64,000 bases of DNA, from the IMG/VR virus record IMGVR_UViG_3300017716_002841, positions 32,001-96,000 of that record; one strand, given 5' to 3'. Under the pieces are notes generated by a model. It saw nothing but the letters and a program-made list of their open reading frames with translations. It was not told the origin of the DNA and searched no databases. This stretch comes from a virus. Position numbers and translations under genes: made by a program. Positions 1-64,000 of this stretch are shown here, piece by piece (the first letter of the stretch is position 1; each line of letters starts with the position of its first letter).

Positions 1-1
1 T

Positions 2-781
2 TATGATACTTGGAATGCCTACGAGGTGTCTGGATTAACTAATTTTGGCTTACCTGTTGTAGGAATTGCAAAAATTGTATACCCGTGCGATAGTAAGTAC
101 ATTGTTGAGTCGAAATCGCATAAGTTATATTTTAATACATTTAATATGACGAAGCTTGGTGATACTGCGCAAGAAGTTCTTAATGAAATTAGTGCTCGTG
201 TTACAAAGGATTTATCTGAGTTACTTGAATGTAGTGTTCGTGTTACTGTTGCTAGTAACGAATATGTATTAAGTGAAAATACATCTGCATATACTGAATG
301 GGGTCACGATCAGAAGCTTCTACGTCAACGTTCATATATTACTCTCGAAGAAGAGTATCCTATTGATAGTGTAGAGTTTAGTGTTTATAATGAAACACCT
401 GAGCTGCTTGAAGTGTTGGTCTCCGAAGTACATGACGTATACTATCATAGTGCGTTGCTTAAATCAAACTGCAGAGTAACCTCACAACCTGATTGGGGCG
501 ATGTCTATATTCATATGTCTGGTCCCAAGACTGTTGACCCTATTTCACTTCTAAAGTATATTATCTCTTTTAGAGATGAATGTCATTTTCATGAAGAAAT
601 TTGCGAAACTATTTATAAGCGCCTTTTAGATATTGTACAGCCTGAAGCTCTTGTGGTACGTTGTTTGTATGCTCGGCGAGGCGGTTTGGATATTAACCCT
701 GAACGTGCTTCACATAAGAGCTTACTTCATTACACTCTAAGCGATAGCTCGGTGCCTCATATTAAGACTCCAAAGCAATAA
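2..781 (+). CDS. queF: NADPH-dependent 7-cyano-7-deazaguanine reductase, bimodular (E. coli-type) QueF; 5' end outside window
   Basis: Motifs LKSNCRVTSQPDWG (catalytic Cys/Asp), HFHEEICE and YARRGGLDINP. Frame is open from base 2 (YDTWNAYEVSGL, resembling the QueF N-module). Confidence 0.93.
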   Translation, partial: YDTWNAYEVSGLTNFGLPVVGIAKIVYPCDSKYIVESKSHKLYFNTFNMTKLGDTAQEVLNEISARVTKDLSELLECSVRVTVASNEYVLSENTSAYTEWGHDQKLLRQRSYITLEEEYPIDSVEFSVYNETPELLEVLVSEVHDVYYHSALLKSNCRVTSQPDWGDVYIHMSGPKTVDPISLLKYIISFRDECHFHEEICETIYKRLLDIVQPEALVVRCLYARRGGLDINPERASHKSLLHYTLSDSSVPHIKTPKQ

Positions 782-794
782 TTCTTATTATTTT

Positions 795-832
795 AAAAAA
801 ACCCCGATACTGTAAAGTATCGGGGTTTTTTT
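795..832 (+). terminator. Rho-independent terminator
   Basis: ACCCCGATACT-GTAA-AGTATCGGGGT stem with GNRA loop, flanked by A and T tracts, right after queF. Confidence 0.9.
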
Positions 833-853
833 ATCTGAAGATTAAATAAAGAT

Positions 854-1177
854 ATGGCAGCAGTTCCAACAACTAATAACGGTTCAACTTTTTATAATCA
901 GAACGACTGTAGATCGTTTAAACAGTCTATCGGTACAGCATTAGTGCAGCTTTCATCTTACCCTTGTTCAGAGGTTATTATTACAAATAAAACAGGTGTT
1001 AATGTTACCATATTTGATAATGGGTACAACAATGCACTTAACTCAATGCTATTAAGTAATAATGATACGTATACATTTAGAGGGATAACAAATACATCGG
1101 TTGTATCAGCTAGTGCAGCATCTACCGGTGATATATACTTTAGAACACAATACTTTAGTGTCTTACCACAAAGGTAA
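854..1177 (+). CDS. Hypothetical late protein (beta-rich, possibly virion)
   Basis: 107-aa ORF with TAAATA at 843-848, 5 nt before ATG. Confidence 0.6.
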   Translation: MAAVPTTNNGSTFYNQNDCRSFKQSIGTALVQLSSYPCSEVIITNKTGVNVTIFDNGYNNALNSMLLSNNDTYTFRGITNTSVVSASAASTGDIYFRTQYFSVLPQR

Positions 1178-1210
1178 TTGCATTAATTAGAGTTTGACTA
1201 AATATACTAA

Positions 1211-3232
1211 ATGAGACTGTTTAGCGAAAAGGTAGTACCTACCTTTACTAGCTCTAACCAGAACATCTTAATTATTAAAGATTTCAAAGAAGTCTTTTTT
1301 GATGTTTATGAGTTAGAGATAAACGGAAGTAAATACATAGCAGAGAAGGTTTCTGAATATAAAGGAAATCCTGTAGTAAATATTCCTATAGTAATTGAGG
1401 GTAGAGAATTGGAAGCTCCGTTTGTAATACAACGTGGTGAATTTGAAGTTATTTTTAACGAGTCAAATTCTACCTTTATAAAGGTGGCTTCTGATAAACC
1501 AGAAGAAGTCTTTATTGAAGAAAAAAGTAGAGAAGAAGAAGTAGAAGAAATTATCTTTGAAAAGAAGGAGTCTATTTTAGAGGAAATAAAACAAGCTAGA
1601 CAAGCTGCAACTAGATTTGCAGATGCTATTCAGCAAAGAAATTTAAGTCGACTAGAAGAACGTGGTAATAGAGAACAAGAAGTTTTTGTTGAGTCTACTG
1701 AAAATTTTAAAAAGGTTCTTTTAGAAGAATTTTTAGGTGTAGCGGAGAATGCACGTGAAGAATTATTTACTTACACTCAGCAAGAAAATGCAAAAACGTA
1801 TGATTATATTACAGATACTATTACACAGTTAGCAGAAAAGCTTACACACGATTTAAATAACGAAGTTACTGCACATAATGAGAACGCGGTTAAATTATTC
1901 GAAAATAATATTTCATCTTTAGCTAAGAACATATTAACTGATAAGTTACTTAAAAAAATTGCTACGAATAATATTGAGAATAATAAAGCTTTAGATATTA
2001 AGTTTGAAACAGTATCTAAAACACTTGCTAAGGTTCTCGGTGATTACGAAGTTCAGCTAGATGAGAAGATAAAAGCAGCTTTAAATAGCTACGAATCACA
2101 CATCATAACACTAGAGCAGTCAAATATTGAGCTTAATGATTCTATTACTAAAAGTTCAAATAAGGCTTTAAGCCGTATCGGTAATATTAAGACTCAGTTA
2201 GAGGAATCTATAACTAATATATCTTCCGAATTAACAGATAAGATTACTTTAGCTGAAGTCAAGATTAAAGACTATTACGATGAACGTATAAATTTAATTG
2301 AAGATAGTGTTACAGATATTGCTGCATCTGATAAGGCTCATATATTAGAGCTTATAGAAGAGAGCAAGCAGTCTATATTAAGAGAGGTATCATTAATTAA
2401 AGGTACGGTTCCAGCTTTAGTAACTGAAAAGACCTTGGAGACCAAGGGAGACGTCGATGTAAAAAAGATTAAGACAGACTTAGAGAAATCTATTTCAAAT
2501 AGGTTTACACAAGAGCTCGCTAACGTCCGACGTATTATAGAGCTATCTTCAGGTGGTGGTTCTGTAGCTCAACAGTTTGCTAACGGTGGTACAATGAACG
2601 GTACCTTAAACGTTACAGGGCAATACCTTTCCGGGGGTGTAGATTTATATGATATTATAGCAAACAGTGGAGATATAGTAGTGGATACACTAGTACGCTC
2701 CAGTAGTGGTAACTGGAATAACGCGTATAATACTAGTGTTGTTTATCAATCTAATAGCGCAACATATTCTACTATAGATTTTGTAAATTCTAAATTCTTT
2801 CCTCTATCTGGAGGAACAATTACCGGAGACACACGCTTTAATAGTAATGTAACTATATTTGGTAATCTTACTACTACAGGTACAACTACATTCGCCAATA
2901 CGGTATTCTCTGTCACCAGTGCTTTAAGTGTAGTACATATTGGCGCTGGACCTGCTGTATGGGTAGGTAATTTTGGAACAGGTGATATTGCTTCCTTTTA
3001 CGATATAGATCAAAACGTAGAAATACTTCATGTCGGTGGTATAAACTCTACTTACCCTAACGTAGGTATTAAAACATCATCACCAAATAAGACGTTTACT
3101 GTAGTAGGTGAGATATCAGCAACATCTGACATTACAACTAGCGGTAATATATATGGTAACGATATATATTCTAATAATTTTAAACTGGCATCAGAAAATT
3201 TTGCTATAGCTATGGCTATTGCTTTAGGATAA
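1211..3232 (+). CDS. Coiled-coil plus fibre-like virion protein
   Basis: Acidic helical N-terminal two-thirds, SSGGGS linker, then Gly/Thr/Asn-rich fibre-like region (GGTMNGTL, PLSGGTITG, NVGIKTSSP). Ends AIAMAIALG. TAAATA at 1199-1204. Confidence 0.6.
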   Translation: MRLFSEKVVPTFTSSNQNILIIKDFKEVFFDVYELEINGSKYIAEKVSEYKGNPVVNIPIVIEGRELEAPFVIQRGEFEVIFNESNSTFIKVASDKPEEVFIEEKSREEEVEEIIFEKKESILEEIKQARQAATRFADAIQQRNLSRLEERGNREQEVFVESTENFKKVLLEEFLGVAENAREELFTYTQQENAKTYDYITDTITQLAEKLTHDLNNEVTAHNENAVKLFENNISSLAKNILTDKLLKKIATNNIENNKALDIKFETVSKTLAKVLGDYEVQLDEKIKAALNSYESHIITLEQSNIELNDSITKSSNKALSRIGNIKTQLEESITNISSELTDKITLAEVKIKDYYDERINLIEDSVTDIAASDKAHILELIEESKQSILREVSLIKGTVPALVTEKTLETKGDVDVKKIKTDLEKSISNRFTQELANVRRIIELSSGGGSVAQQFANGGTMNGTLNVTGQYLSGGVDLYDIIANSGDIVVDTLVRSSSGNWNNAYNTSVVYQSNSATYSTIDFVNSKFFPLSGGTITGDTRFNSNVTIFGNLTTTGTTTFANTVFSVTSALSVVHIGAGPAVWVGNFGTGDIASFYDIDQNVEILHVGGINSTYPNVGIKTSSPNKTFTVVGEISATSDITTSGNIYGNDIYSNNFKLASENFAIAMAIALG

Positions 3233-3258
3233 CATACAATTAAAACTGAGAAATATAG

Positions 3259-3999
3259 ATGAAGACATTAACAACAAACTACGCTTTTACCGCGTCTCCA
3301 ATAGGTAAGGTACAGCTTTTAAGCTATCCTACTATTACATTAGATCAAATACTTCTGGTAACTAATGTAACTAGTAATACTATTATCTATAATTTTGCTG
3401 ACCCAACTAAAGGAGGTTATTTAACTGGTAATATTTTAACATTAAGTGCTACTACAACTTCAATGTTGAGTTCTGATAGACTTCAGATATTTATTGATGA
3501 TCTAACAGTACCTGTATATGCAAGATATCAAGATTCTACATCTTATTCACCTGTTACATCAATATCAGCAGTTCCAGCATTAACTGGTACGAATGCCTTC
3601 CTTACTATAGATGCACAGACAGGCGGTGCTATGGCATTACAAGGAGATTTAGATAAAGATATTGATAGTGTTACAACTTTCGATATAGGTTATGGCTCTG
3701 TATCGAACTACTTAACAGGAGCTACATTAGGCACTGCTATAACTGGTGTTGGTACTCAAGTTCTTTCTGCTAATTCCAATAGAATTACTTTATTCGGTCA
3801 AAATCTCGGAACCTTACCACTATATGTCAAATACGGGTTAGGTTGTAATCAAAACTCGTTTAACTTTATGCTATACCCAGGATCACTAGCATATGACGGT
3901 AGAGGAGAGAAATTCTCTGATGATAGATACAAGGGAGATGTCTCCGTAAACACATTGTCTGGATTATCTGGGCAATACATCTTTTGGGAGGGAGTTTAA
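3259..3999 (+). CDS. Putative tail/baseplate-associated structural protein
   Basis: Thr/Ser-rich beta protein; ILLVTNVTSNTIIYNFADP resembles phage structural proteins; context. Confidence 0.5.
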   Translation: MKTLTTNYAFTASPIGKVQLLSYPTITLDQILLVTNVTSNTIIYNFADPTKGGYLTGNILTLSATTTSMLSSDRLQIFIDDLTVPVYARYQDSTSYSPVTSISAVPALTGTNAFLTIDAQTGGAMALQGDLDKDIDSVTTFDIGYGSVSNYLTGATLGTAITGVGTQVLSANSNRITLFGQNLGTLPLYVKYGLGCNQNSFNFMLYPGSLAYDGRGEKFSDDRYKGDVSVNTLSGLSGQYIFWEGV

Positions 4000-4001
4000 T
4001 T

Positions 4002-4469
4002 ATGCCTATTACGTTCTCAGGATCAAGTCAATTTTACGGACCATCTTTTGGTGTTTACGGTAGTACACCAACTACTTTTCCAGATGGTGTTTGGACTAAA
4101 ATAAACTTTAACACAGCATATTTTAATATTAATACTAATTTTTCAACAGCTAGTAGTAGATTCACACCAACAGTTCCGGGATATTATCAATTAAACAGTT
4201 CAGCGCAATTGTCTATTTCTGCAACTCCATCAGGTGGTTCGTCTATTTTCGCTCTATATCGTAACGGTGTTGAATTTCAAAGAGGATCAAGACTTCCTAA
4301 CAATACTGCTGGTATAGGTGTCACATTTACATCTATAGTTTCTGCTAACGGAACTACTGATTTTTTTGAAATGTATCTTATCCAAGGATCTGGTGATACG
4401 GTAATTACAGAATCCTCAACAGCAAATGTATGCCCTCAATTTAGTGGAGAATTCGTAAGAAGTCTATAA
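4002..4469 (+). CDS. C1q-like (gC1q) domain protein
   Basis: KINFNTAYFNINTNFSTASSRFTPTVPGYYQLN and terminal FSGEFV fit the C1q pattern; ATG at 4002. Confidence 0.7.
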   Translation: MPITFSGSSQFYGPSFGVYGSTPTTFPDGVWTKINFNTAYFNINTNFSTASSRFTPTVPGYYQLNSSAQLSISATPSGGSSIFALYRNGVEFQRGSRLPNNTAGIGVTFTSIVSANGTTDFFEMYLIQGSGDTVITESSTANVCPQFSGEFVRSL

Positions 4470-5392
4470 TGAAATATTACGGAATACAAAACGAAGTAAA
4501 ATCCTATATAAATCGCTTACAAAGCGAACAAGGTATCGTTGTGTCTTCTTCTGCAATAAAAGCCATTAATGATAGAGTAGAAAGTCTAAAGAAGTCTGGT
4601 GATTGGTCTAGGTTTAGCTTAGGCTTTAATGATGTAGATGGTGATGCATATCTCAGTAGAGCAGGAGTCACAGATCCTTTAGGGAGATGTGAAGTGCTTT
4701 GGTTTACTAGAGGAATGAAGGCTCTAGATTTGTGGAATAATATGGTTTGTTGGCCTTTAAGAAACTATCAAAATGCTGGTACAGGCGCTACTGTTTTTAG
4801 TTTAGGGGGATTGGGCGTTTTTAACGGTACAGCTGTAAATAGCCCAACGTGGGGTATAAATGGATTTACATTTTCTAATCCAGGAGTTGGTACAAATACA
4901 CAAAGAATTAATTTACAAACTGTATTAGGAACATCAGACATTAATAGTTTTGCTTATGGAGCAGCATCAATAAATTCAACTTCTAACTTTAATCGTATTT
5001 TCGATATTCAGAATGGAGTAAATACTACGGAAAGAAATCCGTTTTTAACTTTAGGTTTTAATAATCAGCTTAACTTTCAATTACCAAATAAGCCATCTGG
5101 TATTTCTGTATCACTTTCTAAAGTTATTTCTATTGATACTTTTAATTCTGTAATAGGTAGTAAAGTTGGTAATTTAGTTAGAGTAAGTTTAAATGCTTCA
5201 TTAACAGATACAGCAACTACAACAGCAGCAGGATTTGTTGTACCAGCAGCAACATCACAATCAGCTATAATACATTTCAACGGAACAATAGCAATATCAT
5301 TACTAGGAAGATTCGACGCTAATACAACCCTCATTACTACGGTTAATAATCTCTATAAATCAACCCTCGGAAACGGCTTAGGCTTACCATAA
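4469..5392 (+). CDS. Putative fibre/adhesin paralog 1 (doubled helical N-module plus lectin-like domain)
   Basis: Shares LWnnmvcWPlR..NaGtG..SLGG and C-terminal LYKSTLGNGLGLP with the downstream paralogs. Confidence 0.6.
   Translation: MKYYGIQNEVKSYINRLQSEQGIVVSSSAIKAINDRVESLKKSGDWSRFSLGFNDVDGDAYLSRAGVTDPLGRCEVLWFTRGMKALDLWNNMVCWPLRNYQNAGTGATVFSLGGLGVFNGTAVNSPTWGINGFTFSNPGVGTNTQRINLQTVLGTSDINSFAYGAASINSTSNFNRIFDIQNGVNTTERNPFLTLGFNNQLNFQLPNKPSGISVSLSKVISIDTFNSVIGSKVGNLVRVSLNASLTDTATTTAAGFVVPAATSQSAIIHFNGTIAISLLGRFDANTTLITTVNNLYKSTLGNGLGLP
5354..5376 (+). repeat. 23-bp exact direct repeat, copy 1 (copy 2 at 8581-8603)
   Basis: TATAAATCAACCCTCGGAAACGG occurs at both positions. Confidence 0.9.
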
Positions 5393-5393
5393 T

Positions 5394-6209
5394 ATGGCAA
5401 AAAGATATTACAATTTAGAAAAAGAAACAAAAGCTTATTTAAAGGCTTGTGATGATAGAGGTATTGTTCCTTTTGCTGGGATTGATACTATAAATAATTT
5501 CTGTTTGAAGCAAAAGACCTTCAATAGACACGCTGAGATATCTGATCCTAGATTACTAAGTAATGTGGCTGCATGGTTTGATGCTAGTGATTTTTCTACA
5601 TTAATAAAAACAGTTGCTACTAATACACTAGCGGGAGTTGGTGATACAGTAGAGCGCTGGATTGATAAATCAGGAAATAATAGATATGCAGAACAGGCAA
5701 CTTTAATTAAACAACCAACCTTAAATATAACAAGTGGTTATAATAATTTAAACTTTGATGGTATTGACGATGGCTTATATAGAATCATATCCCAATCATT
5801 GCCACTAACGGTTTTTGTAGTTTGTTTACAAAAAACAAGTACTACAAATGATCTTATATTTCATACAGGAACCGCTGGCTTTGTATTGCAGATTAGACAA
5901 AAAGGTGGTGGTGGTTTAGTTAACAATGGAGGTACAGCAGATTTAAATACCTCACTAAATATAATACAGTTATTAGGAGCAAGAACCACAACAAATCAAC
6001 AATCTATTCGATTTAATAGCGGCTCTGAAACTATATATTCTGGACCCACTCTTACAGCTACTACTATAACCATAGGTAATCAATCTAACGTGCAAGGATT
6101 TTGTGATGTTAGGATTTTTGAAATTTGTTTATTTTCTGAAGATATGAGCGAAACAAAACAAAGCATAGTTAAAAACTATTTAAATTGTAAATACAATATT
6201 TATCTATGA
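5394..6209 (+). CDS. Putative adhesin paralog 2 (shared N-module, different LamG-like C-domain)
   Basis: N-terminus YNLEKETKAYL shared with the array; then WFDASD..WIDKSGNN..QP..FDGIDD, a LamG/ConA-like phage pattern. Confidence 0.6.
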   Translation: MAKRYYNLEKETKAYLKACDDRGIVPFAGIDTINNFCLKQKTFNRHAEISDPRLLSNVAAWFDASDFSTLIKTVATNTLAGVGDTVERWIDKSGNNRYAEQATLIKQPTLNITSGYNNLNFDGIDDGLYRIISQSLPLTVFVVCLQKTSTTNDLIFHTGTAGFVLQIRQKGGGGLVNNGGTADLNTSLNIIQLLGARTTTNQQSIRFNSGSETIYSGPTLTATTITIGNQSNVQGFCDVRIFEICLFSEDMSETKQSIVKNYLNCKYNIYL

Positions 6210-7024
6210 TCAATTCAAAATCATACGGGCTTCAAACTGAGACAAGACAATATCTAAGAAGATTATATGCTTATGGTAGAGAATTAAATTTGTCTGATGT
6301 TTCGGATATTGATAATTTCATAGCAGGATTAAAGCAATTAAATTTGTGGAATCGTATAGTTTGCTACCCTCTTAGATCTATTCATAATATTGGAACTGGT
6401 AGCATAGTTTTAAGTTTAGGAGGATATAAGCATACGCAATCATTTGATGGTACTCTAATTAATAGTCCTGTATGGAATTTGAATGGTCTAATCTTTTCAA
6501 ATCCGACATCAAGCTCAAATATTCAAAGAATTGATATTAATACAGTAATACCGAGAACCAGAATAAATTCATTTGTCTTTGGATGTGGATCGATAAGCAC
6601 AACCACAAACTTCAATAGATATACAGATCTACAAGACGGTTCCGCAAATGGTTACAATCCGTTACTGCAACACGGAGTTACCAGATTAGATGGCTGCTCT
6701 TTTCTTATGCCAAATAAAACAATTTCTTCATCTCCTCAAGTTAGTATAACTACAGCAAGTATTGTTTTGAATGCATTTAATACGTTTTGCGGTAGTAAGC
6801 AAGGAAATACAATAAGAGCGACAATAAATGGATCTATAACTAATACAGCCAATGCTACTAGTGGGTTCTCACAACCGACAGCGAACAATGGAACTATATG
6901 TGCTTTTTATAATGGAACTATTTCTTTTACCGCTTTAGGTGATTTTGATTTGAGTTTAGCCCAAGTGCAAGAATTTAATAATTTATACAAAACAACAATT
7001 GGAAAAGGATTAGGATTACCATAA
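6206..7024 (+). CDS. Putative adhesin paralog 3
   Basis: Same N-module and LYKTTIGKGLGLP end; central region clearly similar to paralog 1. Confidence 0.6.
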   Translation: MINSKSYGLQTETRQYLRRLYAYGRELNLSDVSDIDNFIAGLKQLNLWNRIVCYPLRSIHNIGTGSIVLSLGGYKHTQSFDGTLINSPVWNLNGLIFSNPTSSSNIQRIDINTVIPRTRINSFVFGCGSISTTTNFNRYTDLQDGSANGYNPLLQHGVTRLDGCSFLMPNKTISSSPQVSITTASIVLNAFNTFCGSKQGNTIRATINGSITNTANATSGFSQPTANNGTICAFYNGTISFTALGDFDLSLAQVQEFNNLYKTTIGKGLGLP

Positions 7025-7025
7025 T

Positions 7026-7820
7026 ATGCCTACTACACGAAAATACACTTTCGACATAGATACTAAACGCTATCTTAATAGAGTTAATGCTTATAGACAA
7101 TTAAATGGTCTAGATAAGATAGCTAATGCTGATGCTGTAGATATTGATAATTTTATTATTGGATTAAAAGATTTAGGTGTATGGCACTCATCTACATTTT
7201 GGATAATGAATAGTAATTATAATGTGGGTGCTGGATCTATTATATTACCGATTGGTGGTTGGTTTAAATATGATGCTCCAATTACAAATAGTGCTACATG
7301 GAGTGTTTCTGGAATTTATCATGGTGGTACTGCTGGTGGTGTTACTATTAGAAATGTTCCTAGTATTAATAATTTTTCTATTTTTAGTTGTTGTAATGCT
7401 TTATTAAGTAATCCTAATCCCTTTTATATGTTCGCTGGACTTACTAAAAATTATAGACCAGTAGTTCAAAATTCTGGTCAAACAGGTTTTAATAGATTAC
7501 AAATATTTAACAGCGCTCTTGTTTCTATCGGGGTTAATGATAATTCAGCCACAAACTACCAGAGTGCCTTTAGAACATTTCAAGGTAATTTTTCACCATC
7601 ATCAATCATTAGATATGATAACTCATCTTTAAGAACAATAGCAAGAACAAATGATCCTGTAGATACCTGTGATTATATTATAGGTGGTAGTCAGTTTTCT
7701 AGCAACTTTGGAGCTACCATCTTCACACCTATATTTGGATTAGTAACAGGTTTTAACACACCCGTGTTATTTAATTTATATAAAGCTACAATAGGCAAAA
7801 ATTTAAATCTAGGAACATAA
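7026..7820 (+). CDS. Putative adhesin paralog 4
   Basis: DIDNFIIGLKDLGVW..NVGAGS motif; ends LYKATIGKNLNLGT. Confidence 0.6.
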   Translation: MPTTRKYTFDIDTKRYLNRVNAYRQLNGLDKIANADAVDIDNFIIGLKDLGVWHSSTFWIMNSNYNVGAGSIILPIGGWFKYDAPITNSATWSVSGIYHGGTAGGVTIRNVPSINNFSIFSCCNALLSNPNPFYMFAGLTKNYRPVVQNSGQTGFNRLQIFNSALVSIGVNDNSATNYQSAFRTFQGNFSPSSIIRYDNSSLRTIARTNDPVDTCDYIIGGSQFSSNFGATIFTPIFGLVTGFNTPVLFNLYKATIGKNLNLGT

Positions 7821-7821
7821 T

Positions 7822-8622
7822 ATGCCAAGAACAAGAACATTTGGATTAGATAAAGACACTATAGCATTTGCCGCTAGAGTAAAAGCTGGTAGCGGGAAAA
7901 CTATATTACCCGAAAACTTAAAACAAATTAATAAATTTGTAATAGGTATAAAGAAATTAGGATTATGGAATACTATGGTTTGCTGGCCAATGAGAGGCAT
8001 CCATAATGCTGGTACTGGATCTACTGTTTATAGCCTTGGAGGTTTAGGTATTCATAATGGAACACTAACCAACACTATAGAGTGGAGTAATCTTGGTTTA
8101 AAAACATTTAACACTATAGCTGGCAGCGTTGTCGGTACTTTTAGATCTGCTAACAGTTCGAATTTTCCCATAACATTGCTTGCTGTTAATATAAGAAATA
8201 GTAATAATTATACTATTGGTATTGATCCTCTTATACAGGTCGGAACATCAACTAATAGCCTCTCTTTATCAAGAAGAGGAAACAGTAATGCCGACAACTA
8301 CACTATAAGAAATAACTCAGGGCTAAATATATCCAGTCCCGCCATAACACCTTTTCAATGGTATACTATTTATTCCAGCATAAATTCCAATTTAGCTAAT
8401 TTGAGTATTAACAAAAGATTAGCTTCGTATCAGCAAAACATATCAGCACAAACGTTATTACCGACAAATACTTCTTTTATATTATCAGACAGTCCAGCTA
8501 GCGGCACTGGGGATTCAATACAGCAATTTGCTTCTATATTTTTGAATACTCCAACCAACGATGCCACATTACATGATCTATATAAATCAACCCTCGGAAA
8601 CGGACTAAGATTACCATATTGA
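7822..8622 (+). CDS. Putative adhesin paralog 5
   Basis: LGLWNTMVCWPMRGIHNAGTGSTVYSLGG; ends LYKSTLGNGLRLPY. Confidence 0.6.
   Translation: MPRTRTFGLDKDTIAFAARVKAGSGKTILPENLKQINKFVIGIKKLGLWNTMVCWPMRGIHNAGTGSTVYSLGGLGIHNGTLTNTIEWSNLGLKTFNTIAGSVVGTFRSANSSNFPITLLAVNIRNSNNYTIGIDPLIQVGTSTNSLSLSRRGNSNADNYTIRNNSGLNISSPAITPFQWYTIYSSINSNLANLSINKRLASYQQNISAQTLLPTNTSFILSDSPASGTGDSIQQFASIFLNTPTNDATLHDLYKSTLGNGLRLPY
8581..8603 (+). repeat. 23-bp exact direct repeat, copy 2
   Basis: Identical to 5354-5376. Confidence 0.9.
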
Positions 8623-8652
8623 AATACACAATTAATAAACTAAAATAAACAC

Positions 8653-9021
8653 ATGAACTTCTCAACAGAATTTAAAACATTTGCTTTCCCAGAAGCACTA
8701 GTAGAACAGCTCCCACTTCTCAATGAACAATTTGGAGAAGATGCAACTGATGGACTATTAACGGTAAAAACTATTGCTTGTGGCTGGGATGATAGTGAAC
8801 ATACAACTCTTAGAGCTTCAAGATTCCCAGAAACAGCTTCGCTTACAGATCTTACTGATGGAAGAAAAGCTTACACAGCCCTTTGGTCGTTAAAATTACT
8901 TGATGTTTTTAATCAGGGATTATTCCCAGATGTTCAAGAATTGACTACAGAAGAAATGCAAGCTTTATTGCCTGTATATGAAGAACCAGTTTTAGAATCA
9001 CCTATTGAAGAATTAATATAA
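8653..9021 (+). CDS. Hypothetical acidic protein (possible fibre assembly chaperone)
   Basis: 122-aa ORF closing the array before a terminator; function inferred from position only. Confidence 0.45.
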   Translation: MNFSTEFKTFAFPEALVEQLPLLNEQFGEDATDGLLTVKTIACGWDDSEHTTLRASRFPETASLTDLTDGRKAYTALWSLKLLDVFNQGLFPDVQELTTEEMQALLPVYEEPVLESPIEELI

Positions 9022-9026
9022 ATAAT

Positions 9027-9061
9027 AAAAAAGCCTAGTAACTTAATACTAGGCTTTTTTT
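9027..9061. terminator. Bidirectional Rho-independent terminator
   Basis: AAAAAAGCCTAGTA-ACTTAA-TACTAGGCTTTTTTT between convergent genes. Confidence 0.9.
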
Positions 9062-9082
9062 ATGTTTAAACTTTAGTAACGA

Positions 9083-9490
9083 TTAGCGATAACCTAGGAG
9101 CCATAGTCTTTTTATCTCTGGATACGAAGTATCAAATCCGTTTGCAGTAAGTACTTGTCGTGTAGTACCTGTTAAGCATGTAAAGATGGAAGAAGATTCA
9201 TCTGTATATATAACTGCAAAGGTTGCGTTGTTATACGCTCTATCTACTCTGAATGTAGTACCGTCATTAGCGGAGAGTGTAGCAAAACTACCTGTACCAG
9301 ATGCAGGAGAAGTAAGAGTATTAAATGCTAATCCTTGTACACGTAGAGTACTAAGAGTGCCTGTATTAGTACCTGTAGTAATTAACTCTACTGTTTTATA
9401 TTCACCAGCACTAGAGAGTGAATATGTAAGGTTTGAAGGTGTTTGTCCAAACGCTGAAAGAACTTGATTGTTAAAGCCTATAACTGCCAT
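9083..9490 (-). CDS. Hypothetical late (probably virion) protein
   Basis: ATG at 9490 preceded by TAAATA; Thr/Ser/Gly-rich. Confidence 0.55.
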   Translation of the reverse strand: MAVIGFNNQVLSAFGQTPSNLTYSLSSAGEYKTVELITTGTNTGTLSTLRVQGLAFNTLTSPASGTGSFATLSANDGTTFRVDRAYNNATFAVIYTDESSSIFTCLTGTTRQVLTANGFDTSYPEIKRLWLLGYR

Positions 9491-9565
9491 ATTAATATTT
9501 ATTCCTTTAGGTAGTATTTTTGTCAAATCAGCGACTACCTGCACGACTTTCTATAAAATGTATTT

Positions 9566-10504
9566 TTATCGTTGATACTTTAATAGTACTTCTTTTTTGG
9601 ATGAGGTTGACTTATTAAAATGCGACACGGCAGCTGATGTACCTAAAACAACCCTGCTCGTTAATTTAAAACTGCTATCCATATTATCGTTTACAGCTTG
9701 CTCGTATGTATCGTTAATAACTATGCCAACTCTTGTAACGGATGGTTTAATACTACTTACTAGCATTGCGTTTATAAACCTATTATAATCCTCAATATCC
9801 TTAAACAGTTTACCGTTATATCTCTCTACATTATAATATGGTGGGCATGTAAATACACAATCGTAGTCTTCTTGAGGTATAAATTTTGTACAATCATTAT
9901 TATATAGAGTACACTTATAATTAATAAACTTAGCAATATTATTGCTACCCATAAACGTCTTATCCCACATATCATTATAGATATAATCAATATCAGAAAG
10001 ATACGCACCTATTAGTCTGTGTCCCCAACCACCACACGGGTCATATATACACGATACACCTTCTTCTTGAGTATACTTCTTTAGCCATAGGGGTGAGAAG
10101 TGTGAATAACCGGTGTGTATACCTGATATCTTAAAGCCTCTTAAAATCTCACGGTCTGTTAGTGTGTCTTTATTTAGGTATTTTCTTCTATTCTCTTTCA
10201 GCTTCTGTTGTATGATCTTATCCTGCCACAATTCTCTTTCTACATCGAAAAAGTGTGGTTGAAACGTATGAACTAGACGATTCATTCCTATACTACACGT
10301 GTATTTTGCCTCACGTAACTTATATAACTCTAGCTCATGTCTGCATTGATCGTGTGTGTAAGCGTAAGTGAGATTTTTACTATCTCGCAACCACTTATAA
10401 ACAGTATTTAATGATACAATACCTTCAAATAACTCTGCACACTCTTCTACAGTATTTCTACTTGCATATTCAACTACAGCATCTCTGAGATCTTTACACT
10501 TCAT
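9566..10504 (-). CDS. DNA amino-methyltransferase (m6A/m4C) with N-terminal HTH
   Basis: SAM motif IYDPCGGWGHRLIGA and catalytic FTCPPYY; HTH-like TVEECAELFEGIVSLNTVYKWL. Confidence 0.8.
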   Translation of the reverse strand: MKCKDLRDAVVEYASRNTVEECAELFEGIVSLNTVYKWLRDSKNLTYAYTHDQCRHELELYKLREAKYTCSIGMNRLVHTFQPHFFDVERELWQDKIIQQKLKENRRKYLNKDTLTDREILRGFKISGIHTGYSHFSPLWLKKYTQEEGVSCIYDPCGGWGHRLIGAYLSDIDYIYNDMWDKTFMGSNNIAKFINYKCTLYNNDCTKFIPQEDYDCVFTCPPYYNVERYNGKLFKDIEDYNRFINAMLVSSIKPSVTRVGIVINDTYEQAVNDNMDSSFKLTSRVVLGTSAAVSHFNKSTSSKKEVLLKYQR

Positions 10505-11261
10505 ATTTTGCTTGCTTAGATAAATTATCTCTCTCCCATAGAGGTTGATAATTTGTGTGGTGACAAAGCTCTTTAAACAGATCCATATTAGAAATATCCT
10601 TAAGCATTGCAAGTGGTTTAATGTGATCTAGATGCCAGCAATGATTACCTCTACCATGATTATCCCAGGTCATACCTTCGACGAATTGACTTTCTATATG
10701 AACTCTAAATTCTTCTATCGAACAACCAAGATACTTTATTGATGGGTGTGAGAGAGATACATCAGAATATTTTACAGCTTGTCGTACATGCTCACGTATA
10801 TTACATCTTAACTTATATAGAGGATCCTCGCTATACTTTTTTCGAAATACCCCATTTTTTTTATCCTCTAAATACCTACTCTTTGCCTTTTTTATATAAT
10901 GCGCCCTGTTATCGTGTCTGTGTTGTTTGACATTCTCATTAAGCTTTACTCGCGCCTCTGCAGTCAGTCCTTCATACCACTCCTTCCACTTCTTAGGCGT
11001 AATACCCTGCAACCTACGGTATTCTCTATATTCTTTATTTCTCTCCTGTACCTCTTTATCGAGCTTTGTTTTTTGATGTCTCTCTTTACCTTTTTCTGAT
11101 ATCTTCTGCTTTACCCTTGTTGACGCGAGCCAATACCGTACATTCTCAGGCCAAACATTAAATTTTTCTTTCACAGTCCATATTCCATGCTTTTGTGCGT
11201 AAGCAATAATTTCTTGCTTCTCAGTATCAGTATACTTCTTATTACGTCTAAACTCACTCAC
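10494..11261 (-). CDS. HNH endonuclease with N-terminal HTH
   Basis: YLGCSIEEF..HIESQF..GMTWDNHG..WHLDHIKP..HHTNYQPLW..NLSK; N-terminal KKYTDTEKQEII..VRYW HTH. Confidence 0.85.
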   Translation of the reverse strand: MSEFRRNKKYTDTEKQEIIAYAQKHGIWTVKEKFNVWPENVRYWLASTRVKQKISEKGKERHQKTKLDKEVQERNKEYREYRRLQGITPKKWKEWYEGLTAEARVKLNENVKQHRHDNRAHYIKKAKSRYLEDKKNGVFRKKYSEDPLYKLRCNIREHVRQAVKYSDVSLSHPSIKYLGCSIEEFRVHIESQFVEGMTWDNHGRGNHCWHLDHIKPLAMLKDISNMDLFKELCHHTNYQPLWERDNLSKQAKYEV

Positions 11262-11325
11262 TATAATATTATTTAATCAAACCGAATATATTATCAACCT
11301 AATAAAAATAATAATTATTTAAGTA

Positions 11326-11362
11326 CAAAAGTGAACCGCAGGCGCTTCGGCACCTACGGTTC
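11326..11362 (-). terminator. Terminator after the major capsid gene
   Basis: Minus strand GAACCGTAGGTGC-CGAA-GCGCCTGCGGTTC followed by ACTTTT; the G-U pairs work only on the minus strand. Confidence 0.8.
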
Positions 11363-11428
11363 TTAGTTTGTTGTGTTGATTCTTAGAATACCAGATCTTA
11401 ATAAGCTAACTCATTAAGACTCAATAGG

Positions 11429-12901
11429 TCAAAAATAGACCGACTGATTAGCTGGTGAGAACGCAGTACCAAGACCCTGAACAATAACAACGTGGTAATA
11501 AAGATTAGCACCGAAGATATTATCAACGACACCATAACGTGTAAGCAAGCCTACGCGTGGAGCGAAGTCATTCGGTCCGATTGTTCTTTGTACCATGATT
11601 GGAATGTATGGGCAGTAGATGATACCTGTATCATAGAATTCAGAACCCTTATACCCAAGAAGGGCATATTCGATACCAGCTGGAACTTGACCAGAATAGC
11701 CAAGGCTACCATAGGTACCAGTGTTTTGAACTTCTGTACGTGTATCACGATATACTGTGAATCTTCCACCAACAGAGCCTACCTTGCCGATGCCAACTGG
11801 TTGAGTTGAAACGTCGCCTTGAACAGGTACCCACTGGAATTCAGGGAGCATTTCAAGGATCGCACAAACTCTAGGAGTTGCAACGATGAAGTTAGCAGCA
11901 CCGCGTCTGTTACGGACAGCGATTCTGTTTGCTTCAATGATAAGCTTTTGATAGAAGTCTCTATTTCTCTCAACGAGCCAGCGGCCGTCAGCGGAAGCAG
12001 GGGACCAGAATGAATAGTTACCACCGGTGAGGGCGGACTGAATCATTCTCATGATCATTTCACGGTCGATTTCAGCTTGAATCTCATACGACATAGCGTT
12101 TGTGATTTCAGCATCGATATCGATACCATTCATGTTCTTAAGGTCTTGCTCAAGTTCAACGGACCAGCGAGCGCCAAGTCTACGAGTACCAGCTTCAACA
12201 GCTGTCTTCTCAAACTTGACTTCAACTTGTGGAATGTTACCCGTAATTTCAAATGCGGATAAGATCTGGGCAACGCCGCGATCTTGATCAGCAAAATCCC
12301 ATACACCTGACCTACCAACTAGTGAAGATGAACTTGCACCTGTGAAGCGGGTATCAAGGAATTGATAGCCTAATTCACCTGTTGGAGTGGAACTGGAGTT
12401 GTAACCAGCATAGGTACCGCCATTAGCGTTACCAGGATAGTTACCACCTGTACCTGTAGTAGCATTGCTACCATCGATACCGTTACCAAGGTTTTGGGAT
12501 TGATACGCATAACGGAGTGCGAATGCAAGTCCTACTGGACCTGACATAGGCTGCACACCTACAATGTCGTTGGAGATTAACTCAGGGAATGTACGACGGA
12601 TCATCGGGATAAGGATTTTCGGTAAGCGAGCATCCCCAGCAGCATAGCTGTCCTTCGAGTTTGGAGAGCTAGGAGTAAATCCTGCTTGCTGTCCACCACC
12701 GAAAACACCACTATTATTTGCTTCTTGAATACAGTATTGTTCTTGGTTCTCAAGAAGAATGGCTGTATTTAAGCGAGTTTGATCACTACCAATTGCCTTA
12801 ATCGAATCGGATGAATAGTCAAGAACTGGCGCCCACTTTTCAAGTAAGGTGTCTGCTCTATTTCTATCTACGAATGATTGTGTCGGATTAATGTTTCTCA
12901 T
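11429..12901 (-). CDS. gp23: Major capsid protein, T4 gp23-like
   Basis: LLEKWAPVL, ILLENQ, GVQPMSGPVGLAFALR, WSVELEQDL, EIQAEIDRE, YCPYIP, TRYG. Confidence 0.98.
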   Translation of the reverse strand: MRNINPTQSFVDRNRADTLLEKWAPVLDYSSDSIKAIGSDQTRLNTAILLENQEQYCIQEANNSGVFGGGQQAGFTPSSPNSKDSYAAGDARLPKILIPMIRRTFPELISNDIVGVQPMSGPVGLAFALRYAYQSQNLGNGIDGSNATTGTGGNYPGNANGGTYAGYNSSSTPTGELGYQFLDTRFTGASSSSLVGRSGVWDFADQDRGVAQILSAFEITGNIPQVEVKFEKTAVEAGTRRLGARWSVELEQDLKNMNGIDIDAEITNAMSYEIQAEIDREMIMRMIQSALTGGNYSFWSPASADGRWLVERNRDFYQKLIIEANRIAVRNRRGAANFIVATPRVCAILEMLPEFQWVPVQGDVSTQPVGIGKVGSVGGRFTVYRDTRTEVQNTGTYGSLGYSGQVPAGIEYALLGYKGSEFYDTGIIYCPYIPIMVQRTIGPNDFAPRVGLLTRYGVVDNIFGANLYYHVVIVQGLGTAFSPANQSVYF

Positions 12902-12978
12902 ATTGTTTAATTTTCCTTTCAAAAATAACTCAGGTCAAGAGGACCTCATTGTTAAGGGTTAAAGATTCTTATATAATA

Positions 12979-13833
12979 TTATTTATACCTTTGTAACTCA
13001 GAAAGGTATGGATTTCCGGAACTTTTTCCTTTTTGTTGTACCGCTTCTTTAATAATAGGTACATCTGCTTTAACGTGTCTATCAACAAAGGCTTCTTCCT
13101 TGATAACGTTAATATGTTCTTTTTCCTTTTTCTCAAAAAGTCTGACTGTATAATCATAGTTTTCTTCGATAAAGGTTGGAGATTTGTCGCCTAATACACG
13201 TTTAATGTATTCTCTCTTTCTATCAGAGAGACCCGCAGACTTAGTTTCGAGTAATAGAGCAGATTTTGTCTTGCGATAGCTTTCTTTAATAAGAGTATTT
13301 TCTTTAGAAAGATCAGCAACTTGCTTTGTAAGTGTATCAATTTGATTCTTACCATCTACAACAGCGCCTTGAACCGATTCACTCATTAGAGCGGAATCAA
13401 TTGCTAGGACTTTGCGTAGGTTGCTAAGAACTTCACGTGCTGTTCTATTTTTGGTAGCTTCGTTGATAGCTTCTGTCGGAATAGCTTCATCAAGAAATTC
13501 TTCTAAGTAATTAGAAATAGCTTCTGTAAGCGTAGACTTAAATTTCTTTGCTTCTGTTGTAATTTCACTCTCGTACTTTTTAACAACTTTAACAAGCTTT
13601 CCAGCATTGTTCTTATCAACAGCCTCTACAACTCTCTTTAATTTAGTTGTATGATCCTTGTCAATAGCATTAATAAGTTGTTCAAGTTTCTTAGAATAAA
13701 GATCGTCCTGTTCAGTAAGAGCAGCTTCAACAGTTAATTGAAGTTTCTTACTGAAAGCACTCTCAATAACTTGTAGTGATTCTTCAGAGAGAATCTGCGT
13801 TGCTTCGTCGGGTAGTATATTCTTAACTTTCAT
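12979..13833 (-). CDS. gp22: Prohead core scaffold protein, gp22-like
   Basis: Helical acidic protein with ISNYLEEFLDE, located between the protease and capsid genes. Confidence 0.85.
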   Translation of the reverse strand: MKVKNILPDEATQILSEESLQVIESAFSKKLQLTVEAALTEQDDLYSKKLEQLINAIDKDHTTKLKRVVEAVDKNNAGKLVKVVKKYESEITTEAKKFKSTLTEAISNYLEEFLDEAIPTEAINEATKNRTAREVLSNLRKVLAIDSALMSESVQGAVVDGKNQIDTLTKQVADLSKENTLIKESYRKTKSALLLETKSAGLSDRKREYIKRVLGDKSPTFIEENYDYTVRLFEKKEKEHINVIKEEAFVDRHVKADVPIIKEAVQQKGKSSGNPYLSELQRYK

Positions 13834-13834
13834 A

Positions 13835-14131
13835 TTAGAAGAGTGGTTCATTTAAGGATGCGCTAATTCTAGCTTGAAGTTTGGCTTCAATTACATCCTT
13901 TAAATATTTATTAGCTTGTGCGTAGTTTTTTGTGGAAATTGCAGTTATAAAGTTACTAATATTTTTAGACTCTGTAATTGGCTTTTTAATATCAGACACT
14001 TCTTTAGACTTGGATGTCTTTTTTCCTTTAGCTTTTTTAATAGCTTTAGACCTTACACCTTTATACTCTTGGTCAGGTGCCTCTATCTCACCGTCTTTAT
14101 CGTAATCCTTTTTAGCTAGTTTATTTGCCAT
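13835..14131 (-). CDS. Small prohead core protein (gp67-like)
   Basis: KKDYDKDG motif and helical C-terminus; position in head module; TATAAATA at 14137-14144. Confidence 0.55.
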   Translation of the reverse strand: MANKLAKKDYDKDGEIEAPDQEYKGVRSKAIKKAKGKKTSKSKEVSDIKKPITESKNISNFITAISTKNYAQANKYLKDVIEAKLQARISASLNEPLF

Positions 14132-14139
14132 ATTATTAT

Positions 14140-14805
14140 TTATATAGATTGTATAAATTTTAAGATCTGTTCTCTAAGGAAAAACTCCACATCTTTACGT
14201 GGTAGTTTAGATATTGACCTTTCAAAGCTTTCATAGACTTCTTCATACTTACCGTTTGTAGCTACAACCCATTGTTTAGATTCTAAAATGCCATTAACAA
14301 ACGCTTTTGGAAATGAAGGATCAGCCACACAGTCAACAGCAACAAGTTTAAGATTTCTAACTGTATTGTGAGTTGATCCTTCTTCAAGTGTGCCTAGCGC
14401 TCTAGATGACATACCAACTTTTACACCATCATTGATAAGAGACTTAACAATAAGTCCACAAGGTGTGGAAAGTACCTTTGATTTACCGAAGAATACATTA
14501 TTATCTTCATACATTTCCGTTACCATATGACAGGCACGTTCTAGATCAACATCTGCTGTCGTAGGGTGATTAAGCTCTCCCATGGCTCTACCCGGTTTGA
14601 TCATTTCCTCATTATAACGATGCACCTCTTGGCGTAATTCATCAATTGGATATAAGCGCTTATTCTTATTAACGCCTTCCGCCATCATATAAGGACCCTT
14701 AATAAATAAGGTGGAAGGTGCATTTCTATTGCTTTCTTCGACAACATATTCAAATTGATCGTCAAGCGCTGGTTTTTCTACTAATAGATTAAGCTTTAAT
14801 GCCAT
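14140..14805 (-). CDS. gp21: Prohead protease, gp21-like
   Basis: NKNKRLYP, AMGELNHP, GMSSRALG, DCVADPS. Confidence 0.96.
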   Translation of the reverse strand: MALKLNLLVEKPALDDQFEYVVEESNRNAPSTLFIKGPYMMAEGVNKNKRLYPIDELRQEVHRYNEEMIKPGRAMGELNHPTTADVDLERACHMVTEMYEDNNVFFGKSKVLSTPCGLIVKSLINDGVKVGMSSRALGTLEEGSTHNTVRNLKLVAVDCVADPSFPKAFVNGILESKQWVVATNGKYEEVYESFERSISKLPRKDVEFFLREQILKFIQSI

Positions 14806-14837
14806 ATCTATATTTATGCTAGTACTAATATAATCTA

Positions 14838-15269
14838 TCAAATAAGGTGCTTTTCAGTAAGGATTAAAAAATCAAATCCTTTCTTTTTACAAAATTCCTT
14901 TGCCGCGTTCCATTTAGCTTGATTGATAACCCATGCAGATTGTTCATAAATAAGATGTTCTTTATTTTTATACTTCGTTTTAGGTGCCTGCGTCTGTTTA
15001 GAAGGCTTTATTTCAATTAGATAATGCTTTATAGTGTTATCTTCTTTTATAGAAACAAAATTATCTACAAAGTATCTATGTACTCTACCATCTAAAGGAC
15101 TAAGATAAGGTATAACAATATTTTCACTTCCCCATTTTATAACATTAGGATTATTGTCACAAAAGCGCATAAACTTAAGCTCTAGACCTGATCTATATAT
15201 AGCACAAGAACCTATAAACTTATCTTTATTAATAGGTGTAAACTTACCTTGTCTGTATTTAGAATTCAT
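14838..15269 (-). CDS. gp4: Head completion nuclease, gp4-like
   Basis: YRSGLELKFMRFCD, WGSE, HRYFVD, EIKP, NQAKW, ILTE. Confidence 0.93.
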   Translation of the reverse strand: MNSKYRQGKFTPINKDKFIGSCAIYRSGLELKFMRFCDNNPNVIKWGSENIVIPYLSPLDGRVHRYFVDNFVSIKEDNTIKHYLIEIKPSKQTQAPKTKYKNKEHLIYEQSAWVINQAKWNAAKEFCKKKGFDFLILTEKHLI

Positions 15270-15283
15270 TACCTCGTAAAGTC

Positions 15284-16423
15284 TTAACCTACAAAGAACA
15301 TAGGCGGGTCGTTATCTCCTTGATTACCTTCCATTAATCGCAATTCTAAATCTCTCTTACGTTGCGTACCCTCACTTAAAAGATCTGAATAATTAAGTGT
15401 ACCTCCTCCTAATAAGCTAACTCCGGAGAACTTACCCCTTACATAGCTTAAGGTTATCATCGTTAGAGCGAGCGCATATTCATATACCCATTGTTCTTTA
15501 ATTAGATCTCTAACAGGTCTTTCAAGCCAGCACGCTAGTACACCATAAAATCTACTTGCACCGGGTTGTGGATACATTTGTAGATATTGCGTTCTTTCAT
15601 CAAATTTTATATCTCTTTTAGTAGCAAGTACCTTTTCACGTGTTTCCATCCATTCCTTCATCGTATACCACGAAACAAGATCAAATCCATAATTACCTAA
15701 CGCGTAACTAAAATATGTTTGCTGCGCTAAAGTTTGTTCAAGAGTAAACAAAGTATTTATACCTTGATTTGATCCTTCTTCAAACTCCACAACAGACATT
15801 ACCTTTCTATAATCCATTGCATCATAGTCAAATACGTTTGAGTATTCAGTTGCAGTAGCGTCTTGTGATTGAATTGATACGACTTTAGTTTGTGATTGCT
15901 TAAAAATAGATGATAAATTAATATTAAATGATGTTAGCTTTGAGTATAGTGATGCATCAACTGTTTCAAACTCAGTTAAACCCTCTGTAAATATACCTGA
16001 TAATTCTACAGACGTCGTAAAGTAGCTACTAATAAGAGAAGATGTAGATATATAAATAGACGAAGGTGTTTCAATAGTAAAGTCAGACCCCGTCCATTTG
16101 GGCTTATTTGATATTTTTTGCGTATCTGTTATACCTGCTTTAGATAGAGTATATAAATGATCAAGTCTAACACCCTTATTTTTTTCGTAGATTTGAGAAT
16201 CAAATATTAAAAACTCTTTTGTATACCCTGCATATTTTGAAAAATACTCAATAGCGATTTGAATATTTTGAAATAGCTGATCTTGATGTATTTCAAGCGA
16301 AATTAATGGATAGCCGAGTGATCGTTTAATACGATCACCTAGATCTCCAAACGTTTGTAATCGATTATTTAAATTGGTGGATTGAAACGCAGATACATTT
16401 AAAACTTCACAAGCTAATGACAT
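15284..16423 (-). CDS. gp13: Neck protein, gp13-like
   Basis: RSLGYPLISLEI, WVYEYALAL, RGKFSGVSLLGGGTLN, C-terminal PPMFFVG. Confidence 0.88.
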   Translation of the reverse strand: MSLACEVLNVSAFQSTNLNNRLQTFGDLGDRIKRSLGYPLISLEIHQDQLFQNIQIAIEYFSKYAGYTKEFLIFDSQIYEKNKGVRLDHLYTLSKAGITDTQKISNKPKWTGSDFTIETPSSIYISTSSLISSYFTTSVELSGIFTEGLTEFETVDASLYSKLTSFNINLSSIFKQSQTKVVSIQSQDATATEYSNVFDYDAMDYRKVMSVVEFEEGSNQGINTLFTLEQTLAQQTYFSYALGNYGFDLVSWYTMKEWMETREKVLATKRDIKFDERTQYLQMYPQPGASRFYGVLACWLERPVRDLIKEQWVYEYALALTMITLSYVRGKFSGVSLLGGGTLNYSDLLSEGTQRKRDLELRLMEGNQGDNDPPMFFVG

Positions 16424-16440
16424 ATTATTATTTAATAAAG

Positions 16441-18249
16441 TTAAGCAGCTGGTGCCGTTGTTTCTGGAGCCGGTGTCGCTTCACCGCCTGCTGGTTCTGC
16501 TGCTGGTCCTCCTGTAAACGTAGGTGGCGGACCGCCAGGACCTACACCGGTGCCACCGCCAGGTCCTCCCATACCGCCTTCCATACCACCTTCCATACCT
16601 GTACCTGCGCCGAGATCCGCGGCGATGACTTGCTCTCTCCAGGCTGGACCTGCTGTTGTTATTTGTGCTAACTCCCATTGAAGTTCTGCATCCTTACGTA
16701 AAAACTCTCTATTAGCTAAAATATCCACATCCTTCCAGCCTAGATACTTTTTCTGAGCGTATGTCTTAGATACAAACTCACTGGATGTAACAGTATTATA
16801 ACCTTCAACTTTAAGACTAAGTCGTTGACTTTCACGCATTTCGTAAAAGTTAGTTGGTACGTTAAATTTAATCTCTATTTGTGTTTCATTTAGGTCATAC
16901 TTTTCCCACAAACCTTTTAGTCGTAAATGCGTAACAAAAGCTTTTTCTATACCAGCAGCGAATCGTTGCTGTTGTCTGATTACAAACTTAGCAAATTTTA
17001 ATTCTTCGCGTAGTATTTCTGAACCATCTTTAAATCCATCTTGTGGATCTAATCGAGCCGCTGGAACCTTCAACGACCTATAAAGCTTTTTAATAAAGTA
17101 CATTAAATCAGCTAATTCGCCAAGATTTTGACCGCCTTGAAGCTGACTTACCGAAGATCCTTCAGAACCTTGTCTCTTTGGAAACCAAAAAGCATCAAGC
17201 ATGGATTGAGGGTTAAATTTCTTTACTACGTCTGCCTGATCTACATCAAATGTCTTACTTGACCAGTAGTTAGCAATAAGCTTCTTTAGATAAGCTTCCG
17301 CTTTCGGTGCAGGCATATTACCTACATCAACATTGAATACAAGACGTTCTGGTGCTCTTACTAATCTATAGATAACTATAGCATCTTCAATTAGAGAGAG
17401 TTGCCTATACGCACGGCGTGCATTTTCAAGAAATGGCATTATCATCGTCTTAGACTCATTCATAACACCAGAATTTACATAAAGTACTTGATTTTGATCA
17501 AGAGGTATATGCTCTATTTTTTCTTGTTTACTAGGATGATTTGGATCAAATACAGGCTTTCTGTATATATACCCCTTAACAATCATATTCTGAATGTTAT
17601 TATAAACTGGATCAATAAGTTCGGATGGTAGGTTAATAATTCCAAGAATACCTTCATCAGTATAATCCTTATGAATAATAAGCTCAAAAAATACTTCACC
17701 TTCAACTAATAACTGCCGAAAATATTGCCAACCTTTATTTTTAAAGTCAAAATATTCTATAAATTTTTCAAATTCTTTATCTATATTGGCTTTATCTTTT
17801 ACAGCTAAATCTGTATTTTTATAACTAATAATAACCTCACTACCATTCTCATCGGTGTTGATCATTTCGTCGCAAATTTCATCCAATGCGTCAGCTACAT
17901 CAGAATACGCAGCCATAACTCTATAATCTCTTAGTCTAGGACCTTTATTCTCTTGAATATTAGCATACATCACTTGACCGAAGGATGTATCTTTGCCCAT
18001 AGATCCAATAGCTAAGTTATTAAATTCATTTGAACTAGATATTGAGTGTTTAGCAAGTACTTCTGAACGCTTTAGACCAGACTCGGCAAATGTTTTATAT
18101 TTAGGGTTAAGATTATTATTTTCTGTATCTATAATATTTGAATATGGCAGCTTATTCTGAACATACGCCATTAAATCTCGTCCAAATGTAGATGTTCTAC
18201 CATCATTTGAAGTGTAATTTCTATTTTGATTCGAAGTTGTATCAGCCAT
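16441..18249 (-). CDS. gp20: Portal protein, gp20-like
   Basis: QLSLIEDAIVIYRLVRAPERLVFNVDVGNMP, FWFPKRQG, ILREELKFAKF. Confidence 0.97.
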   Translation of the reverse strand: MADTTSNQNRNYTSNDGRTSTFGRDLMAYVQNKLPYSNIIDTENNNLNPKYKTFAESGLKRSEVLAKHSISSSNEFNNLAIGSMGKDTSFGQVMYANIQENKGPRLRDYRVMAAYSDVADALDEICDEMINTDENGSEVIISYKNTDLAVKDKANIDKEFEKFIEYFDFKNKGWQYFRQLLVEGEVFFELIIHKDYTDEGILGIINLPSELIDPVYNNIQNMIVKGYIYRKPVFDPNHPSKQEKIEHIPLDQNQVLYVNSGVMNESKTMIMPFLENARRAYRQLSLIEDAIVIYRLVRAPERLVFNVDVGNMPAPKAEAYLKKLIANYWSSKTFDVDQADVVKKFNPQSMLDAFWFPKRQGSEGSSVSQLQGGQNLGELADLMYFIKKLYRSLKVPAARLDPQDGFKDGSEILREELKFAKFVIRQQQRFAAGIEKAFVTHLRLKGLWEKYDLNETQIEIKFNVPTNFYEMRESQRLSLKVEGYNTVTSSEFVSKTYAQKKYLGWKDVDILANREFLRKDAELQWELAQITTAGPAWREQVIAADLGAGTGMEGGMEGGMGGPGGGTGVGPGGPPPTFTGGPAAEPAGGEATPAPETTAPAA

Positions 18250-18256
18250 CTACGTA

Positions 18257-18264
18257 TATTTATA
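18257..18264 (-). promoter_or_regulatory. T4-type late promoter TATAAATA for portal (representative)
   Basis: Exact T4 gp55 consensus. Also at 14137, 40358, 48183, 60972; core TAAATA before most other structural genes. Confidence 0.8.
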
Positions 18265-19375
18265 CAACACTAAGAGCATAGCCATTACTAGTACCTGCCC
18301 AACCCGCACTATTTGAAGTTATAAAGGTAAATGTACCTAATGTTGAGAGTGTACTTACTGCAAGTGTTATCGTAGCCATATTATCACTTAAAACATTATA
18401 CTGACTTTTATCTAATTCATAAGCACTTATAACTGGCGATTTAGCAGTTTTTATAGCTTTATAGTTAGAGTAAAAATCAGTAACATTACTACTCAGATAA
18501 AAGCTATTACTATATTTAAACCGTTTTCCATATATTAAAAAGTTATTTAATTTATTCTTCTTAATAGTTATAGGGTCTTTTATAATAGTTGTTGTATTAT
18601 TTGTTGTGTATAATAAATTTGTTATAGTAGGTACACCTGAAACGGTTACTGTTTCTGTAAAATCACTAGCCATATTAATAGAACTTAAAATATTAAAATT
18701 ATCTAATGTTAATATTTTTTTATTAATATCGATATTATAAAAGTTGGAATCAACTTTATATATTATACCTACTTTGTCTGTTTCTCTAAACAACCAACCT
18801 TTGATTATAAATGATGTATCAACGACCACTCTAAACTTATCAGCAAATGTTGTATCTGTTGGTGTTGTGTATGAAAGAGTTTCATTCCAAAGTACTTCGG
18901 ATCGGATCTCTGTTGTATTAGCTAGTTTATAAGACTCGGGAAGCTGCCATGATAGAATTATATAAGGATTTGCGTATGGAACAAAATTAGATATAATTTG
19001 ATCCATATCACTCATATACCGCGTCATTATGGACATGTTAACCACAATATTAATAGGTACAGGAGCAGGTACCTTAACAGCTTTTTGACCATACTCTTTT
19101 GACGTTAGGTAGGTAGCTTCTATCTTACTAAATACACGTGAACTATCTCTCGATATAGAAGCAATATCAACAGCTACTACAGGTAGAGTTATGTTTTGCG
19201 CTTTATTTACGATATCGTACATTACTCTCTGCTTTGGAGCAAAGACATATCTCACTTCAATATTTTCTTTTACATCGCGGTTATTATTAAAGCGTGATAT
19301 TACTGTATCGTCAAAGGCCGCAATAAATTGAGTTATTAAGTCTTTAACTTCCCAAAAATACGATCGATTATTCAC
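18260..19375 (-). CDS. gp15: Tail terminator/sheath stabiliser, gp15-like, with C-terminal extension
   Basis: YFWEVKDLITQFIAAFDD, VRYVFAPKQR, ITLP, DQIISNFVPY. Confidence 0.8.
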   Translation of the reverse strand: MNNRSYFWEVKDLITQFIAAFDDTVISRFNNNRDVKENIEVRYVFAPKQRVMYDIVNKAQNITLPVVAVDIASISRDSSRVFSKIEATYLTSKEYGQKAVKVPAPVPINIVVNMSIMTRYMSDMDQIISNFVPYANPYIILSWQLPESYKLANTTEIRSEVLWNETLSYTTPTDTTFADKFRVVVDTSFIIKGWLFRETDKVGIIYKVDSNFYNIDINKKILTLDNFNILSSINMASDFTETVTVSGVPTITNLLYTTNNTTTIIKDPITIKKNKLNNFLIYGKRFKYSNSFYLSSNVTDFYSNYKAIKTAKSPVISAYELDKSQYNVLSDNMATITLAVSTLSTLGTFTFITSNSAGWAGTSNGYALSVV

Positions 19376-19388
19376 ATACGTATTTAGT

Positions 19389-21029
19389 CTACATAAATCT
19401 ATCTAGGAAATATTTCGGAATCTTATGCTTATTCTTAACTACCATTTCAATAATAGCAGCATCAAGTACATACGTTTTACAGTAGTCTTTTTGTGAACGC
19501 ACACCACGGCCACACGATTGTATAAATGAGCTCAACATCTTGTTCGCATACCAATTAAAATCTAGTTTCATTAACTTCTCTACCCTTCTATCTGTCGTGG
19601 GTAAATATGGAGCTTTAATAACAATTTGAAATCTCGCAAGATCACCTTTTAAGTCAACTCCATGTGACATTGACGGTGACGCAATAATAGTAGGTTTGTC
19701 TGTATTATAATGTATATCTAAGATTTCTTCATTACGTACACCTGGTTCGCGATAAATAATACGACTATTATTGATATTTGTTTTGAGGTAGTTCGTTATA
19801 AAGTTGGTATGAGTATGAATAATACCTTTTTCATTTTTATGATGCTCGCAGATATCTTCAATAATTTTTACCAGTTTAGGTAAATTTACTTGTAAGTTAT
19901 TATAGTTCAGTTTTGTTTTTGTAGCTACATAAATTGGAGCTTTTGATGCATCAAATGTAGATTCAGCTTCAATGTATTTATACTTGTCAATACCAAGCGA
20001 TTTACAGAAGTTTACTGGATCTATAATAGTTGCTGACATTAAAACAATTTTATCTGCATAATCGAAAATACACTTTGATAGCTTATCAACCTTTAAAGGC
20101 ATAAAATTAATACCTTTTGGCTGTCGTTCGAAAATATATTCACTATCCTTCCATGTACTTAGTAATGTTTTAATCTTACCATGTAAATTATTCAAGATAA
20201 TCAATTCACTCTTTTGGTCGTTGAGAGCTATCGCAGTTATTTTTTTAGGTTTATTAATAATCTCACGTAGTTCATCAATTCGTTCATCAATATTACCGCA
20301 AAGATTTTCAAGCCACCTTCCTACTTTACCATAATCCTCATTATCTGGAAACGGTGAAATATGAATTTGCGATTTTTTAAGGAAGTCAAAATTAAGTTGA
20401 CAAGAGAACTCTTTTACAAGTTGATCCTCAAGTTCTGATGCTTCATCACAAATAATAAACTCCTTATTTTTAAGGTGGACAGGTAAAGAAAAGAACATAT
20501 TATAGTTTAGTGTTGCAAATGTAGATATAAGCGCGCTATTTCTTGCTTTATAATACGGACAACTATTTTGCGTCCAACAACTTTCCTTTAACTTATTTAG
20601 ATGTAAACACGGTGCATATTCTGCAGTAAATTCTGTATCATATGTACATTGATAGTTTGATTTACCTTTTAACACATCTGTATCATTAAACAACTCTTTG
20701 TACTGATCCTGCAATGCTTTAGTAATTGTCAACGCAAAGGTACCGAATGGTTGCTCTTCACTAACTTCATCTTCATATTGATAGCCTCCCAACGGCGTTC
20801 TTTTGTAGATTAAGTATGATTCGACTAGCTCCTTGAATCCTGCTGAGGGTGGTTTTGCCACGTTGCCTAGTGTCTTTGATACAAATGACTTACCTGAACC
20901 AGTAGGTGCACTACATACTACAAACTTATAACCTTCATCAAAAGCCTTATTAATATTACTAATTAATTTTACTTGTTGATCGCTTGGAGTAAAACTACTC
21001 GGAAACTTTTGTAAATATTCGCCTACCAT
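19389..21029 (-). CDS. DinG/XPD-family SF2 helicase
   Basis: APTGSGKS, DEASEL, MSATI, GVDLKG, QSCGRGVR; four Cys after LKGKSNY suggest an Fe-S cluster. Confidence 0.88.
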   Translation of the reverse strand: MVGEYLQKFPSSFTPSDQQVKLISNINKAFDEGYKFVVCSAPTGSGKSFVSKTLGNVAKPPSAGFKELVESYLIYKRTPLGGYQYEDEVSEEQPFGTFALTITKALQDQYKELFNDTDVLKGKSNYQCTYDTEFTAEYAPCLHLNKLKESCWTQNSCPYYKARNSALISTFATLNYNMFFSLPVHLKNKEFIICDEASELEDQLVKEFSCQLNFDFLKKSQIHISPFPDNEDYGKVGRWLENLCGNIDERIDELREIINKPKKITAIALNDQKSELIILNNLHGKIKTLLSTWKDSEYIFERQPKGINFMPLKVDKLSKCIFDYADKIVLMSATIIDPVNFCKSLGIDKYKYIEAESTFDASKAPIYVATKTKLNYNNLQVNLPKLVKIIEDICEHHKNEKGIIHTHTNFITNYLKTNINNSRIIYREPGVRNEEILDIHYNTDKPTIIASPSMSHGVDLKGDLARFQIVIKAPYLPTTDRRVEKLMKLDFNWYANKMLSSFIQSCGRGVRSQKDYCKTYVLDAAIIEMVVKNKHKIPKYFLDRFM

Positions 21030-21053
21030 ATATTATATTATAATATAGTTCCC

Positions 21054-21395
21054 TTATAAAACAGGAACAATACTTACAATATTGTCATACATCTTGTATG
21101 ATGAACTATTTTTTTGCGATTTTAATTTACTTGTAATAGGTTGTAAATTATTTGTGAACGAACTGATTTGATAATTTAATGAGCAGCTTACTCCGTCACT
21201 CGTTACACTAAAGGGATACGGCAATTCAAGGATTTTAATATCTTTTTTATCTGTTTCGATATGAAAACGAATGAAGTATTGCTTTATTGTAAATAATTGT
21301 AACTTACCTACCTTAAGAACCTTATTTTCACATTTAAACGCTACTTTAGATTGTAAGAATCTTTGAAAAATTTTATTATAGTGTTCACTATTCAT
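21054..21395 (-). CDS. Hypothetical protein
   Basis: 113-aa ORF, tightly packed in the operon. Confidence 0.6.
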   Translation of the reverse strand: MNSEHYNKIFQRFLQSKVAFKCENKVLKVGKLQLFTIKQYFIRFHIETDKKDIKILELPYPFSVTSDGVSCSLNYQISSFTNNLQPITSKLKSQKNSSSYKMYDNIVSIVPVL

Positions 21396-21769
21396 GTATC
21401 CATAAAATTAATTTTTTGTTCTGTAGACATCGGAAATATGTTTGTATTGAAATAATTCCAGAAAGTTTCATCTGCTGGTATTTCTTTTATTACATCAACT
21501 TTATCTACTGATACGATTCGATAATCCTGCATTAACACATCCCACACTACTAAGGCGTTGTTCTTAGCTTCGTTGAACTGCTTATTGTGTTTAGGTGGTG
21601 AATAGTTTAATACAATACGACCATTGGTAGACTGTAATAAACTATAAGATTTTGTACAAATCATCCTACGAGTTGGTGACTTACCAGGTAAAATAATACG
21701 TCTACTAAATCTTAAATCTACTACATTATTTAGTAATAGATTTTCAAGCGTTGATCGTTGAACTATCAT
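21392..21769 (-). CDS. Sm/SH3-like (WYL_2/DUF2693-like) protein
   Basis: VVDLRF..RRMICT..VVWDV..DYR pattern. Confidence 0.55.
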   Translation of the reverse strand: MIVQRSTLENLLLNNVVDLRFSRRIILPGKSPTRRMICTKSYSLLQSTNGRIVLNYSPPKHNKQFNEAKNNALVVWDVLMQDYRIVSVDKVDVIKEIPADETFWNYFNTNIFPMSTEQKINFMDT

Positions 21770-22166
21770 TATTTTTTGGTTTGCAAATTCCGAATATTCT
21801 ATTCTCGTTTAAAAATACACCATTCTTAATATTTCCATGATCTTTAATAGCCATATTTGCTACAGTCATGCCTAGGTTGCTAGGAAATAGGACAATATCA
21901 CCTACCTTTGTATATTTTACTTCTGGACCAACCAGTATAACTTTAGCTTTTCGCCATGCTTTAGTTACGGTGTTTGTAGGTATATAAATACCGTTTCGAA
22001 TAATTCCATCACCGTCCGATGTGAGATCGATATATTCAACAAGAATAATATCCTCTAAAATAAATGTTAACTCTAAATCTTCTAACCCGAAATCCCCATC
22101 TGAATGCGAAGAAAGGTCAATAAGACTTTTCATTGGTGCTAGTGTATCGATACTTCTTGATGCCAT
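21744..22166 (-). CDS. GroES-like co-chaperonin (functional analogue of T4 gp31)
   Basis: DIILVE..GIYIP..AKVILVGP..KVGDIVLF..LNENRIFG. Confidence 0.8.
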   Translation of the reverse strand: MASRSIDTLAPMKSLIDLSSHSDGDFGLEDLELTFILEDIILVEYIDLTSDGDGIIRNGIYIPTNTVTKAWRKAKVILVGPEVKYTKVGDIVLFPSNLGMTVANMAIKDHGNIKNGVFLNENRIFGICKPKNNDSSTINA

Positions 22167-22182
22167 ATAGTTATATATTATA

Positions 22183-22548
22183 CTAGTTAAAGAAGTCAAT
22201 GTAATGTTTCAACTCGCGTTGCGAAATCATATTGTTTCTCGCAATAATAGGTATGTCTTTATTTTCCTTTTCTTCTTTTTCTTTTTTCTTTTTTACATAA
22301 GAAATCTTCTTATATTGACATGTAGGTATTAAATGGTAGTATAGTTTAAACATTTCGTTTTTATCATCTAAGAGTCCTGTAAACCGATTTAATGTTTCGT
22401 TAACAAAGACAGCTTGTGTAGCTCCATAAAAAGACAACCACCTATTTATCATAAACGGTGTAAATTGCTGAAGACCATCACTATCGAGGTCTTCAGCAAT
22501 TGTCTTCTTACTAAAGATTAATTTTCTTAGTAAGTCAAAAAAGTTCAT
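22183..22548 (-). CDS. gp62: Clamp loader small subunit, gp62-like
   Basis: FTPFMINRWLS..VNE..YVKKKK pattern. Confidence 0.7.
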   Translation of the reverse strand: MNFFDLLRKLIFSKKTIAEDLDSDGLQQFTPFMINRWLSFYGATQAVFVNETLNRFTGLLDDKNEMFKLYYHLIPTCQYKKISYVKKKKEKEEKENKDIPIIARNNMISQRELKHYIDFFN

Positions 22549-22559
22549 AAGATATCTAA

Positions 22560-23141
22560 TTATAAGCAGATCTTCGTCGTAGCGATTTGAATATCTTTAA
22601 CTTCATCATTAAAGAATTCAATAACGCCTTCCATAAGATCATTAACAGACTCATCATTTAGTTTAGTACTATAAGCGAACCCTGGAGCCTTTTTACCAGC
22701 ATTAACATTAATACCAGTATGTCCAATAGCTACCCCATCTTTGGAGTATGTGATTGACACACTAACCTTACCTACATCGCGTTCTGTTTTATCTGAACCA
22801 ATAAACTTATCATGTACCATAAGATCGTCACCTCTCATTTCAATTGGCTTTCCAATAAAGCGTGAAAGTAAATTAGCAATAACAGTATTAAAATGTCGTT
22901 GGAAAGCTACAGCACCAATCGAGCAGAGGTTTGGAATCTCCCAGCAGAAGTTAATAGAGTCGTCGCTGAAGATATAATCCTTAGTTAAGGAATCTTCAAG
23001 ATCAATCAAGTTATCACTTACAAACATAGGAGCTCTAAAAGCTACAATATTACCATAAGGAGATACTTCTTTGTTAAAGAATTGATAGGCAAAACGCTTA
23101 TGTATAAGGTTTCCATTATAAATCGGATGTTCAATAATCAT
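22560..23141 (-). CDS. DUF366-like protein (biotin/lipoate ligase-like fold)
   Basis: YNG..FAY..NIVAFR..IDLED..AFQR..GDDL..KVSVSI..HTGINV. Confidence 0.7.
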   Translation of the reverse strand: MIIEHPIYNGNLIHKRFAYQFFNKEVSPYGNIVAFRAPMFVSDNLIDLEDSLTKDYIFSDDSINFCWEIPNLCSIGAVAFQRHFNTVIANLLSRFIGKPIEMRGDDLMVHDKFIGSDKTERDVGKVSVSITYSKDGVAIGHTGINVNAGKKAPGFAYSTKLNDESVNDLMEGVIEFFNDEVKDIQIATTKICL

Positions 23142-23156
23142 ATAACTTATTATATG

Positions 23157-24737
23157 TTATTGTTTATAATTATCAAGAGTACTCTCAAAGTATTCTTTCC
23201 AGTAGTTATATGTTCGATAATCATCCGGTGTACCCCAACAAATATAGTTAGATACCTCAAAAACCTTTACATTAAGACCTATTTTAATACATTGATTAAT
23301 TACATCATCAACGTAATACTCACCGTTAGTTGTGATATTTTCATTGTAGTTTTTAAATAATCCTTCGGAGAAGTATTTTGCTTTTCTAAAAAACATAGTA
23401 CCGATGATAGCGTGTGTCATAAGAGGGTCTTCACCTACAAACTTCTTACATGATACATTGGTTATACTATTAAATTCATCAACTTCCAACCACGAATACA
23501 TATTTGGATTAACTTTACTTGTCTGATTATTTCTAAATGACCATACAATTACATCAACTGTTTTATCATCTACAAGTTGCTGATATGCTGCTTCATCATA
23601 TGTTACTCCATTATCACATGCTGAGATTTGAATAGGTTTATTACTATCTATGTTAGCTTCACCAATACCTATTTCACACGTACACGCTTGACCTGAAGTT
23701 GTCTCACTAATTTCAATAATAGATGTATTTGTAAAATTGTTATGTAATTCTTCTCTCAAATTATACTCGTTGAGGTGATCTTCTAGACAAATAAATACAG
23801 ATGAAGAACATTTCGGTAGGCAGTTAACGGCCTGTACAACCATAGGTGAACCATCAACATCTAATAATGGTTTAGGTTTTTTGTAATTTTGTTCTGAAAA
23901 GCGACTACCGCGTCCTGCCATAGGTAAAACTAATACTGTTCCAGTTGGGTTTATAGCCTTTTGCTGCTTAATATCTTTCTCTTTAAAATATTTGAGCCAT
24001 GATTGAAATACTTCTAGATCGTATGGTGTACCCCACTGTAACATTTTTTGAATTTCAAAAATACCTACTTTAAGACCATCACGTACAAGCAAATTATAAA
24101 CTAAACTTATATAGTATTCACCGTTTAAACTTAGCCCTTGATCCATCGCTTCTTTAAAATATTTCTTAAGTATATTTCTACTCTTAAAGTAATAGGTACC
24201 ATTAGATGCATACTCATCCATTTTATTTGTAGTAAATGGCTCTTTTTCTTTAATCTGAATTAGCATTCTATTCTCTTCTTTACAAAAAGCATAATTATCG
24301 CTTCCAAGCATATGTGGATGAAATCCTGTATAGCACGGTATCATACCATCGTAGTTTTTTACTGTAGATAAAAATTCCTCAAAATCCCAGACAGTGCCAT
24401 AGTCACAATAGCTTACAATAATCTCAGCTGCATCATCAATATACTCTCTTGCTTGATACACAGCGTCTACAGGACCTTTTCGATTATCTGTTGACACTTT
24501 TACAATTGTACAGTCTGGTACAATATTACGTAGTTCAGATTCAATATTATTATTTTTTATATGTTCCTCATTACATATAAATAAAACACTATTAACATTA
24601 GGAAATAAATTTACTACATAATCAATAATTGGCTTATTATTAATTTTTATAAGTGGTTTTGGATCAGCGTAACCTGCTTCAATAAAACGCTTACCTATAC
24701 CTGACATGGGTATTACTAGTTGAATATTTCTTGACAT
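23157..24737 (-). CDS. Tandem double sugar-phosphate nucleotidyltransferase
   Basis: Two NTP-transferase domains: VIPMSGIGKRF..PKPLI..WGTP and VLPMAGRGSRF..PKPLL..WGTP. Confidence 0.9.
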   Translation of the reverse strand: MSRNIQLVIPMSGIGKRFIEAGYADPKPLIKINNKPIIDYVVNLFPNVNSVLFICNEEHIKNNNIESELRNIVPDCTIVKVSTDNRKGPVDAVYQAREYIDDAAEIIVSYCDYGTVWDFEEFLSTVKNYDGMIPCYTGFHPHMLGSDNYAFCKEENRMLIQIKEKEPFTTNKMDEYASNGTYYFKSRNILKKYFKEAMDQGLSLNGEYYISLVYNLLVRDGLKVGIFEIQKMLQWGTPYDLEVFQSWLKYFKEKDIKQQKAINPTGTVLVLPMAGRGSRFSEQNYKKPKPLLDVDGSPMVVQAVNCLPKCSSSVFICLEDHLNEYNLREELHNNFTNTSIIEISETTSGQACTCEIGIGEANIDSNKPIQISACDNGVTYDEAAYQQLVDDKTVDVIVWSFRNNQTSKVNPNMYSWLEVDEFNSITNVSCKKFVGEDPLMTHAIIGTMFFRKAKYFSEGLFKNYNENITTNGEYYVDDVINQCIKIGLNVKVFEVSNYICWGTPDDYRTYNYWKEYFESTLDNYKQ

Positions 24738-24797
24738 CTTTTATAATAATAATCTAAATTAGCGTATAAATCAACTAAAAGTGGTATAAGTAAATAC

Positions 24798-25439
24798 ATG
24801 AGTCTAGAATCTGTCATACACAATCAACGTCGTGATGTTGTTCAAAACAATGTTAATTTCTTAAAAAATAAGTTATACTTAGAATTCGGTACGTGCCATG
24901 GAGCATCTATGCTTGAATATTATGGGCTATATAAAGAATTTGACATACAATCTTCTTTTTATGGTTTTGATTCATTTCAGGGATTACCATTCGAGCCAAC
25001 TGACACTCTAAGTCATAGAGTGTGGGGTCCAGGAGATTTTAGTACGAATGGTAATATCAACCCTGAACTTCTTAACAAACCGGAGTTAAAAATTGTCGAC
25101 GGTTGGTTTTGCGATACACTAACAGATAGTATTGCAGAAGAGTTTGGTGATAAAAAAATAGGCTTGTTACATATCGACTGTGATATATATACTTCGACTA
25201 TTGAGGCTCTTGAATTTATTATTAAGCATAAATTACTCGTTGATGGTACTATAGTTGTATATGATGATTGGGGTGGTTGGCGTCAAGCAGGGTTAACAGA
25301 AGATCAGCAGTATGACATAGGAGAGGGTCGCGCTCACCGAGAGATCTGCGAAAAATACAATCTTAACTTCGAACTAGTTAATAAGGTTGTACCTGCATCA
25401 GAGTTTTACGAAATAGCAACATTTGTATACAGGGCCTAA
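24798..25439 (+). CDS. TylF/MycF/NovP-family O-methyltransferase
   Basis: YLEFGTCHG, YGFDSFQGLP, GWFCDTL, LHIDCDIY, VYDDW. Confidence 0.88.
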   Translation: MSLESVIHNQRRDVVQNNVNFLKNKLYLEFGTCHGASMLEYYGLYKEFDIQSSFYGFDSFQGLPFEPTDTLSHRVWGPGDFSTNGNINPELLNKPELKIVDGWFCDTLTDSIAEEFGDKKIGLLHIDCDIYTSTIEALEFIIKHKLLVDGTIVVYDDWGGWRQAGLTEDQQYDIGEGRAHREICEKYNLNFELVNKVVPASEFYEIATFVYRA

Positions 25440-25459
25440 CTAACTAACGATTACCTATA

Positions 25460-25903
25460 TCATACTTTAACATAGTCGGTACACACACCATAAACATAGT
25501 TAATATACTTAAATTCCCGCATATCAGTCTCTGTGAGCAGTGGAATTATGCAATTAGTATTAAGCGTCGCAGTTAGATCGTGGACCCATAGATGCCCAGT
25601 ACTGGTGGGAGTATAAGGGTCAGCAGTATGGCAAAAATACTTTGTGTTATTAAGTTTTTTTAACTCGTGAGCTGCTTCAATATTTTTGCAATGGAACCAT
25701 AACTTTTCTTTACGTAAGTTAATCCATGTACAAGATACTTCGTAATCTGGTGTATCATGACCGAGCCAGAACCTATTATTTAAGAACCTAACATCTACTT
25801 CAACGTCGTACCCAAGCTGTAAAGCGCAGTCTATATATGAAGGGCGATTTTCCTTTGATGAAACGGGTCCTATTATATTTCCTCTATGTGATATAATATT
25901 CAT
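25460..25903 (-). CDS. Glycerophosphodiester phosphodiesterase-like protein
   Basis: ISHRGN, EN.P, GYDVEVDV, LGHD, WFHCKN, GVCTDY. Confidence 0.8.
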   Translation of the reverse strand: MNIISHRGNIIGPVSSKENRPSYIDCALQLGYDVEVDVRFLNNRFWLGHDTPDYEVSCTWINLRKEKLWFHCKNIEAAHELKKLNNTKYFCHTADPYTPTSTGHLWVHDLTATLNTNCIIPLLTETDMREFKYINYVYGVCTDYVKV

Positions 25904-26193
25904 ACTTCTTCTATTCTTAGTGTTTTGTCATCTATAAAAAGATCATAATACGGTTTATCTACCCTCAATTCATTGTATTTTGCACCCCATTCCTCTAGCT
26001 GCGCTTTTGTTAATTCGTACCAATCTATTTGCTTGCGACTGCCTCTTGACGTCCAGTAAACAATAGTATTACCTTTATCATATAACTTATTAATTTTTTC
26101 AATATTTTCCTTTATTGGAATTGCTTCAGCATATTTTCTGCTAAGCGGGCTTGTGCAGATTGTTTCGTCTATATCAACATATATAATTTTCAT
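25900..26193 (-). CDS. HAD-family (capsule biosynthesis type) phosphatase
   Basis: YVDIDETIC, YWTSRG, KP..DLFIDDK. Confidence 0.85.
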   Translation of the reverse strand: MKIIYVDIDETICTSPLSRKYAEAIPIKENIEKINKLYDKGNTIVYWTSRGSRKQIDWYELTKAQLEEWGAKYNELRVDKPYYDLFIDDKTLRIEEV

Positions 26194-26201
26194 GTTCTCT
26201 A

Positions 26202-27671
26202 TTATTTTAAATTGACTATTGGTAATGGCAAGTTTAAGATAATAAACGAAATATAATCATAATAAGAATTAGTTAATGGTATATTTTTATTAAAAATAAA
26301 ATCTACCGATTGATATTCTTTGAATGTAAATTTATAAAACTTACCTACTGCTTCTAATTCATATTCTAATCTTACTTTATTAAATGCTTCTAATATATTA
26401 TCTACATTATATTTTCTGTCAACTAAAAGTTCTAAGCTAACAGGTTCTTCCTTACTTAAATCATCAACTAAAATAGTATCGTAAGAAAAAAATCTAATTA
26501 TAACATCAGCATATTTTTTTTGTGGTAATATATGTGTATGATAATCTTCTTCACGCTTAGCAATTGAACTTAGAACTTGCTGTATGGTATAACCTCTTGT
26601 ACTTACATCTCTCCTAACTTTCCATTTATTTTTAAGAGTACGTTCAGTATCCATAAAAATTTTTAAATCGTATAACGCGCCTTGATTATTATACATACTA
26701 TGTAGCCCGCACACAATTAAATTATCCGATGAACTAATAGGTTGCGAAGAAGTAAACTTACCAGTATTATGATCGTAATCTACTTGGTATATAGTATTAC
26801 CCATTTTTAAGTTAAACACATCACTCTGCATTTTAGTTATGTGGTTTGCAGTAGGGTTTAAATGAGTTATGGTCTTCCAGCTATCATCTGATCTTTCCCA
26901 TTTATGATATCTATCACCCTCAAGTACAACAGAATTACAAAATAGATTTTTTAGTATATCGCTTAATACACTTTTACCTGAGCCAGAGTCACCACAAATA
27001 GCTATAGTATTACACTTTGATAAGATGAAAGAATATTCTATATCCTTAAGATTATACTGTATACCTCTATTGTTTAAATAGTGATGTAAGAGTGTCTCTG
27101 AAATATTTCCATGAGTAGATATTAAATGTTTAATATTTTCAAATATATTAAAGTACTGGTTCATGGCTACTGAAGGACCGTAGGCAAACGCATCGCATAA
27201 GTATGGATCCTTGGAGGTTAGCAGCTTACTACTATCTATTTTACTATCACTCGGAATGGTAATTATTTTATTACAGTCATCAAGGAAATCGAGATTATTA
27301 AAAGAAACATCTGGTCTATACCTAATTACAAGATCATAATCTTTACCGGTTGTTTTCTCGTTTATACACTTAAGCGTATTTAATTTGTATAATTTAGCCC
27401 AATGATTAATTGTATTGTTCGCTATCTTATCATTTATATATAGAAAATTTGATTCTATTATAACTGATACAGGTGATAGTATATCACTTATTTGCTTAAT
27501 ATCTTTTTCCTCTTCAATTAAATTGAAATATTTATCCTGACTATTTTCGTCTTTAGTTAGATGCAAATAAACATCTACCTTACTATATTTTTTAAGTAAG
27601 CTCTCCTTTATATACTCTACATTGATAGTATAACTTCTAAGATAACCTGCAATTAAGAGTGCAACTTTCAT
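26202..27671 (-). CDS. Fusion: putative glycosyltransferase plus phosphoribulokinase/uridine kinase-like domain
   Basis: N-terminal KVALLIAGYLR..YDLVIRYRPD..D.FAYG; C-terminal ICGDSGSGKS, GDRYHKWER, THLNP.AN, YDHNTGKF, RRD..RG. Confidence 0.8.
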   Translation of the reverse strand: MKVALLIAGYLRSYTINVEYIKESLLKKYSKVDVYLHLTKDENSQDKYFNLIEEEKDIKQISDILSPVSVIIESNFLYINDKIANNTINHWAKLYKLNTLKCINEKTTGKDYDLVIRYRPDVSFNNLDFLDDCNKIITIPSDSKIDSSKLLTSKDPYLCDAFAYGPSVAMNQYFNIFENIKHLISTHGNISETLLHHYLNNRGIQYNLKDIEYSFILSKCNTIAICGDSGSGKSVLSDILKNLFCNSVVLEGDRYHKWERSDDSWKTITHLNPTANHITKMQSDVFNLKMGNTIYQVDYDHNTGKFTSSQPISSSDNLIVCGLHSMYNNQGALYDLKIFMDTERTLKNKWKVRRDVSTRGYTIQQVLSSIAKREEDYHTHILPQKKYADVIIRFFSYDTILVDDLSKEEPVSLELLVDRKYNVDNILEAFNKVRLEYELEAVGKFYKFTFKEYQSVDFIFNKNIPLTNSYYDYISFIILNLPLPIVNLK

Positions 27672-28564
27672 TGTAATAATTTATCAAAACATTTTAGATT
27701 TAAATCCTGCATACCTTTAATAATCTCTTTAAGTTTTGAGTCTGTAAAAATTTTATTAAAATAGTACTCATAGTTATCTGAAACATCTTTAACAGTTTGT
27801 GCAATATTATCGTAACTAGACCATACAATATATTCACTGTAGGGTATTTTTTCCTTTAGAGGTACATCTTCACTAACTACAATAACACCGCTAAGTAGTG
27901 CTGGTAGTACTCTTAATTCTTCGAAAGTGTGATGATGATCAGTTTGATGAACATTTACTAATACTTTTGCATTCTTGTACACATCATAAAGACAGTCATT
28001 TGTATAGCAGTTGCTTATTGATGTAAACTCTATACTTAGTTGTTTTAGGCAATTTAATATTTCTGATCTTCTCTGATTTGAATTATCAGTGAACATTGTA
28101 ATAATATTTTTTCTACCCTGATCTATAAAGTTAGGTGAGAATAATAGAGGTGATATGTATATATTTTTATCAAGATACTCTTTAAACATATCGTTTGTTG
28201 ATAGGTTATACATATTAGGTAGACTATACTCTATAATGTAGTCGAGATTGTTATAGTAATTAAAATTATCTACCCGTATTAAGTACGTGCCATTATCACA
28301 CGGTACATTACCGTATATTAGCTGATGTACGGATCTACCACCTATCTTAACAAGGGTGTGTTCGCATTGTATATCAATCTTTATTGTTCTATTAGTATTG
28401 TTAAAATTATGGTTATAATTACCTATTATAACATTAATAGAAATATTATTTTTAGCTAACCACGCCTTAAGTAAATTAACACTGTAATTATAATATTCCT
28501 GTATTAAAGTATTATAATTGTAGTCGTGTAGTATAAAGGATTTGTTAACTTGCTCGATTACCAT
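27668..28564 (-). CDS. Putative GT-B glycosyltransferase
   Basis: AKVLVNVH..FEELRV..LLSGVIVVSE C-terminal motif. Confidence 0.65.
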   Translation of the reverse strand: MVIEQVNKSFILHDYNYNTLIQEYYNYSVNLLKAWLAKNNISINVIIGNYNHNFNNTNRTIKIDIQCEHTLVKIGGRSVHQLIYGNVPCDNGTYLIRVDNFNYYNNLDYIIEYSLPNMYNLSTNDMFKEYLDKNIYISPLLFSPNFIDQGRKNIITMFTDNSNQRRSEILNCLKQLSIEFTSISNCYTNDCLYDVYKNAKVLVNVHQTDHHHTFEELRVLPALLSGVIVVSEDVPLKEKIPYSEYIVWSSYDNIAQTVKDVSDNYEYYFNKIFTDSKLKEIIKGMQDLNLKCFDKLLQ

Positions 28565-29322
28565 TGGTCAGGTGTATTCTCAGTTCTTTGATGAGCTCTT
28601 TTTACAAAGTAAGTTGGTGTTGTGCAATTTACAATATCTACCGTATGGCAGTTGTAATACTGGTCAAGATTACTTATATTACCGTCGATATCGGTATTTG
28701 TATAGTCATTTAATTCCCACAATATTCGCGCTAAATATCTTTCTGATACTTCACGCTCAGCACTTCGCTGGATGGTTAATTGTTCGAAATAGCCTAATAG
28801 TTGATGAACTTTTGCAGTTGCTACAATAAAACTGTTACACCAACAGAAGGTAATTTTGTCTAGGTTATTATCTAAACCTAACTGAGCTAAAATTGCATTT
28901 GAAGCATGCTGAAATAGACCATCTTGGTGATAGGAATTAATAGTACACGCTGTCGTATTTTGATTGTTTAGGCTATTGAAATCATACTTGTTTTTAAGTA
29001 CAAAAGTATCTTGTGTACATGCAATATATTTGTAGTCATCTAAGATATTATTATCTATCAAATATCTCATACCTACACGATACGCTCCTATTTCAAATTT
29101 ACAGTCAATATTATTAGTTAGCAATACAAGTCGGTCACTCTGTTCGAGAGTTTGAAAGATTTCATCGACATGGTTAGAGTTATTATCAATAACTATAGTT
29201 AATGCTTGAGGGTAATATTTTTTAATATTATCTGTATAGTATTTTAAATATGTCGCATGCCCTCTAATATATTTGTGAGCTATAATAAATACTATTTTAT
29301 CATTTATATCTATATTTTCCAT
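28558..29322 (-). CDS. Putative GT-A glycosyltransferase
   Basis: IVIDNNS, FEIGAY, TQDT; island context. Confidence 0.6.
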   Translation of the reverse strand: MENIDINDKIVFIIAHKYIRGHATYLKYYTDNIKKYYPQALTIVIDNNSNHVDEIFQTLEQSDRLVLLTNNIDCKFEIGAYRVGMRYLIDNNILDDYKYIACTQDTFVLKNKYDFNSLNNQNTTACTINSYHQDGLFQHASNAILAQLGLDNNLDKITFCWCNSFIVATAKVHQLLGYFEQLTIQRSAEREVSERYLARILWELNDYTNTDIDGNISNLDQYYNCHTVDIVNCTTPTYFVKRAHQRTENTPDQW

Positions 29323-30116
29323 TTATCTGATTTTGTTATGTTATATTTTTTTATGATATAATTGTACTTGTCCGAGACATCCTTATACGACTGACCATAT
29401 TCAGTAGTTAATTTATCATTTGGAATTATCAACTTACCACCGTGGGTTATATGAAGGAACACATATTCACTAACGCATTGAAAGTAACCGCATTCTTTAA
29501 CATTACCTGAGAATAGTTTGTATACATTATATTGTTTACAAAAATGCTGTACATCAATTCCCTCAATAGATCTGTATGTCTTATCCTTAAATGTACTTAG
29601 TATTTGTATTAGAGTCTCTCGCTTCCAGATAGATGGATTTACGTTGTATATATAATTATCGGGATCTGTCTGCTTAACAAGATACAATCTACTATTATAG
29701 AGTTTATCTGTAGCCGTGTTACACCATGTTATAGAGTCGTCGGATGATACATCCGCTAAAATACTATCTTTATTAATAGAAACATATTTTAAATCAATAC
29801 GATCCCAATTATATTGCTGAGCTAATTTGTTTATTTTTAATATACAATCTTCGTTTATATTAACAATAATATCTATATCGTGCGTTAACAGTATATAAGT
29901 ATCATCAATTTGCAATAGACAGCTCAATAGTCTCGACGCGTATGTGTCAGCGTCATTGTAGAATATAACCTTATCGTAATGTCTTGTGATATAATTTATA
30001 TCGTGAGTTGATTCGTTAATAAACAATGTATGCTTACCACCATTGCAGATATGATCTGTCTGTATTTCAAGAATATCTAGGTAGTCTGTGTGACTATAGA
30101 CTGTAAAATTTACCAT
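29310..30116 (-). CDS. Putative glycosyltransferase
   Basis: YILLTHDID (DxD), NPSIWKRE, ITHGGK. Confidence 0.55.
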   Translation of the reverse strand: MVNFTVYSHTDYLDILEIQTDHICNGGKHTLFINESTHDINYITRHYDKVIFYNDADTYASRLLSCLLQIDDTYILLTHDIDIIVNINEDCILKINKLAQQYNWDRIDLKYVSINKDSILADVSSDDSITWCNTATDKLYNSRLYLVKQTDPDNYIYNVNPSIWKRETLIQILSTFKDKTYRSIEGIDVQHFCKQYNVYKLFSGNVKECGYFQCVSEYVFLHITHGGKLIIPNDKLTTEYGQSYKDVSDKYNYIIKKYNITKSDKWKI

Positions 30117-31342
30117 ATTTGTATATCCTTAAACTTGTTCATATTAATGCACCACGGTGAGTTTAGCCCACCGTCTATTTTTTTAACATCTTGTTTGAGT
30201 ACTGTAATTGTATCGTACTGAATGCTTTTATTCCAACCTGCAACTGCAGATTTTGTATAAGAAATAGTAACTGTATCACTATCAATATCGATAATTTCAC
30301 CTACAATATTATCTACCGACACTCTCATAAATAATTTAAATTCATCATTACTTTCATGGTAAGTATCATTAAAGGGTATATAATTAACTGGCTTAAAAGA
30401 ATATTCAAACCGTTTATTAACATCAAGAAAACCTGGTGAATTTAAAGATATAAGATTACAGCTATTTTTGGAATATAATACGTTACACAGTCCACCTCCT
30501 ATAGCACCAATAACGTATCGTGCGTTAGCGAATAAAAATATTTTTTCTATTGTAGTGAGAGTCTCGGTAAATACTTCTTGATACTTATTCTTTTGTAGAT
30601 AGTTTATCAATTCATCTTCGTTTACTAACCGTCGTCTCGTTGTGTAATCCGTTCCTATATTGGATAAATTACCATGTAACCAACTCCTTCTCGATACATA
30701 TATATTACTAATAATACCTGGGCTATTATTGTTTTGTAATACTTGCTCTGTAATAGTATTATATAGTTTGTAGACTTCGTATCTAGGTGGTAAGTTAGAA
30801 TTAATACCGTGTGTATAAGAGTCTGAAATATAGAGAGTTTTATAAACAGTATCATCACGAACTACTTTAATGTCGTCTGAATTAATATTGAGTAGCTCAA
30901 GTAATTCATTAACGAAATTATATTGCGTAGTCCTAACACTATTAGGATAATTCATTAACAGTTTTAACCTAGGCTCCGTTTTTCGTAAATGTAAGTATGA
31001 TATTAGATACGGTAGTGTATCATATACAAAATGATAATAGTTGTCTGTATTATACACAAAAAAGAAGCAAGGCTCTTCGTCATATAACGGTATATTTTGA
31101 TCTGTATATTCAATCGTTGATATGGCTTTAATACTCTTTAACGACATTACCTGTTCATTTATAGGTGCATACAGCTCAGTAGTATCTTTAGAATATGCTA
31201 ATATATTAGGGTAATATAAATTAGAACCAGTAAACACCACATAATTAAGAGTATATATATTAACCTCTCTACCATTATCATCCATAGGAAGAAAATTAAC
31301 TTTTACCTCTATAGAGTGTATATCTTTAATATTATATAACAT
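30110..31342 (-). CDS. GT61 (DUF563)-like glycosyltransferase
   Basis: NYYHFVYDTLP, IYVSRR, RRLVNEDEL, VIGAIGGGLCN. Confidence 0.8.
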   Translation of the reverse strand: MLYNIKDIHSIEVKVNFLPMDDNGREVNIYTLNYVVFTGSNLYYPNILAYSKDTTELYAPINEQVMSLKSIKAISTIEYTDQNIPLYDEEPCFFFVYNTDNYYHFVYDTLPYLISYLHLRKTEPRLKLLMNYPNSVRTTQYNFVNELLELLNINSDDIKVVRDDTVYKTLYISDSYTHGINSNLPPRYEVYKLYNTITEQVLQNNNSPGIISNIYVSRRSWLHGNLSNIGTDYTTRRRLVNEDELINYLQKNKYQEVFTETLTTIEKIFLFANARYVIGAIGGGLCNVLYSKNSCNLISLNSPGFLDVNKRFEYSFKPVNYIPFNDTYHESNDEFKLFMRVSVDNIVGEIIDIDSDTVTISYTKSAVAGWNKSIQYDTITVLKQDVKKIDGGLNSPWCINMNKFKDIQIW

Positions 31343-31343
31343 A

Positions 31344-32138
31344 TTACACCCACCCTTGATCAGGGTGCATTAGGTATTGATGAACATTAACTGCGTTACC
31401 TCTTAAGAGAGCAGCCCATATACCACAGTTACCCGAATGTGTAACGAGGTGATTACATTTAGATACAATGCTTGTTGAGCTTAAAATTCTCTGAGCAAAC
31501 TTATGTCTTTGATCAGAACTTATTATATGCTGTAATGCTATATTCTTGTTACTTTTTATACAAGGCATTTCTTCAAAGAAAAACGAACATTCAAAATTTC
31601 GTTGAAATTCATTTCTAAATTCTACTTCATCAGTTTGAATAAGAAATCTAATTTGGTTATTCTTATCGTAAATTTGCTGACACTTATTAAAGAATTCCGT
31701 ATAGGATGCGATTCCTGTTTCGGTTGATTTATCGTTACCACGATAAAAGACTGAAACCGTATTATCGTATTCTATATTGTATTTTTCTTCTAATTTTTTA
31801 TTGTACTTTTCAATAACGTCACTCAGGCTAAAATACTTATAGATAAATGGTGTTATATTTTTAAAATCGAGTTGATTGTATGCTGTAAATTGGTGGTTGT
31901 GATGATAATCAATCTCTTTAACATACTCAATATTATTGGATTGCGTACATTTAAATAATAATGAATTTAAATCTTCGTTAGGATCATAAGGATTAATTTT
32001 ATACGAGGCAAATTGAAAGCTTGAATTTATTGACGACGGTAGACGTTTTTGTATATTAAAAAAATTTATAATATCGTATAATCTAACCGAGCAGCATGAA
32101 AAAAAGCCAGAGTTATGTGTTATGGTTAGCTCACTCAT
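31344..32138 (-). CDS. NodZ/GT23-like fucosyltransferase-family protein
   Basis: SGFFSC, VFYRGNDK, IQTDE, LVTHSGN. Confidence 0.65.
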   Translation of the reverse strand: MSELTITHNSGFFSCCSVRLYDIINFFNIQKRLPSSINSSFQFASYKINPYDPNEDLNSLLFKCTQSNNIEYVKEIDYHHNHQFTAYNQLDFKNITPFIYKYFSLSDVIEKYNKKLEEKYNIEYDNTVSVFYRGNDKSTETGIASYTEFFNKCQQIYDKNNQIRFLIQTDEVEFRNEFQRNFECSFFFEEMPCIKSNKNIALQHIISSDQRHKFAQRILSSTSIVSKCNHLVTHSGNCGIWAALLRGNAVNVHQYLMHPDQGWV

Positions 32139-32139
32139 A

Positions 32140-32709
32140 TTAAACTCCCTGTTGACCACCCGGGCTTATATTAATAAACACCTTTACATTTTTATTTACA
32201 GAGCAAGCCACTGTTGGTTGTAACATCGCACATTTTATATCTTTTCGTGTACGTAACGTTTCGATTAGCAAGTGATGATCACCTCCTTTATATGTTCCGT
32301 TTTTAGCTTCTTGCTGTTTTTCATTACATTTTATCATCCAGTCGTTGACGAATGAGATTACTTCATCACTATATTTAAAAAATATTAACGCACTATGAGG
32401 AGTTTTCATGTCATGTATTCTCGTTACAGCTGCCATATCGTAATTAATATTATCCATTTCTATAGGTAAATCATTAACTACACAGTCTGCATCTATCCAT
32501 ATAATATTACGCTTTTGAGTTTTAAGTGTTTCAAGAATAATTGACGGTTTAAGTAGACAGTTATCGTTGTATGTACCGTTAAGCTTTGGTGCATGTATTA
32601 ATATCTGACCCCCTAGTTTTTCAATTGTATGTTTAAGAGCTTCCGCAGATTTTTTATAATACAATGTATCATTATAATCATAATAAAATGTAGTGAATAG
32701 TGTTTTCAT
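32140..32709 (-). CDS. Nucleotide-diphospho-sugar transferase
   Basis: LKPSIIL, IIWIDAD, GDH. Confidence 0.7.
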   Translation of the reverse strand: MKTLFTTFYYDYNDTLYYKKSAEALKHTIEKLGGQILIHAPKLNGTYNDNCLLKPSIILETLKTQKRNIIWIDADCVVNDLPIEMDNINYDMAAVTRIHDMKTPHSALIFFKYSDEVISFVNDWMIKCNEKQQEAKNGTYKGGDHHLLIETLRTRKDIKCAMLQPTVACSVNKNVKVFINISPGGQQGV

Positions 32710-33557
32710 AATGCATTAATGTAGTCGAATAAGTAATCATCAGACAGCTTTAATGTCTTTAAGGTTTCAAGATTATTTTGTACAGCTTGTAATTTCATAT
32801 TATATAATTCTGGTGTTAAGCTGTTAATAATTTCTTCCTCCTTACCAGGTTCAAGCACAATTATACCATTAGGATCAAATATTTCAAGAACTTTTGCTGC
32901 ACCTCTATAAACAGGCACTGCGCCTGCCGCTATAGTATCAGTAAATTTCTCTGTAAAATAATTTTCTGTAACACCGTTTTCAACTACTATATGAAACATA
33001 TAATCCCGTATACCATCGATTTTAGTATCCCATAAAGATAAATGAGATTGTGGTGTTGATACTATACCTCCATACACATCTACATTTTTTGTCATTGCAT
33101 ATCTCGCTACTTTATGTCTATATGCATGCTCTTCTGTTATAATTTTATGAGAACAAAACATAGAACATAATTTTGTCTTTGGATAAACATTCCACAACTC
33201 TTTTTTAATCCATGGGTAGTTACTACCCGTATAAGCATATACAAAATTACTATTTAAATTTAATAATTCTTGTTCGCATGTAAAAATTTTATAAAAATAT
33301 TTGTCAAATAAAATCTCATGATTTTTAATTAACCAATTATATACATCAGGAATTATGAATATAGATTCACACACCCAACCGAATCGCTTTTTTTTATCTA
33401 TACTTAGATCTGGAGTTTGTGCTTTCATACCATGATCAATATAGATGTTGTAATCACCATGCCATGGAGACCATCTAAAATCTTTTGGTAGTAGATTAGA
33501 ACACGAAGAGTGTTCATAATTAAACGGCATTCCTATTCCTTTTAAAGTTGTACTCAT
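32706..33557 (-). CDS. GT10-like (alpha-1,3-fucosyltransferase family) glycosyltransferase
   Basis: YMFHIVVENG..NYFTEKF..GAVPVYRG. Confidence 0.8.
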   Translation of the reverse strand: MSTTLKGIGMPFNYEHSSCSNLLPKDFRWSPWHGDYNIYIDHGMKAQTPDLSIDKKKRFGWVCESIFIIPDVYNWLIKNHEILFDKYFYKIFTCEQELLNLNSNFVYAYTGSNYPWIKKELWNVYPKTKLCSMFCSHKIITEEHAYRHKVARYAMTKNVDVYGGIVSTPQSHLSLWDTKIDGIRDYMFHIVVENGVTENYFTEKFTDTIAAGAVPVYRGAAKVLEIFDPNGIIVLEPGKEEEIINSLTPELYNMKLQAVQNNLETLKTLKLSDDYLFDYINAL

Positions 33558-33559
33558 AT

Positions 33560-34363
33560 TTATCTCCAGGCTTTTATATATTCTAACGTCTGTTCTAAGC
33601 TAAATCTTGTTATTTTTAAATACTCTTGCTCATTAAGTTTATATGATGCATGTGTATCTTCTCTATTCTTATTTTCATCGCTAATGTGTGGTAGGTGAAG
33701 CAAAAACGGTTTAATTGTATTAATCGAGTATATAGGTATTTTTAATTTTCTTGCACGTACTATTATCTCATTATCTTCATAACCCCAACCTTTAAAGTTT
33801 GGGTTAAACCCTCCTATATCAATAAACGTTTGTCTCTTACCGAATAATACACCACCTACAGCTTTAGTATTAGCAACGTGATAGTGTTCATTGGTATATC
33901 CAGTTTGTATATTTGCTGTGTCTATAAATGACACTAAGAAATCATATAAAGACTCTGTAATATCAATTATCTTATCCTTAACTGTATAATTAAAGTATAT
34001 AGCGATACCATTATAACCTATACATATACCGCCTGTATCTTCTAGTGTATTAATAGTCTTCTCAATATTTTGCTTACTTACGATGCAGTCAATATCAAGA
34101 AAACAAACAATATCTGTTGTACAACCCCTTAACCCGATGTTATATCCCTTACATTTGTTATGTTGACCTTCATTATAAAAATAAATATATTGAATCCTTT
34201 TATCGTCTTTCAAGTATTCAAAATTTTGTATTTTATCGTCTTCAATAACTATAAATTTACAAGTAGGTAGTATATTTTTATAGTATGCAATAACTATATC
34301 TACATTTTTAGCACGTTCTTCAGTATCTTTACGTAGATGTATAATAAAAGTTATATCACTCAT
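33560..34363 (-). CDS. GT2/GT7C glycosyltransferase
   Basis: FLDID, GGFNPNFKGWGYEDNE, LLHLPH. Confidence 0.85.
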   Translation of the reverse strand: MSDITFIIHLRKDTEERAKNVDIVIAYYKNILPTCKFIVIEDDKIQNFEYLKDDKRIQYIYFYNEGQHNKCKGYNIGLRGCTTDIVCFLDIDCIVSKQNIEKTINTLEDTGGICIGYNGIAIYFNYTVKDKIIDITESLYDFLVSFIDTANIQTGYTNEHYHVANTKAVGGVLFGKRQTFIDIGGFNPNFKGWGYEDNEIIVRARKLKIPIYSINTIKPFLLHLPHISDENKNREDTHASYKLNEQEYLKITRFSLEQTLEYIKAWR

Positions 34364-35105
34364 ATATAAATTTATCTGAGATTTTAACACCCTCGTATTG
34401 CTGTTTTATGTTTTGAAAAGCTTGGTGTTTTTGTTCATAAGCACTTACATAGGCAGGGTTGTTGTGTGTACCGCCAAAGTCAATACCTGTATCTTCTTTA
34501 GTACCATCAAATTTATTTTTATACCAACTCATACCCTCTAAGTGTATATAGTAACTAGTTGAAAGATCTACATTACCAATTTTAAGGTTATGCTTCTTAA
34601 TATCTTCTAAAAATGTAGATCCAATATCATATATCTTATAAGTCTTAAAACTGTCTTTCATTCTTTCTTCGTCAAAGAAAGTAATATTATGTTGTTTAAT
34701 TTTATCTACATTAATAAAACAATGCCACGGGTTGACTCTATTATAGATAGACTTACCTCCTCGATCACCTTCCACTTTACCCATAATAGCTAAATTCATA
34801 TCCTTAAATTGCTTAAAGATAGAGCTATGATCTTGCATGAAAATAACATCTGTATCAACAAGTAAAGCATATTTAGTTTTACATAACTTTAAAGCCTCAT
34901 TAACACCATCACCATGACTCAAACCTGGATGTGAGATATAGGGAACTTTGTGATCTCTCAGTAAATTTGTTGTATCATTATTTGTTGAATTGTCGACAAT
35001 AATAAGTCGCTGCGTTCTATTATGTACATGCATCCACGACTTTAACATTGTTAGTGTTATATCAGGTGTATTATAAGAGCATGTAATTAATGTTAAATCA
35101 TCCAT
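34356..35105 (-). CDS. GT2 glycosyltransferase
   Basis: CSYNT, IIVDNS, HGDGVN, LLVDTDV. Confidence 0.8.
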   Translation of the reverse strand: MDDLTLITCSYNTPDITLTMLKSWMHVHNRTQRLIIVDNSTNNDTTNLLRDHKVPYISHPGLSHGDGVNEALKLCKTKYALLVDTDVIFMQDHSSIFKQFKDMNLAIMGKVEGDRGGKSIYNRVNPWHCFINVDKIKQHNITFFDEERMKDSFKTYKIYDIGSTFLEDIKKHNLKIGNVDLSTSYYIHLEGMSWYKNKFDGTKEDTGIDFGGTHNNPAYVSAYEQKHQAFQNIKQQYEGVKISDKFIYE

Positions 35106-35938
35106 TTGGATTTTATATCTTTGAGATTATTGATAACACCTTCTTTACTAATATGTGGACACATATTAGGATAAAAGCCGTGTATATTACGGTATACTTC
35201 TCTACCTACATTTATATTTTTAATCCATTCCTCTTTATTAGTAGATGTCGTACTCCTATCAATAGAGTCTGATGGTATACTCAAATATCTCACACTATCG
35301 TGTATATCTGCAAACCACCAAAACGGTGGGTGTCCGTTAGCTTTTATAATTCTAAATGTATGGTCAACATGCTCCCATGCATTATGAAATTTTTCGTCGT
35401 GTAACCCTACGCTTTGCAATATTTCTTTTGTAAAAAAGCTGAATACACCAGCTACATGTTCATATAAATCAATCTTAACATTATTTTTATATTCAATAGT
35501 AATTTTTGGATTAGGTTTAGATTCATTATCTAGCAGATGTCTGTTATGTAGATCGTAATTACTGATAGTTTGACGTCTATTAAACGGTGTACCGGGTCCA
35601 AAATTAAAGTGTTGTATGCCTGTCTCCTTACTTGCTTGTATATATCGATCAAAAATTAACTTATTAAGTATGATTGTATCATCTTCAATAATAAAGATAT
35701 AATCACATCCTTTATCTAAGAGATGTTGCATAGCTTTATTTTTTGATTTACCAACACCTAAATTAGTATCATTTCTGATATAAGTACACGGATACGGAAA
35801 ATTAGGACCAGATATATTTTTACCATCATTAATAATAACAAGTTCATCAAAAGTACATATCTTGATACTGTTTAGTAAATTATGTAAGTATGTAGGTCTA
35901 TCACATGTAATGATACCAACACCAATCTTTTGTTTCAT
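35093..35938 (-). CDS. GT2 glycosyltransferase
   Basis: IITCDR, IINDG, NLGVGKSKN, IIEDD, GLHDE..WEHVD. Confidence 0.85.
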   Translation of the reverse strand: MKQKIGVGIITCDRPTYLHNLLNSIKICTFDELVIINDGKNISGPNFPYPCTYIRNDTNLGVGKSKNKAMQHLLDKGCDYIFIIEDDTIILNKLIFDRYIQASKETGIQHFNFGPGTPFNRRQTISNYDLHNRHLLDNESKPNPKITIEYKNNVKIDLYEHVAGVFSFFTKEILQSVGLHDEKFHNAWEHVDHTFRIIKANGHPPFWWFADIHDSVRYLSIPSDSIDRSTTSTNKEEWIKNINVGREVYRNIHGFYPNMCPHISKEGVINNLKDIKSKWMI

Positions 35939-35959
35939 ATATTCTATATAAGTTATTCC

Positions 35960-36721
35960 TTAAATTTTAAAATCAACTCTAGAATTTTTATTTCCTAAGC
36001 TATATTTTTCAAAAAGAGCTTTTTCTGCCTGTTCTTGTTCAAGAGCTGCTTTCTGCTGACTTACTAATGCTTCAAGCTCGTCGAGTTTGGAGGGATTAAA
36101 GATAGAATGTTCATCTCCAAAGATTTCACCGCTTGTATCAATATAATCAGATATTGTATCAATTCGTTGCTGTGGAGATGTAGGTAAAACAATTATACCA
36201 GGTGAATCGTCTTTTGGAAAAAATATATCAGCATCGTAGTTTTGTTCGTATTGATCCTTTAATGCGAAGAAAATATTATCAATTTCCTTAATATAATTAA
36301 CATCTGTATCACGTGTTCCATCGTGTTCTATCTTAATAGAGTCATCATACTTAAGAAGGAAAATAATATCTAAATGCCTCATAGATTCCTTTGTAAGAGT
36401 AATACATTTCTCTACAAATTCTTTATCGAAACCATCTGACCCTTTTTCATGAGCCCAGAGTGTATACACAAGATTATCAAGAGGGCATCTATCAAAAATT
36501 ACTTTAGATGTTTTATCATAGGATTGAAGTTGATCGATCATATGATTTAAAATTGCCCATTGAGTATCTGAAGTTGTAGCAGATGAATGAGCTAGATCTT
36601 TTTCTTTAATAATGTCTCTATAAGTCTTTTCAGGTGTGGAGTATTGATTCCACACTGCTAAGAAGTTCTTAATGAGGGTTGTTTTACCAGTGTTTGCTGT
36701 TCCGCTAAATGCAATGCGCAT
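35960..36721 (-). CDS. P-loop nucleotide kinase-like protein (AAA_28/NadR-Ttd14 type)
   Basis: RIAFSGTANTGKTT, FDRCPLDNLVY, DGTRD. Confidence 0.75.
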   Translation of the reverse strand: MRIAFSGTANTGKTTLIKNFLAVWNQYSTPEKTYRDIIKEKDLAHSSATTSDTQWAILNHMIDQLQSYDKTSKVIFDRCPLDNLVYTLWAHEKGSDGFDKEFVEKCITLTKESMRHLDIIFLLKYDDSIKIEHDGTRDTDVNYIKEIDNIFFALKDQYEQNYDADIFFPKDDSPGIIVLPTSPQQRIDTISDYIDTSGEIFGDEHSIFNPSKLDELEALVSQQKAALEQEQAEKALFEKYSLGNKNSRVDFKI

Positions 36722-36739
36722 ATAAATATATAATCCGTG

Positions 36740-37342
36740 TTAAAAGTTTTTCAAGAAAGAAGCCCACTCATCCTTATAAAGATCTAAAGACATTCCATTA
36801 TTTGGCTTACAAGGTCTATATCTTAATTTTAAACCTACTTGCTCTGGTGTAAAAGAAGCCTTTTTAGAGTTAAGAAGTCTATCGCAGCATACCATGTTTT
36901 CCCATGTATCCTTACCACCTCTACTCTTAGGTATAATATGATCTACACTAATATTATCTTTAGATAATTTGACACCTGTATATACACACGTATAATTATC
37001 ACGTTTAAGAATATTTTGTTTAGTAGGAAATTGTATTTTGTTGTGTATAACCTTATCAAATCGAGAACATATAACAACCGATGGTATACGAATAGGTCCT
37101 CTCGCTGTTTGAATGTATTCATCAAACGGTCTGATAGGTAATTCTAACCATTCTTTAACATTAGATACAGGTACAAAATACTCGATATTTTCTAAATTAA
37201 CAGTATTTTCATCTGTCATTTCATAGCTAATATTTAAAGGTACAACAGATCCGGAAAATATATTACCAAATGTTTTTTCAATACCTTCAACTGCTAACGG
37301 AAAATAAAACTTATTAAGTATAAGAACTTTATATAATTTCAT
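36740..37342 (-). CDS. HNH endonuclease (McrA-like)
   Basis: NILKRDNYTCVYTG, SVDHIIPKSRGG, TWENMVCC..NSKK. Confidence 0.88.
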   Translation of the reverse strand: MKLYKVLILNKFYFPLAVEGIEKTFGNIFSGSVVPLNISYEMTDENTVNLENIEYFVPVSNVKEWLELPIRPFDEYIQTARGPIRIPSVVICSRFDKVIHNKIQFPTKQNILKRDNYTCVYTGVKLSKDNISVDHIIPKSRGGKDTWENMVCCDRLLNSKKASFTPEQVGLKLRYRPCKPNNGMSLDLYKDEWASFLKNF

Positions 37343-38103
37343 TAAACAGATAACGCTTTATCCCACACCAGTAGATGAAGTCTTGGACTAAAGTTAACAC
37401 GTAATGCTTTAGCATATTCAACAACAGCCGGCGCTCTCTCGATATGTTCGTTACGTGAACCACAACACGGCATAAACCAAATACGCTTTAGAGGTACATT
37501 AATTCCATTACTATCTAAAACATATTTACACCAGATTTCATCTATATCTTCTGAGCACGTAATGACAAATTTAAATCCCGAACCATTCTCCTTATGCCAT
37601 TTTAAAACTTCAGGTTTATATGTTTTTTCTTCCGGATCGCCGTTTGTGGTTAGCTTAGGAGAGGTAGTAAACGTAGCTTTAAATTCTGTTACCCATCTAG
37701 AATCAGGCATAATAGTTGCATTTGTTTCAAAATCTATTTGCGGTAAAAACTCATATTTTAACACAAAAGCCTCGATAAACTTAATAAGTTGCTTACCTGA
37801 TACAAGAGGTTCGCCGCCTGTAAGCTTAAAAATTGCACCATCTTTAAGATGATTAATGTGATTACCTGTTTCAAGTAGTTCAAAAATTTCGTTAAAAGTC
37901 ATTTTATTTTTGACTGACCAAGAGATATAAGAGTCGCAACCGTTAGGTGAATCCTCTGAAATAAATGCCGCGCAAGTTAAATTACAGCTAGCAAGTCTCA
38001 TGAAAACAGAAGGCTTTCCTACATATTCTCCTTCTCCTTCAATAGTAAAAAATACAAAATCATTCGACAAAAACATTGTTTCTTTATCACAATCGATACT
38101 CAT
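37342..38103 (-). CDS. queE: 7-carboxy-7-deazaguanine synthase (radical SAM)
   Basis: TIEGEG..GKPSVFMRL, CNLTC-x11-CDS, TGGEP, ETN, SPK, RLH. Confidence 0.9.
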   Translation of the reverse strand: MSIDCDKETMFLSNDFVFFTIEGEGEYVGKPSVFMRLASCNLTCAAFISEDSPNGCDSYISWSVKNKMTFNEIFELLETGNHINHLKDGAIFKLTGGEPLVSGKQLIKFIEAFVLKYEFLPQIDFETNATIMPDSRWVTEFKATFTTSPKLTTNGDPEEKTYKPEVLKWHKENGSGFKFVITCSEDIDEIWCKYVLDSNGINVPLKRIWFMPCCGSRNEHIERAPAVVEYAKALRVNFSPRLHLLVWDKALSV

Positions 38104-38165
38104 AATTAAATTAATTATAAAATAAGACATATCTTAATCAAGCATTTTGATTAAATATTTTTAAC

Positions 38166-38915
38166 ATGACCCGTAAAGTGGCGCGTAAGCGCAAGTCTGC
38201 TGGTTTGGAGGAAGTTTCAGAAATTGAAGCTTCTTTTCAAAAAAACTGGATACTTGATTTTAAAATCAAGAAACCTTTCCACTTCAACGCTAACCATCAA
38301 CAATTTTTTAATTGTATAAAAGATGATAGCACTAATATGGCTTTTGTTGCTGGTCCGGCAGGTTCAGCTAAGTCTTATATTGCCATATTAGCAGGTCTCG
38401 AGCTGCTTAAGGAGAAGAAAATAACAAGTATTATATACATTAGGTCTGTTATTGAATCGGCATCACGTAGCATTGGAGCTCTACCGGGAGAGATAGATGA
38501 TAAGTTCTCTCCATACGCAATGCCTCTTATCGAAAAAATAACAGAGATTACAGATACAAGTACATGTAATTCGCTTAAAACGAATAATATTATTCAAGCT
38601 ATACCAGTTAATTTTGTAAGAGGTCTTACATTTAACGATTCACTTGTTATAGTAGATGAAGCTCAAAATTTACAAAAGTCGGAGCTTGTAACTATACTTA
38701 CACGATTCGGTAAAAATACTAAGTATGTTATTTGCGGCGACTTAAATCAAAGTGATATTGGTAAGCTTTCTGGTTTTAAAGAAGTATATGATCGATTTGA
38801 TACTAGCGAATGCGTGGATCATAAAATCCACGCATTCGAATTTGGAGAATCTGAAATCGTTAGAAGTAAGATTCTTAAGTTTATCGTTAAAATACTAGAA
38901 GCCAAACAGCATTAA
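38166..38915 (+). CDS. phoH: PhoH-family ATPase
   Basis: GPAGSAKS, LPG, RGLTF, IVDEAQN, TRFG, GDLNQSD, IVRS. Confidence 0.93.
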   Translation: MTRKVARKRKSAGLEEVSEIEASFQKNWILDFKIKKPFHFNANHQQFFNCIKDDSTNMAFVAGPAGSAKSYIAILAGLELLKEKKITSIIYIRSVIESASRSIGALPGEIDDKFSPYAMPLIEKITEITDTSTCNSLKTNNIIQAIPVNFVRGLTFNDSLVIVDEAQNLQKSELVTILTRFGKNTKYVICGDLNQSDIGKLSGFKEVYDRFDTSECVDHKIHAFEFGESEIVRSKILKFIVKILEAKQH

Positions 38916-39580
38916 GCACCCCACGATGTCCCTGCGAACGGATTACTCATACCGTTTGATACCTGACCGTTACCTACACGAGCACCTCGATCTATTTGCT
39001 GAGGCGCCTGTTGAATGTTAATAGGTTCTGTATGTGTAAACTCCGATGTAGACACCGATGGTTGAGCTTTTACTTCTGTATTAAAACTATAAGTTGTGAC
39101 AGTAGGTAAATCTTCAGCTATTTCCGTTACATTATTAATAGAATAAGTCGCAGAATTTTCTTCATGTTCAAATACTTCAACTTTATCTACCCAGCATCTA
39201 TTTTTTGTCAACTCACGAACATGTCTATCAGCTATATTAAATACATTTTCAGCTGCCCGTTCAATACCTACGCCTTCTTTCATAATGTAAAGTTGAATAA
39301 TACCTCTATCATGTAGATGTTTAAAAGTCTCTAGCTCTGGATCATCAGCAGCAACTGTAGTAGTATGATCATAAATACTTTTTAGTTCTGCTTTAAGCTC
39401 TTTTAAACTTCCAAAATCTACACACCAGTTTTTATCATCGAGAGATGAACCACTAAACCATATCTTAGCTTTAAGCTGATAACCGTGTAGAAAACGACAA
39501 TGTGAATGTGAAGCGCGCCATTGTCTGAACGCACAGGAGCCAAGCTCGATTACTTTTGTTGACTGAAAAACAGGTTTCAT
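38912..39580 (-). CDS. queD: 6-carboxy-5,6,7,8-tetrahydropterin synthase with C-terminal extension
   Basis: AFRQWRA.HSHC..LHGY, VDFG.LK, DHT, FEHEENSA. Confidence 0.9.
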   Translation of the reverse strand: MKPVFQSTKVIELGSCAFRQWRASHSHCRFLHGYQLKAKIWFSGSSLDDKNWCVDFGSLKELKAELKSIYDHTTTVAADDPELETFKHLHDRGIIQLYIMKEGVGIERAAENVFNIADRHVRELTKNRCWVDKVEVFEHEENSATYSINNVTEIAEDLPTVTTYSFNTEVKAQPSVSTSEFTHTEPINIQQAPQQIDRGARVGNGQVSNGMSNPFAGTSWGA

Positions 39581-39599
39581 ATCAACAGTATAAATACAA

Positions 39600-40352
39600 T
39601 TATAATCTTTTCAACTGTTCAATTAAGACTTTTTGTGTAGCCTTAGTATTTTCAACTAATGCACGTGATTGTAAAACAGTCTTTACATCTTGTATTTCTG
39701 TGTCTGAAAGTGGGTCAGTTGCATTTGTTTTGCTAGTAATATCCAATATAGCTCCGTCCATATCTACTGCGCTTGGGGATAATTTACTCGCATACTGACG
39801 TTCATTAATTCCTAAATCACGCGTTATAATAGTTGAGAGTATAGCTACCGTGATTCTACCTCTTTGCTTATATAACCTAATAATATCATCAAATTTAGGC
39901 TTTGATTGAACTTTACCCTTTTCTCCTTGAATCTGGTTACCTTTATTATCTCTTACATCCATTGTTAAGGCGTTATCTTTTCCACCTCTTGTAACATAAG
40001 CGTAATATGTGGTAGGTGGTACAGTACCACCTACGGGTTTAAACCTTTCTGCGTCGAATTCTACAATTGTTCTATTGCTTTTTGATGGATCCTTAGTTTC
40101 TTTGTTAATTTTTATTGTTTTAGTATTAAAAACTCTTGAATAATTTAACTGTAGTTCTGCCTTCACAAATAATTTAGGTTGATTACCGGTAAAGGCTCTA
40201 CCTATTTGCTTAAATGGTTCGGCGATTCGTCCCAACGGTCTAGTTATTTCAGGTGCTAGTGTTGTTGCCGCTGTTTTAGCAGCTGCGGCAACACCTCTTA
40301 CTATATCGCCGAATGACTCTTTTATAATTTCTTTTTGAGAAAGCTTTCGCAT
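39600..40352 (-). CDS. Hypothetical late protein (possible internal head protein)
   Basis: TATAAATA upstream; IIKE/S possible protease site near the N-terminus. Confidence 0.55.
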
Positions 40353-40401
40353 ATTTATATTTATAGTTGATATTATGAATATACGATATTATAATCCGAT
40401 T

Positions 40402-41070
40402 ATGGATGATTCTGAAAATACCGAAATTGGAGATATCGTTAAGCTACCATATGCTAACGGTAATGCTCCCCGTACAGAAAAGGAAAAGCAAGCTATTATT
40501 AAACGAGCTGCTAAGGCTTATGAAAAATACATGGATGCTCTTGGATTTGACTGGAGAAATGATCCTAACTCGGATAATACTCCAATGCGAGTCGCTAAGG
40601 CTTTCGTTAACGATATTGCAACCGGCTGTTATGATAATCAGCCTAATGTCACTGCATTTCCGAATAATGGTTATGACGGTATTGTTGCACAGTGCAATAT
40701 TCCCGTTAAATCACTTTGTTCACATCATCACTTAGCTTTTTCTGGTGTTGCTCATGTAGCGTATATACCGAGCCCAGAAGGTAAGGTTATCGGTCTTAGT
40801 AAGCTTAATCGTATTGTTGAGTTTTACGCAAGACGTCCGCAAATTCAGGAGGGGTTGAGTGTGCAGATTCATGACGCAGTTAACGTCGCTTGTGAAGGTA
40901 ATCTAGGTGTAGCTGTTGTACTCAAAGCTCAACATACATGCGCTTGTAATCGTGGAGTAAGACATGATGGATGCTTTATGATTACATCTAAGCTGTCAGG
41001 TGATTTCCTCGCTGATGAAAAGACACGTACAGAACTTTATAAGTTCATTGATATGGCTTCCAGAAAGTAA
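40402..41070 (+). CDS. folE: GTP cyclohydrolase I
   Basis: [40 protein letters not shown]. Confidence 0.95.
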
Positions 41071-41092
41071 GGAACTTACATATTATAAGGTT

Positions 41093-41659
41093 ATGAATAT
41101 ATTCGTAACTAACGACGATCCCGTGTTAGCAGCACGGGATCTTTGTGATCAGCACGTTAGAAGCAAGATGGTCATAGAATCCGCTATTATGTTAGCTCAT
41201 GCATTTCCGCAAGAACTACTAAATCATCCCTCAACACCTAGAACTCAATCTGGTAAGCCTAGGAAAGCTGGTAAAGGATACGCTAAGCATCAGTGTTCTA
41301 TATGGGCTAGAGAAACTAAATCTAACTTTGAATGGCTTGTAAATCATACTCTCGAAATGTTTACAGAACGTATGTATAGATGGCCTGACTCAAAAGAACA
41401 CTTTACAAAAACGTTTATTGAATGGTGTGGTAATAATGCTCATAATATTACCACAACACGCTTAGAGCTTACACCGTATGCAGTCGCTATTAACACTGAT
41501 TGTAATTGTCGTAAGTTACCAAATTTTGATAATCTTAGTGTTATTGAGCAGTACCGTGCTTATATTATACACGATAAAGAATTTGCTACATGGACAGTTA
41601 GACAGTCTCCTGATTGGTATCATACTGAACATCAATCCGATCACTTGCAATATGATTAG
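41093..41659 (+). CDS. Pyrimidine-dimer DNA glycosylase-like protein
   Basis: MNIFV..P..AA..LCDQHV.KM..ESA.ML, H.C..W, YR.Y..K. Confidence 0.75.
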   Translation: MNIFVTNDDPVLAARDLCDQHVRSKMVIESAIMLAHAFPQELLNHPSTPRTQSGKPRKAGKGYAKHQCSIWARETKSNFEWLVNHTLEMFTERMYRWPDSKEHFTKTFIEWCGNNAHNITTTRLELTPYAVAINTDCNCRKLPNFDNLSVIEQYRAYIIHDKEFATWTVRQSPDWYHTEHQSDHLQYD

Positions 41660-42053
41660 AATTTACATCAATTAAAGCATCTAACTGTTTGATAAAGGAT
41701 TTACCGACGAGAATTTTATATTCATTTTCTGATCGGTTACCAATACTAAAAGGTACATCGTCAAACTCTGTTCCTGCAAACTTAATTCTAAATCTAACAA
41801 CAGGACGCTCTTCAACATGACCGGCGCCTACGTTGATACTTATTGTATCGTCGATATCCTTTATTAAGCGCTTTCCGTTAATAGTTGTAAAGGAAACTTT
41901 TGAACCTTGTCTCGTAAGGTCTTCACCGTGTATCACGTTGTAAGCACCATTACCAGAGTCAATTTTAACTTTGACTCTACCTACACCAGCTATATCCATC
42001 TCTTCGATGAGACCTATAACTGTTTTTTCAAAGAATTTCTTGAAAGTAATCAT
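41598..42053 (-). CDS. RimK-associated putative protease (retropepsin-like fold)
   Basis: VIGLIE, KIDSGNG, ERPVV, NRS, ILVGK. Confidence 0.75.
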   Translation of the reverse strand: MITFKKFFEKTVIGLIEEMDIAGVGRVKVKIDSGNGAYNVIHGEDLTRQGSKVSFTTINGKRLIKDIDDTISINVGAGHVEERPVVRFRIKFAGTEFDDVPFSIGNRSENEYKILVGKSFIKQLDALIDVNSNHIASDRIDVQYDTNQETV

Positions 42054-42499
42054 TGGCATTCGTCACATCCTCCGCATGTACAGCCTTTTTCAGCATACTC
42101 GCAGCTGCAGCTATCTTCATAACCTGCGTTATATCTATCTGAACCCACATTTTCTGATTCTTCATACTCTAGATAGTGATATACATCTGAAATATAACTA
42201 CTAGCTTTTGTTATTTTAGAAGCAACCCAGCCTTCGATGGAGTTCATTTGTGAAACAAGTTCTTGCAATTTTTGAGAGTACTCAGATAGCCTATGTAGCT
42301 CAGCAGCTGCCATACCTGCGACGCTATCATCATCACATTCATGATTACCGTGGTGCTCATGTTCATCTGCAACAGTTGCACCAGGCATATCCATAGTAAC
42401 CATAACAGTCTTACCCAACATACTAGGTGCACCAATCTCACCACCGCTCACTTGTCCATAAGCCTCCGAAAGTAAATTTTGATCACTACGCTTTATCAT
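42050..42499 (-). CDS. Hypothetical late protein
   Basis: WVASKITKA..YISDVYHYLEY block and Cys-rich tail; TAAATA upstream. Confidence 0.6.
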   Translation of the reverse strand: MIKRSDQNLLSEAYGQVSGGEIGAPSMLGKTVMVTMDMPGATVADEHEHHGNHECDDDSVAGMAAAELHRLSEYSQKLQELVSQMNSIEGWVASKITKASSYISDVYHYLEYEESENVGSDRYNAGYEDSCSCEYAEKGCTCGGCDECQ

Positions 42500-42507
42500 A
42501 ACAATAT

Positions 42508-43050
42508 TTATGCTACCCCTAAAAGACTCTTAATTCTTTCTTTATCAGTCTGTGTAATATCTGCAGGTGTAAAGTAATCTATAGCAGCAGGATCTTTAGA
42601 TTCAATCATTTTACGTGCTGTGGTACCGTCAATGCCTCCAGCTTGCATATTAATACTCTTTATAACTACATTAGGGTAGCTTTCAGGGTGCTTAATAAAA
42701 GAATTAAATCTTGAATCCGTTTCTTTGGAGCCTGCACCTACTATAATAGTAGCGTTGGGAAACTCTCGTGTAAGATCATAAGTAGATTGTACAGGAGATA
42801 CTAAACTCTTATTTATTTCCACAGGTTTAGAAAGATAAGGGCTATATATAGACCATATCAAATATGATATATCCTGATCAATATTACCACGTTTATTTTT
42901 ACCTATAAATATTACACCTCTATCCGCAGTTTCTAATAATTCCTGTAATGCTAAAAAGTGTCCCTTTGTTGGAGGTTTAAATCCTCCAGGAAAAACCGCT
43001 ATAGCTTCCGAATTTTCCCGTTTTTCAAAAAATTGTTTAAAGTTAATCAT
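42508..43050 (-). CDS. Cytidylyltransferase-like (HIGH-motif) nucleotidyltransferase
   Basis: VFPGGFKPPTKGH, SPV, GIDGTTARK. Confidence 0.8.
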   Translation of the reverse strand: MINFKQFFEKRENSEAIAVFPGGFKPPTKGHFLALQELLETADRGVIFIGKNKRGNIDQDISYLIWSIYSPYLSKPVEINKSLVSPVQSTYDLTREFPNATIIVGAGSKETDSRFNSFIKHPESYPNVVIKSINMQAGGIDGTTARKMIESKDPAAIDYFTPADITQTDKERIKSLLGVA

Positions 43051-44750
43051 ATTCTACCTTTGTTTTTGTGAAATGTTGGTGATATTACTTTGAAAATAAA
43101 CGGTTTATTGTCAACACCTTGAAGCTTAATTACCAAACCTTCATACTCACCAAGCTTACCTGCCAATTTATTAAGTTCATTAAGAATTTTTAAGTGCATT
43201 CTCCTTTGTAAAGGTAATAATACTCTTACTATATGTTGTCTTAAAGTTTTCTTTTCTTGTTGATCTTCACGTTTTCTTGAAGGGTTGTTTAGGATTTCTA
43301 AATAGTTGGGATTTTGAGATATAAAATTATTTATTTCTGTCTGTGCGAGGTGCATTTCTGTAGATAAATTAATTGGACTGAATACATCTATATCTAGAGG
43401 AAGGAACTTTACGTCTTTTGTAGATAGGTCGACTAAACTTTTTGTTATATTATATTTGATGTCGTCAGGAAGATCAGCACCGTTATAGTCTGTAATATTA
43501 ATTATAGGGAATGTGGACCAAACACCTAATTTATCTCTTTCGTAATTAGTAGCTACAAAATATACAACGTTAGGATTATCTTCACGTGTAAGAGCAAACG
43601 GAGAATAAAGCCATTCTGCCTGTACTCTTATACCGTCTAAATTTAAATCCTTTTTATATCTACCCAGCGTCTTTGTTACAATATTTTTTATTTTATTAAA
43701 GTTACTTTCAAATGCATCTTGTGTAGGAGGATGTTTAATTTTACCTGTAAAGTTGCCGTCTGTTACTGGACCGGAGTAGCTACCCTGTAAGAAGAATTTA
43801 TTTTCTGGTGTAATACCGAACTTTACACTTAACCCGTCTGCTTTTTCTGAAACACTTGAATTACCTGGTTGAATTATACCTTGTGTCTCATCTAGTACAT
43901 CAATAAAGTTAACAAAATTTTCAAAACTCATTGAGTATTGATCTGATTTGTATTCTGAATATAAGTGTTGAACTCCTACTCTTGTACCTTCTGCTGTTGT
44001 ACTTTCAGTTAGTTTTTGCTGGGGTAGAAATATAGCTATATCTAAATTATCTCTTAATATAGTTGCTCTTGCATCAGCCAGTATACCTAAAACAATATTA
44101 GTATCATTATATTTTTTATATAAAAATGATATAATATTAGGAATTGTTTTAAGGTTGCGTTCTTTAGCATTTTTATCACCGAGTAGAATTTGAGCCACTC
44201 TATTAGGATCAACTCCTTCAACTACAGCCCCTGTTACTCTATCTGTAATACCTGTAACACCGCTCCACCTACAGTTAATATTTTTAGCAAGATTTGATAG
44301 CATTATTGCTCTATGCATACCCTTAAAGGGAGATACCTCATCATTAGCTAAAACAAATTGAGCAAATTTTACATCAGGTACAAACATAAAGTCTGTCTGT
44401 ACAAACTCTTCATCGCGGCCGATAATGGGCGCTCTAAAATGAACGCTTATACCTGAACGGGAGATATACTCTTTTGGATTTAAGTTGCGTTCTTCGCACC
44501 AATTTTTTAATATAGATGTTAATTCATCTTTTGTATATTTTTTATTATTAATAGCTATATCTAAATCTCCCGATGACTCCCTTTTACCTGTACTACCTAA
44601 CAAACACCTATTAAGATTAATACCAACAATATTTGAGAGCATATCAATAGTCGGTTTAATATTGGCTAATTGAATACGTGAGGTGGGTAATTGCTTAAAC
44701 ACTTTTCCTCCCTCTACAATGACATGGTAATAATGTTTAAAATCTATCAT
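43047..44750 (-). CDS. Fusion: Pol-beta-like nucleotidyltransferase plus ATP-dependent ligase-like domain
   Basis: LGSTGKRESSGDLDIA and VQTDFM (NTase); SEKADG, QAEWLY, EGLVIK, FKVIS (ligase-like motifs I, III, IV, V). Confidence 0.65.
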   Translation of the reverse strand: MIDFKHYYHVIVEGGKVFKQLPTSRIQLANIKPTIDMLSNIVGINLNRCLLGSTGKRESSGDLDIAINNKKYTKDELTSILKNWCEERNLNPKEYISRSGISVHFRAPIIGRDEEFVQTDFMFVPDVKFAQFVLANDEVSPFKGMHRAIMLSNLAKNINCRWSGVTGITDRVTGAVVEGVDPNRVAQILLGDKNAKERNLKTIPNIISFLYKKYNDTNIVLGILADARATILRDNLDIAIFLPQQKLTESTTAEGTRVGVQHLYSEYKSDQYSMSFENFVNFIDVLDETQGIIQPGNSSVSEKADGLSVKFGITPENKFFLQGSYSGPVTDGNFTGKIKHPPTQDAFESNFNKIKNIVTKTLGRYKKDLNLDGIRVQAEWLYSPFALTREDNPNVVYFVATNYERDKLGVWSTFPIINITDYNGADLPDDIKYNITKSLVDLSTKDVKFLPLDIDVFSPINLSTEMHLAQTEINNFISQNPNYLEILNNPSRKREDQQEKKTLRQHIVRVLLPLQRRMHLKILNELNKLAGKLGEYEGLVIKLQGVDNKPFIFKVISPTFHKNKGRI

Positions 44751-45850
44751 AATAAGTTTTCTATATCTGCTCGCGAACTTTTTATAGCCGCTATGTTAGC
44801 TTTATTTAATTTAATATCCTGTGTATTGCTAGAGATCTTACCTATGGGTGTAATCATAGATCTTAAATCCTTAATTCCATGATTACCACCTCGTGAGCCG
44901 CTATAGCGTGCATATAATACAGGCTCATACGGACCGATCGGTAGATCACCATTATATACGATATGACTAGCTGTTAGTTTATATTCATCACCATCCGGTA
45001 CTATCTCGACTCTACCCTGTAAGAGAACATTTACATTGTTATTACCGTATTCCTTACCATAATCCATACCGAAGACGGATAATTTTTTTAGTTCACCATC
45101 TTCTATTTTTAAATAATTAGAAGACCCAGGTGGCATACGATCTGGATACTTCTGTTTTAGCATTTGTACAAAGTTCTTTACTTCAGGGTGCTCGCAAATC
45201 TCTTTTCCCGACGTACAAGCTGTACCACCATATTGTTGATGATGTCTAGCTTTTGTACCTGCTTTATGAGATATAAACAATACGTTTTTACCTTTAAAAG
45301 TAAAATTAAAATCACTTTTTGGTGTTCCAGGAGTAGACTTTACTCCGTCAACTTTTTGATGATATCCATTTATATTAATAGTAATATAATCTACATCATT
45401 TTCAATAAGCAGAGCTTTTATTTGATCTTTTAGATCCTCTAGAACAATATCCTCATCTACTGTACCAAAGCCCTTGCCCTTACCTAGAACAACAGAATAT
45501 TTATTTCCGTTAATATCCTGCACTATATATGTGCGCAGTTGACCGGATGTAGAGCCTTCTTCACCAGGTAGAGATACTTTAATAACTTCTAGTTCAGCTT
45601 GCTGTAGTGTCTCAGGAAATTTTTTCGGATCGTATTCGCCTATAGGCTGTATACGTACATCCTTACCACATGTACCTGGTGATAGGTGTATATCTTTGGA
45701 AGATATTATTGTTGCAAGTTCCTTTTTACTGTATTTCTTAGTACTATCATCTGCCTCTTTTAGAACACGTACAATAAACCTATCCGGTCCAATAAGACCG
45801 ATAGTAGATACTCTGTTGCTATATATATTTGATAGTTGCTTATTATGCAT
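44747..45850 (-). CDS. Putative PD-(D/E)XK-like nuclease
   Basis: GTPKSDF..ISHK..QQYGG resembles a restriction-endonuclease core. Confidence 0.5.
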   Translation of the reverse strand: MHNKQLSNIYSNRVSTIGLIGPDRFIVRVLKEADDSTKKYSKKELATIISSKDIHLSPGTCGKDVRIQPIGEYDPKKFPETLQQAELEVIKVSLPGEEGSTSGQLRTYIVQDINGNKYSVVLGKGKGFGTVDEDIVLEDLKDQIKALLIENDVDYITININGYHQKVDGVKSTPGTPKSDFNFTFKGKNVLFISHKAGTKARHHQQYGGTACTSGKEICEHPEVKNFVQMLKQKYPDRMPPGSSNYLKIEDGELKKLSVFGMDYGKEYGNNNVNVLLQGRVEIVPDGDEYKLTASHIVYNGDLPIGPYEPVLYARYSGSRGGNHGIKDLRSMITPIGKISSNTQDIKLNKANIAAIKSSRADIENLL

Positions 45851-45853
45851 ATA

Positions 45854-46558
45854 CTAAAATAGTGATTCTTCACTTTTATCTCCTAAGACATCTTCTAGAT
45901 CTTTATTTGAAGATTGGCTTAACAGATCTTTAATTACAGTAACGATCTTTTCAGGGTCTACATCAGCAAATTCTCTGACAGCAGGTTTTAATATCATGGA
46001 TTCTTCTTCTGTAGGCACATGTCCTAATGCTTTAACTATTAATTCCTTATAAAGCGAATCAAATATCTCAACTAAGTTTAAATTATTTATACTTGGCTCG
46101 CTTACAGCTACCTCATCGGTAGCATTCTTTGGCTGGCTATCTACTGTTTGAGGTTCTGTAGCATCTACAGGCTGTTCTAATAAGAATATATACTTATTAA
46201 TAGCATTTAACGTCTTAGATTCTGTTATTTTTAATCCCGACATTAAACCTATTAGCTTGATAATTCTTTCGAGTAACTCAGGCACTGGAATATTAACAGT
46301 GTTTTTTATACTGTTAATTTCTGTATTAATATACTCTCGCTTTGACCCTGAGAACTTCTCTGGATTGAATAAAAATGCATTTGTGAGAATTTTAATTACA
46401 AATTTTTCATTCGAGCTAATCGGCTTAACAGTCGGTTCAGGTAGAGCTTGTACTTCAGGTTCCGGTTCAGTTGATACAGCCGTAGGATCCATAGGATCTA
46501 CCTCTTGTTCATTAAGTATTCTATAGTATTTTTTAAATAGTGTATCGACTTTATTCAT
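45854..46558 (-). CDS. Hypothetical acidic protein with internal repeat
   Basis: Two similar halves (ILNEQ..EP..KILTNAF and LLEQ..EP..LIVKAL). Confidence 0.55.
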   Translation of the reverse strand: MNKVDTLFKKYYRILNEQEVDPMDPTAVSTEPEPEVQALPEPTVKPISSNEKFVIKILTNAFLFNPEKFSGSKREYINTEINSIKNTVNIPVPELLERIIKLIGLMSGLKITESKTLNAINKYIFLLEQPVDATEPQTVDSQPKNATDEVAVSEPSINNLNLVEIFDSLYKELIVKALGHVPTEEESMILKPAVREFADVDPEKIVTVIKDLLSQSSNKDLEDVLGDKSEESLF

Positions 46559-46989
46559 TAATATGCCTTTGGTTGTATGTTAGAGGATTGCTTAGCAATC
46601 CTCGAAGCGGTTGCTAGTTGTTTAGTCAAGTCCTTATATACACCGACAGCACCTCTTACTGTCTTAATGCGATCTGTTTGAGCTGGTAATGCTATCGGAT
46701 CTTTTTTAGCTGCTAGCATATCTACATTTCTATCAACAGTGTTAGCTGCTGCTAAAGCAGGATCCTCAGCATCTTCTGATTTAATATCACTAGTATATAC
46801 ACTTTTTACCTCTAAAACTATATGATTGTTACCAATTTTAATTTTAAGTTCCTTTGGTCTGTGAAGTGATTCTACTTCTATCTGACTAACAGTGCTAAGT
46901 AGTTCTACTAATTTATCAACCATATTACTCTCAATACTAGCCTGCTCAGAGGGTAAGTTATTTTCTACAATACTCAAAAACTTGGACAT
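46558..46989 (-). CDS. Hypothetical late protein
   Basis: TAAATA upstream; 143-aa ORF. Confidence 0.55.
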   Translation of the reverse strand: MSKFLSIVENNLPSEQASIESNMVDKLVELLSTVSQIEVESLHRPKELKIKIGNNHIVLEVKSVYTSDIKSEDAEDPALAAANTVDRNVDMLAAKKDPIALPAQTDRIKTVRGAVGVYKDLTKQLATASRIAKQSSNIQPKAY

Positions 46990-46997
46990 ATGTATAT

Positions 46998-47534
46998 TTA
47001 TCTAACAACAAGTAATTTGTTGGATGATTGCTTGAAGTACACATCATAAAGATAGACTAAATCGTATGATTTAAGAAACTTAAATAGCGATTTAAAAGAA
47101 AATCTCGTAACATCAAAGTTTTTACTATAAAATAACTGTGTTTCGAGCTCTACCACCGCCTCAGCAACATTATTATGTATCTCATCAAGGAAAAGATCAA
47201 CTGTCGTGTTATTAGTTATAAATTGAAAAGGCAATTTTTTTAAAGACTTAAAGATTAATGCAAGTAGAACATCGCTTTCATCTCGTGGTATCATAAAAGT
47301 ATTGCGATTAACATAAATTGCAATAGATTCACAACCGGATAACGTTTTGATTTTATCACATAAGGTAACAATTAAGGCGTTAATGAATATCTTTTGTGTA
47401 TCCTTATATTTAAAATCGTTACGTATATTATATAAATTAATATCAGCATTATACTTACGAAAGGTGTGTTGTAAAATATAATCAAAGTTTAACAACTTAA
47501 TGTTATACCGTGGAATTTTGCAATCTATAATCAT
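46998..47534 (-). CDS. Hypothetical protein
   Basis: Probable ATG at 47534, overlapping the end of the preceding gene. Confidence 0.5.
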   Translation of the reverse strand: MIIDCKIPRYNIKLLNFDYILQHTFRKYNADINLYNIRNDFKYKDTQKIFINALIVTLCDKIKTLSGCESIAIYVNRNTFMIPRDESDVLLALIFKSLKKLPFQFITNNTTVDLFLDEIHNNVAEAVVELETQLFYSKNFDVTRFSFKSLFKFLKSYDLVYLYDVYFKQSSNKLLVVR

Positions 47535-47937
47535 TTCCGTTTTTTGGTCTGCTAATTCGTAAGTTAATAATCCCGTTGTAATAGTCATCTCTAAACAAAA
47601 CTTCCTCTTCAAATTGAAGTTTAGTCTCAAAGTATGATAATTCAAATTTTGATTTACAGAAGCGTAAAATCTCAAATTTAAAATTGTCTTTTCCGTATGT
47701 AATTATATCTTCATTAAGCTCTCGTGATGAAGATGTGTATGTTTTCCAATCTGTTTCACGTTCTTCGTGTCTTTTATTACGTTTGCCTTTTAATGGCTTA
47801 CGTTTAAAAATAGTCTTACATTGCTTTTTACCAATATACGACTTTAAGTTGGTAAGGCATGTAATTTTATATATAAAACCATACGGTATATTACCGTCTG
47901 TTGTATTTACAAGGGTGATCCAGTGACCTAAGTCCAT
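47503..47937 (-). CDS. GIY-YIG-like nuclease (short, Seg-like)
   Basis: YGFIYKIT..SYIGKK, WKTYTSS, FKFEIL, YYNG. Confidence 0.8.
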   Translation of the reverse strand: MDLGHWITLVNTTDGNIPYGFIYKITCLTNLKSYIGKKQCKTIFKRKPLKGKRNKRHEERETDWKTYTSSSRELNEDIITYGKDNFKFEILRFCKSKFELSYFETKLQFEEEVLFRDDYYNGIINLRISRPKNGNDYRLQNSTV

Positions 47938-48173
47938 TATTTCTTACTCTTACGTTTCGTCTTACGCTTAATTTTGCGTTTACGTTGCAAAATACCCGAT
48001 CTTGTTCGTATATACTTGTCAGGTGTAGCTATTCTAGCGTCGCCAGGAGCATAAAAATCACTACTTGTAGGGTTATTCGGACTAAATCCCTCAGCACTAC
48101 CTCCCAAAACACCAGCTGAATCCATTTCAACTAATCTTTGATAAATTTCTTCAATAGTTACAGTTGATTTCAT
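47937..48173 (-). CDS. Small basic late protein
   Basis: DFYAPGDAR motif and Lys/Arg tail; TATAAATA at 48183-48190. Confidence 0.55.
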   Translation of the reverse strand: MKSTVTIEEIYQRLVEMDSAGVLGGSAEGFSPNNPTSSDFYAPGDARIATPDKYIRTRSGILQRKRKIKRKTKRKSKK

Positions 48174-48198
48174 ATATAAAAGTATTTATAATAACTTT

Positions 48199-48594
48199 GT
48201 GGATTTGATAGAGCGATACAGAGAAGAGATTGTAAAAGATCTTGTAATAAATGATTTCAATATTAAAGATATTCAGTTAAAATTGCCGTCTCGTAAGCAT
48301 TACTGGGCAGCTAGATTGATTGATGCTAAGATTGCACATTATAAACTAATTAAGCGTAAGAAATCTCTTAAAGAATCTATTGCTAAACGTATTATTAATG
48401 AAGCTCCTGTAAGAGTAACACAACAAACAGCTGAAATAGCAGCTGAATCCTCTGAAGAACTGCAAAATATTACTAACGAGCTGAGAGATTATGAGTTTGT
48501 CATAGAATATCTTGAAAAAGTTGAAAAAATTATGAGTGGAATGGGGTTTGACATCAAAAACATTATCGAAATTCAAAAAATGGAACAACTATGA
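48199..48594 (+). CDS. uvsY: Recombination mediator, UvsY-like
   Basis: Helical; C-terminal EYLEKVEKI..GFDIKNIIE; directly upstream of uvsW. Confidence 0.75.
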   Translation: MDLIERYREEIVKDLVINDFNIKDIQLKLPSRKHYWAARLIDAKIAHYKLIKRKKSLKESIAKRIINEAPVRVTQQTAEIAAESSEELQNITNELRDYEFVIEYLEKVEKIMSGMGFDIKNIIEIQKMEQL

Positions 48595-50042
48595 TCGAAT
48601 TAGACTATAATAGATCAACAAATAAGCTCTTAATACGTAGTGATGACAGTTTTACTTTTGATAATTTACGTGAGCATTTTAGTACTGAAAATAAAAACGC
48701 GTCTTTCATGCAACGAAAGTTTAAAACTCGTAATGTTAAAATTCCGACGAGAAAATATGTAATTACCCCAACTGGTACGTGTGATATAGGATTATATTGG
48801 GAGATTAGAAAATATTTTATTGAAAATCAAATTATTTTAAACGTATCTACATCTGATGCCCTTAATAAAGCGCTAACCATTGGTGTAGATAGTGAGACAT
48901 ATACTAATTTTAACTTAGATTTAAGAGATTATCAGACTGATGTACTAAACAAAGCGTTAAAATTAGGTTGGGGTACATGTGTTCTTGGGACAGGTGCCGG
49001 TAAAACGCTAACAACAGCAGCTCTTATTGAAAATTACTATCGTAATAGTAATAACAAGAGTACATTTAAATGTATTATGCTTGTACCCGATCTAGGACTA
49101 GTAACACAAACATATAATGAGTTTATTGCATGTGGTATTTCTTACAGTTTGACAATGTGGACCGGCTCTACTAAGCCAGATCTTACTGCTAATGTTATTA
49201 TTTGCAATATTGGTATATTACAAGCTCGATTTACTGAATCTGAATGGGTAAAATATATTGATTTACTCGTAATAGATGAATGTCACAAGATAAAATCAGA
49301 TAATAAAATTAGTAAAGTTATTTCAAAAATTAAAACTAGACACCGATACGGTTTTACTGGTACACTTCCAGATAATAATGAAGATAAATGGTTTATTATT
49401 GGTAGGCTAGGTCCCGTATTATATGAAAAAACAAGTGCAGAACTACGTAATGAAAGCTTTTTAACAAATGTTGAGGTTAAAATACTTAATATTAACCACG
49501 GAAACGTGCAAATTCCGCGTCTATCTGATAGTGCTTATAGAAATGAGCTTGATTTTATATACGAAAGTGTAAAGAGAAACGAATTAATAGTAAAATTATG
49601 CTTTAAACTAGTAAATAACACACTAATTCTTGTTAATCATATTAAACACGGTGAGATTCTATACGATCTACTCGCTAGAACATGTAAGAACAAGCAAATA
49701 TACTTTATTCGTGGTGAAATTGAGGTTGAAGAACGTGAAAACATTAAAAAAATCATGGAAAGTGATAATAATGTAGTGTGTATTGCTATTAGTGCCATAT
49801 TTTCCACAGGAGTTAACATAAAAAACCTTCACAACATTGTTTTTGCGGCAGGAGGTAAGTCTTTTATACGGACCGTACAGTCAATTGGTCGCGGACTACG
49901 ATTACACGCTAATAAAACACGGCTAATCATTATAGATCTTTGTGATCTTTTACATTACGGTGAAAAACACTGTAATAAACGTATTGAAATATATAAAAAA
50001 GAAAAAATAGGTTATTCTATAAAAAATATAGATATATGTTGA
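48591..50042 (+). CDS. uvsW: UvsW-like SF2 helicase
   Basis: LRDYQ, GTGAGKT, DECH, GFTGT, FSTGVNIKNL, QSIGRGLR. Confidence 0.93.
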   Translation: MIELDYNRSTNKLLIRSDDSFTFDNLREHFSTENKNASFMQRKFKTRNVKIPTRKYVITPTGTCDIGLYWEIRKYFIENQIILNVSTSDALNKALTIGVDSETYTNFNLDLRDYQTDVLNKALKLGWGTCVLGTGAGKTLTTAALIENYYRNSNNKSTFKCIMLVPDLGLVTQTYNEFIACGISYSLTMWTGSTKPDLTANVIICNIGILQARFTESEWVKYIDLLVIDECHKIKSDNKISKVISKIKTRHRYGFTGTLPDNNEDKWFIIGRLGPVLYEKTSAELRNESFLTNVEVKILNINHGNVQIPRLSDSAYRNELDFIYESVKRNELIVKLCFKLVNNTLILVNHIKHGEILYDLLARTCKNKQIYFIRGEIEVEERENIKKIMESDNNVVCIAISAIFSTGVNIKNLHNIVFAAGGKSFIRTVQSIGRGLRLHANKTRLIIIDLCDLLHYGEKHCNKRIEIYKKEKIGYSIKNIDIC

Positions 50043-50066
50043 TATCTATAATAAGGTTAATATAAT
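50039..50066 (+). promoter_or_regulatory. Sigma70-like promoter for gp55 (representative of many)
   Basis: TTGATA-16-TATAAT, 6 nt before ATG. Similar sites at 40367, 48164, 54577, 57449, 57902 and upstream of 23141, 24737, 38103, 39580 on minus. Confidence 0.75.
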
Positions 50067-50072
50067 GTTTAT

Positions 50073-50510
50073 ATGTCCAAAGCTGAATATTATATAAGTC
50101 CGAAGGAATTTAAAGAATCTTTAAAAAGATTCTATGATTCTGATATACTTACCGATGATTTAGCGGAGAATGTAAAAAAAATCGCGTACGGATTAAGCTA
50201 TAATAGTAATTTTATTAACTATACCTATAAAGATGACATGATAGGTGACGCTCTTATAAAGATGTATTCAGCTTTATCACGTAAAAAATATAGTTTTGAT
50301 ACAGAGTCTAATCCCTTTTCATACTTTACAACAATCGCCTTTAATGCTTTTATTAATCGTATTAAAAAAGAAAAAAGACATCATGAAGCTGAAAGAAGCT
50401 ATAAAGAAAAGGTATATGAGGATATTATGACAGATCCGGAACATGGTGGAGGCTATATCTATATTAAACCTATTTATGATGAAGATGGTGAATCATATGA
50501 TCAAGATTAA
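50073..50510 (+). CDS. gp55: Late-transcription sigma factor, gp55-like
   Basis: NFINYTYKDDMIGDA, NPFSYFTTIAFNAFINRIKKEK. Confidence 0.92.
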   Translation: MSKAEYYISPKEFKESLKRFYDSDILTDDLAENVKKIAYGLSYNSNFINYTYKDDMIGDALIKMYSALSRKKYSFDTESNPFSYFTTIAFNAFINRIKKEKRHHEAERSYKEKVYEDIMTDPEHGGGYIYIKPIYDEDGESYDQD

Positions 50511-51546
50511 TAAACCTAAAATAGGTATTATATCGGACTTACACCTAGGTGTACATACAAACAGCGTACAATGGCATGATATAGCTGTTGAATGGGCAAC
50601 TTGGCTAGCTAACGAATTTAAACAACAGCATATAAAAGATATTATATTTTGTGGAGATTGGCACCACAATCGAAGTGAAATATCAGTTAACACTCTACAA
50701 ATTTCAGCAGACATATTAGATATATTTAAAGATTTTAATCTAATAGCTATTACAGGTAATCATGACGTTTATTACAAACACAGAACGGATGTAAACTCTC
50801 TATCTATCTTTAAAACGCGTGATAATGTAACTATTTACGATAAGGTCGTCACATTTACAGCGTTCGATCGAACTATAACACTATGCCCGTGGAATACTAA
50901 TATTAATAGTATACCTAAAAGTGATGTTATTTTCGGTCATTTCGAAATTGAAACATTTAAAATGAACGCATATAAAGTATGTGAGGAAGGAATGCGTATA
51001 AAAGATCTACTTCAGCGTAGTAATTTGATTATATCAGGTCACTTCCATATGAGACATGAAAAAAAGTTTGGAGCAGGTACAATACTTTATGTAGGTAACC
51101 CCTATCAAATGGACTTTGGTGATGCCGGCAATTATAAAGGCTATTATATATTGGATTTAGATACTCTAGAATATGAATTTAAAGAAAATCTAATTTCTCC
51201 GCACTATATTAAGATAAATCTTAGTGAGTTAGTGAGATATGAGACGATAACTCCTGAATTACGTGAGTTATTTGCAAATAATATTATTAAATTAAAAATT
51301 GACCGTCATATATCTCAAGAAGATCAGATTGTTTTAACAACCAAGCTTAATCAGTTACGACCTCAGAATTTATATATTGATTATGATATTGCCTGTAGTA
51401 ATACTAGTAGTGATGGTAAAGAAAAAGACCTTTCTGGTATAGATATATCAGAGGCCATCGAGGAATTTGTTAACCTACTTGAGGTAGAAAATAAAAAAGA
51501 CGTACTGAGCTATACTATCGAATTATATAACAAGTGTATTTTATGA
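50497..51546 (+). CDS. gp47: Recombination nuclease gp47 (Mre11/SbcD-like)
   Basis: SDLHLG, CGDW, GNHD, GHFE, SGHFH, YVGNPYQ. Confidence 0.93.
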   Translation: MIKINKPKIGIISDLHLGVHTNSVQWHDIAVEWATWLANEFKQQHIKDIIFCGDWHHNRSEISVNTLQISADILDIFKDFNLIAITGNHDVYYKHRTDVNSLSIFKTRDNVTIYDKVVTFTAFDRTITLCPWNTNINSIPKSDVIFGHFEIETFKMNAYKVCEEGMRIKDLLQRSNLIISGHFHMRHEKKFGAGTILYVGNPYQMDFGDAGNYKGYYILDLDTLEYEFKENLISPHYIKINLSELVRYETITPELRELFANNIIKLKIDRHISQEDQIVLTTKLNQLRPQNLYIDYDIACSNTSSDGKEKDLSGIDISEAIEEFVNLLEVENKKDVLSYTIELYNKCIL

Positions 51547-53351
51547 AAACCGTTAATTTTACAAAAATCGCTATTCAAAATTTTCTCTCTGTTGGTGAAG
51601 AGCCTGTGATTGTGAGATTCAAGCGTGGACTACATGTTATTACAGGTAGAAACATAGATAAACCTGAAAGAAAGAATGCAGTTGGTAAATCTACTATAGC
51701 AGATGCACTATATTTTGCTATATTTGGGGAAACGTTACGCGAAATTAAAAAAGAGCTTATCATTAATAACATTACTGGTGGCAAGACCCAAGTTGAGCTT
51801 GAGTTTGAAGTAGATTCACCACGTGGAAATAATAAGTTTCAAATTATACGTACTCTCACACCTACAAAGGTGTATGTCTATAAGGATGGTGTCGATAAAA
51901 CACGTGATAGTATAGCTAACACAACGAAATATATATGCGAAGTGCTAAGCGCATCTCCCGCAGTTTTTCAAAACTGCGTTATTATGACAGTTAACAACGC
52001 AGTACCATTTATGGCTAAGAATAAAACGGAAAAGCGACGTTTTATTGAGGATATATTTGGTATGGAGGTGTTTAGCAGGATGATTTCCATACTTAGATCA
52101 GAATATAACGACATTAAGAAAGAATTTGATATACAGAATACTAAGTTAGACGAAGTAACAACATCTTTAACAAGTTATAATTTACAGAAAACGCGTAGTA
52201 TTGATAGGAAGCAAGAAAAACATAAGCTATATCTTGAACGACAGCTTAATAATAGTCAAGAAATTAATGAACTAGTAGAAAAAATTAATAAGATGCCAGA
52301 TAGTGCTATGGTTGACAAGTTCAAACAACAAATATCTGAACTGGATAATAAGTTATTCACATGTGAGGATAACTTGACTTTACTTATTGAAGAGAGTACT
52401 ACCCAAAAAGCTGTACTTAATCATAAAAAGGAACACTATAGCAATATTGGTACTAGTGAATCGAAGTGTCCAGTGTGCTTGCGATCTATTCAAGAACATG
52501 ATAAGAAGACAATTGAATTAGAAAAAAATATTATTAAGAATGATATTATTCAAATCGCAACAAGTCTTAAGACAATACTATCTAGTATTCAAGAATCAAA
52601 AGATCATAAAGAAAAAATTAAAGGTCTTATACGACATACAACAAAATTACTTAATAATGCCAACTTACAGCTACAATCAAAGAAAAATCTTCAAGACAAT
52701 ATTGATAAACTAACAATGTGGCAGTCTGAGCTTGAAGTTGATATTGAATCTCTTAATAATGATGTAAGTGAATTTGATAATTTAATTATTTCTACAGAAA
52801 GTAGAAATAAAGAACTTAATAATACTGTTGCTAGTATATCCAAACAACTTAGTAAGCTTGATATTGTTAAGTTTATTGTGTCTGAAGAGGGAGTAAAGTC
52901 ATATATTGTAAATAGGCTACTTGAACTTCTTAATAATAAGCTATATTTTTATCTTAAAAAGCTAGATTCAAACTCTACTTGCGTTTTTAATGAATATTTT
53001 GAAGAGGAAATTGTAAATGACAAGAATAAAATTTGTTCTTATTTTAATTTTTCAGGTGCAGAGCGTAAATCTATAGATCTTGCGTGTTTATTTGCTTTTT
53101 CAGATATTAGACGTTTACAAGGTGGTGTTAGTTATAATATCGCTATATATGACGAGCTATTTGACTCATCATTTGATGATAAAGGTATAGAACTCATTAC
53201 AGAAATACTCCGCGAACGTGTAGAATCTCTGGATGAGTGTACTATTGTTATTTCACATAGAAAAGAATCACTAAAAGCTGTAACAGGTGACATTATCTTT
53301 CTCGAGAAGGAAAATGGTATAACAAGACGAGTAGAATATTCAGAAGATTAA
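51543..53351 (+). CDS. gp46: Recombination ATPase gp46 (Rad50/SbcC-like)
   Basis: NFLSVG, NAVGKST, CPVC zinc hook, FSGAE, DELFD, ISH. Confidence 0.95.
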   Translation: MKTVNFTKIAIQNFLSVGEEPVIVRFKRGLHVITGRNIDKPERKNAVGKSTIADALYFAIFGETLREIKKELIINNITGGKTQVELEFEVDSPRGNNKFQIIRTLTPTKVYVYKDGVDKTRDSIANTTKYICEVLSASPAVFQNCVIMTVNNAVPFMAKNKTEKRRFIEDIFGMEVFSRMISILRSEYNDIKKEFDIQNTKLDEVTTSLTSYNLQKTRSIDRKQEKHKLYLERQLNNSQEINELVEKINKMPDSAMVDKFKQQISELDNKLFTCEDNLTLLIEESTTQKAVLNHKKEHYSNIGTSESKCPVCLRSIQEHDKKTIELEKNIIKNDIIQIATSLKTILSSIQESKDHKEKIKGLIRHTTKLLNNANLQLQSKKNLQDNIDKLTMWQSELEVDIESLNNDVSEFDNLIISTESRNKELNNTVASISKQLSKLDIVKFIVSEEGVKSYIVNRLLELLNNKLYFYLKKLDSNSTCVFNEYFEEEIVNDKNKICSYFNFSGAERKSIDLACLFAFSDIRRLQGGVSYNIAIYDELFDSSFDDKGIELITEILRERVESLDECTIVISHRKESLKAVTGDIIFLEKENGITRRVEYSED

Positions 53352-53366
53352 TGTAAATACAATCAG

Positions 53367-54575
53367 ATGTACGTTACACCCTTTGTTAATCCGTTTGTAA
53401 GCGCTATAGTTCAACCTATTGTTAATAATATTATAACTCCTGCCGCAAAAAATACACAGCCTAGAGAGCTATCACTGCCGCGTTATGTTAATTATATCGC
53501 TGATTATTCGGGTTGTGGTTTTTGGAGAATTTTATGGCCAGAAGTTCTTATTAACTCACGCGGAATAGGCTGCTCATCATCTTTAACGGCGATGGTATTT
53601 GATCCGCGGTGGTATGCCGGTGTAGCGTGTGTTAAGGTTCAACGACAAGCATCTAGTGATCAACGTGAATTTATTAAGCACTTAAAACAAGTTCAAAAAG
53701 AACATGGCTTTAAGCTTATATATGAAGTTGATGATGTTGTTTTTAGGGAAGATATACCCGATTATAATAAATTTAAATTTGCGTTTGATAATGATGAAAT
53801 TCGGAATAATTGCATAGAAATTATTAATATGTGTGATGAGGTTCTTGTAACTTGCGATTACATGCGAAAGTTATATCAACAAAGAACAGGTAAAAAGGAA
53901 ATTACCGTAATTCCTAACTTTGTACCTTATACATGGATGGGTCATCAGTTTGATAGAAGTAAAATTTACGCAAATTATGATAAAAACAAAAAAAAGCCAC
54001 GTGTACTGTATACAGGTTCTGGAGCTCATTTTGATGTAGATAATAAAAATAATGGAGTTGATGATTTTTCTCATGTAATTGATCTAGTCTTAAGAACACT
54101 ACAAAAATATCAATGGATATTTGTAGGTTCTTTTCCACCTAAATTGCTACCGTATATTCAATCCGGCGAAATAGAGTTCCATCAATGGCAGACACTTGAT
54201 ACATATGCAACTTTTATCGCCGACCTTAATGCTCAAGTAATGATCGCACCTCTTATAGATAATAGTTTTAATAGATCTAAATCTGATATTAAGTTTATTG
54301 AAGCGTGTGTATTAGGATTACCGTGCATGGTACAAAATATGGAGACATATAAAAATGCTCCTGAATACCTTAAATTTGATACAGGTGATGATCTTGAAAT
54401 AAAGCTCGATAATGTACTTCGTAACAAATCAATGTACTATAAAAATGTTGATTTTTATAGGGGTATAGGTGAGAAGAGATTCTTAGAGCATCCTGAAAAT
54501 ATTGGATGTCATATTGAAGCTCTTAACACTCCATATGGATCTCCTCAACGTGTTTATCTTAAGAAGTGGAATTAA
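53367..54575 (+). CDS. GT-B glycosyltransferase within the replication module
   Basis: ADYSGCGFWR, YEVDD, VIPN, IAPL..FNRSKSDIKFIEA..G.P. Confidence 0.8.
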   Translation: MYVTPFVNPFVSAIVQPIVNNIITPAAKNTQPRELSLPRYVNYIADYSGCGFWRILWPEVLINSRGIGCSSSLTAMVFDPRWYAGVACVKVQRQASSDQREFIKHLKQVQKEHGFKLIYEVDDVVFREDIPDYNKFKFAFDNDEIRNNCIEIINMCDEVLVTCDYMRKLYQQRTGKKEITVIPNFVPYTWMGHQFDRSKIYANYDKNKKKPRVLYTGSGAHFDVDNKNNGVDDFSHVIDLVLRTLQKYQWIFVGSFPPKLLPYIQSGEIEFHQWQTLDTYATFIADLNAQVMIAPLIDNSFNRSKSDIKFIEACVLGLPCMVQNMETYKNAPEYLKFDTGDDLEIKLDNVLRNKSMYYKNVDFYRGIGEKRFLEHPENIGCHIEALNTPYGSPQRVYLKKWN

Positions 54576-54612
54576 GTTGAAAACTAAGCGTTAAGATCTA
54601 TAATAATTATAG

Positions 54613-57180
54613 ATGTACCGAAACGCCATTTATAATAGTCGCGAACAAGCAATTAACCTTTTTACGTGGAACGAAGAGGGTGAGCGTGTTAGGCATAAGG
54701 TAACTTATAATCCCTATCTATATATAGAAGATATTAAAGGGGATAAAACGACTATCTACCGTACTAAGGCTAGAAAGAAAGTATTCAGCAATACGTACGA
54801 GCGTAATAAGTTTGTTAAAGAGTCGGGAGTTAAGAGACTATATGAGAATATACCAGCTTCGCAGCAATATTTACTCGATACTTTTTGGACAGAAAATGAA
54901 AAACCCGAATTCACACAACATCCACTAAAGGTTACGTTTATCGACATCGAAACATACTCACCGGATTGCTTTCCAGACATCGAAGATCCTAATCACACCG
55001 TTAACGTCATAACATGTTACGATAGTTTTAGTAAGCAGTTTCACACCTTCGGTCTTAAGCCGTACACAGGACAGAATAAAAGCATACAATATTATTATTG
55101 TGAGAATGAACGAGAATTATTTATTAAGTTCTTAGATTATCTAGCAGACGATTATCCTGACGTACTGAGTGGTTGGAATTCGGAATTTTTTGATATTCCT
55201 TATATTATTGCTAGATGTGAACGTATTTTAGGTCCAGAATATGTAGCTAAGCTATCACCATTAAGCAATGTACACTTTCGGATGATAAAAGGAAAGTTCG
55301 GTAGAGATCAAAAACGCTTCTATATTGATGGTATGTCTAGTATCGATTACTTAGATATATATCGACGTTTCTGCTTAAAATTAAGAGAGTCTTATAAACT
55401 TGATGCTATTGCAGAAGTAGAGCTTGGTGAACGAAAGATTGATTATGGTGATATGAATCTAGTTACACTAGCAGATACAGATTGGAATCTATTTGTTGAC
55501 TATAACATTCAAGACGTTAATCTACTAGTTAAGATGGAAGAGAAATTACAATATATTTCTCTGTTGAGAATGCTTGCTTATGTAGGGTTAACTACCATGG
55601 AGGGTGCTATGGGTACAATCTCAGTTATTAACGGTGCATTAACTATTAGAGCTCGTAATAGAGGTGAAATTATATCTACTTTTATTAGACCGGATGCAGC
55701 AGGGAAAAATCCCGGAGCGTATGTTTCTGAACCTAAAAGCGGATTTCAGAATAATATTGTATCATTTGATGCTAACTCTCTATATCCTAACGTTATGATT
55801 GCTCTCAATCTATCACCTGAAACTAAAATAGGTCGATTAGAAAAAATGCATAATGGTATGATCAATATATATCATGTATCTGGTAAATGTTTCGAACTTA
55901 CACCTGAAAAATTTGCTAAGTATATTGAACTAGAACAATGCTCTGTAACTAAAGCTGGATTTTTGTTTACGCAGAAAAAGCAAGGTATTATTCCTGAGTT
56001 TCTCGACTACTACTACAAAGAACGTGTTGTAGTAAAAGACTTACTGTTTAAAGCAAAACAAAAATTACAAGTACTTAGTAAGACAGATAAAGATTATCAA
56101 AAGTTACAGTTTGAAGTAGAAAGACTTAATACTAAGCAAATGGTTATTAAAATTCTTTGTAACTCTTGTTACGGTTATATGGGTAATAAGCAAGCACCAA
56201 TCGGAGATGATGATATTGCATCTTCTGTTACATTAACAGGTCAAGCTGTTATTAAGCAAGCAGGTAAACTCCTACAGCAATATTTAACAAACAACTTTAA
56301 TATTACCGATACAGCTGTATTAGATAATAGTTGGGTGTATTCTGATACAGATAGCTGTTATTTCTCGTTGGAATGTATTGAAGATAGGGTACCTATTAAA
56401 AGAGACGGTGTTATTAATGTAGATTTTTATAAGGAGGTTGAGAACATCGAGAATTATCTCAATACAGAAATTACAAGTTGGGCTATTAAGGCTTTACGAA
56501 CGAATGATAGTAGGTTTGTGTTTAAACGAGAATGTATTAGTGATGTAGGTGTATTTTTACAGAAAAAACGATATGTTATGCATATTCTTGATGATGAGGG
56601 TATAAAGGTAGACAAGTTCAAGTATACAGGTGTCGAAGTTGTACGTACGACAATGCCAAACGCTATTAAACCATATGCTAAAAAGATTATCGAGACAATG
56701 TTAACGACAAAATCATTAACAAACACTAATAATATTTTAACAGAAACATATAACACATTTAAAACCCTAACACCAGAAGATATTGCATTTGTTATGGGTG
56801 TTAAGGGATATGATAAATACGCACCTCTTTGTAGAGAATTTAGTATTGCAAAAGGAATGCCTATTCACGTAAAGGCTGCGTATTTACACAATGTAATTAA
56901 TAGAAAGCTAGGAATTGAAAACAAATACGAAGATATTAAATCGGGCGATAAGACAAGATATGTATATGTACAAACACCCAACAAATACGGTATTGAGGTT
57001 ATAGGCTTTAAACATAATTTACCTGAAGAGTTTAAAGCCTTATTTAAAATCGATTATGAACTAATGTTTGAAAAGATTTTATTCAATTCTATCGAACGGT
57101 TTTACAACGGTGTAAACTGGCAGATTAGAAAACCATCTGAAAACGTTCGAATTGAACTAGGCACTCTTTTTGGATTTTAA
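54613..57180 (+). CDS. gp43: Family B DNA polymerase, gp43-like
   Basis: DIET, GWNSEFFD, YNIQD, FDANSLYP, KILCNSCYG, YSDTDS, KKRY. Confidence 0.98.
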   Translation: MYRNAIYNSREQAINLFTWNEEGERVRHKVTYNPYLYIEDIKGDKTTIYRTKARKKVFSNTYERNKFVKESGVKRLYENIPASQQYLLDTFWTENEKPEFTQHPLKVTFIDIETYSPDCFPDIEDPNHTVNVITCYDSFSKQFHTFGLKPYTGQNKSIQYYYCENERELFIKFLDYLADDYPDVLSGWNSEFFDIPYIIARCERILGPEYVAKLSPLSNVHFRMIKGKFGRDQKRFYIDGMSSIDYLDIYRRFCLKLRESYKLDAIAEVELGERKIDYGDMNLVTLADTDWNLFVDYNIQDVNLLVKMEEKLQYISLLRMLAYVGLTTMEGAMGTISVINGALTIRARNRGEIISTFIRPDAAGKNPGAYVSEPKSGFQNNIVSFDANSLYPNVMIALNLSPETKIGRLEKMHNGMINIYHVSGKCFELTPEKFAKYIELEQCSVTKAGFLFTQKKQGIIPEFLDYYYKERVVVKDLLFKAKQKLQVLSKTDKDYQKLQFEVERLNTKQMVIKILCNSCYGYMGNKQAPIGDDDIASSVTLTGQAVIKQAGKLLQQYLTNNFNITDTAVLDNSWVYSDTDSCYFSLECIEDRVPIKRDGVINVDFYKEVENIENYLNTEITSWAIKALRTNDSRFVFKRECISDVGVFLQKKRYVMHILDDEGIKVDKFKYTGVEVVRTTMPNAIKPYAKKIIETMLTTKSLTNTNNILTETYNTFKTLTPEDIAFVMGVKGYDKYAPLCREFSIAKGMPIHVKAAYLHNVINRKLGIENKYEDIKSGDKTRYVYVQTPNKYGIEVIGFKHNLPEEFKALFKIDYELMFEKILFNSIERFYNGVNWQIRKPSENVRIELGTLFGF

Positions 57181-57216
57181 GTTGCAATAAACCCCTACAC
57201 TAATACATATTAATAT

Positions 57217-57465
57217 ATGTCATATTTAGATACACCAGGACTTGATAATACACCACGTGCACATCCAGCCTTTTGGCGTGGTAAAGCAGCTGGATTAGGA
57301 GAGGTTTTAAAGATCGTTTCAGATATTATGCTCGGCAAGGATAACGGCTCAGGTATTAATAAGCATAATGATATTGAGAATATGCGACGTGCTCTCCTAC
57401 TCTGGAGAGAACGCGTTGAAGAAAAGAATCAAACGACAGAGAAACAGGTTGAAAAAGTCAAATAA
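57217..57465 (+). CDS. Hypothetical protein
   Basis: 82-aa ORF with AHPAFWRG; own promoter-like upstream region. Confidence 0.6.
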   Translation: MSYLDTPGLDNTPRAHPAFWRGKAAGLGEVLKIVSDIMLGKDNGSGINKHNDIENMRRALLLWRERVEEKNQTTEKQVEKVK

Positions 57466-57484
57466 TAATATATAATAATTTATC

Positions 57485-57835
57485 ATGAGTAACATTAAAG
57501 CTATTATCGATCATATTGGACGTACAGTTATTGGAGATGTCGTTTCTGAAACAGAATCAACATTAACAATGAATAACCCTGTTATTATTCACGTTCAACC
57601 AAATCAAGAAACTGGACAACTTCAAGTTCAATCCTTCCCATATATTTTTATTGAGTTTCTGACACCAGAGTCTAAAGAAAAAAATCATTGGACATTTAAT
57701 CGTTCAAGTATTGTTCAATCCGAAGTCAAGCTCGACAGTAAAATTATTCAACAATATAATGGTATCAATACACCAGCTTTACAACAAGCTACATCAGGTG
57801 ATCCGGAGGTAATCCGTCTTTTTGACGAAGATTGA
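57485..57835 (+). CDS. Hypothetical protein (possibly Sm-like)
   Basis: GRTVIG..LTMNNP pattern; TTGAAA-16-TATAAT upstream. Confidence 0.55.
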   Translation: MSNIKAIIDHIGRTVIGDVVSETESTLTMNNPVIIHVQPNQETGQLQVQSFPYIFIEFLTPESKEKNHWTFNRSSIVQSEVKLDSKIIQQYNGINTPALQQATSGDPEVIRLFDED

Positions 57836-57852
57836 TTAAATAAATTTAGCAG

Positions 57853-57898
57853 ACCCTCGGCGCCTCTGATATAAGCGTAATTCCGAGGGTATTTTTTT
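57853..57898 (+). terminator. Terminator-like hairpin with complex loop
   Basis: ACCCTCGG...CCGAGGGT followed by ATTTTTTT. Confidence 0.65.
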
Positions 57899-57935
57899 GT
57901 CTTGATTTTTAGAGTAGAGTATCCATAATATCTAT

Positions 57936-59039
57936 ATGGATAAAGACGTTAAAAGTGCATTGGATAGTATTGATGAAGTTAACCCGTTTGCTACTTATCT
58001 CTCAGATAGTACTCTAAGTAGAGTAGATAGCTGGATTGATACAGGTAGTTATGTACTTAACGCAATTGTTTCTGGCTCCGTTTACGGTGGTATTCCAAAA
58101 GGCCGTGTGGTCATGCTTGCAGGAGAATCCATGACAGGTAAATCGCTGTTTGTACAGAAGATTCTCGCTAATGCTCAGAAAGAAGGACTTATTCCTGTTA
58201 TTTTTGATACAGAAAATGCTATTGATGCAGAAGGTGCTACCCGTATTGGTCTAGATGTATCTAAAGTCAAGTACGTACCTTGTGTTAGTATTGAACAAAC
58301 GCGAAATGCCTTATATAAGTTCTTAACTTCAGTTCAAGAAAAGAAACTACAAGGTAAGTTTATTATAGCTATTGATTCACTTGGTAATTTACAATCCGAA
58401 CTTGAACATTCACGCATGGGTAAGGAAAGTACAAGTTCAGATATGGGATCTAAGGCACGTGCAATGAAGACATTGCTACAAACGTGTACTAACTTGGGAT
58501 CAGTAACTCAAACAACAATTTTACTTACTAATCATGTTTATGATGATCCTACAGCATTGTTTCCATCAATTGAAAAGAATATGCCAGGCGGCAAAGCGTG
58601 TGTATATCTTCCATCAGTTACAGTTCAACTAGCTCGTAAGCCCGTTAAGGACGATGGTGGTAAAACAACAGATACTAAACTTGCTGTTGGACAGAAAAAC
58701 TACTCTGGTATTATTATTAGAGCCCTAACTCGTAAGAATCGCTTTATTAAGCAATATCTTGAAGGTGAAATGTTCTTATCGTTCTCTACGGGCCTCGATA
58801 GATACTACGGACTACTCGATCTTGCAGTCGGTCACGGTATTGTTATTCAAGGCGGTGCTACTTATACACTCGAAGATGGTACTAAGTTAGGATATTATCG
58901 TAACTGGCGTAAGGATACTAAGCTCTGGGAAGAAACTATTATTCCTAAGCTTGAGTTGAAGATTAAAAAGGAGTGGTCATACTCTAATGATGAATCAGAA
59001 GCACCAGAAGAAATAATTGAAACAGAAGATCATGAATAA
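57936..59039 (+). CDS. uvsX: RecA-like recombinase UvsX
   Basis: DTGSYVLN, AGESMTGKS, FDTENA, IDSLG, DMG..A, NHVY, GG. Confidence 0.95.
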   Translation: MDKDVKSALDSIDEVNPFATYLSDSTLSRVDSWIDTGSYVLNAIVSGSVYGGIPKGRVVMLAGESMTGKSLFVQKILANAQKEGLIPVIFDTENAIDAEGATRIGLDVSKVKYVPCVSIEQTRNALYKFLTSVQEKKLQGKFIIAIDSLGNLQSELEHSRMGKESTSSDMGSKARAMKTLLQTCTNLGSVTQTTILLTNHVYDDPTALFPSIEKNMPGGKACVYLPSVTVQLARKPVKDDGGKTTDTKLAVGQKNYSGIIIRALTRKNRFIKQYLEGEMFLSFSTGLDRYYGLLDLAVGHGIVIQGGATYTLEDGTKLGYYRNWRKDTKLWEETIIPKLELKIKKEWSYSNDESEAPEEIIETEDHE

Positions 59040-59853
59040 AGAACTAAATATATCAGAAATTCTCACCAACTATGAGAAATCAATTGGTTATGTAGCGCCT
59101 AAACCACCAGAAAAGCTAGTTTTAGCATTTTCTGGCGGAATGGATTCAACATTACTTTTACACATTGCTGCTGCTGGTGGTGTAAAGGAAATTCATACTG
59201 TAACATTTGACTACGGTCAAAGACATAGTAGAGAATTAGAATGTATGGGTGTTCAGTATCAACTTATAAAGGAAAAATATCCTAATGTTACTGTAACAAA
59301 TAAGATTCTCGATGTATCATACCTAAAAGATATCTCACCTACTTCATCTCTTACTAATGATGAGATTGATAACCCAGATATTAGTAAAATTGCAGGTGAT
59401 GCGCAACCTGTATCATATGTACCGTTTAGAAATCAGATGTTTGTTACGATCTGCTGTGCTTATGCAGAAAGTCTCAAAGCAGATGAAGTGTGGTATGGTG
59501 CAGCACAAGTCGATTCTCTAGCCGGTTACTGGGACGGAGATTTTTCATTCGTTGACAAGATGAATGAACTAATATCACTTAACAGACAACATAGAATCCG
59601 CGTGGGAGCTCCATTGCTCTCCCTGTCAAAGGCTGATATCGTAAGGCAGGGTGTAGAATTAGGAGTAAACTTCGGAGACACATGGACATGCTATTCAAAT
59701 CGCGAAGATAGACTAGCTGATGCTACCACACCTTCTAGTAGTTTAAGATTAGCCGGCTTTATTGAAGCCGGCTACATTGACCCTATTAGATACTTACAAC
59801 AGGAAAAACTTAATAGGATTTATGAAGCTAAAGGATGTAATTACATACCGTAA
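59032..59853 (+). CDS. queC: 7-cyano-7-deazaguanine synthase (atypical C-terminal Zn site)
   Basis: SGGMDS, FDYGQRH, YVPFRN, APL..LSKADIV, TWTCY. Confidence 0.9.
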   Translation: MNKELNISEILTNYEKSIGYVAPKPPEKLVLAFSGGMDSTLLLHIAAAGGVKEIHTVTFDYGQRHSRELECMGVQYQLIKEKYPNVTVTNKILDVSYLKDISPTSSLTNDEIDNPDISKIAGDAQPVSYVPFRNQMFVTICCAYAESLKADEVWYGAAQVDSLAGYWDGDFSFVDKMNELISLNRQHRIRVGAPLLSLSKADIVRQGVELGVNFGDTWTCYSNREDRLADATTPSSSLRLAGFIEAGYIDPIRYLQQEKLNRIYEAKGCNYIP

Positions 59854-60965
59854 CTTCTTAATTCAGCTAACTGCTTAGAAGTTTTTGGTTTAAACTTTTC
59901 TTTAAAACCTACACTCTCAATAATTGGCTTAGCAGAAGTATAATCTCTTTGATCTGACATATAATTAAGTATTGAATTTGTTGTATTTTCCTTAATTGGT
60001 TGCTTATTACCAAGAGCTGCTTGCACCGCTTTAGTTTGAGCATTCATTAATTCAGGTGCTAATTTAGTACCCTTATAATCGACAGCCAATTCATCAAATT
60101 GTGAAGTATTTTCTGCATCTTCATAACCTTCTTCTTCTTCTTGACCTACATTACCTGTTATATTAGGTTTAGCCTGAATATCAGGTGTATGAATAACTAC
60201 TCCAGCGCCTCCATAATTTTCTAAATCATCAGAAATTTGAGATTCTACTTTCTCAGCACCCAACCTTGCTATAATTTTACCTAACTTAGTGTCTTTACCA
60301 AAAGTAGCATCGATACTTCTACCCTCTACTTCAATATCAGTCTCTTTAACGAACTTTTTAAGATAATTAATAATGCGATTTATATCCTCTAAATCACTAC
60401 CTTTATCAACAACAACTTCAATCATATAATCATTGCTATATGATCCTTGAATTGATTTTGTCAAATCATCAAAATTATCTACAACCTGACTTACAGAGCT
60501 AAGTGCTGCAGCTGTATCTTTCTTACGCTCTATACGTGCAACCTTTTTAGCTGCTTTAAGTTCAGCGTTAAGCTTATTCATTTCCATACGCTGTTGCGCA
60601 GCATCTGTTCTATTACCTGTTGTAAAGCTAATTTTATTCTCTAGTTGATCTTTGATATGGTTTTGTATATCATCTCGCCGAGACTTTATCTGCTTTGCGA
60701 TACCATTCTGCTCAAAATAATCAACCATTCTACTAACAGAAGGGTCGTTCTTAAACATTCTTATAACACTATCATCGATAATATCAAGATCGTATAAAAT
60801 ATTTAACATTGCTAGTCTTCCTTCACGAGTACCAGATGATGCGCCTTTTGATGCAGCTAATTCTCTAGCTTGCTTTTGAAAGCCTGGCATGAGTCTTTCC
60901 ATAGGTGAAGGCGCCGCTTCATTAAGAAATGTTAATCTTGAGAGTAGATTTGCAAAGGAACACAT
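59841..60965 (-). CDS. Hypothetical late protein (possible internal head protein)
   Basis: Perfect TATAAATA at 60972-60979; FLNE/A, IKE/N and IIE/S possible gp21 sites. Confidence 0.6.
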   Translation of the reverse strand: MCSFANLLSRLTFLNEAAPSPMERLMPGFQKQARELAASKGASSGTREGRLAMLNILYDLDIIDDSVIRMFKNDPSVSRMVDYFEQNGIAKQIKSRRDDIQNHIKDQLENKISFTTGNRTDAAQQRMEMNKLNAELKAAKKVARIERKKDTAAALSSVSQVVDNFDDLTKSIQGSYSNDYMIEVVVDKGSDLEDINRIINYLKKFVKETDIEVEGRSIDATFGKDTKLGKIIARLGAEKVESQISDDLENYGGAGVVIHTPDIQAKPNITGNVGQEEEEGYEDAENTSQFDELAVDYKGTKLAPELMNAQTKAVQAALGNKQPIKENTTNSILNYMSDQRDYTSAKPIIESVGFKEKFKPKTSKQLAELRSYGM

Positions 60966-60983
60966 ATACAATATTTATACAAG

Positions 60984-61301
60984 ATGCAATTAAATTGGGA
61001 AGATTTTAACGAAATGTCTTTTACAGGTATATGTAAACTACCTGGTATTGGAAAAAAAGTAGCAGAACGCATTGTAGCAATGCAGCCGTTTCGCACAAAC
61101 AACGATCTTTTTAAGATAAAAGGTCTTGGATCTAATACTTTAAAAAAATTAGGTATTGAAAAGGAGAAGAAAGAACGCAAAAGTTGGCATCTAATGCCAG
61201 ATGGTATTGAATATCCATCATACGCTCTAGCTAAAAATAATTTAACAGGTCAAATCGATTTTTTCTGGAGAATGCCAAGAGAAAGAAGAGAATATTTATA
61301 A
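60984..61301 (+). CDS. Helix-hairpin-helix (ComEA-like) DNA-binding protein
   Basis: LPGIGKKVAERIV and IKGLGSNTLKKL. Confidence 0.85.
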   Translation: MQLNWEDFNEMSFTGICKLPGIGKKVAERIVAMQPFRTNNDLFKIKGLGSNTLKKLGIEKEKKERKSWHLMPDGIEYPSYALAKNNLTGQIDFFWRMPRERREYL

Positions 61302-61305
61302 TACT

Positions 61306-61974
61306 ATGTGTGCGATTTTAATGAGTAACAACATCTCTAAATTCGAGGTACTATACGACGGTAATTTAGTAAGAGGTAATTTCTCCAGCGGTGTTCTTTG
61401 TCTATATGACGGCAACGAACAGCAAACTATTAAGAAACAAGGAACTCTCGATTTTAATTGTATACAACTAGATGATAGATGTGATTACTTTATCGGACAT
61501 GTTCAAGCTCCCACTTCAGCAGCAAGACACTGGTCATACGATACATCTCACCCCTTTGAATCTTTATCTTGGTCTGTAGTTCATAATGGTGTACTAACAA
61601 ATGATAAGGAATTAAAGCGTAAATATATACCGTGGGATGAAAACACTGTTGATACTTCTGTAATACCTAATTTACTGCAACACCTTACAGAAGAGTGTAA
61701 TGGTGAGTGCCCTGCACCAATAACTATTAAGAAGGTTCTTAATTTACTTGAAGGTACATTTGCTTTAGGTATTGTTGATACGGATTCTAACGATGTTTAT
61801 ATAGCGCGGCAGGGATCTATACTACACTTTAACGATAATGGTGATGTATCTACTCTTGGAGGTGAAGGATTTACCTTATTACCTGAAGGTGTAATAATGA
61901 TGCTTGGTAACAATCACGATACATGGAGTATTGTCGATACTTTTGAAACTAAATCACCTTTCTTATTTATTTAA
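61306..61974 (+). CDS. Class II (Ntn) glutamine amidotransferase
   Basis: Cys2 (MCAI), RG, GHVQAPT, SHPF, VVHNGVL, VDTSVI, LEGTFA. Confidence 0.85.
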   Translation: MCAILMSNNISKFEVLYDGNLVRGNFSSGVLCLYDGNEQQTIKKQGTLDFNCIQLDDRCDYFIGHVQAPTSAARHWSYDTSHPFESLSWSVVHNGVLTNDKELKRKYIPWDENTVDTSVIPNLLQHLTEECNGECPAPITIKKVLNLLEGTFALGIVDTDSNDVYIARQGSILHFNDNGDVSTLGGEGFTLLPEGVIMMLGNNHDTWSIVDTFETKSPFLFI

Positions 61975-61978
61975 ATTT

Positions 61979-62647
61979 ATGTCAATAAACAAAACACTAT
62001 ATTTCTCTGCAACTAAGGGAAGCCGTAAAGATACATTATTGTTTAAAAATAGTTCTGTATATAATAAATTCATTTACAAGGAAAATAATAAACTACCGTT
62101 ACCTCAACTTTACAATAAAGCTATCGACTTAGCTATTGAAGGTAAAAAGGAGTATATTGTGCTGTGTCATGACGATGTTATTATTGAATCTGATGTAGCT
62201 TACAAACTACCAGATATTTTACGTACGGAATTTGACATTATTGGTGTAGCGGGTACAACAGAATGTAAATTACAAGAACCTGCACTATGGCATCTAATGG
62301 GAGGTGGGGTTGAAGGTCGCAAACTACACGGTGCAGTAGCTCACGGTAATGAAAATCAAAAGAGTATGACCTCTTTTGGAGTCTACCCTCAGCGAGTCGT
62401 CTTATTAGATGGAGTATTTTTAGCCATTCATAGACGTGTATTTGAAAAGGTACGGTTTGATGAAACTAACCCTGCTGGTTTTCACTTTTATGATCTAGAT
62501 TATTCTCTACAGTGTCATAAAGCTGGATTTAAATTAGGAGTGTCAGATATTATGATTACACATGCATCCCCTGGCTTAAAAGAATTTACACCTGAGTTTC
62601 TTGAAGGTCAAAAGTGGTTTCTAGAAAAGTGGAAGGGTAAACTATGA
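61979..62647 (+). CDS. GT2-like glycosyltransferase
   Basis: YN.AI, VLCHDDV, IIGVAG, LDGVFLA, FDE..GFHFYDLD, ITH.S.G. Confidence 0.85.
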   Translation: MSINKTLYFSATKGSRKDTLLFKNSSVYNKFIYKENNKLPLPQLYNKAIDLAIEGKKEYIVLCHDDVIIESDVAYKLPDILRTEFDIIGVAGTTECKLQEPALWHLMGGGVEGRKLHGAVAHGNENQKSMTSFGVYPQRVVLLDGVFLAIHRRVFEKVRFDETNPAGFHFYDLDYSLQCHKAGFKLGVSDIMITHASPGLKEFTPEFLEGQKWFLEKWKGKL

Positions 62648-62659
62648 GTGGATTTTCAT

Positions 62660-62675
62660 GGAACTCTAATATAAT
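62660..62675 (+). promoter_or_regulatory. GGAACT-N4-TATAAT promoter-like motif before gp41
   Basis: Same spacing at 41071-41086 (+) and 21037-21052 (-). Confidence 0.55.
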
Positions 62676-62681
62676 GACAAT

Positions 62682-63998
62682 GTGAGTGATTTAGATCTTG
62701 ATTATTTTGAACGTATAATTTGCTACCGATCTTTAACCGACTCTACCTATTTAGCTTCGATTGTTGACTATATTAAGCCGAAATATTTTAAATCTAAGAA
62801 TATTGCTAAGATTTTTGATATTATTAACGACTTTTATACTAAACGTGAAAAACTACCTACGCTAACTGAAGTTAAAGCGTATCTTACTACAGATGAATAC
62901 AGAGATTCATTCAAGCAGCTCGTAGAATCATTCAAAGATATTGATAAAAACATCGATAAGAATGAACTGTATGATAACACAGAAAGATTTATTAAAGAAA
63001 AATCTGTATATCATACTATGCTTGAAGTGGCGAGCGATATTGCTAAAGGCTCTATTGATACTTCAGAGATTCTTAATAAGTTCGAAACCTCCTGTAATAT
63101 TAACCTTGTAACAGATAGAGGTCTTGATTTATATAGAGATGTAGATCTTATTGTGGAGGATCTTACAAATATACAAAAAGCTATCCCTAGTACCTGGGCG
63201 TGGTTCGATGATGCTCTAAATGGTGGTTTTCAAGAAAATGGTCGCGCTCTATATGTATTTGCTGGTGAAACTAACATCGGTAAGTCTATCTTTCTAGGTA
63301 ACGTAGCTACTAATATTGCTAATCAAGGTAAAAATGTACTGCTAATTACGTTAGAAATGTCAGAGTTGCTGTATGCTAGACGTATCTGTACTAATGTTAG
63401 TAAGATTCCACTCAAAGAACTCGCAATAAACTCTCATTCTTTACGTCAAGCGTTAAAAGAACAGGAGGATGATGGTAAGGGTCGTATTTTTATTAAGGAG
63501 TTTCCTCCTAGTACAGTTACTCCTAACCAATTAAAAGCCTTTATTAAGAAAATTGTTGATCAAGGTATTAAGATTGACGCAATTGTATTAGATTATCTTA
63601 ATCTTTTACATTCTACAGTAGGATCTAACTCTTATGAACGTATTAAAAACGTAACAGAACAAGTGCGTGCTATGACATATGTATTTAACTGTCCTATCAT
63701 ATCCGCAACTCAGTTAAATCGCTCTGGATTTAGTTCTGCAAATCCTGATCTTACTACTATTTCAGAATCTGTTGGTTTAGCTGCTACTGCTGATGTTATT
63801 GTATCAATTTATCAAAACGAAGAAGATAGAGAATTGAGTATTATTAGGTTAGGTATGATGAAAAACCGATATGGTCCTAGAGGTCATACTCAAGCTATGA
63901 GAATTGACTACTCTACACTAACTATTACCCAGGCTGAAGAAGAAATGCAGACTTTAGAAGACGAATCATACAATAATCTAAGCTTTTTAGGTAGTTGA
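62682..63998 (+). CDS. gp41: Replicative DnaB-like helicase, gp41-like
   Basis: AGETNIGKS, ITLEMSE, IKEFP, LDYLNL, ATQLNRSG, SES.GL..TAD, KNRYG. Confidence 0.96.
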   Translation: MSDLDLDYFERIICYRSLTDSTYLASIVDYIKPKYFKSKNIAKIFDIINDFYTKREKLPTLTEVKAYLTTDEYRDSFKQLVESFKDIDKNIDKNELYDNTERFIKEKSVYHTMLEVASDIAKGSIDTSEILNKFETSCNINLVTDRGLDLYRDVDLIVEDLTNIQKAIPSTWAWFDDALNGGFQENGRALYVFAGETNIGKSIFLGNVATNIANQGKNVLLITLEMSELLYARRICTNVSKIPLKELAINSHSLRQALKEQEDDGKGRIFIKEFPPSTVTPNQLKAFIKKIVDQGIKIDAIVLDYLNLLHSTVGSNSYERIKNVTEQVRAMTYVFNCPIISATQLNRSGFSSANPDLTTISESVGLAATADVIVSIYQNEEDRELSIIRLGMMKNRYGPRGHTQAMRIDYSTLTITQAEEEMQTLEDESYNNLSFLGS

Positions 63999-64000
63999 TT

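What the first reader, a model, noticed from the sequence alone, without database searches (positions are those of the whole stretch)
59032..63998. QueC, HhH, glutamine amidotransferase and GT2 embedded between uvsX and gp41: candidate glycosylated 7-deazaguanine DNA hypermodification
Seen: queC overlaps uvsX. After one opposite-strand ORF come an HhH DNA-binding protein, a standalone Ntn glutamine amidotransferase and a GT2 glycosyltransferase, closely packed and ending just before the replicative helicase. Established: phage FolE/QueD/QueE/QueC make preQ0, Gat-QueC yields archaeosine (G+), QueF yields preQ1, and T-even phages glucosylate modified bases. Inference: a DNA-binding protein and a GT beside the QueC/GAT pair in the replication core, far from the glycan island, suggest a deazaguanine base that is further amidated and/or glycosylated. 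I do not know of such a DNA base being described.
Basis: partly seen in the sequence, partly recalled or inferred. Interest (0 to 1): 0.82.

Follow-up and report, generated by a model that had tools for sequence, protein, structure and literature searches.

The report
Deazaguanine DNA genes plus unrelated glycosyltransferase
An uncultured lake relative of phage T4 carries the full known gene set for replacing guanine in its DNA with a formylated 7-deazaguanine; the amidotransferase next to queC is probably a helper subunit of QueC that no paper I read names, and nothing links the neighbouring glycosyltransferase to that base.

Summary
Between uvsX and gp41 lie queC, one opposite-strand gene, an HhH protein, a Cys2 class-II glutamine amidotransferase (GAT) and a GT-A glycosyltransferase (GT2).

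- **DNA modification is likely, but of a known kind.** Just upstream of the window the record encodes DpdA3, a DpdN-like formyltransferase, a kinase and QueF. They stand in the order seen in Flavobacterium phage immuto_2-6A, whose DNA is fully fdPreQ1. FolE, QueD and QueE lie inside the window.
- **The GAT belongs to QueC, not to the GT2.** The same stand-alone GAT family follows QueC directly in KVP40-like Vibrio phages, a jumbo Vibrio phage and Pseudomonas phage pf16. QueF is present in each, and no GT or HhH gene sits beside it. Measured DNA of such phages holds dPreQ1 or dPreQ0, with at most traces of archaeosine (dG+). The GAT therefore most likely feeds glutamine nitrogen to QueC.
- **The GT2 is independent.** A more distant clade keeps uvsX-GT2-gp41 with no queC, HhH or GAT there and no folE at the syntenic site. 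The record holds at least 8 GT genes. The GT2 fold is a generic GT-A.

Glycosylated deazaguanine is not excluded but has no support. The scan noted this cassette before on related genomes, and one earlier follow-up reached a similar verdict.

The parts
1..781 (+). QueF (bimodular preQ0 reductase). Its 5' end lies 170 nt upstream of the window. It is the last gene of the block DpdA3 - DpdN-like formyltransferase - P-loop kinase - QueF (record positions 29775-32781).
   Evidence: QueF_N 2e-33 and QueF 5e-21. Upstream DpdA3-like: 46.7% identity, E 3e-67, to the immuto_2-6A DNA guanine transglycosylase. Formyltransferase: 41% identity, E 4e-41, to immuto DpdN. Gene order matches immuto.
37342..38130 (-). 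QueE (7-carboxy-7-deazaguanine synthase)
   Evidence: NCBIfam QueE models down to 1.5e-12; phrog_2076 1.7e-38.
38912..39580 (-). QueD (CPH4 synthase)
   Evidence: PTPS 2.5e-16; phrog_2389 7.5e-34.
40375..41070 (+). FolE (GTP cyclohydrolase I)
   Evidence: PF01227 8.8e-45.
57936..59039 (+). UvsX recombinase (flank)
   Evidence: RecA 1.7e-17; phrog_97 1.3e-58.
59032..59853 (+). QueC (preQ0 synthase), a variant that has lost three of the four Zn-ligand cysteines
   Evidence: Pfam QueC 5e-49. SGGMDS and VPFRN are kept; the Zn site reads TCY...ADATTPSSSLR where B. subtilis has CGECPAC. It is closest to the GAT-linked QueCs of Vibrio phages and pf16 (32-36% identity).
59841..60965 (-). Fast-evolving opposite-strand gene of unknown function that splits the queC-GAT pair. 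Possibly a late gene.
   Evidence: No Pfam, PHROG, NCBIfam or Atlas match. 23-78% identity among relatives. TATAAATA on the minus strand at 60972-60979, 6 nt before the ATG; the motif is not enriched in the window as a whole.
60984..61301 (+). Small helix-hairpin-helix (ComEA-like) DNA-binding protein; role unknown; dispensable in a subclade
   Evidence: HHH_3 3.3e-9. Absent from L045, L047, L051, L054, L056, L058 and L059, which keep queC, GAT and GT2. No homologue beside QueC-GAT in other lineages.
61306..61974 (+). Stand-alone class-II (Ntn) glutamine amidotransferase; proposed glutaminase partner of QueC
   Evidence: GATase_6 7e-9. Invariant: R23-G24, N94-G95, D116, HVQAPTS and the SPF of the C-terminal tail; Cys2 is nearly invariant (lost only in 5'-truncated entries). 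AF2 model matches the GlmS/PurF glutaminase domain, TM 0.74-0.77. Family members directly follow QueC in KVP40-like phages, Vibrio phage 2.275.O and pf16.
61979..62647 (+). GT-A fold glycosyltransferase (Glyco_tranf_2_5). A backbone gene of this T4-like group; acceptor unknown.
   Evidence: Pfam 9e-12. Invariant HDD motif. AF2 pLDDT 92; best PDB matches are majastridin 2qgi (UDP-bound GT-A) and STIV A197. Present as uvsX-GT2-gp41 in the clade without que genes.
62682..63998 (+). gp41-type DnaB replicative helicase (flank)
   Evidence: DnaB_C 9e-29; phrog_19 1.4e-72.

Best explanation
The phage makes a 7-deazaguanine DNA base by the known route: FolE, QueD, QueE, QueC (preQ0), QueF (preQ1), a DpdN-like formyltransferase, and DpdA3, which places the base in DNA. 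The expected product is fdPreQ1, probably replacing most or all G, as in Flavobacterium phage immuto_2-6A.

The finding's region holds one enzyme of that route, QueC, and its likely partner. The partner is a stand-alone Ntn glutamine amidotransferase that hydrolyses glutamine and passes ammonia to the ATP-dependent QueC. QueC needs ammonia to turn the 7-carboxyl group into the nitrile. Functionally this is a two-gene form of Gat-QueC that feeds QueF rather than making archaeosine. In this lineage the pair has been pulled apart by an inserted opposite-strand gene and a small HhH gene.

The GT2 downstream is an older resident of the uvsX-gp41 interval with an unrelated, still unknown acceptor.

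Shown here: gene identities, synteny, and co-occurrence across lineages. Inferred: ammonia channelling, the final base, and the independence of GT2's function.
For: **Pathway is complete.**
- FolE, QueD, QueE, QueC, QueF.
- DpdA3: phmmer 3e-12 to phiST DpdA3; 46.7% identity, E 3e-67, to immuto DpdA3; 44-46% to the DpdA3 homologues of Campylobacter phages such as CP220.
- DpdN-like: 41% identity.
- The DpdA3-DpdN-kinase-QueF order matches immuto. Immuto DNA is 100% fdPreQ1 (PMC10516641).
- A related 122-kb contig also has DpdA3 and FolE.

**GAT pairs with QueC.**
- Stand-alone family members (hhalign 97.9-98.8% for the three Vibrio-phage proteins; pf16_77 by Pfam GATase_6 5e-10; the same H-x-Q-A-P-T motif and aromatic C-terminal tail) lie directly after QueC in all 49 Vibrio-phage records found (48 KVP40-like plus the jumbo phage 2.275.O, a separate lineage) and in pf16. 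QueF is upstream in each locus I opened.
- QueC uses ammonia as its nitrogen donor (PMC13082051).
- The GAT keeps the Ntn catalytic set and folds as a GlmS/PurF glutaminase domain.
- DNA of phages with this module: dPreQ1 and mdPreQ1 with dG+ = 0 (phi-Grn1, phi-ST2); 15% dPreQ1 (6E35.1a); mostly dPreQ0 (nt-1).

**GT2 is independent.**
- The distant clade is collinear with window 41.6-64 kb but has uvsX-GT2-gp41 only. No FolE or DpdA3 was found in seven of its records of up to 78.7 kb, and no QueC in the four of them searched for it.
- No GT beside QueC-GAT elsewhere.
- At least 8 GT genes in the record.
- Generic GT-A fold hits.
Against: - No chemistry was measured, and no cultured relative exists (gp43 is about 31% identical to the nearest phage).
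- The record is about 50% complete.
- The GAT is not specifically closer to the Gat domain of 9g Gat-QueC (25% identity, E 5e-7) than to GlmS. Its H-x-Q-A-P-T motif replaces the Arg that binds the glutamine carboxylate in GlmS and PurF, so its substrate might not be free glutamine.
- QueC here lacks the Zn site thought necessary for canonical QueC. Immuto's QueC lacks it too, and that phage still makes fdPreQ1.
- HhH-GAT-GT2 are separated by only 4 nt and are probably co-transcribed, so a shared role cannot be excluded.
- The distant-clade records are only 4-37% complete, so que genes elsewhere in those genomes cannot be ruled out.
Confidence: 0.6

Rival explanations
1. One reading: HhH, GAT and GT2 act together on DNA-borne deazaguanine to give a further amidated and/or glycosylated base not yet described.
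For: HhH-GAT-GT2 are packed with 4-nt gaps on the replication-gene strand. The cassette is conserved in about 70 contigs. GT2 is a soluble GT-A with an intact DxD-type motif. GT-A enzymes that glycosylate DNA bases exist (bioRxiv 10.1101/2023.12.21.572611). No paper found describes a glycosylated deazaguanine in DNA.
Against: - The conservation lies within one lineage and is not independent evidence.
- GT2 persists without queC, HhH and GAT in the distant clade.
- QueC-GAT persists without GT or HhH in four other lineages.
- HhH is missing from a subclade.
- GT2 resembles known DNA GTs no more than generic GT-A enzymes: the phiRSL1 TET-associated GT ranks 19th, TM 0.58.
- preQ0, preQ1, fdPreQ1, G+ and ADG carry no hydroxyl acceptor (my inference).
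- With at least 8 GT genes in 105 kb, one lying next to a que gene is unremarkable.
Confidence: 0.07
2. GAT plus QueC act as an archaeosine synthase, like fused Gat-QueC of phage 9g. The DNA would then carry dG+, alone or alongside fdPreQ1.
For: Class-II GAT plus QueC is the domain content of Gat-QueC, which gives dG+ in 9g (PMC6884629). phrog_10428 matches both proteins. nt-1, which has the stand-alone GAT, contains a trace of dG+ (44 per 10^6 nt).
Against: QueF and DpdN are present and point to preQ1 chemistry. In every locus of the other lineages that I opened, the GAT sits with QueF. phi-Grn1 and phi-ST2 show dG+ = 0, and 6E35.1a shows dPreQ1. nt-1 also has ArcS, which could account for its trace of dG+. 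The GAT is not specifically related to the 9g Gat domain.
Confidence: 0.12
3. GAT works with GT2 on a sugar or other non-nucleic-acid substrate (GlmS-like amination followed by transfer), unrelated to deazaguanine.
For: The best family and fold matches of the GAT are GlmS glutaminase domains. The GAT stop and the GT2 start are 4 nt apart. The phage invests heavily in glycan genes.
Against: No sugar-isomerase (SIS) or other synthase domain is present. The same GAT family overlaps QueC, with no GT, in KVP40-like phages, pf16 and 2.275.O. The distant clade has GT2 without the GAT.
Confidence: 0.08
4. The que genes only raise the host's queuosine-tRNA precursor supply, and the phage DNA is unmodified.
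For: Hutinet 2019 raises this for phages that lack DpdA. No Pfam TGT match exists in this record or five relatives.
Against: A clear DpdA3 homologue is present. Pfam TGT does not detect that subfamily. It is accompanied by a DpdN-like gene in the immuto order. Every tested DpdA3 phage has fully replaced G (PMC10516641).
Confidence: 0.04

Closest known systems
[quoted passage not shown] 2023, PMC10516641)
   Same: FolE, QueD, QueE, QueC, QueF, DpdA3 (46.7% identity) and DpdN (41% identity). The gene order DpdA3-formyltransferase-kinase-QueF is the same. QueC lacks the Zn cysteines in both. A phosphoribosyltransferase is encoded in both genomes.
   Different: Immuto has no detectable homologue of the GAT, GT2 or HhH and uses a family-A polymerase. 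Here the genes are scattered over four loci of a T4-like genome, and QueC is only 27% identical.
Fused Gat-QueC of Enterobacteria phage 9g and Crenarchaeota (dG+/archaeosine synthesis; PMC6884629)
   Same: A class-II Ntn amidotransferase combined with a QueC PP-loop ATPase; both serve phage 7-deazaguanine DNA modification.
   Different: Here there are two separate genes about 1.45 kb apart. The GAT is GlmS-like and only 25% identical to the 9g Gat domain. QueC lacks the Zn site that 9g keeps. QueF and DpdN are present. DpdA3 stands in place of DpdA1.
QueF-QueC-'hypothetical protein' module of Schizotequatrovirus (KVP40, nt-1, VH7D, phi-Grn1, phi-ST2, 6E35.1a), Pseudomonas phage pf16 and Vibrio phage 2.275.O
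   Same: The same stand-alone Ntn family (Cys2, H-x-Q-A-P-T, aromatic C-terminal tail) paired with the QueCs most similar to this one. QueF co-occurs.
   Different: There the GAT abuts or overlaps QueC, QueC keeps CxxCxxC, and DpdA2 or a TGT-like enzyme is used at low modification levels. Here the pair is split by an inserted reverse-strand gene with or without HhH, and the system uses DpdA3 plus DpdN.
Phage DNA glycosyltransferases (T4 alpha/beta-GT; GT-A enzymes associated with TET/5mYOX; base-J JGT)
   Same: GT2 is a small soluble GT-A enzyme encoded among replication genes.
   Different: No specific sequence or fold similarity beyond the generic GT-A. No hydroxymethylase or thymidylate-synthase-like gene in the record. 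No co-variation with the base-modifying genes.
Majastridin (Rhodobacter blasticus ATPase-operon ORF6; PDB 2qgi/2nxv), family Glyco_tranf_2_5
   Same: Best structural match (TM 0.68, E 2e-10), the same Pfam family, and a UDP-binding GT-A fold.
   Different: 18-19% identity. Majastridin's own acceptor is unknown to me, so it gives no functional lead.

Membership tests
Phage 7-deazaguanine DNA-modification system (DpdA + preQ0 pathway) | A DpdA-family DNA transglycosylase is encoded | tested here: met
   DpdA3-like ORF at record 29775-30683: phmmer 2.9e-12 and BLASTP 1e-15 to phiST CGPG_00065; 46.7% identity, E 3e-67, to immuto DpdA3.
Phage 7-deazaguanine DNA-modification system (DpdA + preQ0 pathway) | [quoted passage not shown] | tested here: met
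Phage 7-deazaguanine DNA-modification system (DpdA + preQ0 pathway) | A modified base is present in virion DNA | not testable with these tools
   Needs LC-MS/MS or raw long-read signal. I did not run the sequencing-run tools.
fdPreQ1 subtype (DpdA3 + QueF + DpdN) | QueF nitrile reductase and a DpdN-group PurN-like formyltransferase next to DpdA3 | tested here: met
   QueF_N 2e-33 and QueF 5e-21. Formyltransferase 41% identity, E 4e-41, to immuto DpdN. Same gene order.
Gat-QueC (fused archaeosine-type synthase) | GAT class-II domain fused N-terminally to QueC in one polypeptide | tested here: not met
   Separate genes at 59032-59853 and 61306-61974 with two genes between them. The top 150 relatives of the GAT are nearly all stand-alone proteins of 200-235 aa.
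Gat-QueC (fused archaeosine-type synthase) | Canonical QueC Zn site C(x)8CxxCxxC, as in 9g | tested here: not met
   Only the first Cys is kept.
Gat-QueC (fused archaeosine-type synthase) | Product is G+/dG+ | not testable with these tools
   Homologous split modules sit in phages with dPreQ1 or dPreQ0 DNA.
QueC-linked stand-alone Ntn amidotransferase (KVP40-type; unnamed in the papers I read) | Cys2 nucleophile, R-G, N-G and D catalytic set, H-x-Q-A-P-T motif, aromatic C-terminal tail, about 200-230 aa | tested here: met
   hhalign 97.9-98.8% to the Vibrio-phage members.
QueC-linked stand-alone Ntn amidotransferase (KVP40-type; unnamed in the papers I read) | Encoded beside QueC, with QueF in the genome | tested here: met
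   Same locus as QueC, though 1.45 kb downstream rather than abutting; QueF at window 1-781.
DNA-base glycosyltransferase | GT fold with an intact nucleotide-sugar (DxD) site | tested here: met
   Invariant H64-D65-D66; GT-A model with pLDDT 92; UDP-bound majastridin is the top match.
DNA-base glycosyltransferase | Specific similarity to a known DNA GT | tested here: not met
   The TET-associated GT of phiRSL1 ranks only 19th in BFVD (TM 0.58). No T4 alpha/beta-GT among the listed PDB matches.
DNA-base glycosyltransferase | Co-occurrence with the genes that make the acceptor base | tested here: not met
   GT2 is present in the clade lacking queC, GAT and folE at the syntenic loci. It is absent beside QueC-GAT in four other lineages.
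DNA-base glycosyltransferase | Sugar transfer to DNA | not testable with these tools
   Needs an in-vitro assay.

The most novel reading that the evidence does not exclude
In this lineage the co-transcribed HhH-GAT-GT2 genes further decorate DNA-borne deazaguanine, for example by adding a sugar to a preQ1-type amine or to an amidated side chain. That would be a glycosylated 7-deazaguanine, which has not been described. A more modest and more likely novelty (about 0.55) is that the stand-alone H-x-Q-A-P-T Ntn amidotransferase is a conserved, so far unnamed glutaminase subunit of phage preQ0 synthase. It is found from KVP40 to this lake phage.
Probability: 0.07. Interest if true: 0.8.

Novelty: new variant of a known kind. 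Interest (0 to 1): 0.42.

Why it matters
The result extends the DpdA3/DpdN (fdPreQ1-type) DNA-modification system from one cultured Flavobacterium phage to a widespread uncultured freshwater and marine T4-like lineage.

It also points to a missing piece of the phage deazaguanine pathway. A stand-alone glutamine amidotransferase travels with QueC in at least five phage lineages, yet it is annotated as a hypothetical protein in KVP40, nt-1, VH7D and about 45 other records. If it makes preQ0 synthesis glutamine-dependent, that would explain how these phages sustain heavy deazaguanine synthesis in ammonium-poor waters. The idea can be tested in cultured Vibrio phages.

The result also removes the support for a more exciting but unsupported claim of a glycosylated deazaguanine.

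Tried and rejected
- **Pfam searches for DpdA.** Pfam TGT (PF01702) and DUF6610 found no DpdA in the record or five relatives. This was a false negative: DpdA3 was found only with the phiST protein as query.
- **The two unannotated ORFs as DpdA candidates.** I tested the 376-aa reverse ORF and the 250-aa ORF at 39600-40352. Neither has any similarity to a known family; both are charged and low in complexity.
- **GenBank phages.** tblastn of GT2 found nothing. tblastn of the window's GAT gave only weak hits. The informative contexts came only through a more distant family member used as query.
- **The search for related loci with the diverse GAT alignment.** Failed for lack of a conserved stretch.
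- **The MMBR 2024 review** is not held.
- **A hydroxymethyl-pyrimidine acceptor for GT2.** No thymidylate-synthase or hydroxymethylase homologue in the 105-kb record. The record is only half complete, so this is inconclusive.
- **TATAAATA as a late promoter for the reverse gene.** The motif is not enriched overall (20 seen against 20.4 expected), so I cite only its position.
- **Loss of the QueC Zn site as a marker of a different product.** Rejected as a discriminator, because immuto's QueC also lacks the site and that phage makes fdPreQ1.

Full report
**Setting.** The window is bases 32001-96000 of a 105,316-bp IMG/VR viral record, estimated about 50% complete. It is a T4-like phage with about 33% G+C. 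Its DNA polymerase is only about 31% identical to the nearest cultured phages, which are cyanomyoviruses. It therefore represents an uncultured lineage. Homologues come from many JGI, ENA, Logan and Tara samples.

**Observation.**
- UvsX: 57936-59039.
- QueC: 59032-59853, overlapping uvsX by 8 nt.
- A 374-aa ORF on the other strand: 59841-60965.
- A 105-aa HhH protein: 60984-61301.
- A 222-aa class-II glutamine amidotransferase that starts Met-Cys: 61306-61974.
- A GT-A glycosyltransferase. Its true start is the ATG at 61979, 4 nt after the GAT stop; homologues are 218-222 aa.
- The gp41 helicase: 62682-63998.

AlphaFold models of GT2 and GAT are confident, with pLDDT 92 each. The gene order recurs in about 70 IMG/VR contigs. 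A subclade lacks HhH.

**The rest of the pathway.** Pfam TGT finds nothing in the record or in five relatives. The window nevertheless holds QueE (37342-38130), QueD (38912-39580) and FolE (40375-41070).

Cui, Hutinet et al. 2023 (PMC10516641) describe DpdA3, a divergent subfamily that was missed in earlier work. I took the phiST DpdA3 protein from its GenBank record and searched all ORFs of the record with it. It hits one ORF just upstream of the window, at record positions 29775-30683, with E = 2.9e-12.

[quoted passage not shown] It is 44-46% identical to the homologues in Campylobacter phages such as CP220.

Three genes follow it:
- a PurN-like formyltransferase, 41% identical (E 4e-41) to immuto DpdN;
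- a P-loop kinase;
- a bimodular QueF that runs into the window at 1-781.

Immuto has the same order: DpdA3, formyltransferase, thymidylate kinase, QueF. Its DNA has all G replaced by fdPreQ1. A related 122-kb contig also carries DpdA3 and FolE. The most economical prediction is fdPreQ1-type DNA, which is a known base.

**The amidotransferase.**
- *Catalytic set and fold.* The GAT keeps the Ntn catalytic set: Cys2, R23-G24, N94-G95 and D116. It also has an invariant HVQAPTS motif and a conserved SPFLF tail. Its model matches the GlmS and PurF glutaminase domains with TM up to 0.77. It has no synthase domain of its own.
- *Family.* A profile search of 1.84 billion representative proteins gives 4,520 hits. 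The best 150 (E 1e-90 to 1e-19) are almost all full-length, stand-alone proteins of 200-235 aa. Of these, 91 carry H-x-Q-A-P-T and 37 carry H-x-R-A-P-T.
- *Contexts in GenBank phages.* I used a distant family member as query and found the family in annotated phages. In Vibrio phage 1.081.O the order is FolE, TGT-like, QueF, QueC, 'nucleophile aminohydrolase'. In the 349-kb Vibrio phage 2.275.O it is QueF, YhhQ, QueC, aminohydrolase, FolE. In Pseudomonas phage pf16, where every gene is annotated hypothetical, it is FolE, a 440-aa protein, QueF, QueC, GAT, MazG, gp43. In Vibrio phage 6E35.1a it is QueD, FolE, TGT-like, QueF, QueC, a 201-aa protein.
- *How many records.* The gene is found in all 49 Vibrio-phage records retrieved (48 KVP40-like plus 2.275.O), including KVP40, nt-1, VH7D, phi-Grn1 and phi-ST2. 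It is nearly always called hypothetical, and in most records QueC is annotated against its start.
- *Same family.* Profile comparison puts the three Vibrio-phage proteins in one family with the window's GAT at 97.9-98.8% probability, and Pfam GATase_6 (5e-10) places pf16_77 with them. All share H-(V/I)-Q-A-P-T and an aromatic C-terminal tail. The window's QueC is also most similar to these GAT-linked QueCs: 32-36% identity, against 27% for immuto and 24% for 9g.

Adjacency of QueC and this GAT in several unrelated genome backbones is independent evidence of a functional pair.

QueC uses ammonia as its nitrogen donor (PMC13082051). The pairing also mirrors asparagine synthetase B, which joins an Ntn GAT to a PP-loop domain; that comparison rests on my own knowledge. 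The likely role is therefore glutamine-dependent ammonia supply.

The module always travels with QueF. Phages that have it contain dPreQ1 and mdPreQ1 with no dG+ (phi-Grn1, phi-ST2), 15% dPreQ1 (6E35.1a), or mainly dPreQ0 (nt-1). It is therefore not a marker of archaeosine. None of the papers I read names this protein.

**The glycosyltransferase.** GT2 has an invariant H-D-D motif. Its GT-A fold is closest to UDP-binding majastridin and to STIV A197. Known DNA GTs rank no higher than generic GT-A enzymes. Three observations separate it from the que genes.
1. A more distant clade (gp43 about 45% identical, GT2 about 41%) has uvsX-GT2-gp41 with no queC, HhH or GAT. Its longest record (78.7 kb) is collinear with window 41.6-64 kb. 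It has no FolE beside the homologue of the 41598-42059 gene. No DpdA3 or FolE was found in seven records of that clade, and no QueC in the four searched for it. These records are 4-37% complete, so absence from the whole genome is not proven.
2. None of the other QueC-GAT loci contains a GT or an HhH gene.
3. The record has at least 8 GT genes supported by Pfam or PHROG, so one lying next to a que gene is not surprising.

As an inference from the chemistry, the known deazaguanine side chains (nitrile, aminomethyl, formamide, amidine, amide) offer no hydroxyl acceptor. The record has no hydroxymethylase homologue either. What GT2 glycosylates remains unknown.

**The two remaining genes.** The reverse-strand ORF evolves fast, at 23-78% identity among relatives, and has no detectable relatives elsewhere. 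A TATAAATA lies 6 nt before its ATG, but the motif is not enriched in the window. It looks like an inserted gene, possibly a late one, that separated an ancestrally adjacent queC-GAT pair. HhH is a ComEA-like DNA binder of unknown role. A subclade does without it.

**Verdict.** The DNA-modification reading is supported, but for a known base. The amidation and glycosylation reading is not supported.

The new elements are these:
- a split Gat + QueC module that feeds QueF;
- a QueC without its Zn site, shared with immuto;
- the presence of the DpdA3/DpdN system in a large uncultured T4-like lineage.

Earlier notes of this scan on related genomes described the same cassette, and one follow-up reached a similar verdict. 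The DpdA3 block was also noted on this genome. I reached both points independently and tested them here.

Noticed in passing
window 59032-59853; L083:5608-6489 (immuto QueC): The QueC of this lineage (TCY...ADATTPSSS(L/M)R in all relatives checked) and the QueC of immuto_2-6A have both lost the CxxCxxC Zn ligands. The QueCs of Vibrio phages, pf16 and 9g keep them. Both Zn-less QueCs sit in DpdA3+DpdN phages. The YPDC motif reads YWDG here.
   Followed up: partly
record 22762-23235 (L002:8763-9236), record 31231-31824 (L002:17232-17825), L002:9863-12501: A phosphoribosyltransferase (Pribosyltran 6e-10), a P-loop/dNK-like kinase inside the DpdA3-QueF block, and both RNR subunits lie close together. 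Immuto likewise has a phosphoribosyltransferase, an NTP pyrophosphohydrolase and a thymidylate kinase in its cluster. This raises the possibility of a nucleotide-level route to the modified dNTP alongside DpdA3.
   Followed up: partly
L100 (Pseudomonas phage pf16, KU873925 33777-46286): pf16 carries an entirely unannotated deazaguanine cluster (QueD, FolE, a 440-aa protein with no Pfam match that may be DpdA2/ArcS-like, QueF, QueC, GAT, MazG-like) directly beside gp43 and near uvsX.
   Followed up: partly
window 60972-60979, 14137-14144, 18257-18264, 48183-48190, 40352-40359 (minus strand): Several TATAAATA motifs lie only 6-10 nt upstream of minus-strand start codons. That leaves little room for a leader or a Shine-Dalgarno site. 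The motif count overall equals the chance expectation.
   Followed up: partly
L084 (G001:C1:39264-40127): The DpdA3 homologue of a related 122-kb contig (63% identity) has one in-frame TGA. This could be a sequencing error, a pseudogene or recoding.
   Followed up: no
window 30110-35938 (minus strand): A run of glycosyltransferase genes (GT61, GT10, GT7C/GT2, GT2, GT2 by Pfam), flanked by further ORFs of 250-300 aa with no Pfam match. This is a large glycan-building island in a tailed phage.
   Followed up: partly
window 36740-37342 (minus strand): An HNH endonuclease gene (HNH_4 1e-10) lies immediately beside queE. PhoH is wedged between queE and queD.
   Followed up: no
window 53367-54575: A second GT-like gene (phrog_7162, 402 aa) lies directly upstream of gp43. 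It is conserved at 45-48% identity in the distant clade as well. Like GT2, it is a backbone gene of the replication module.
   Followed up: partly
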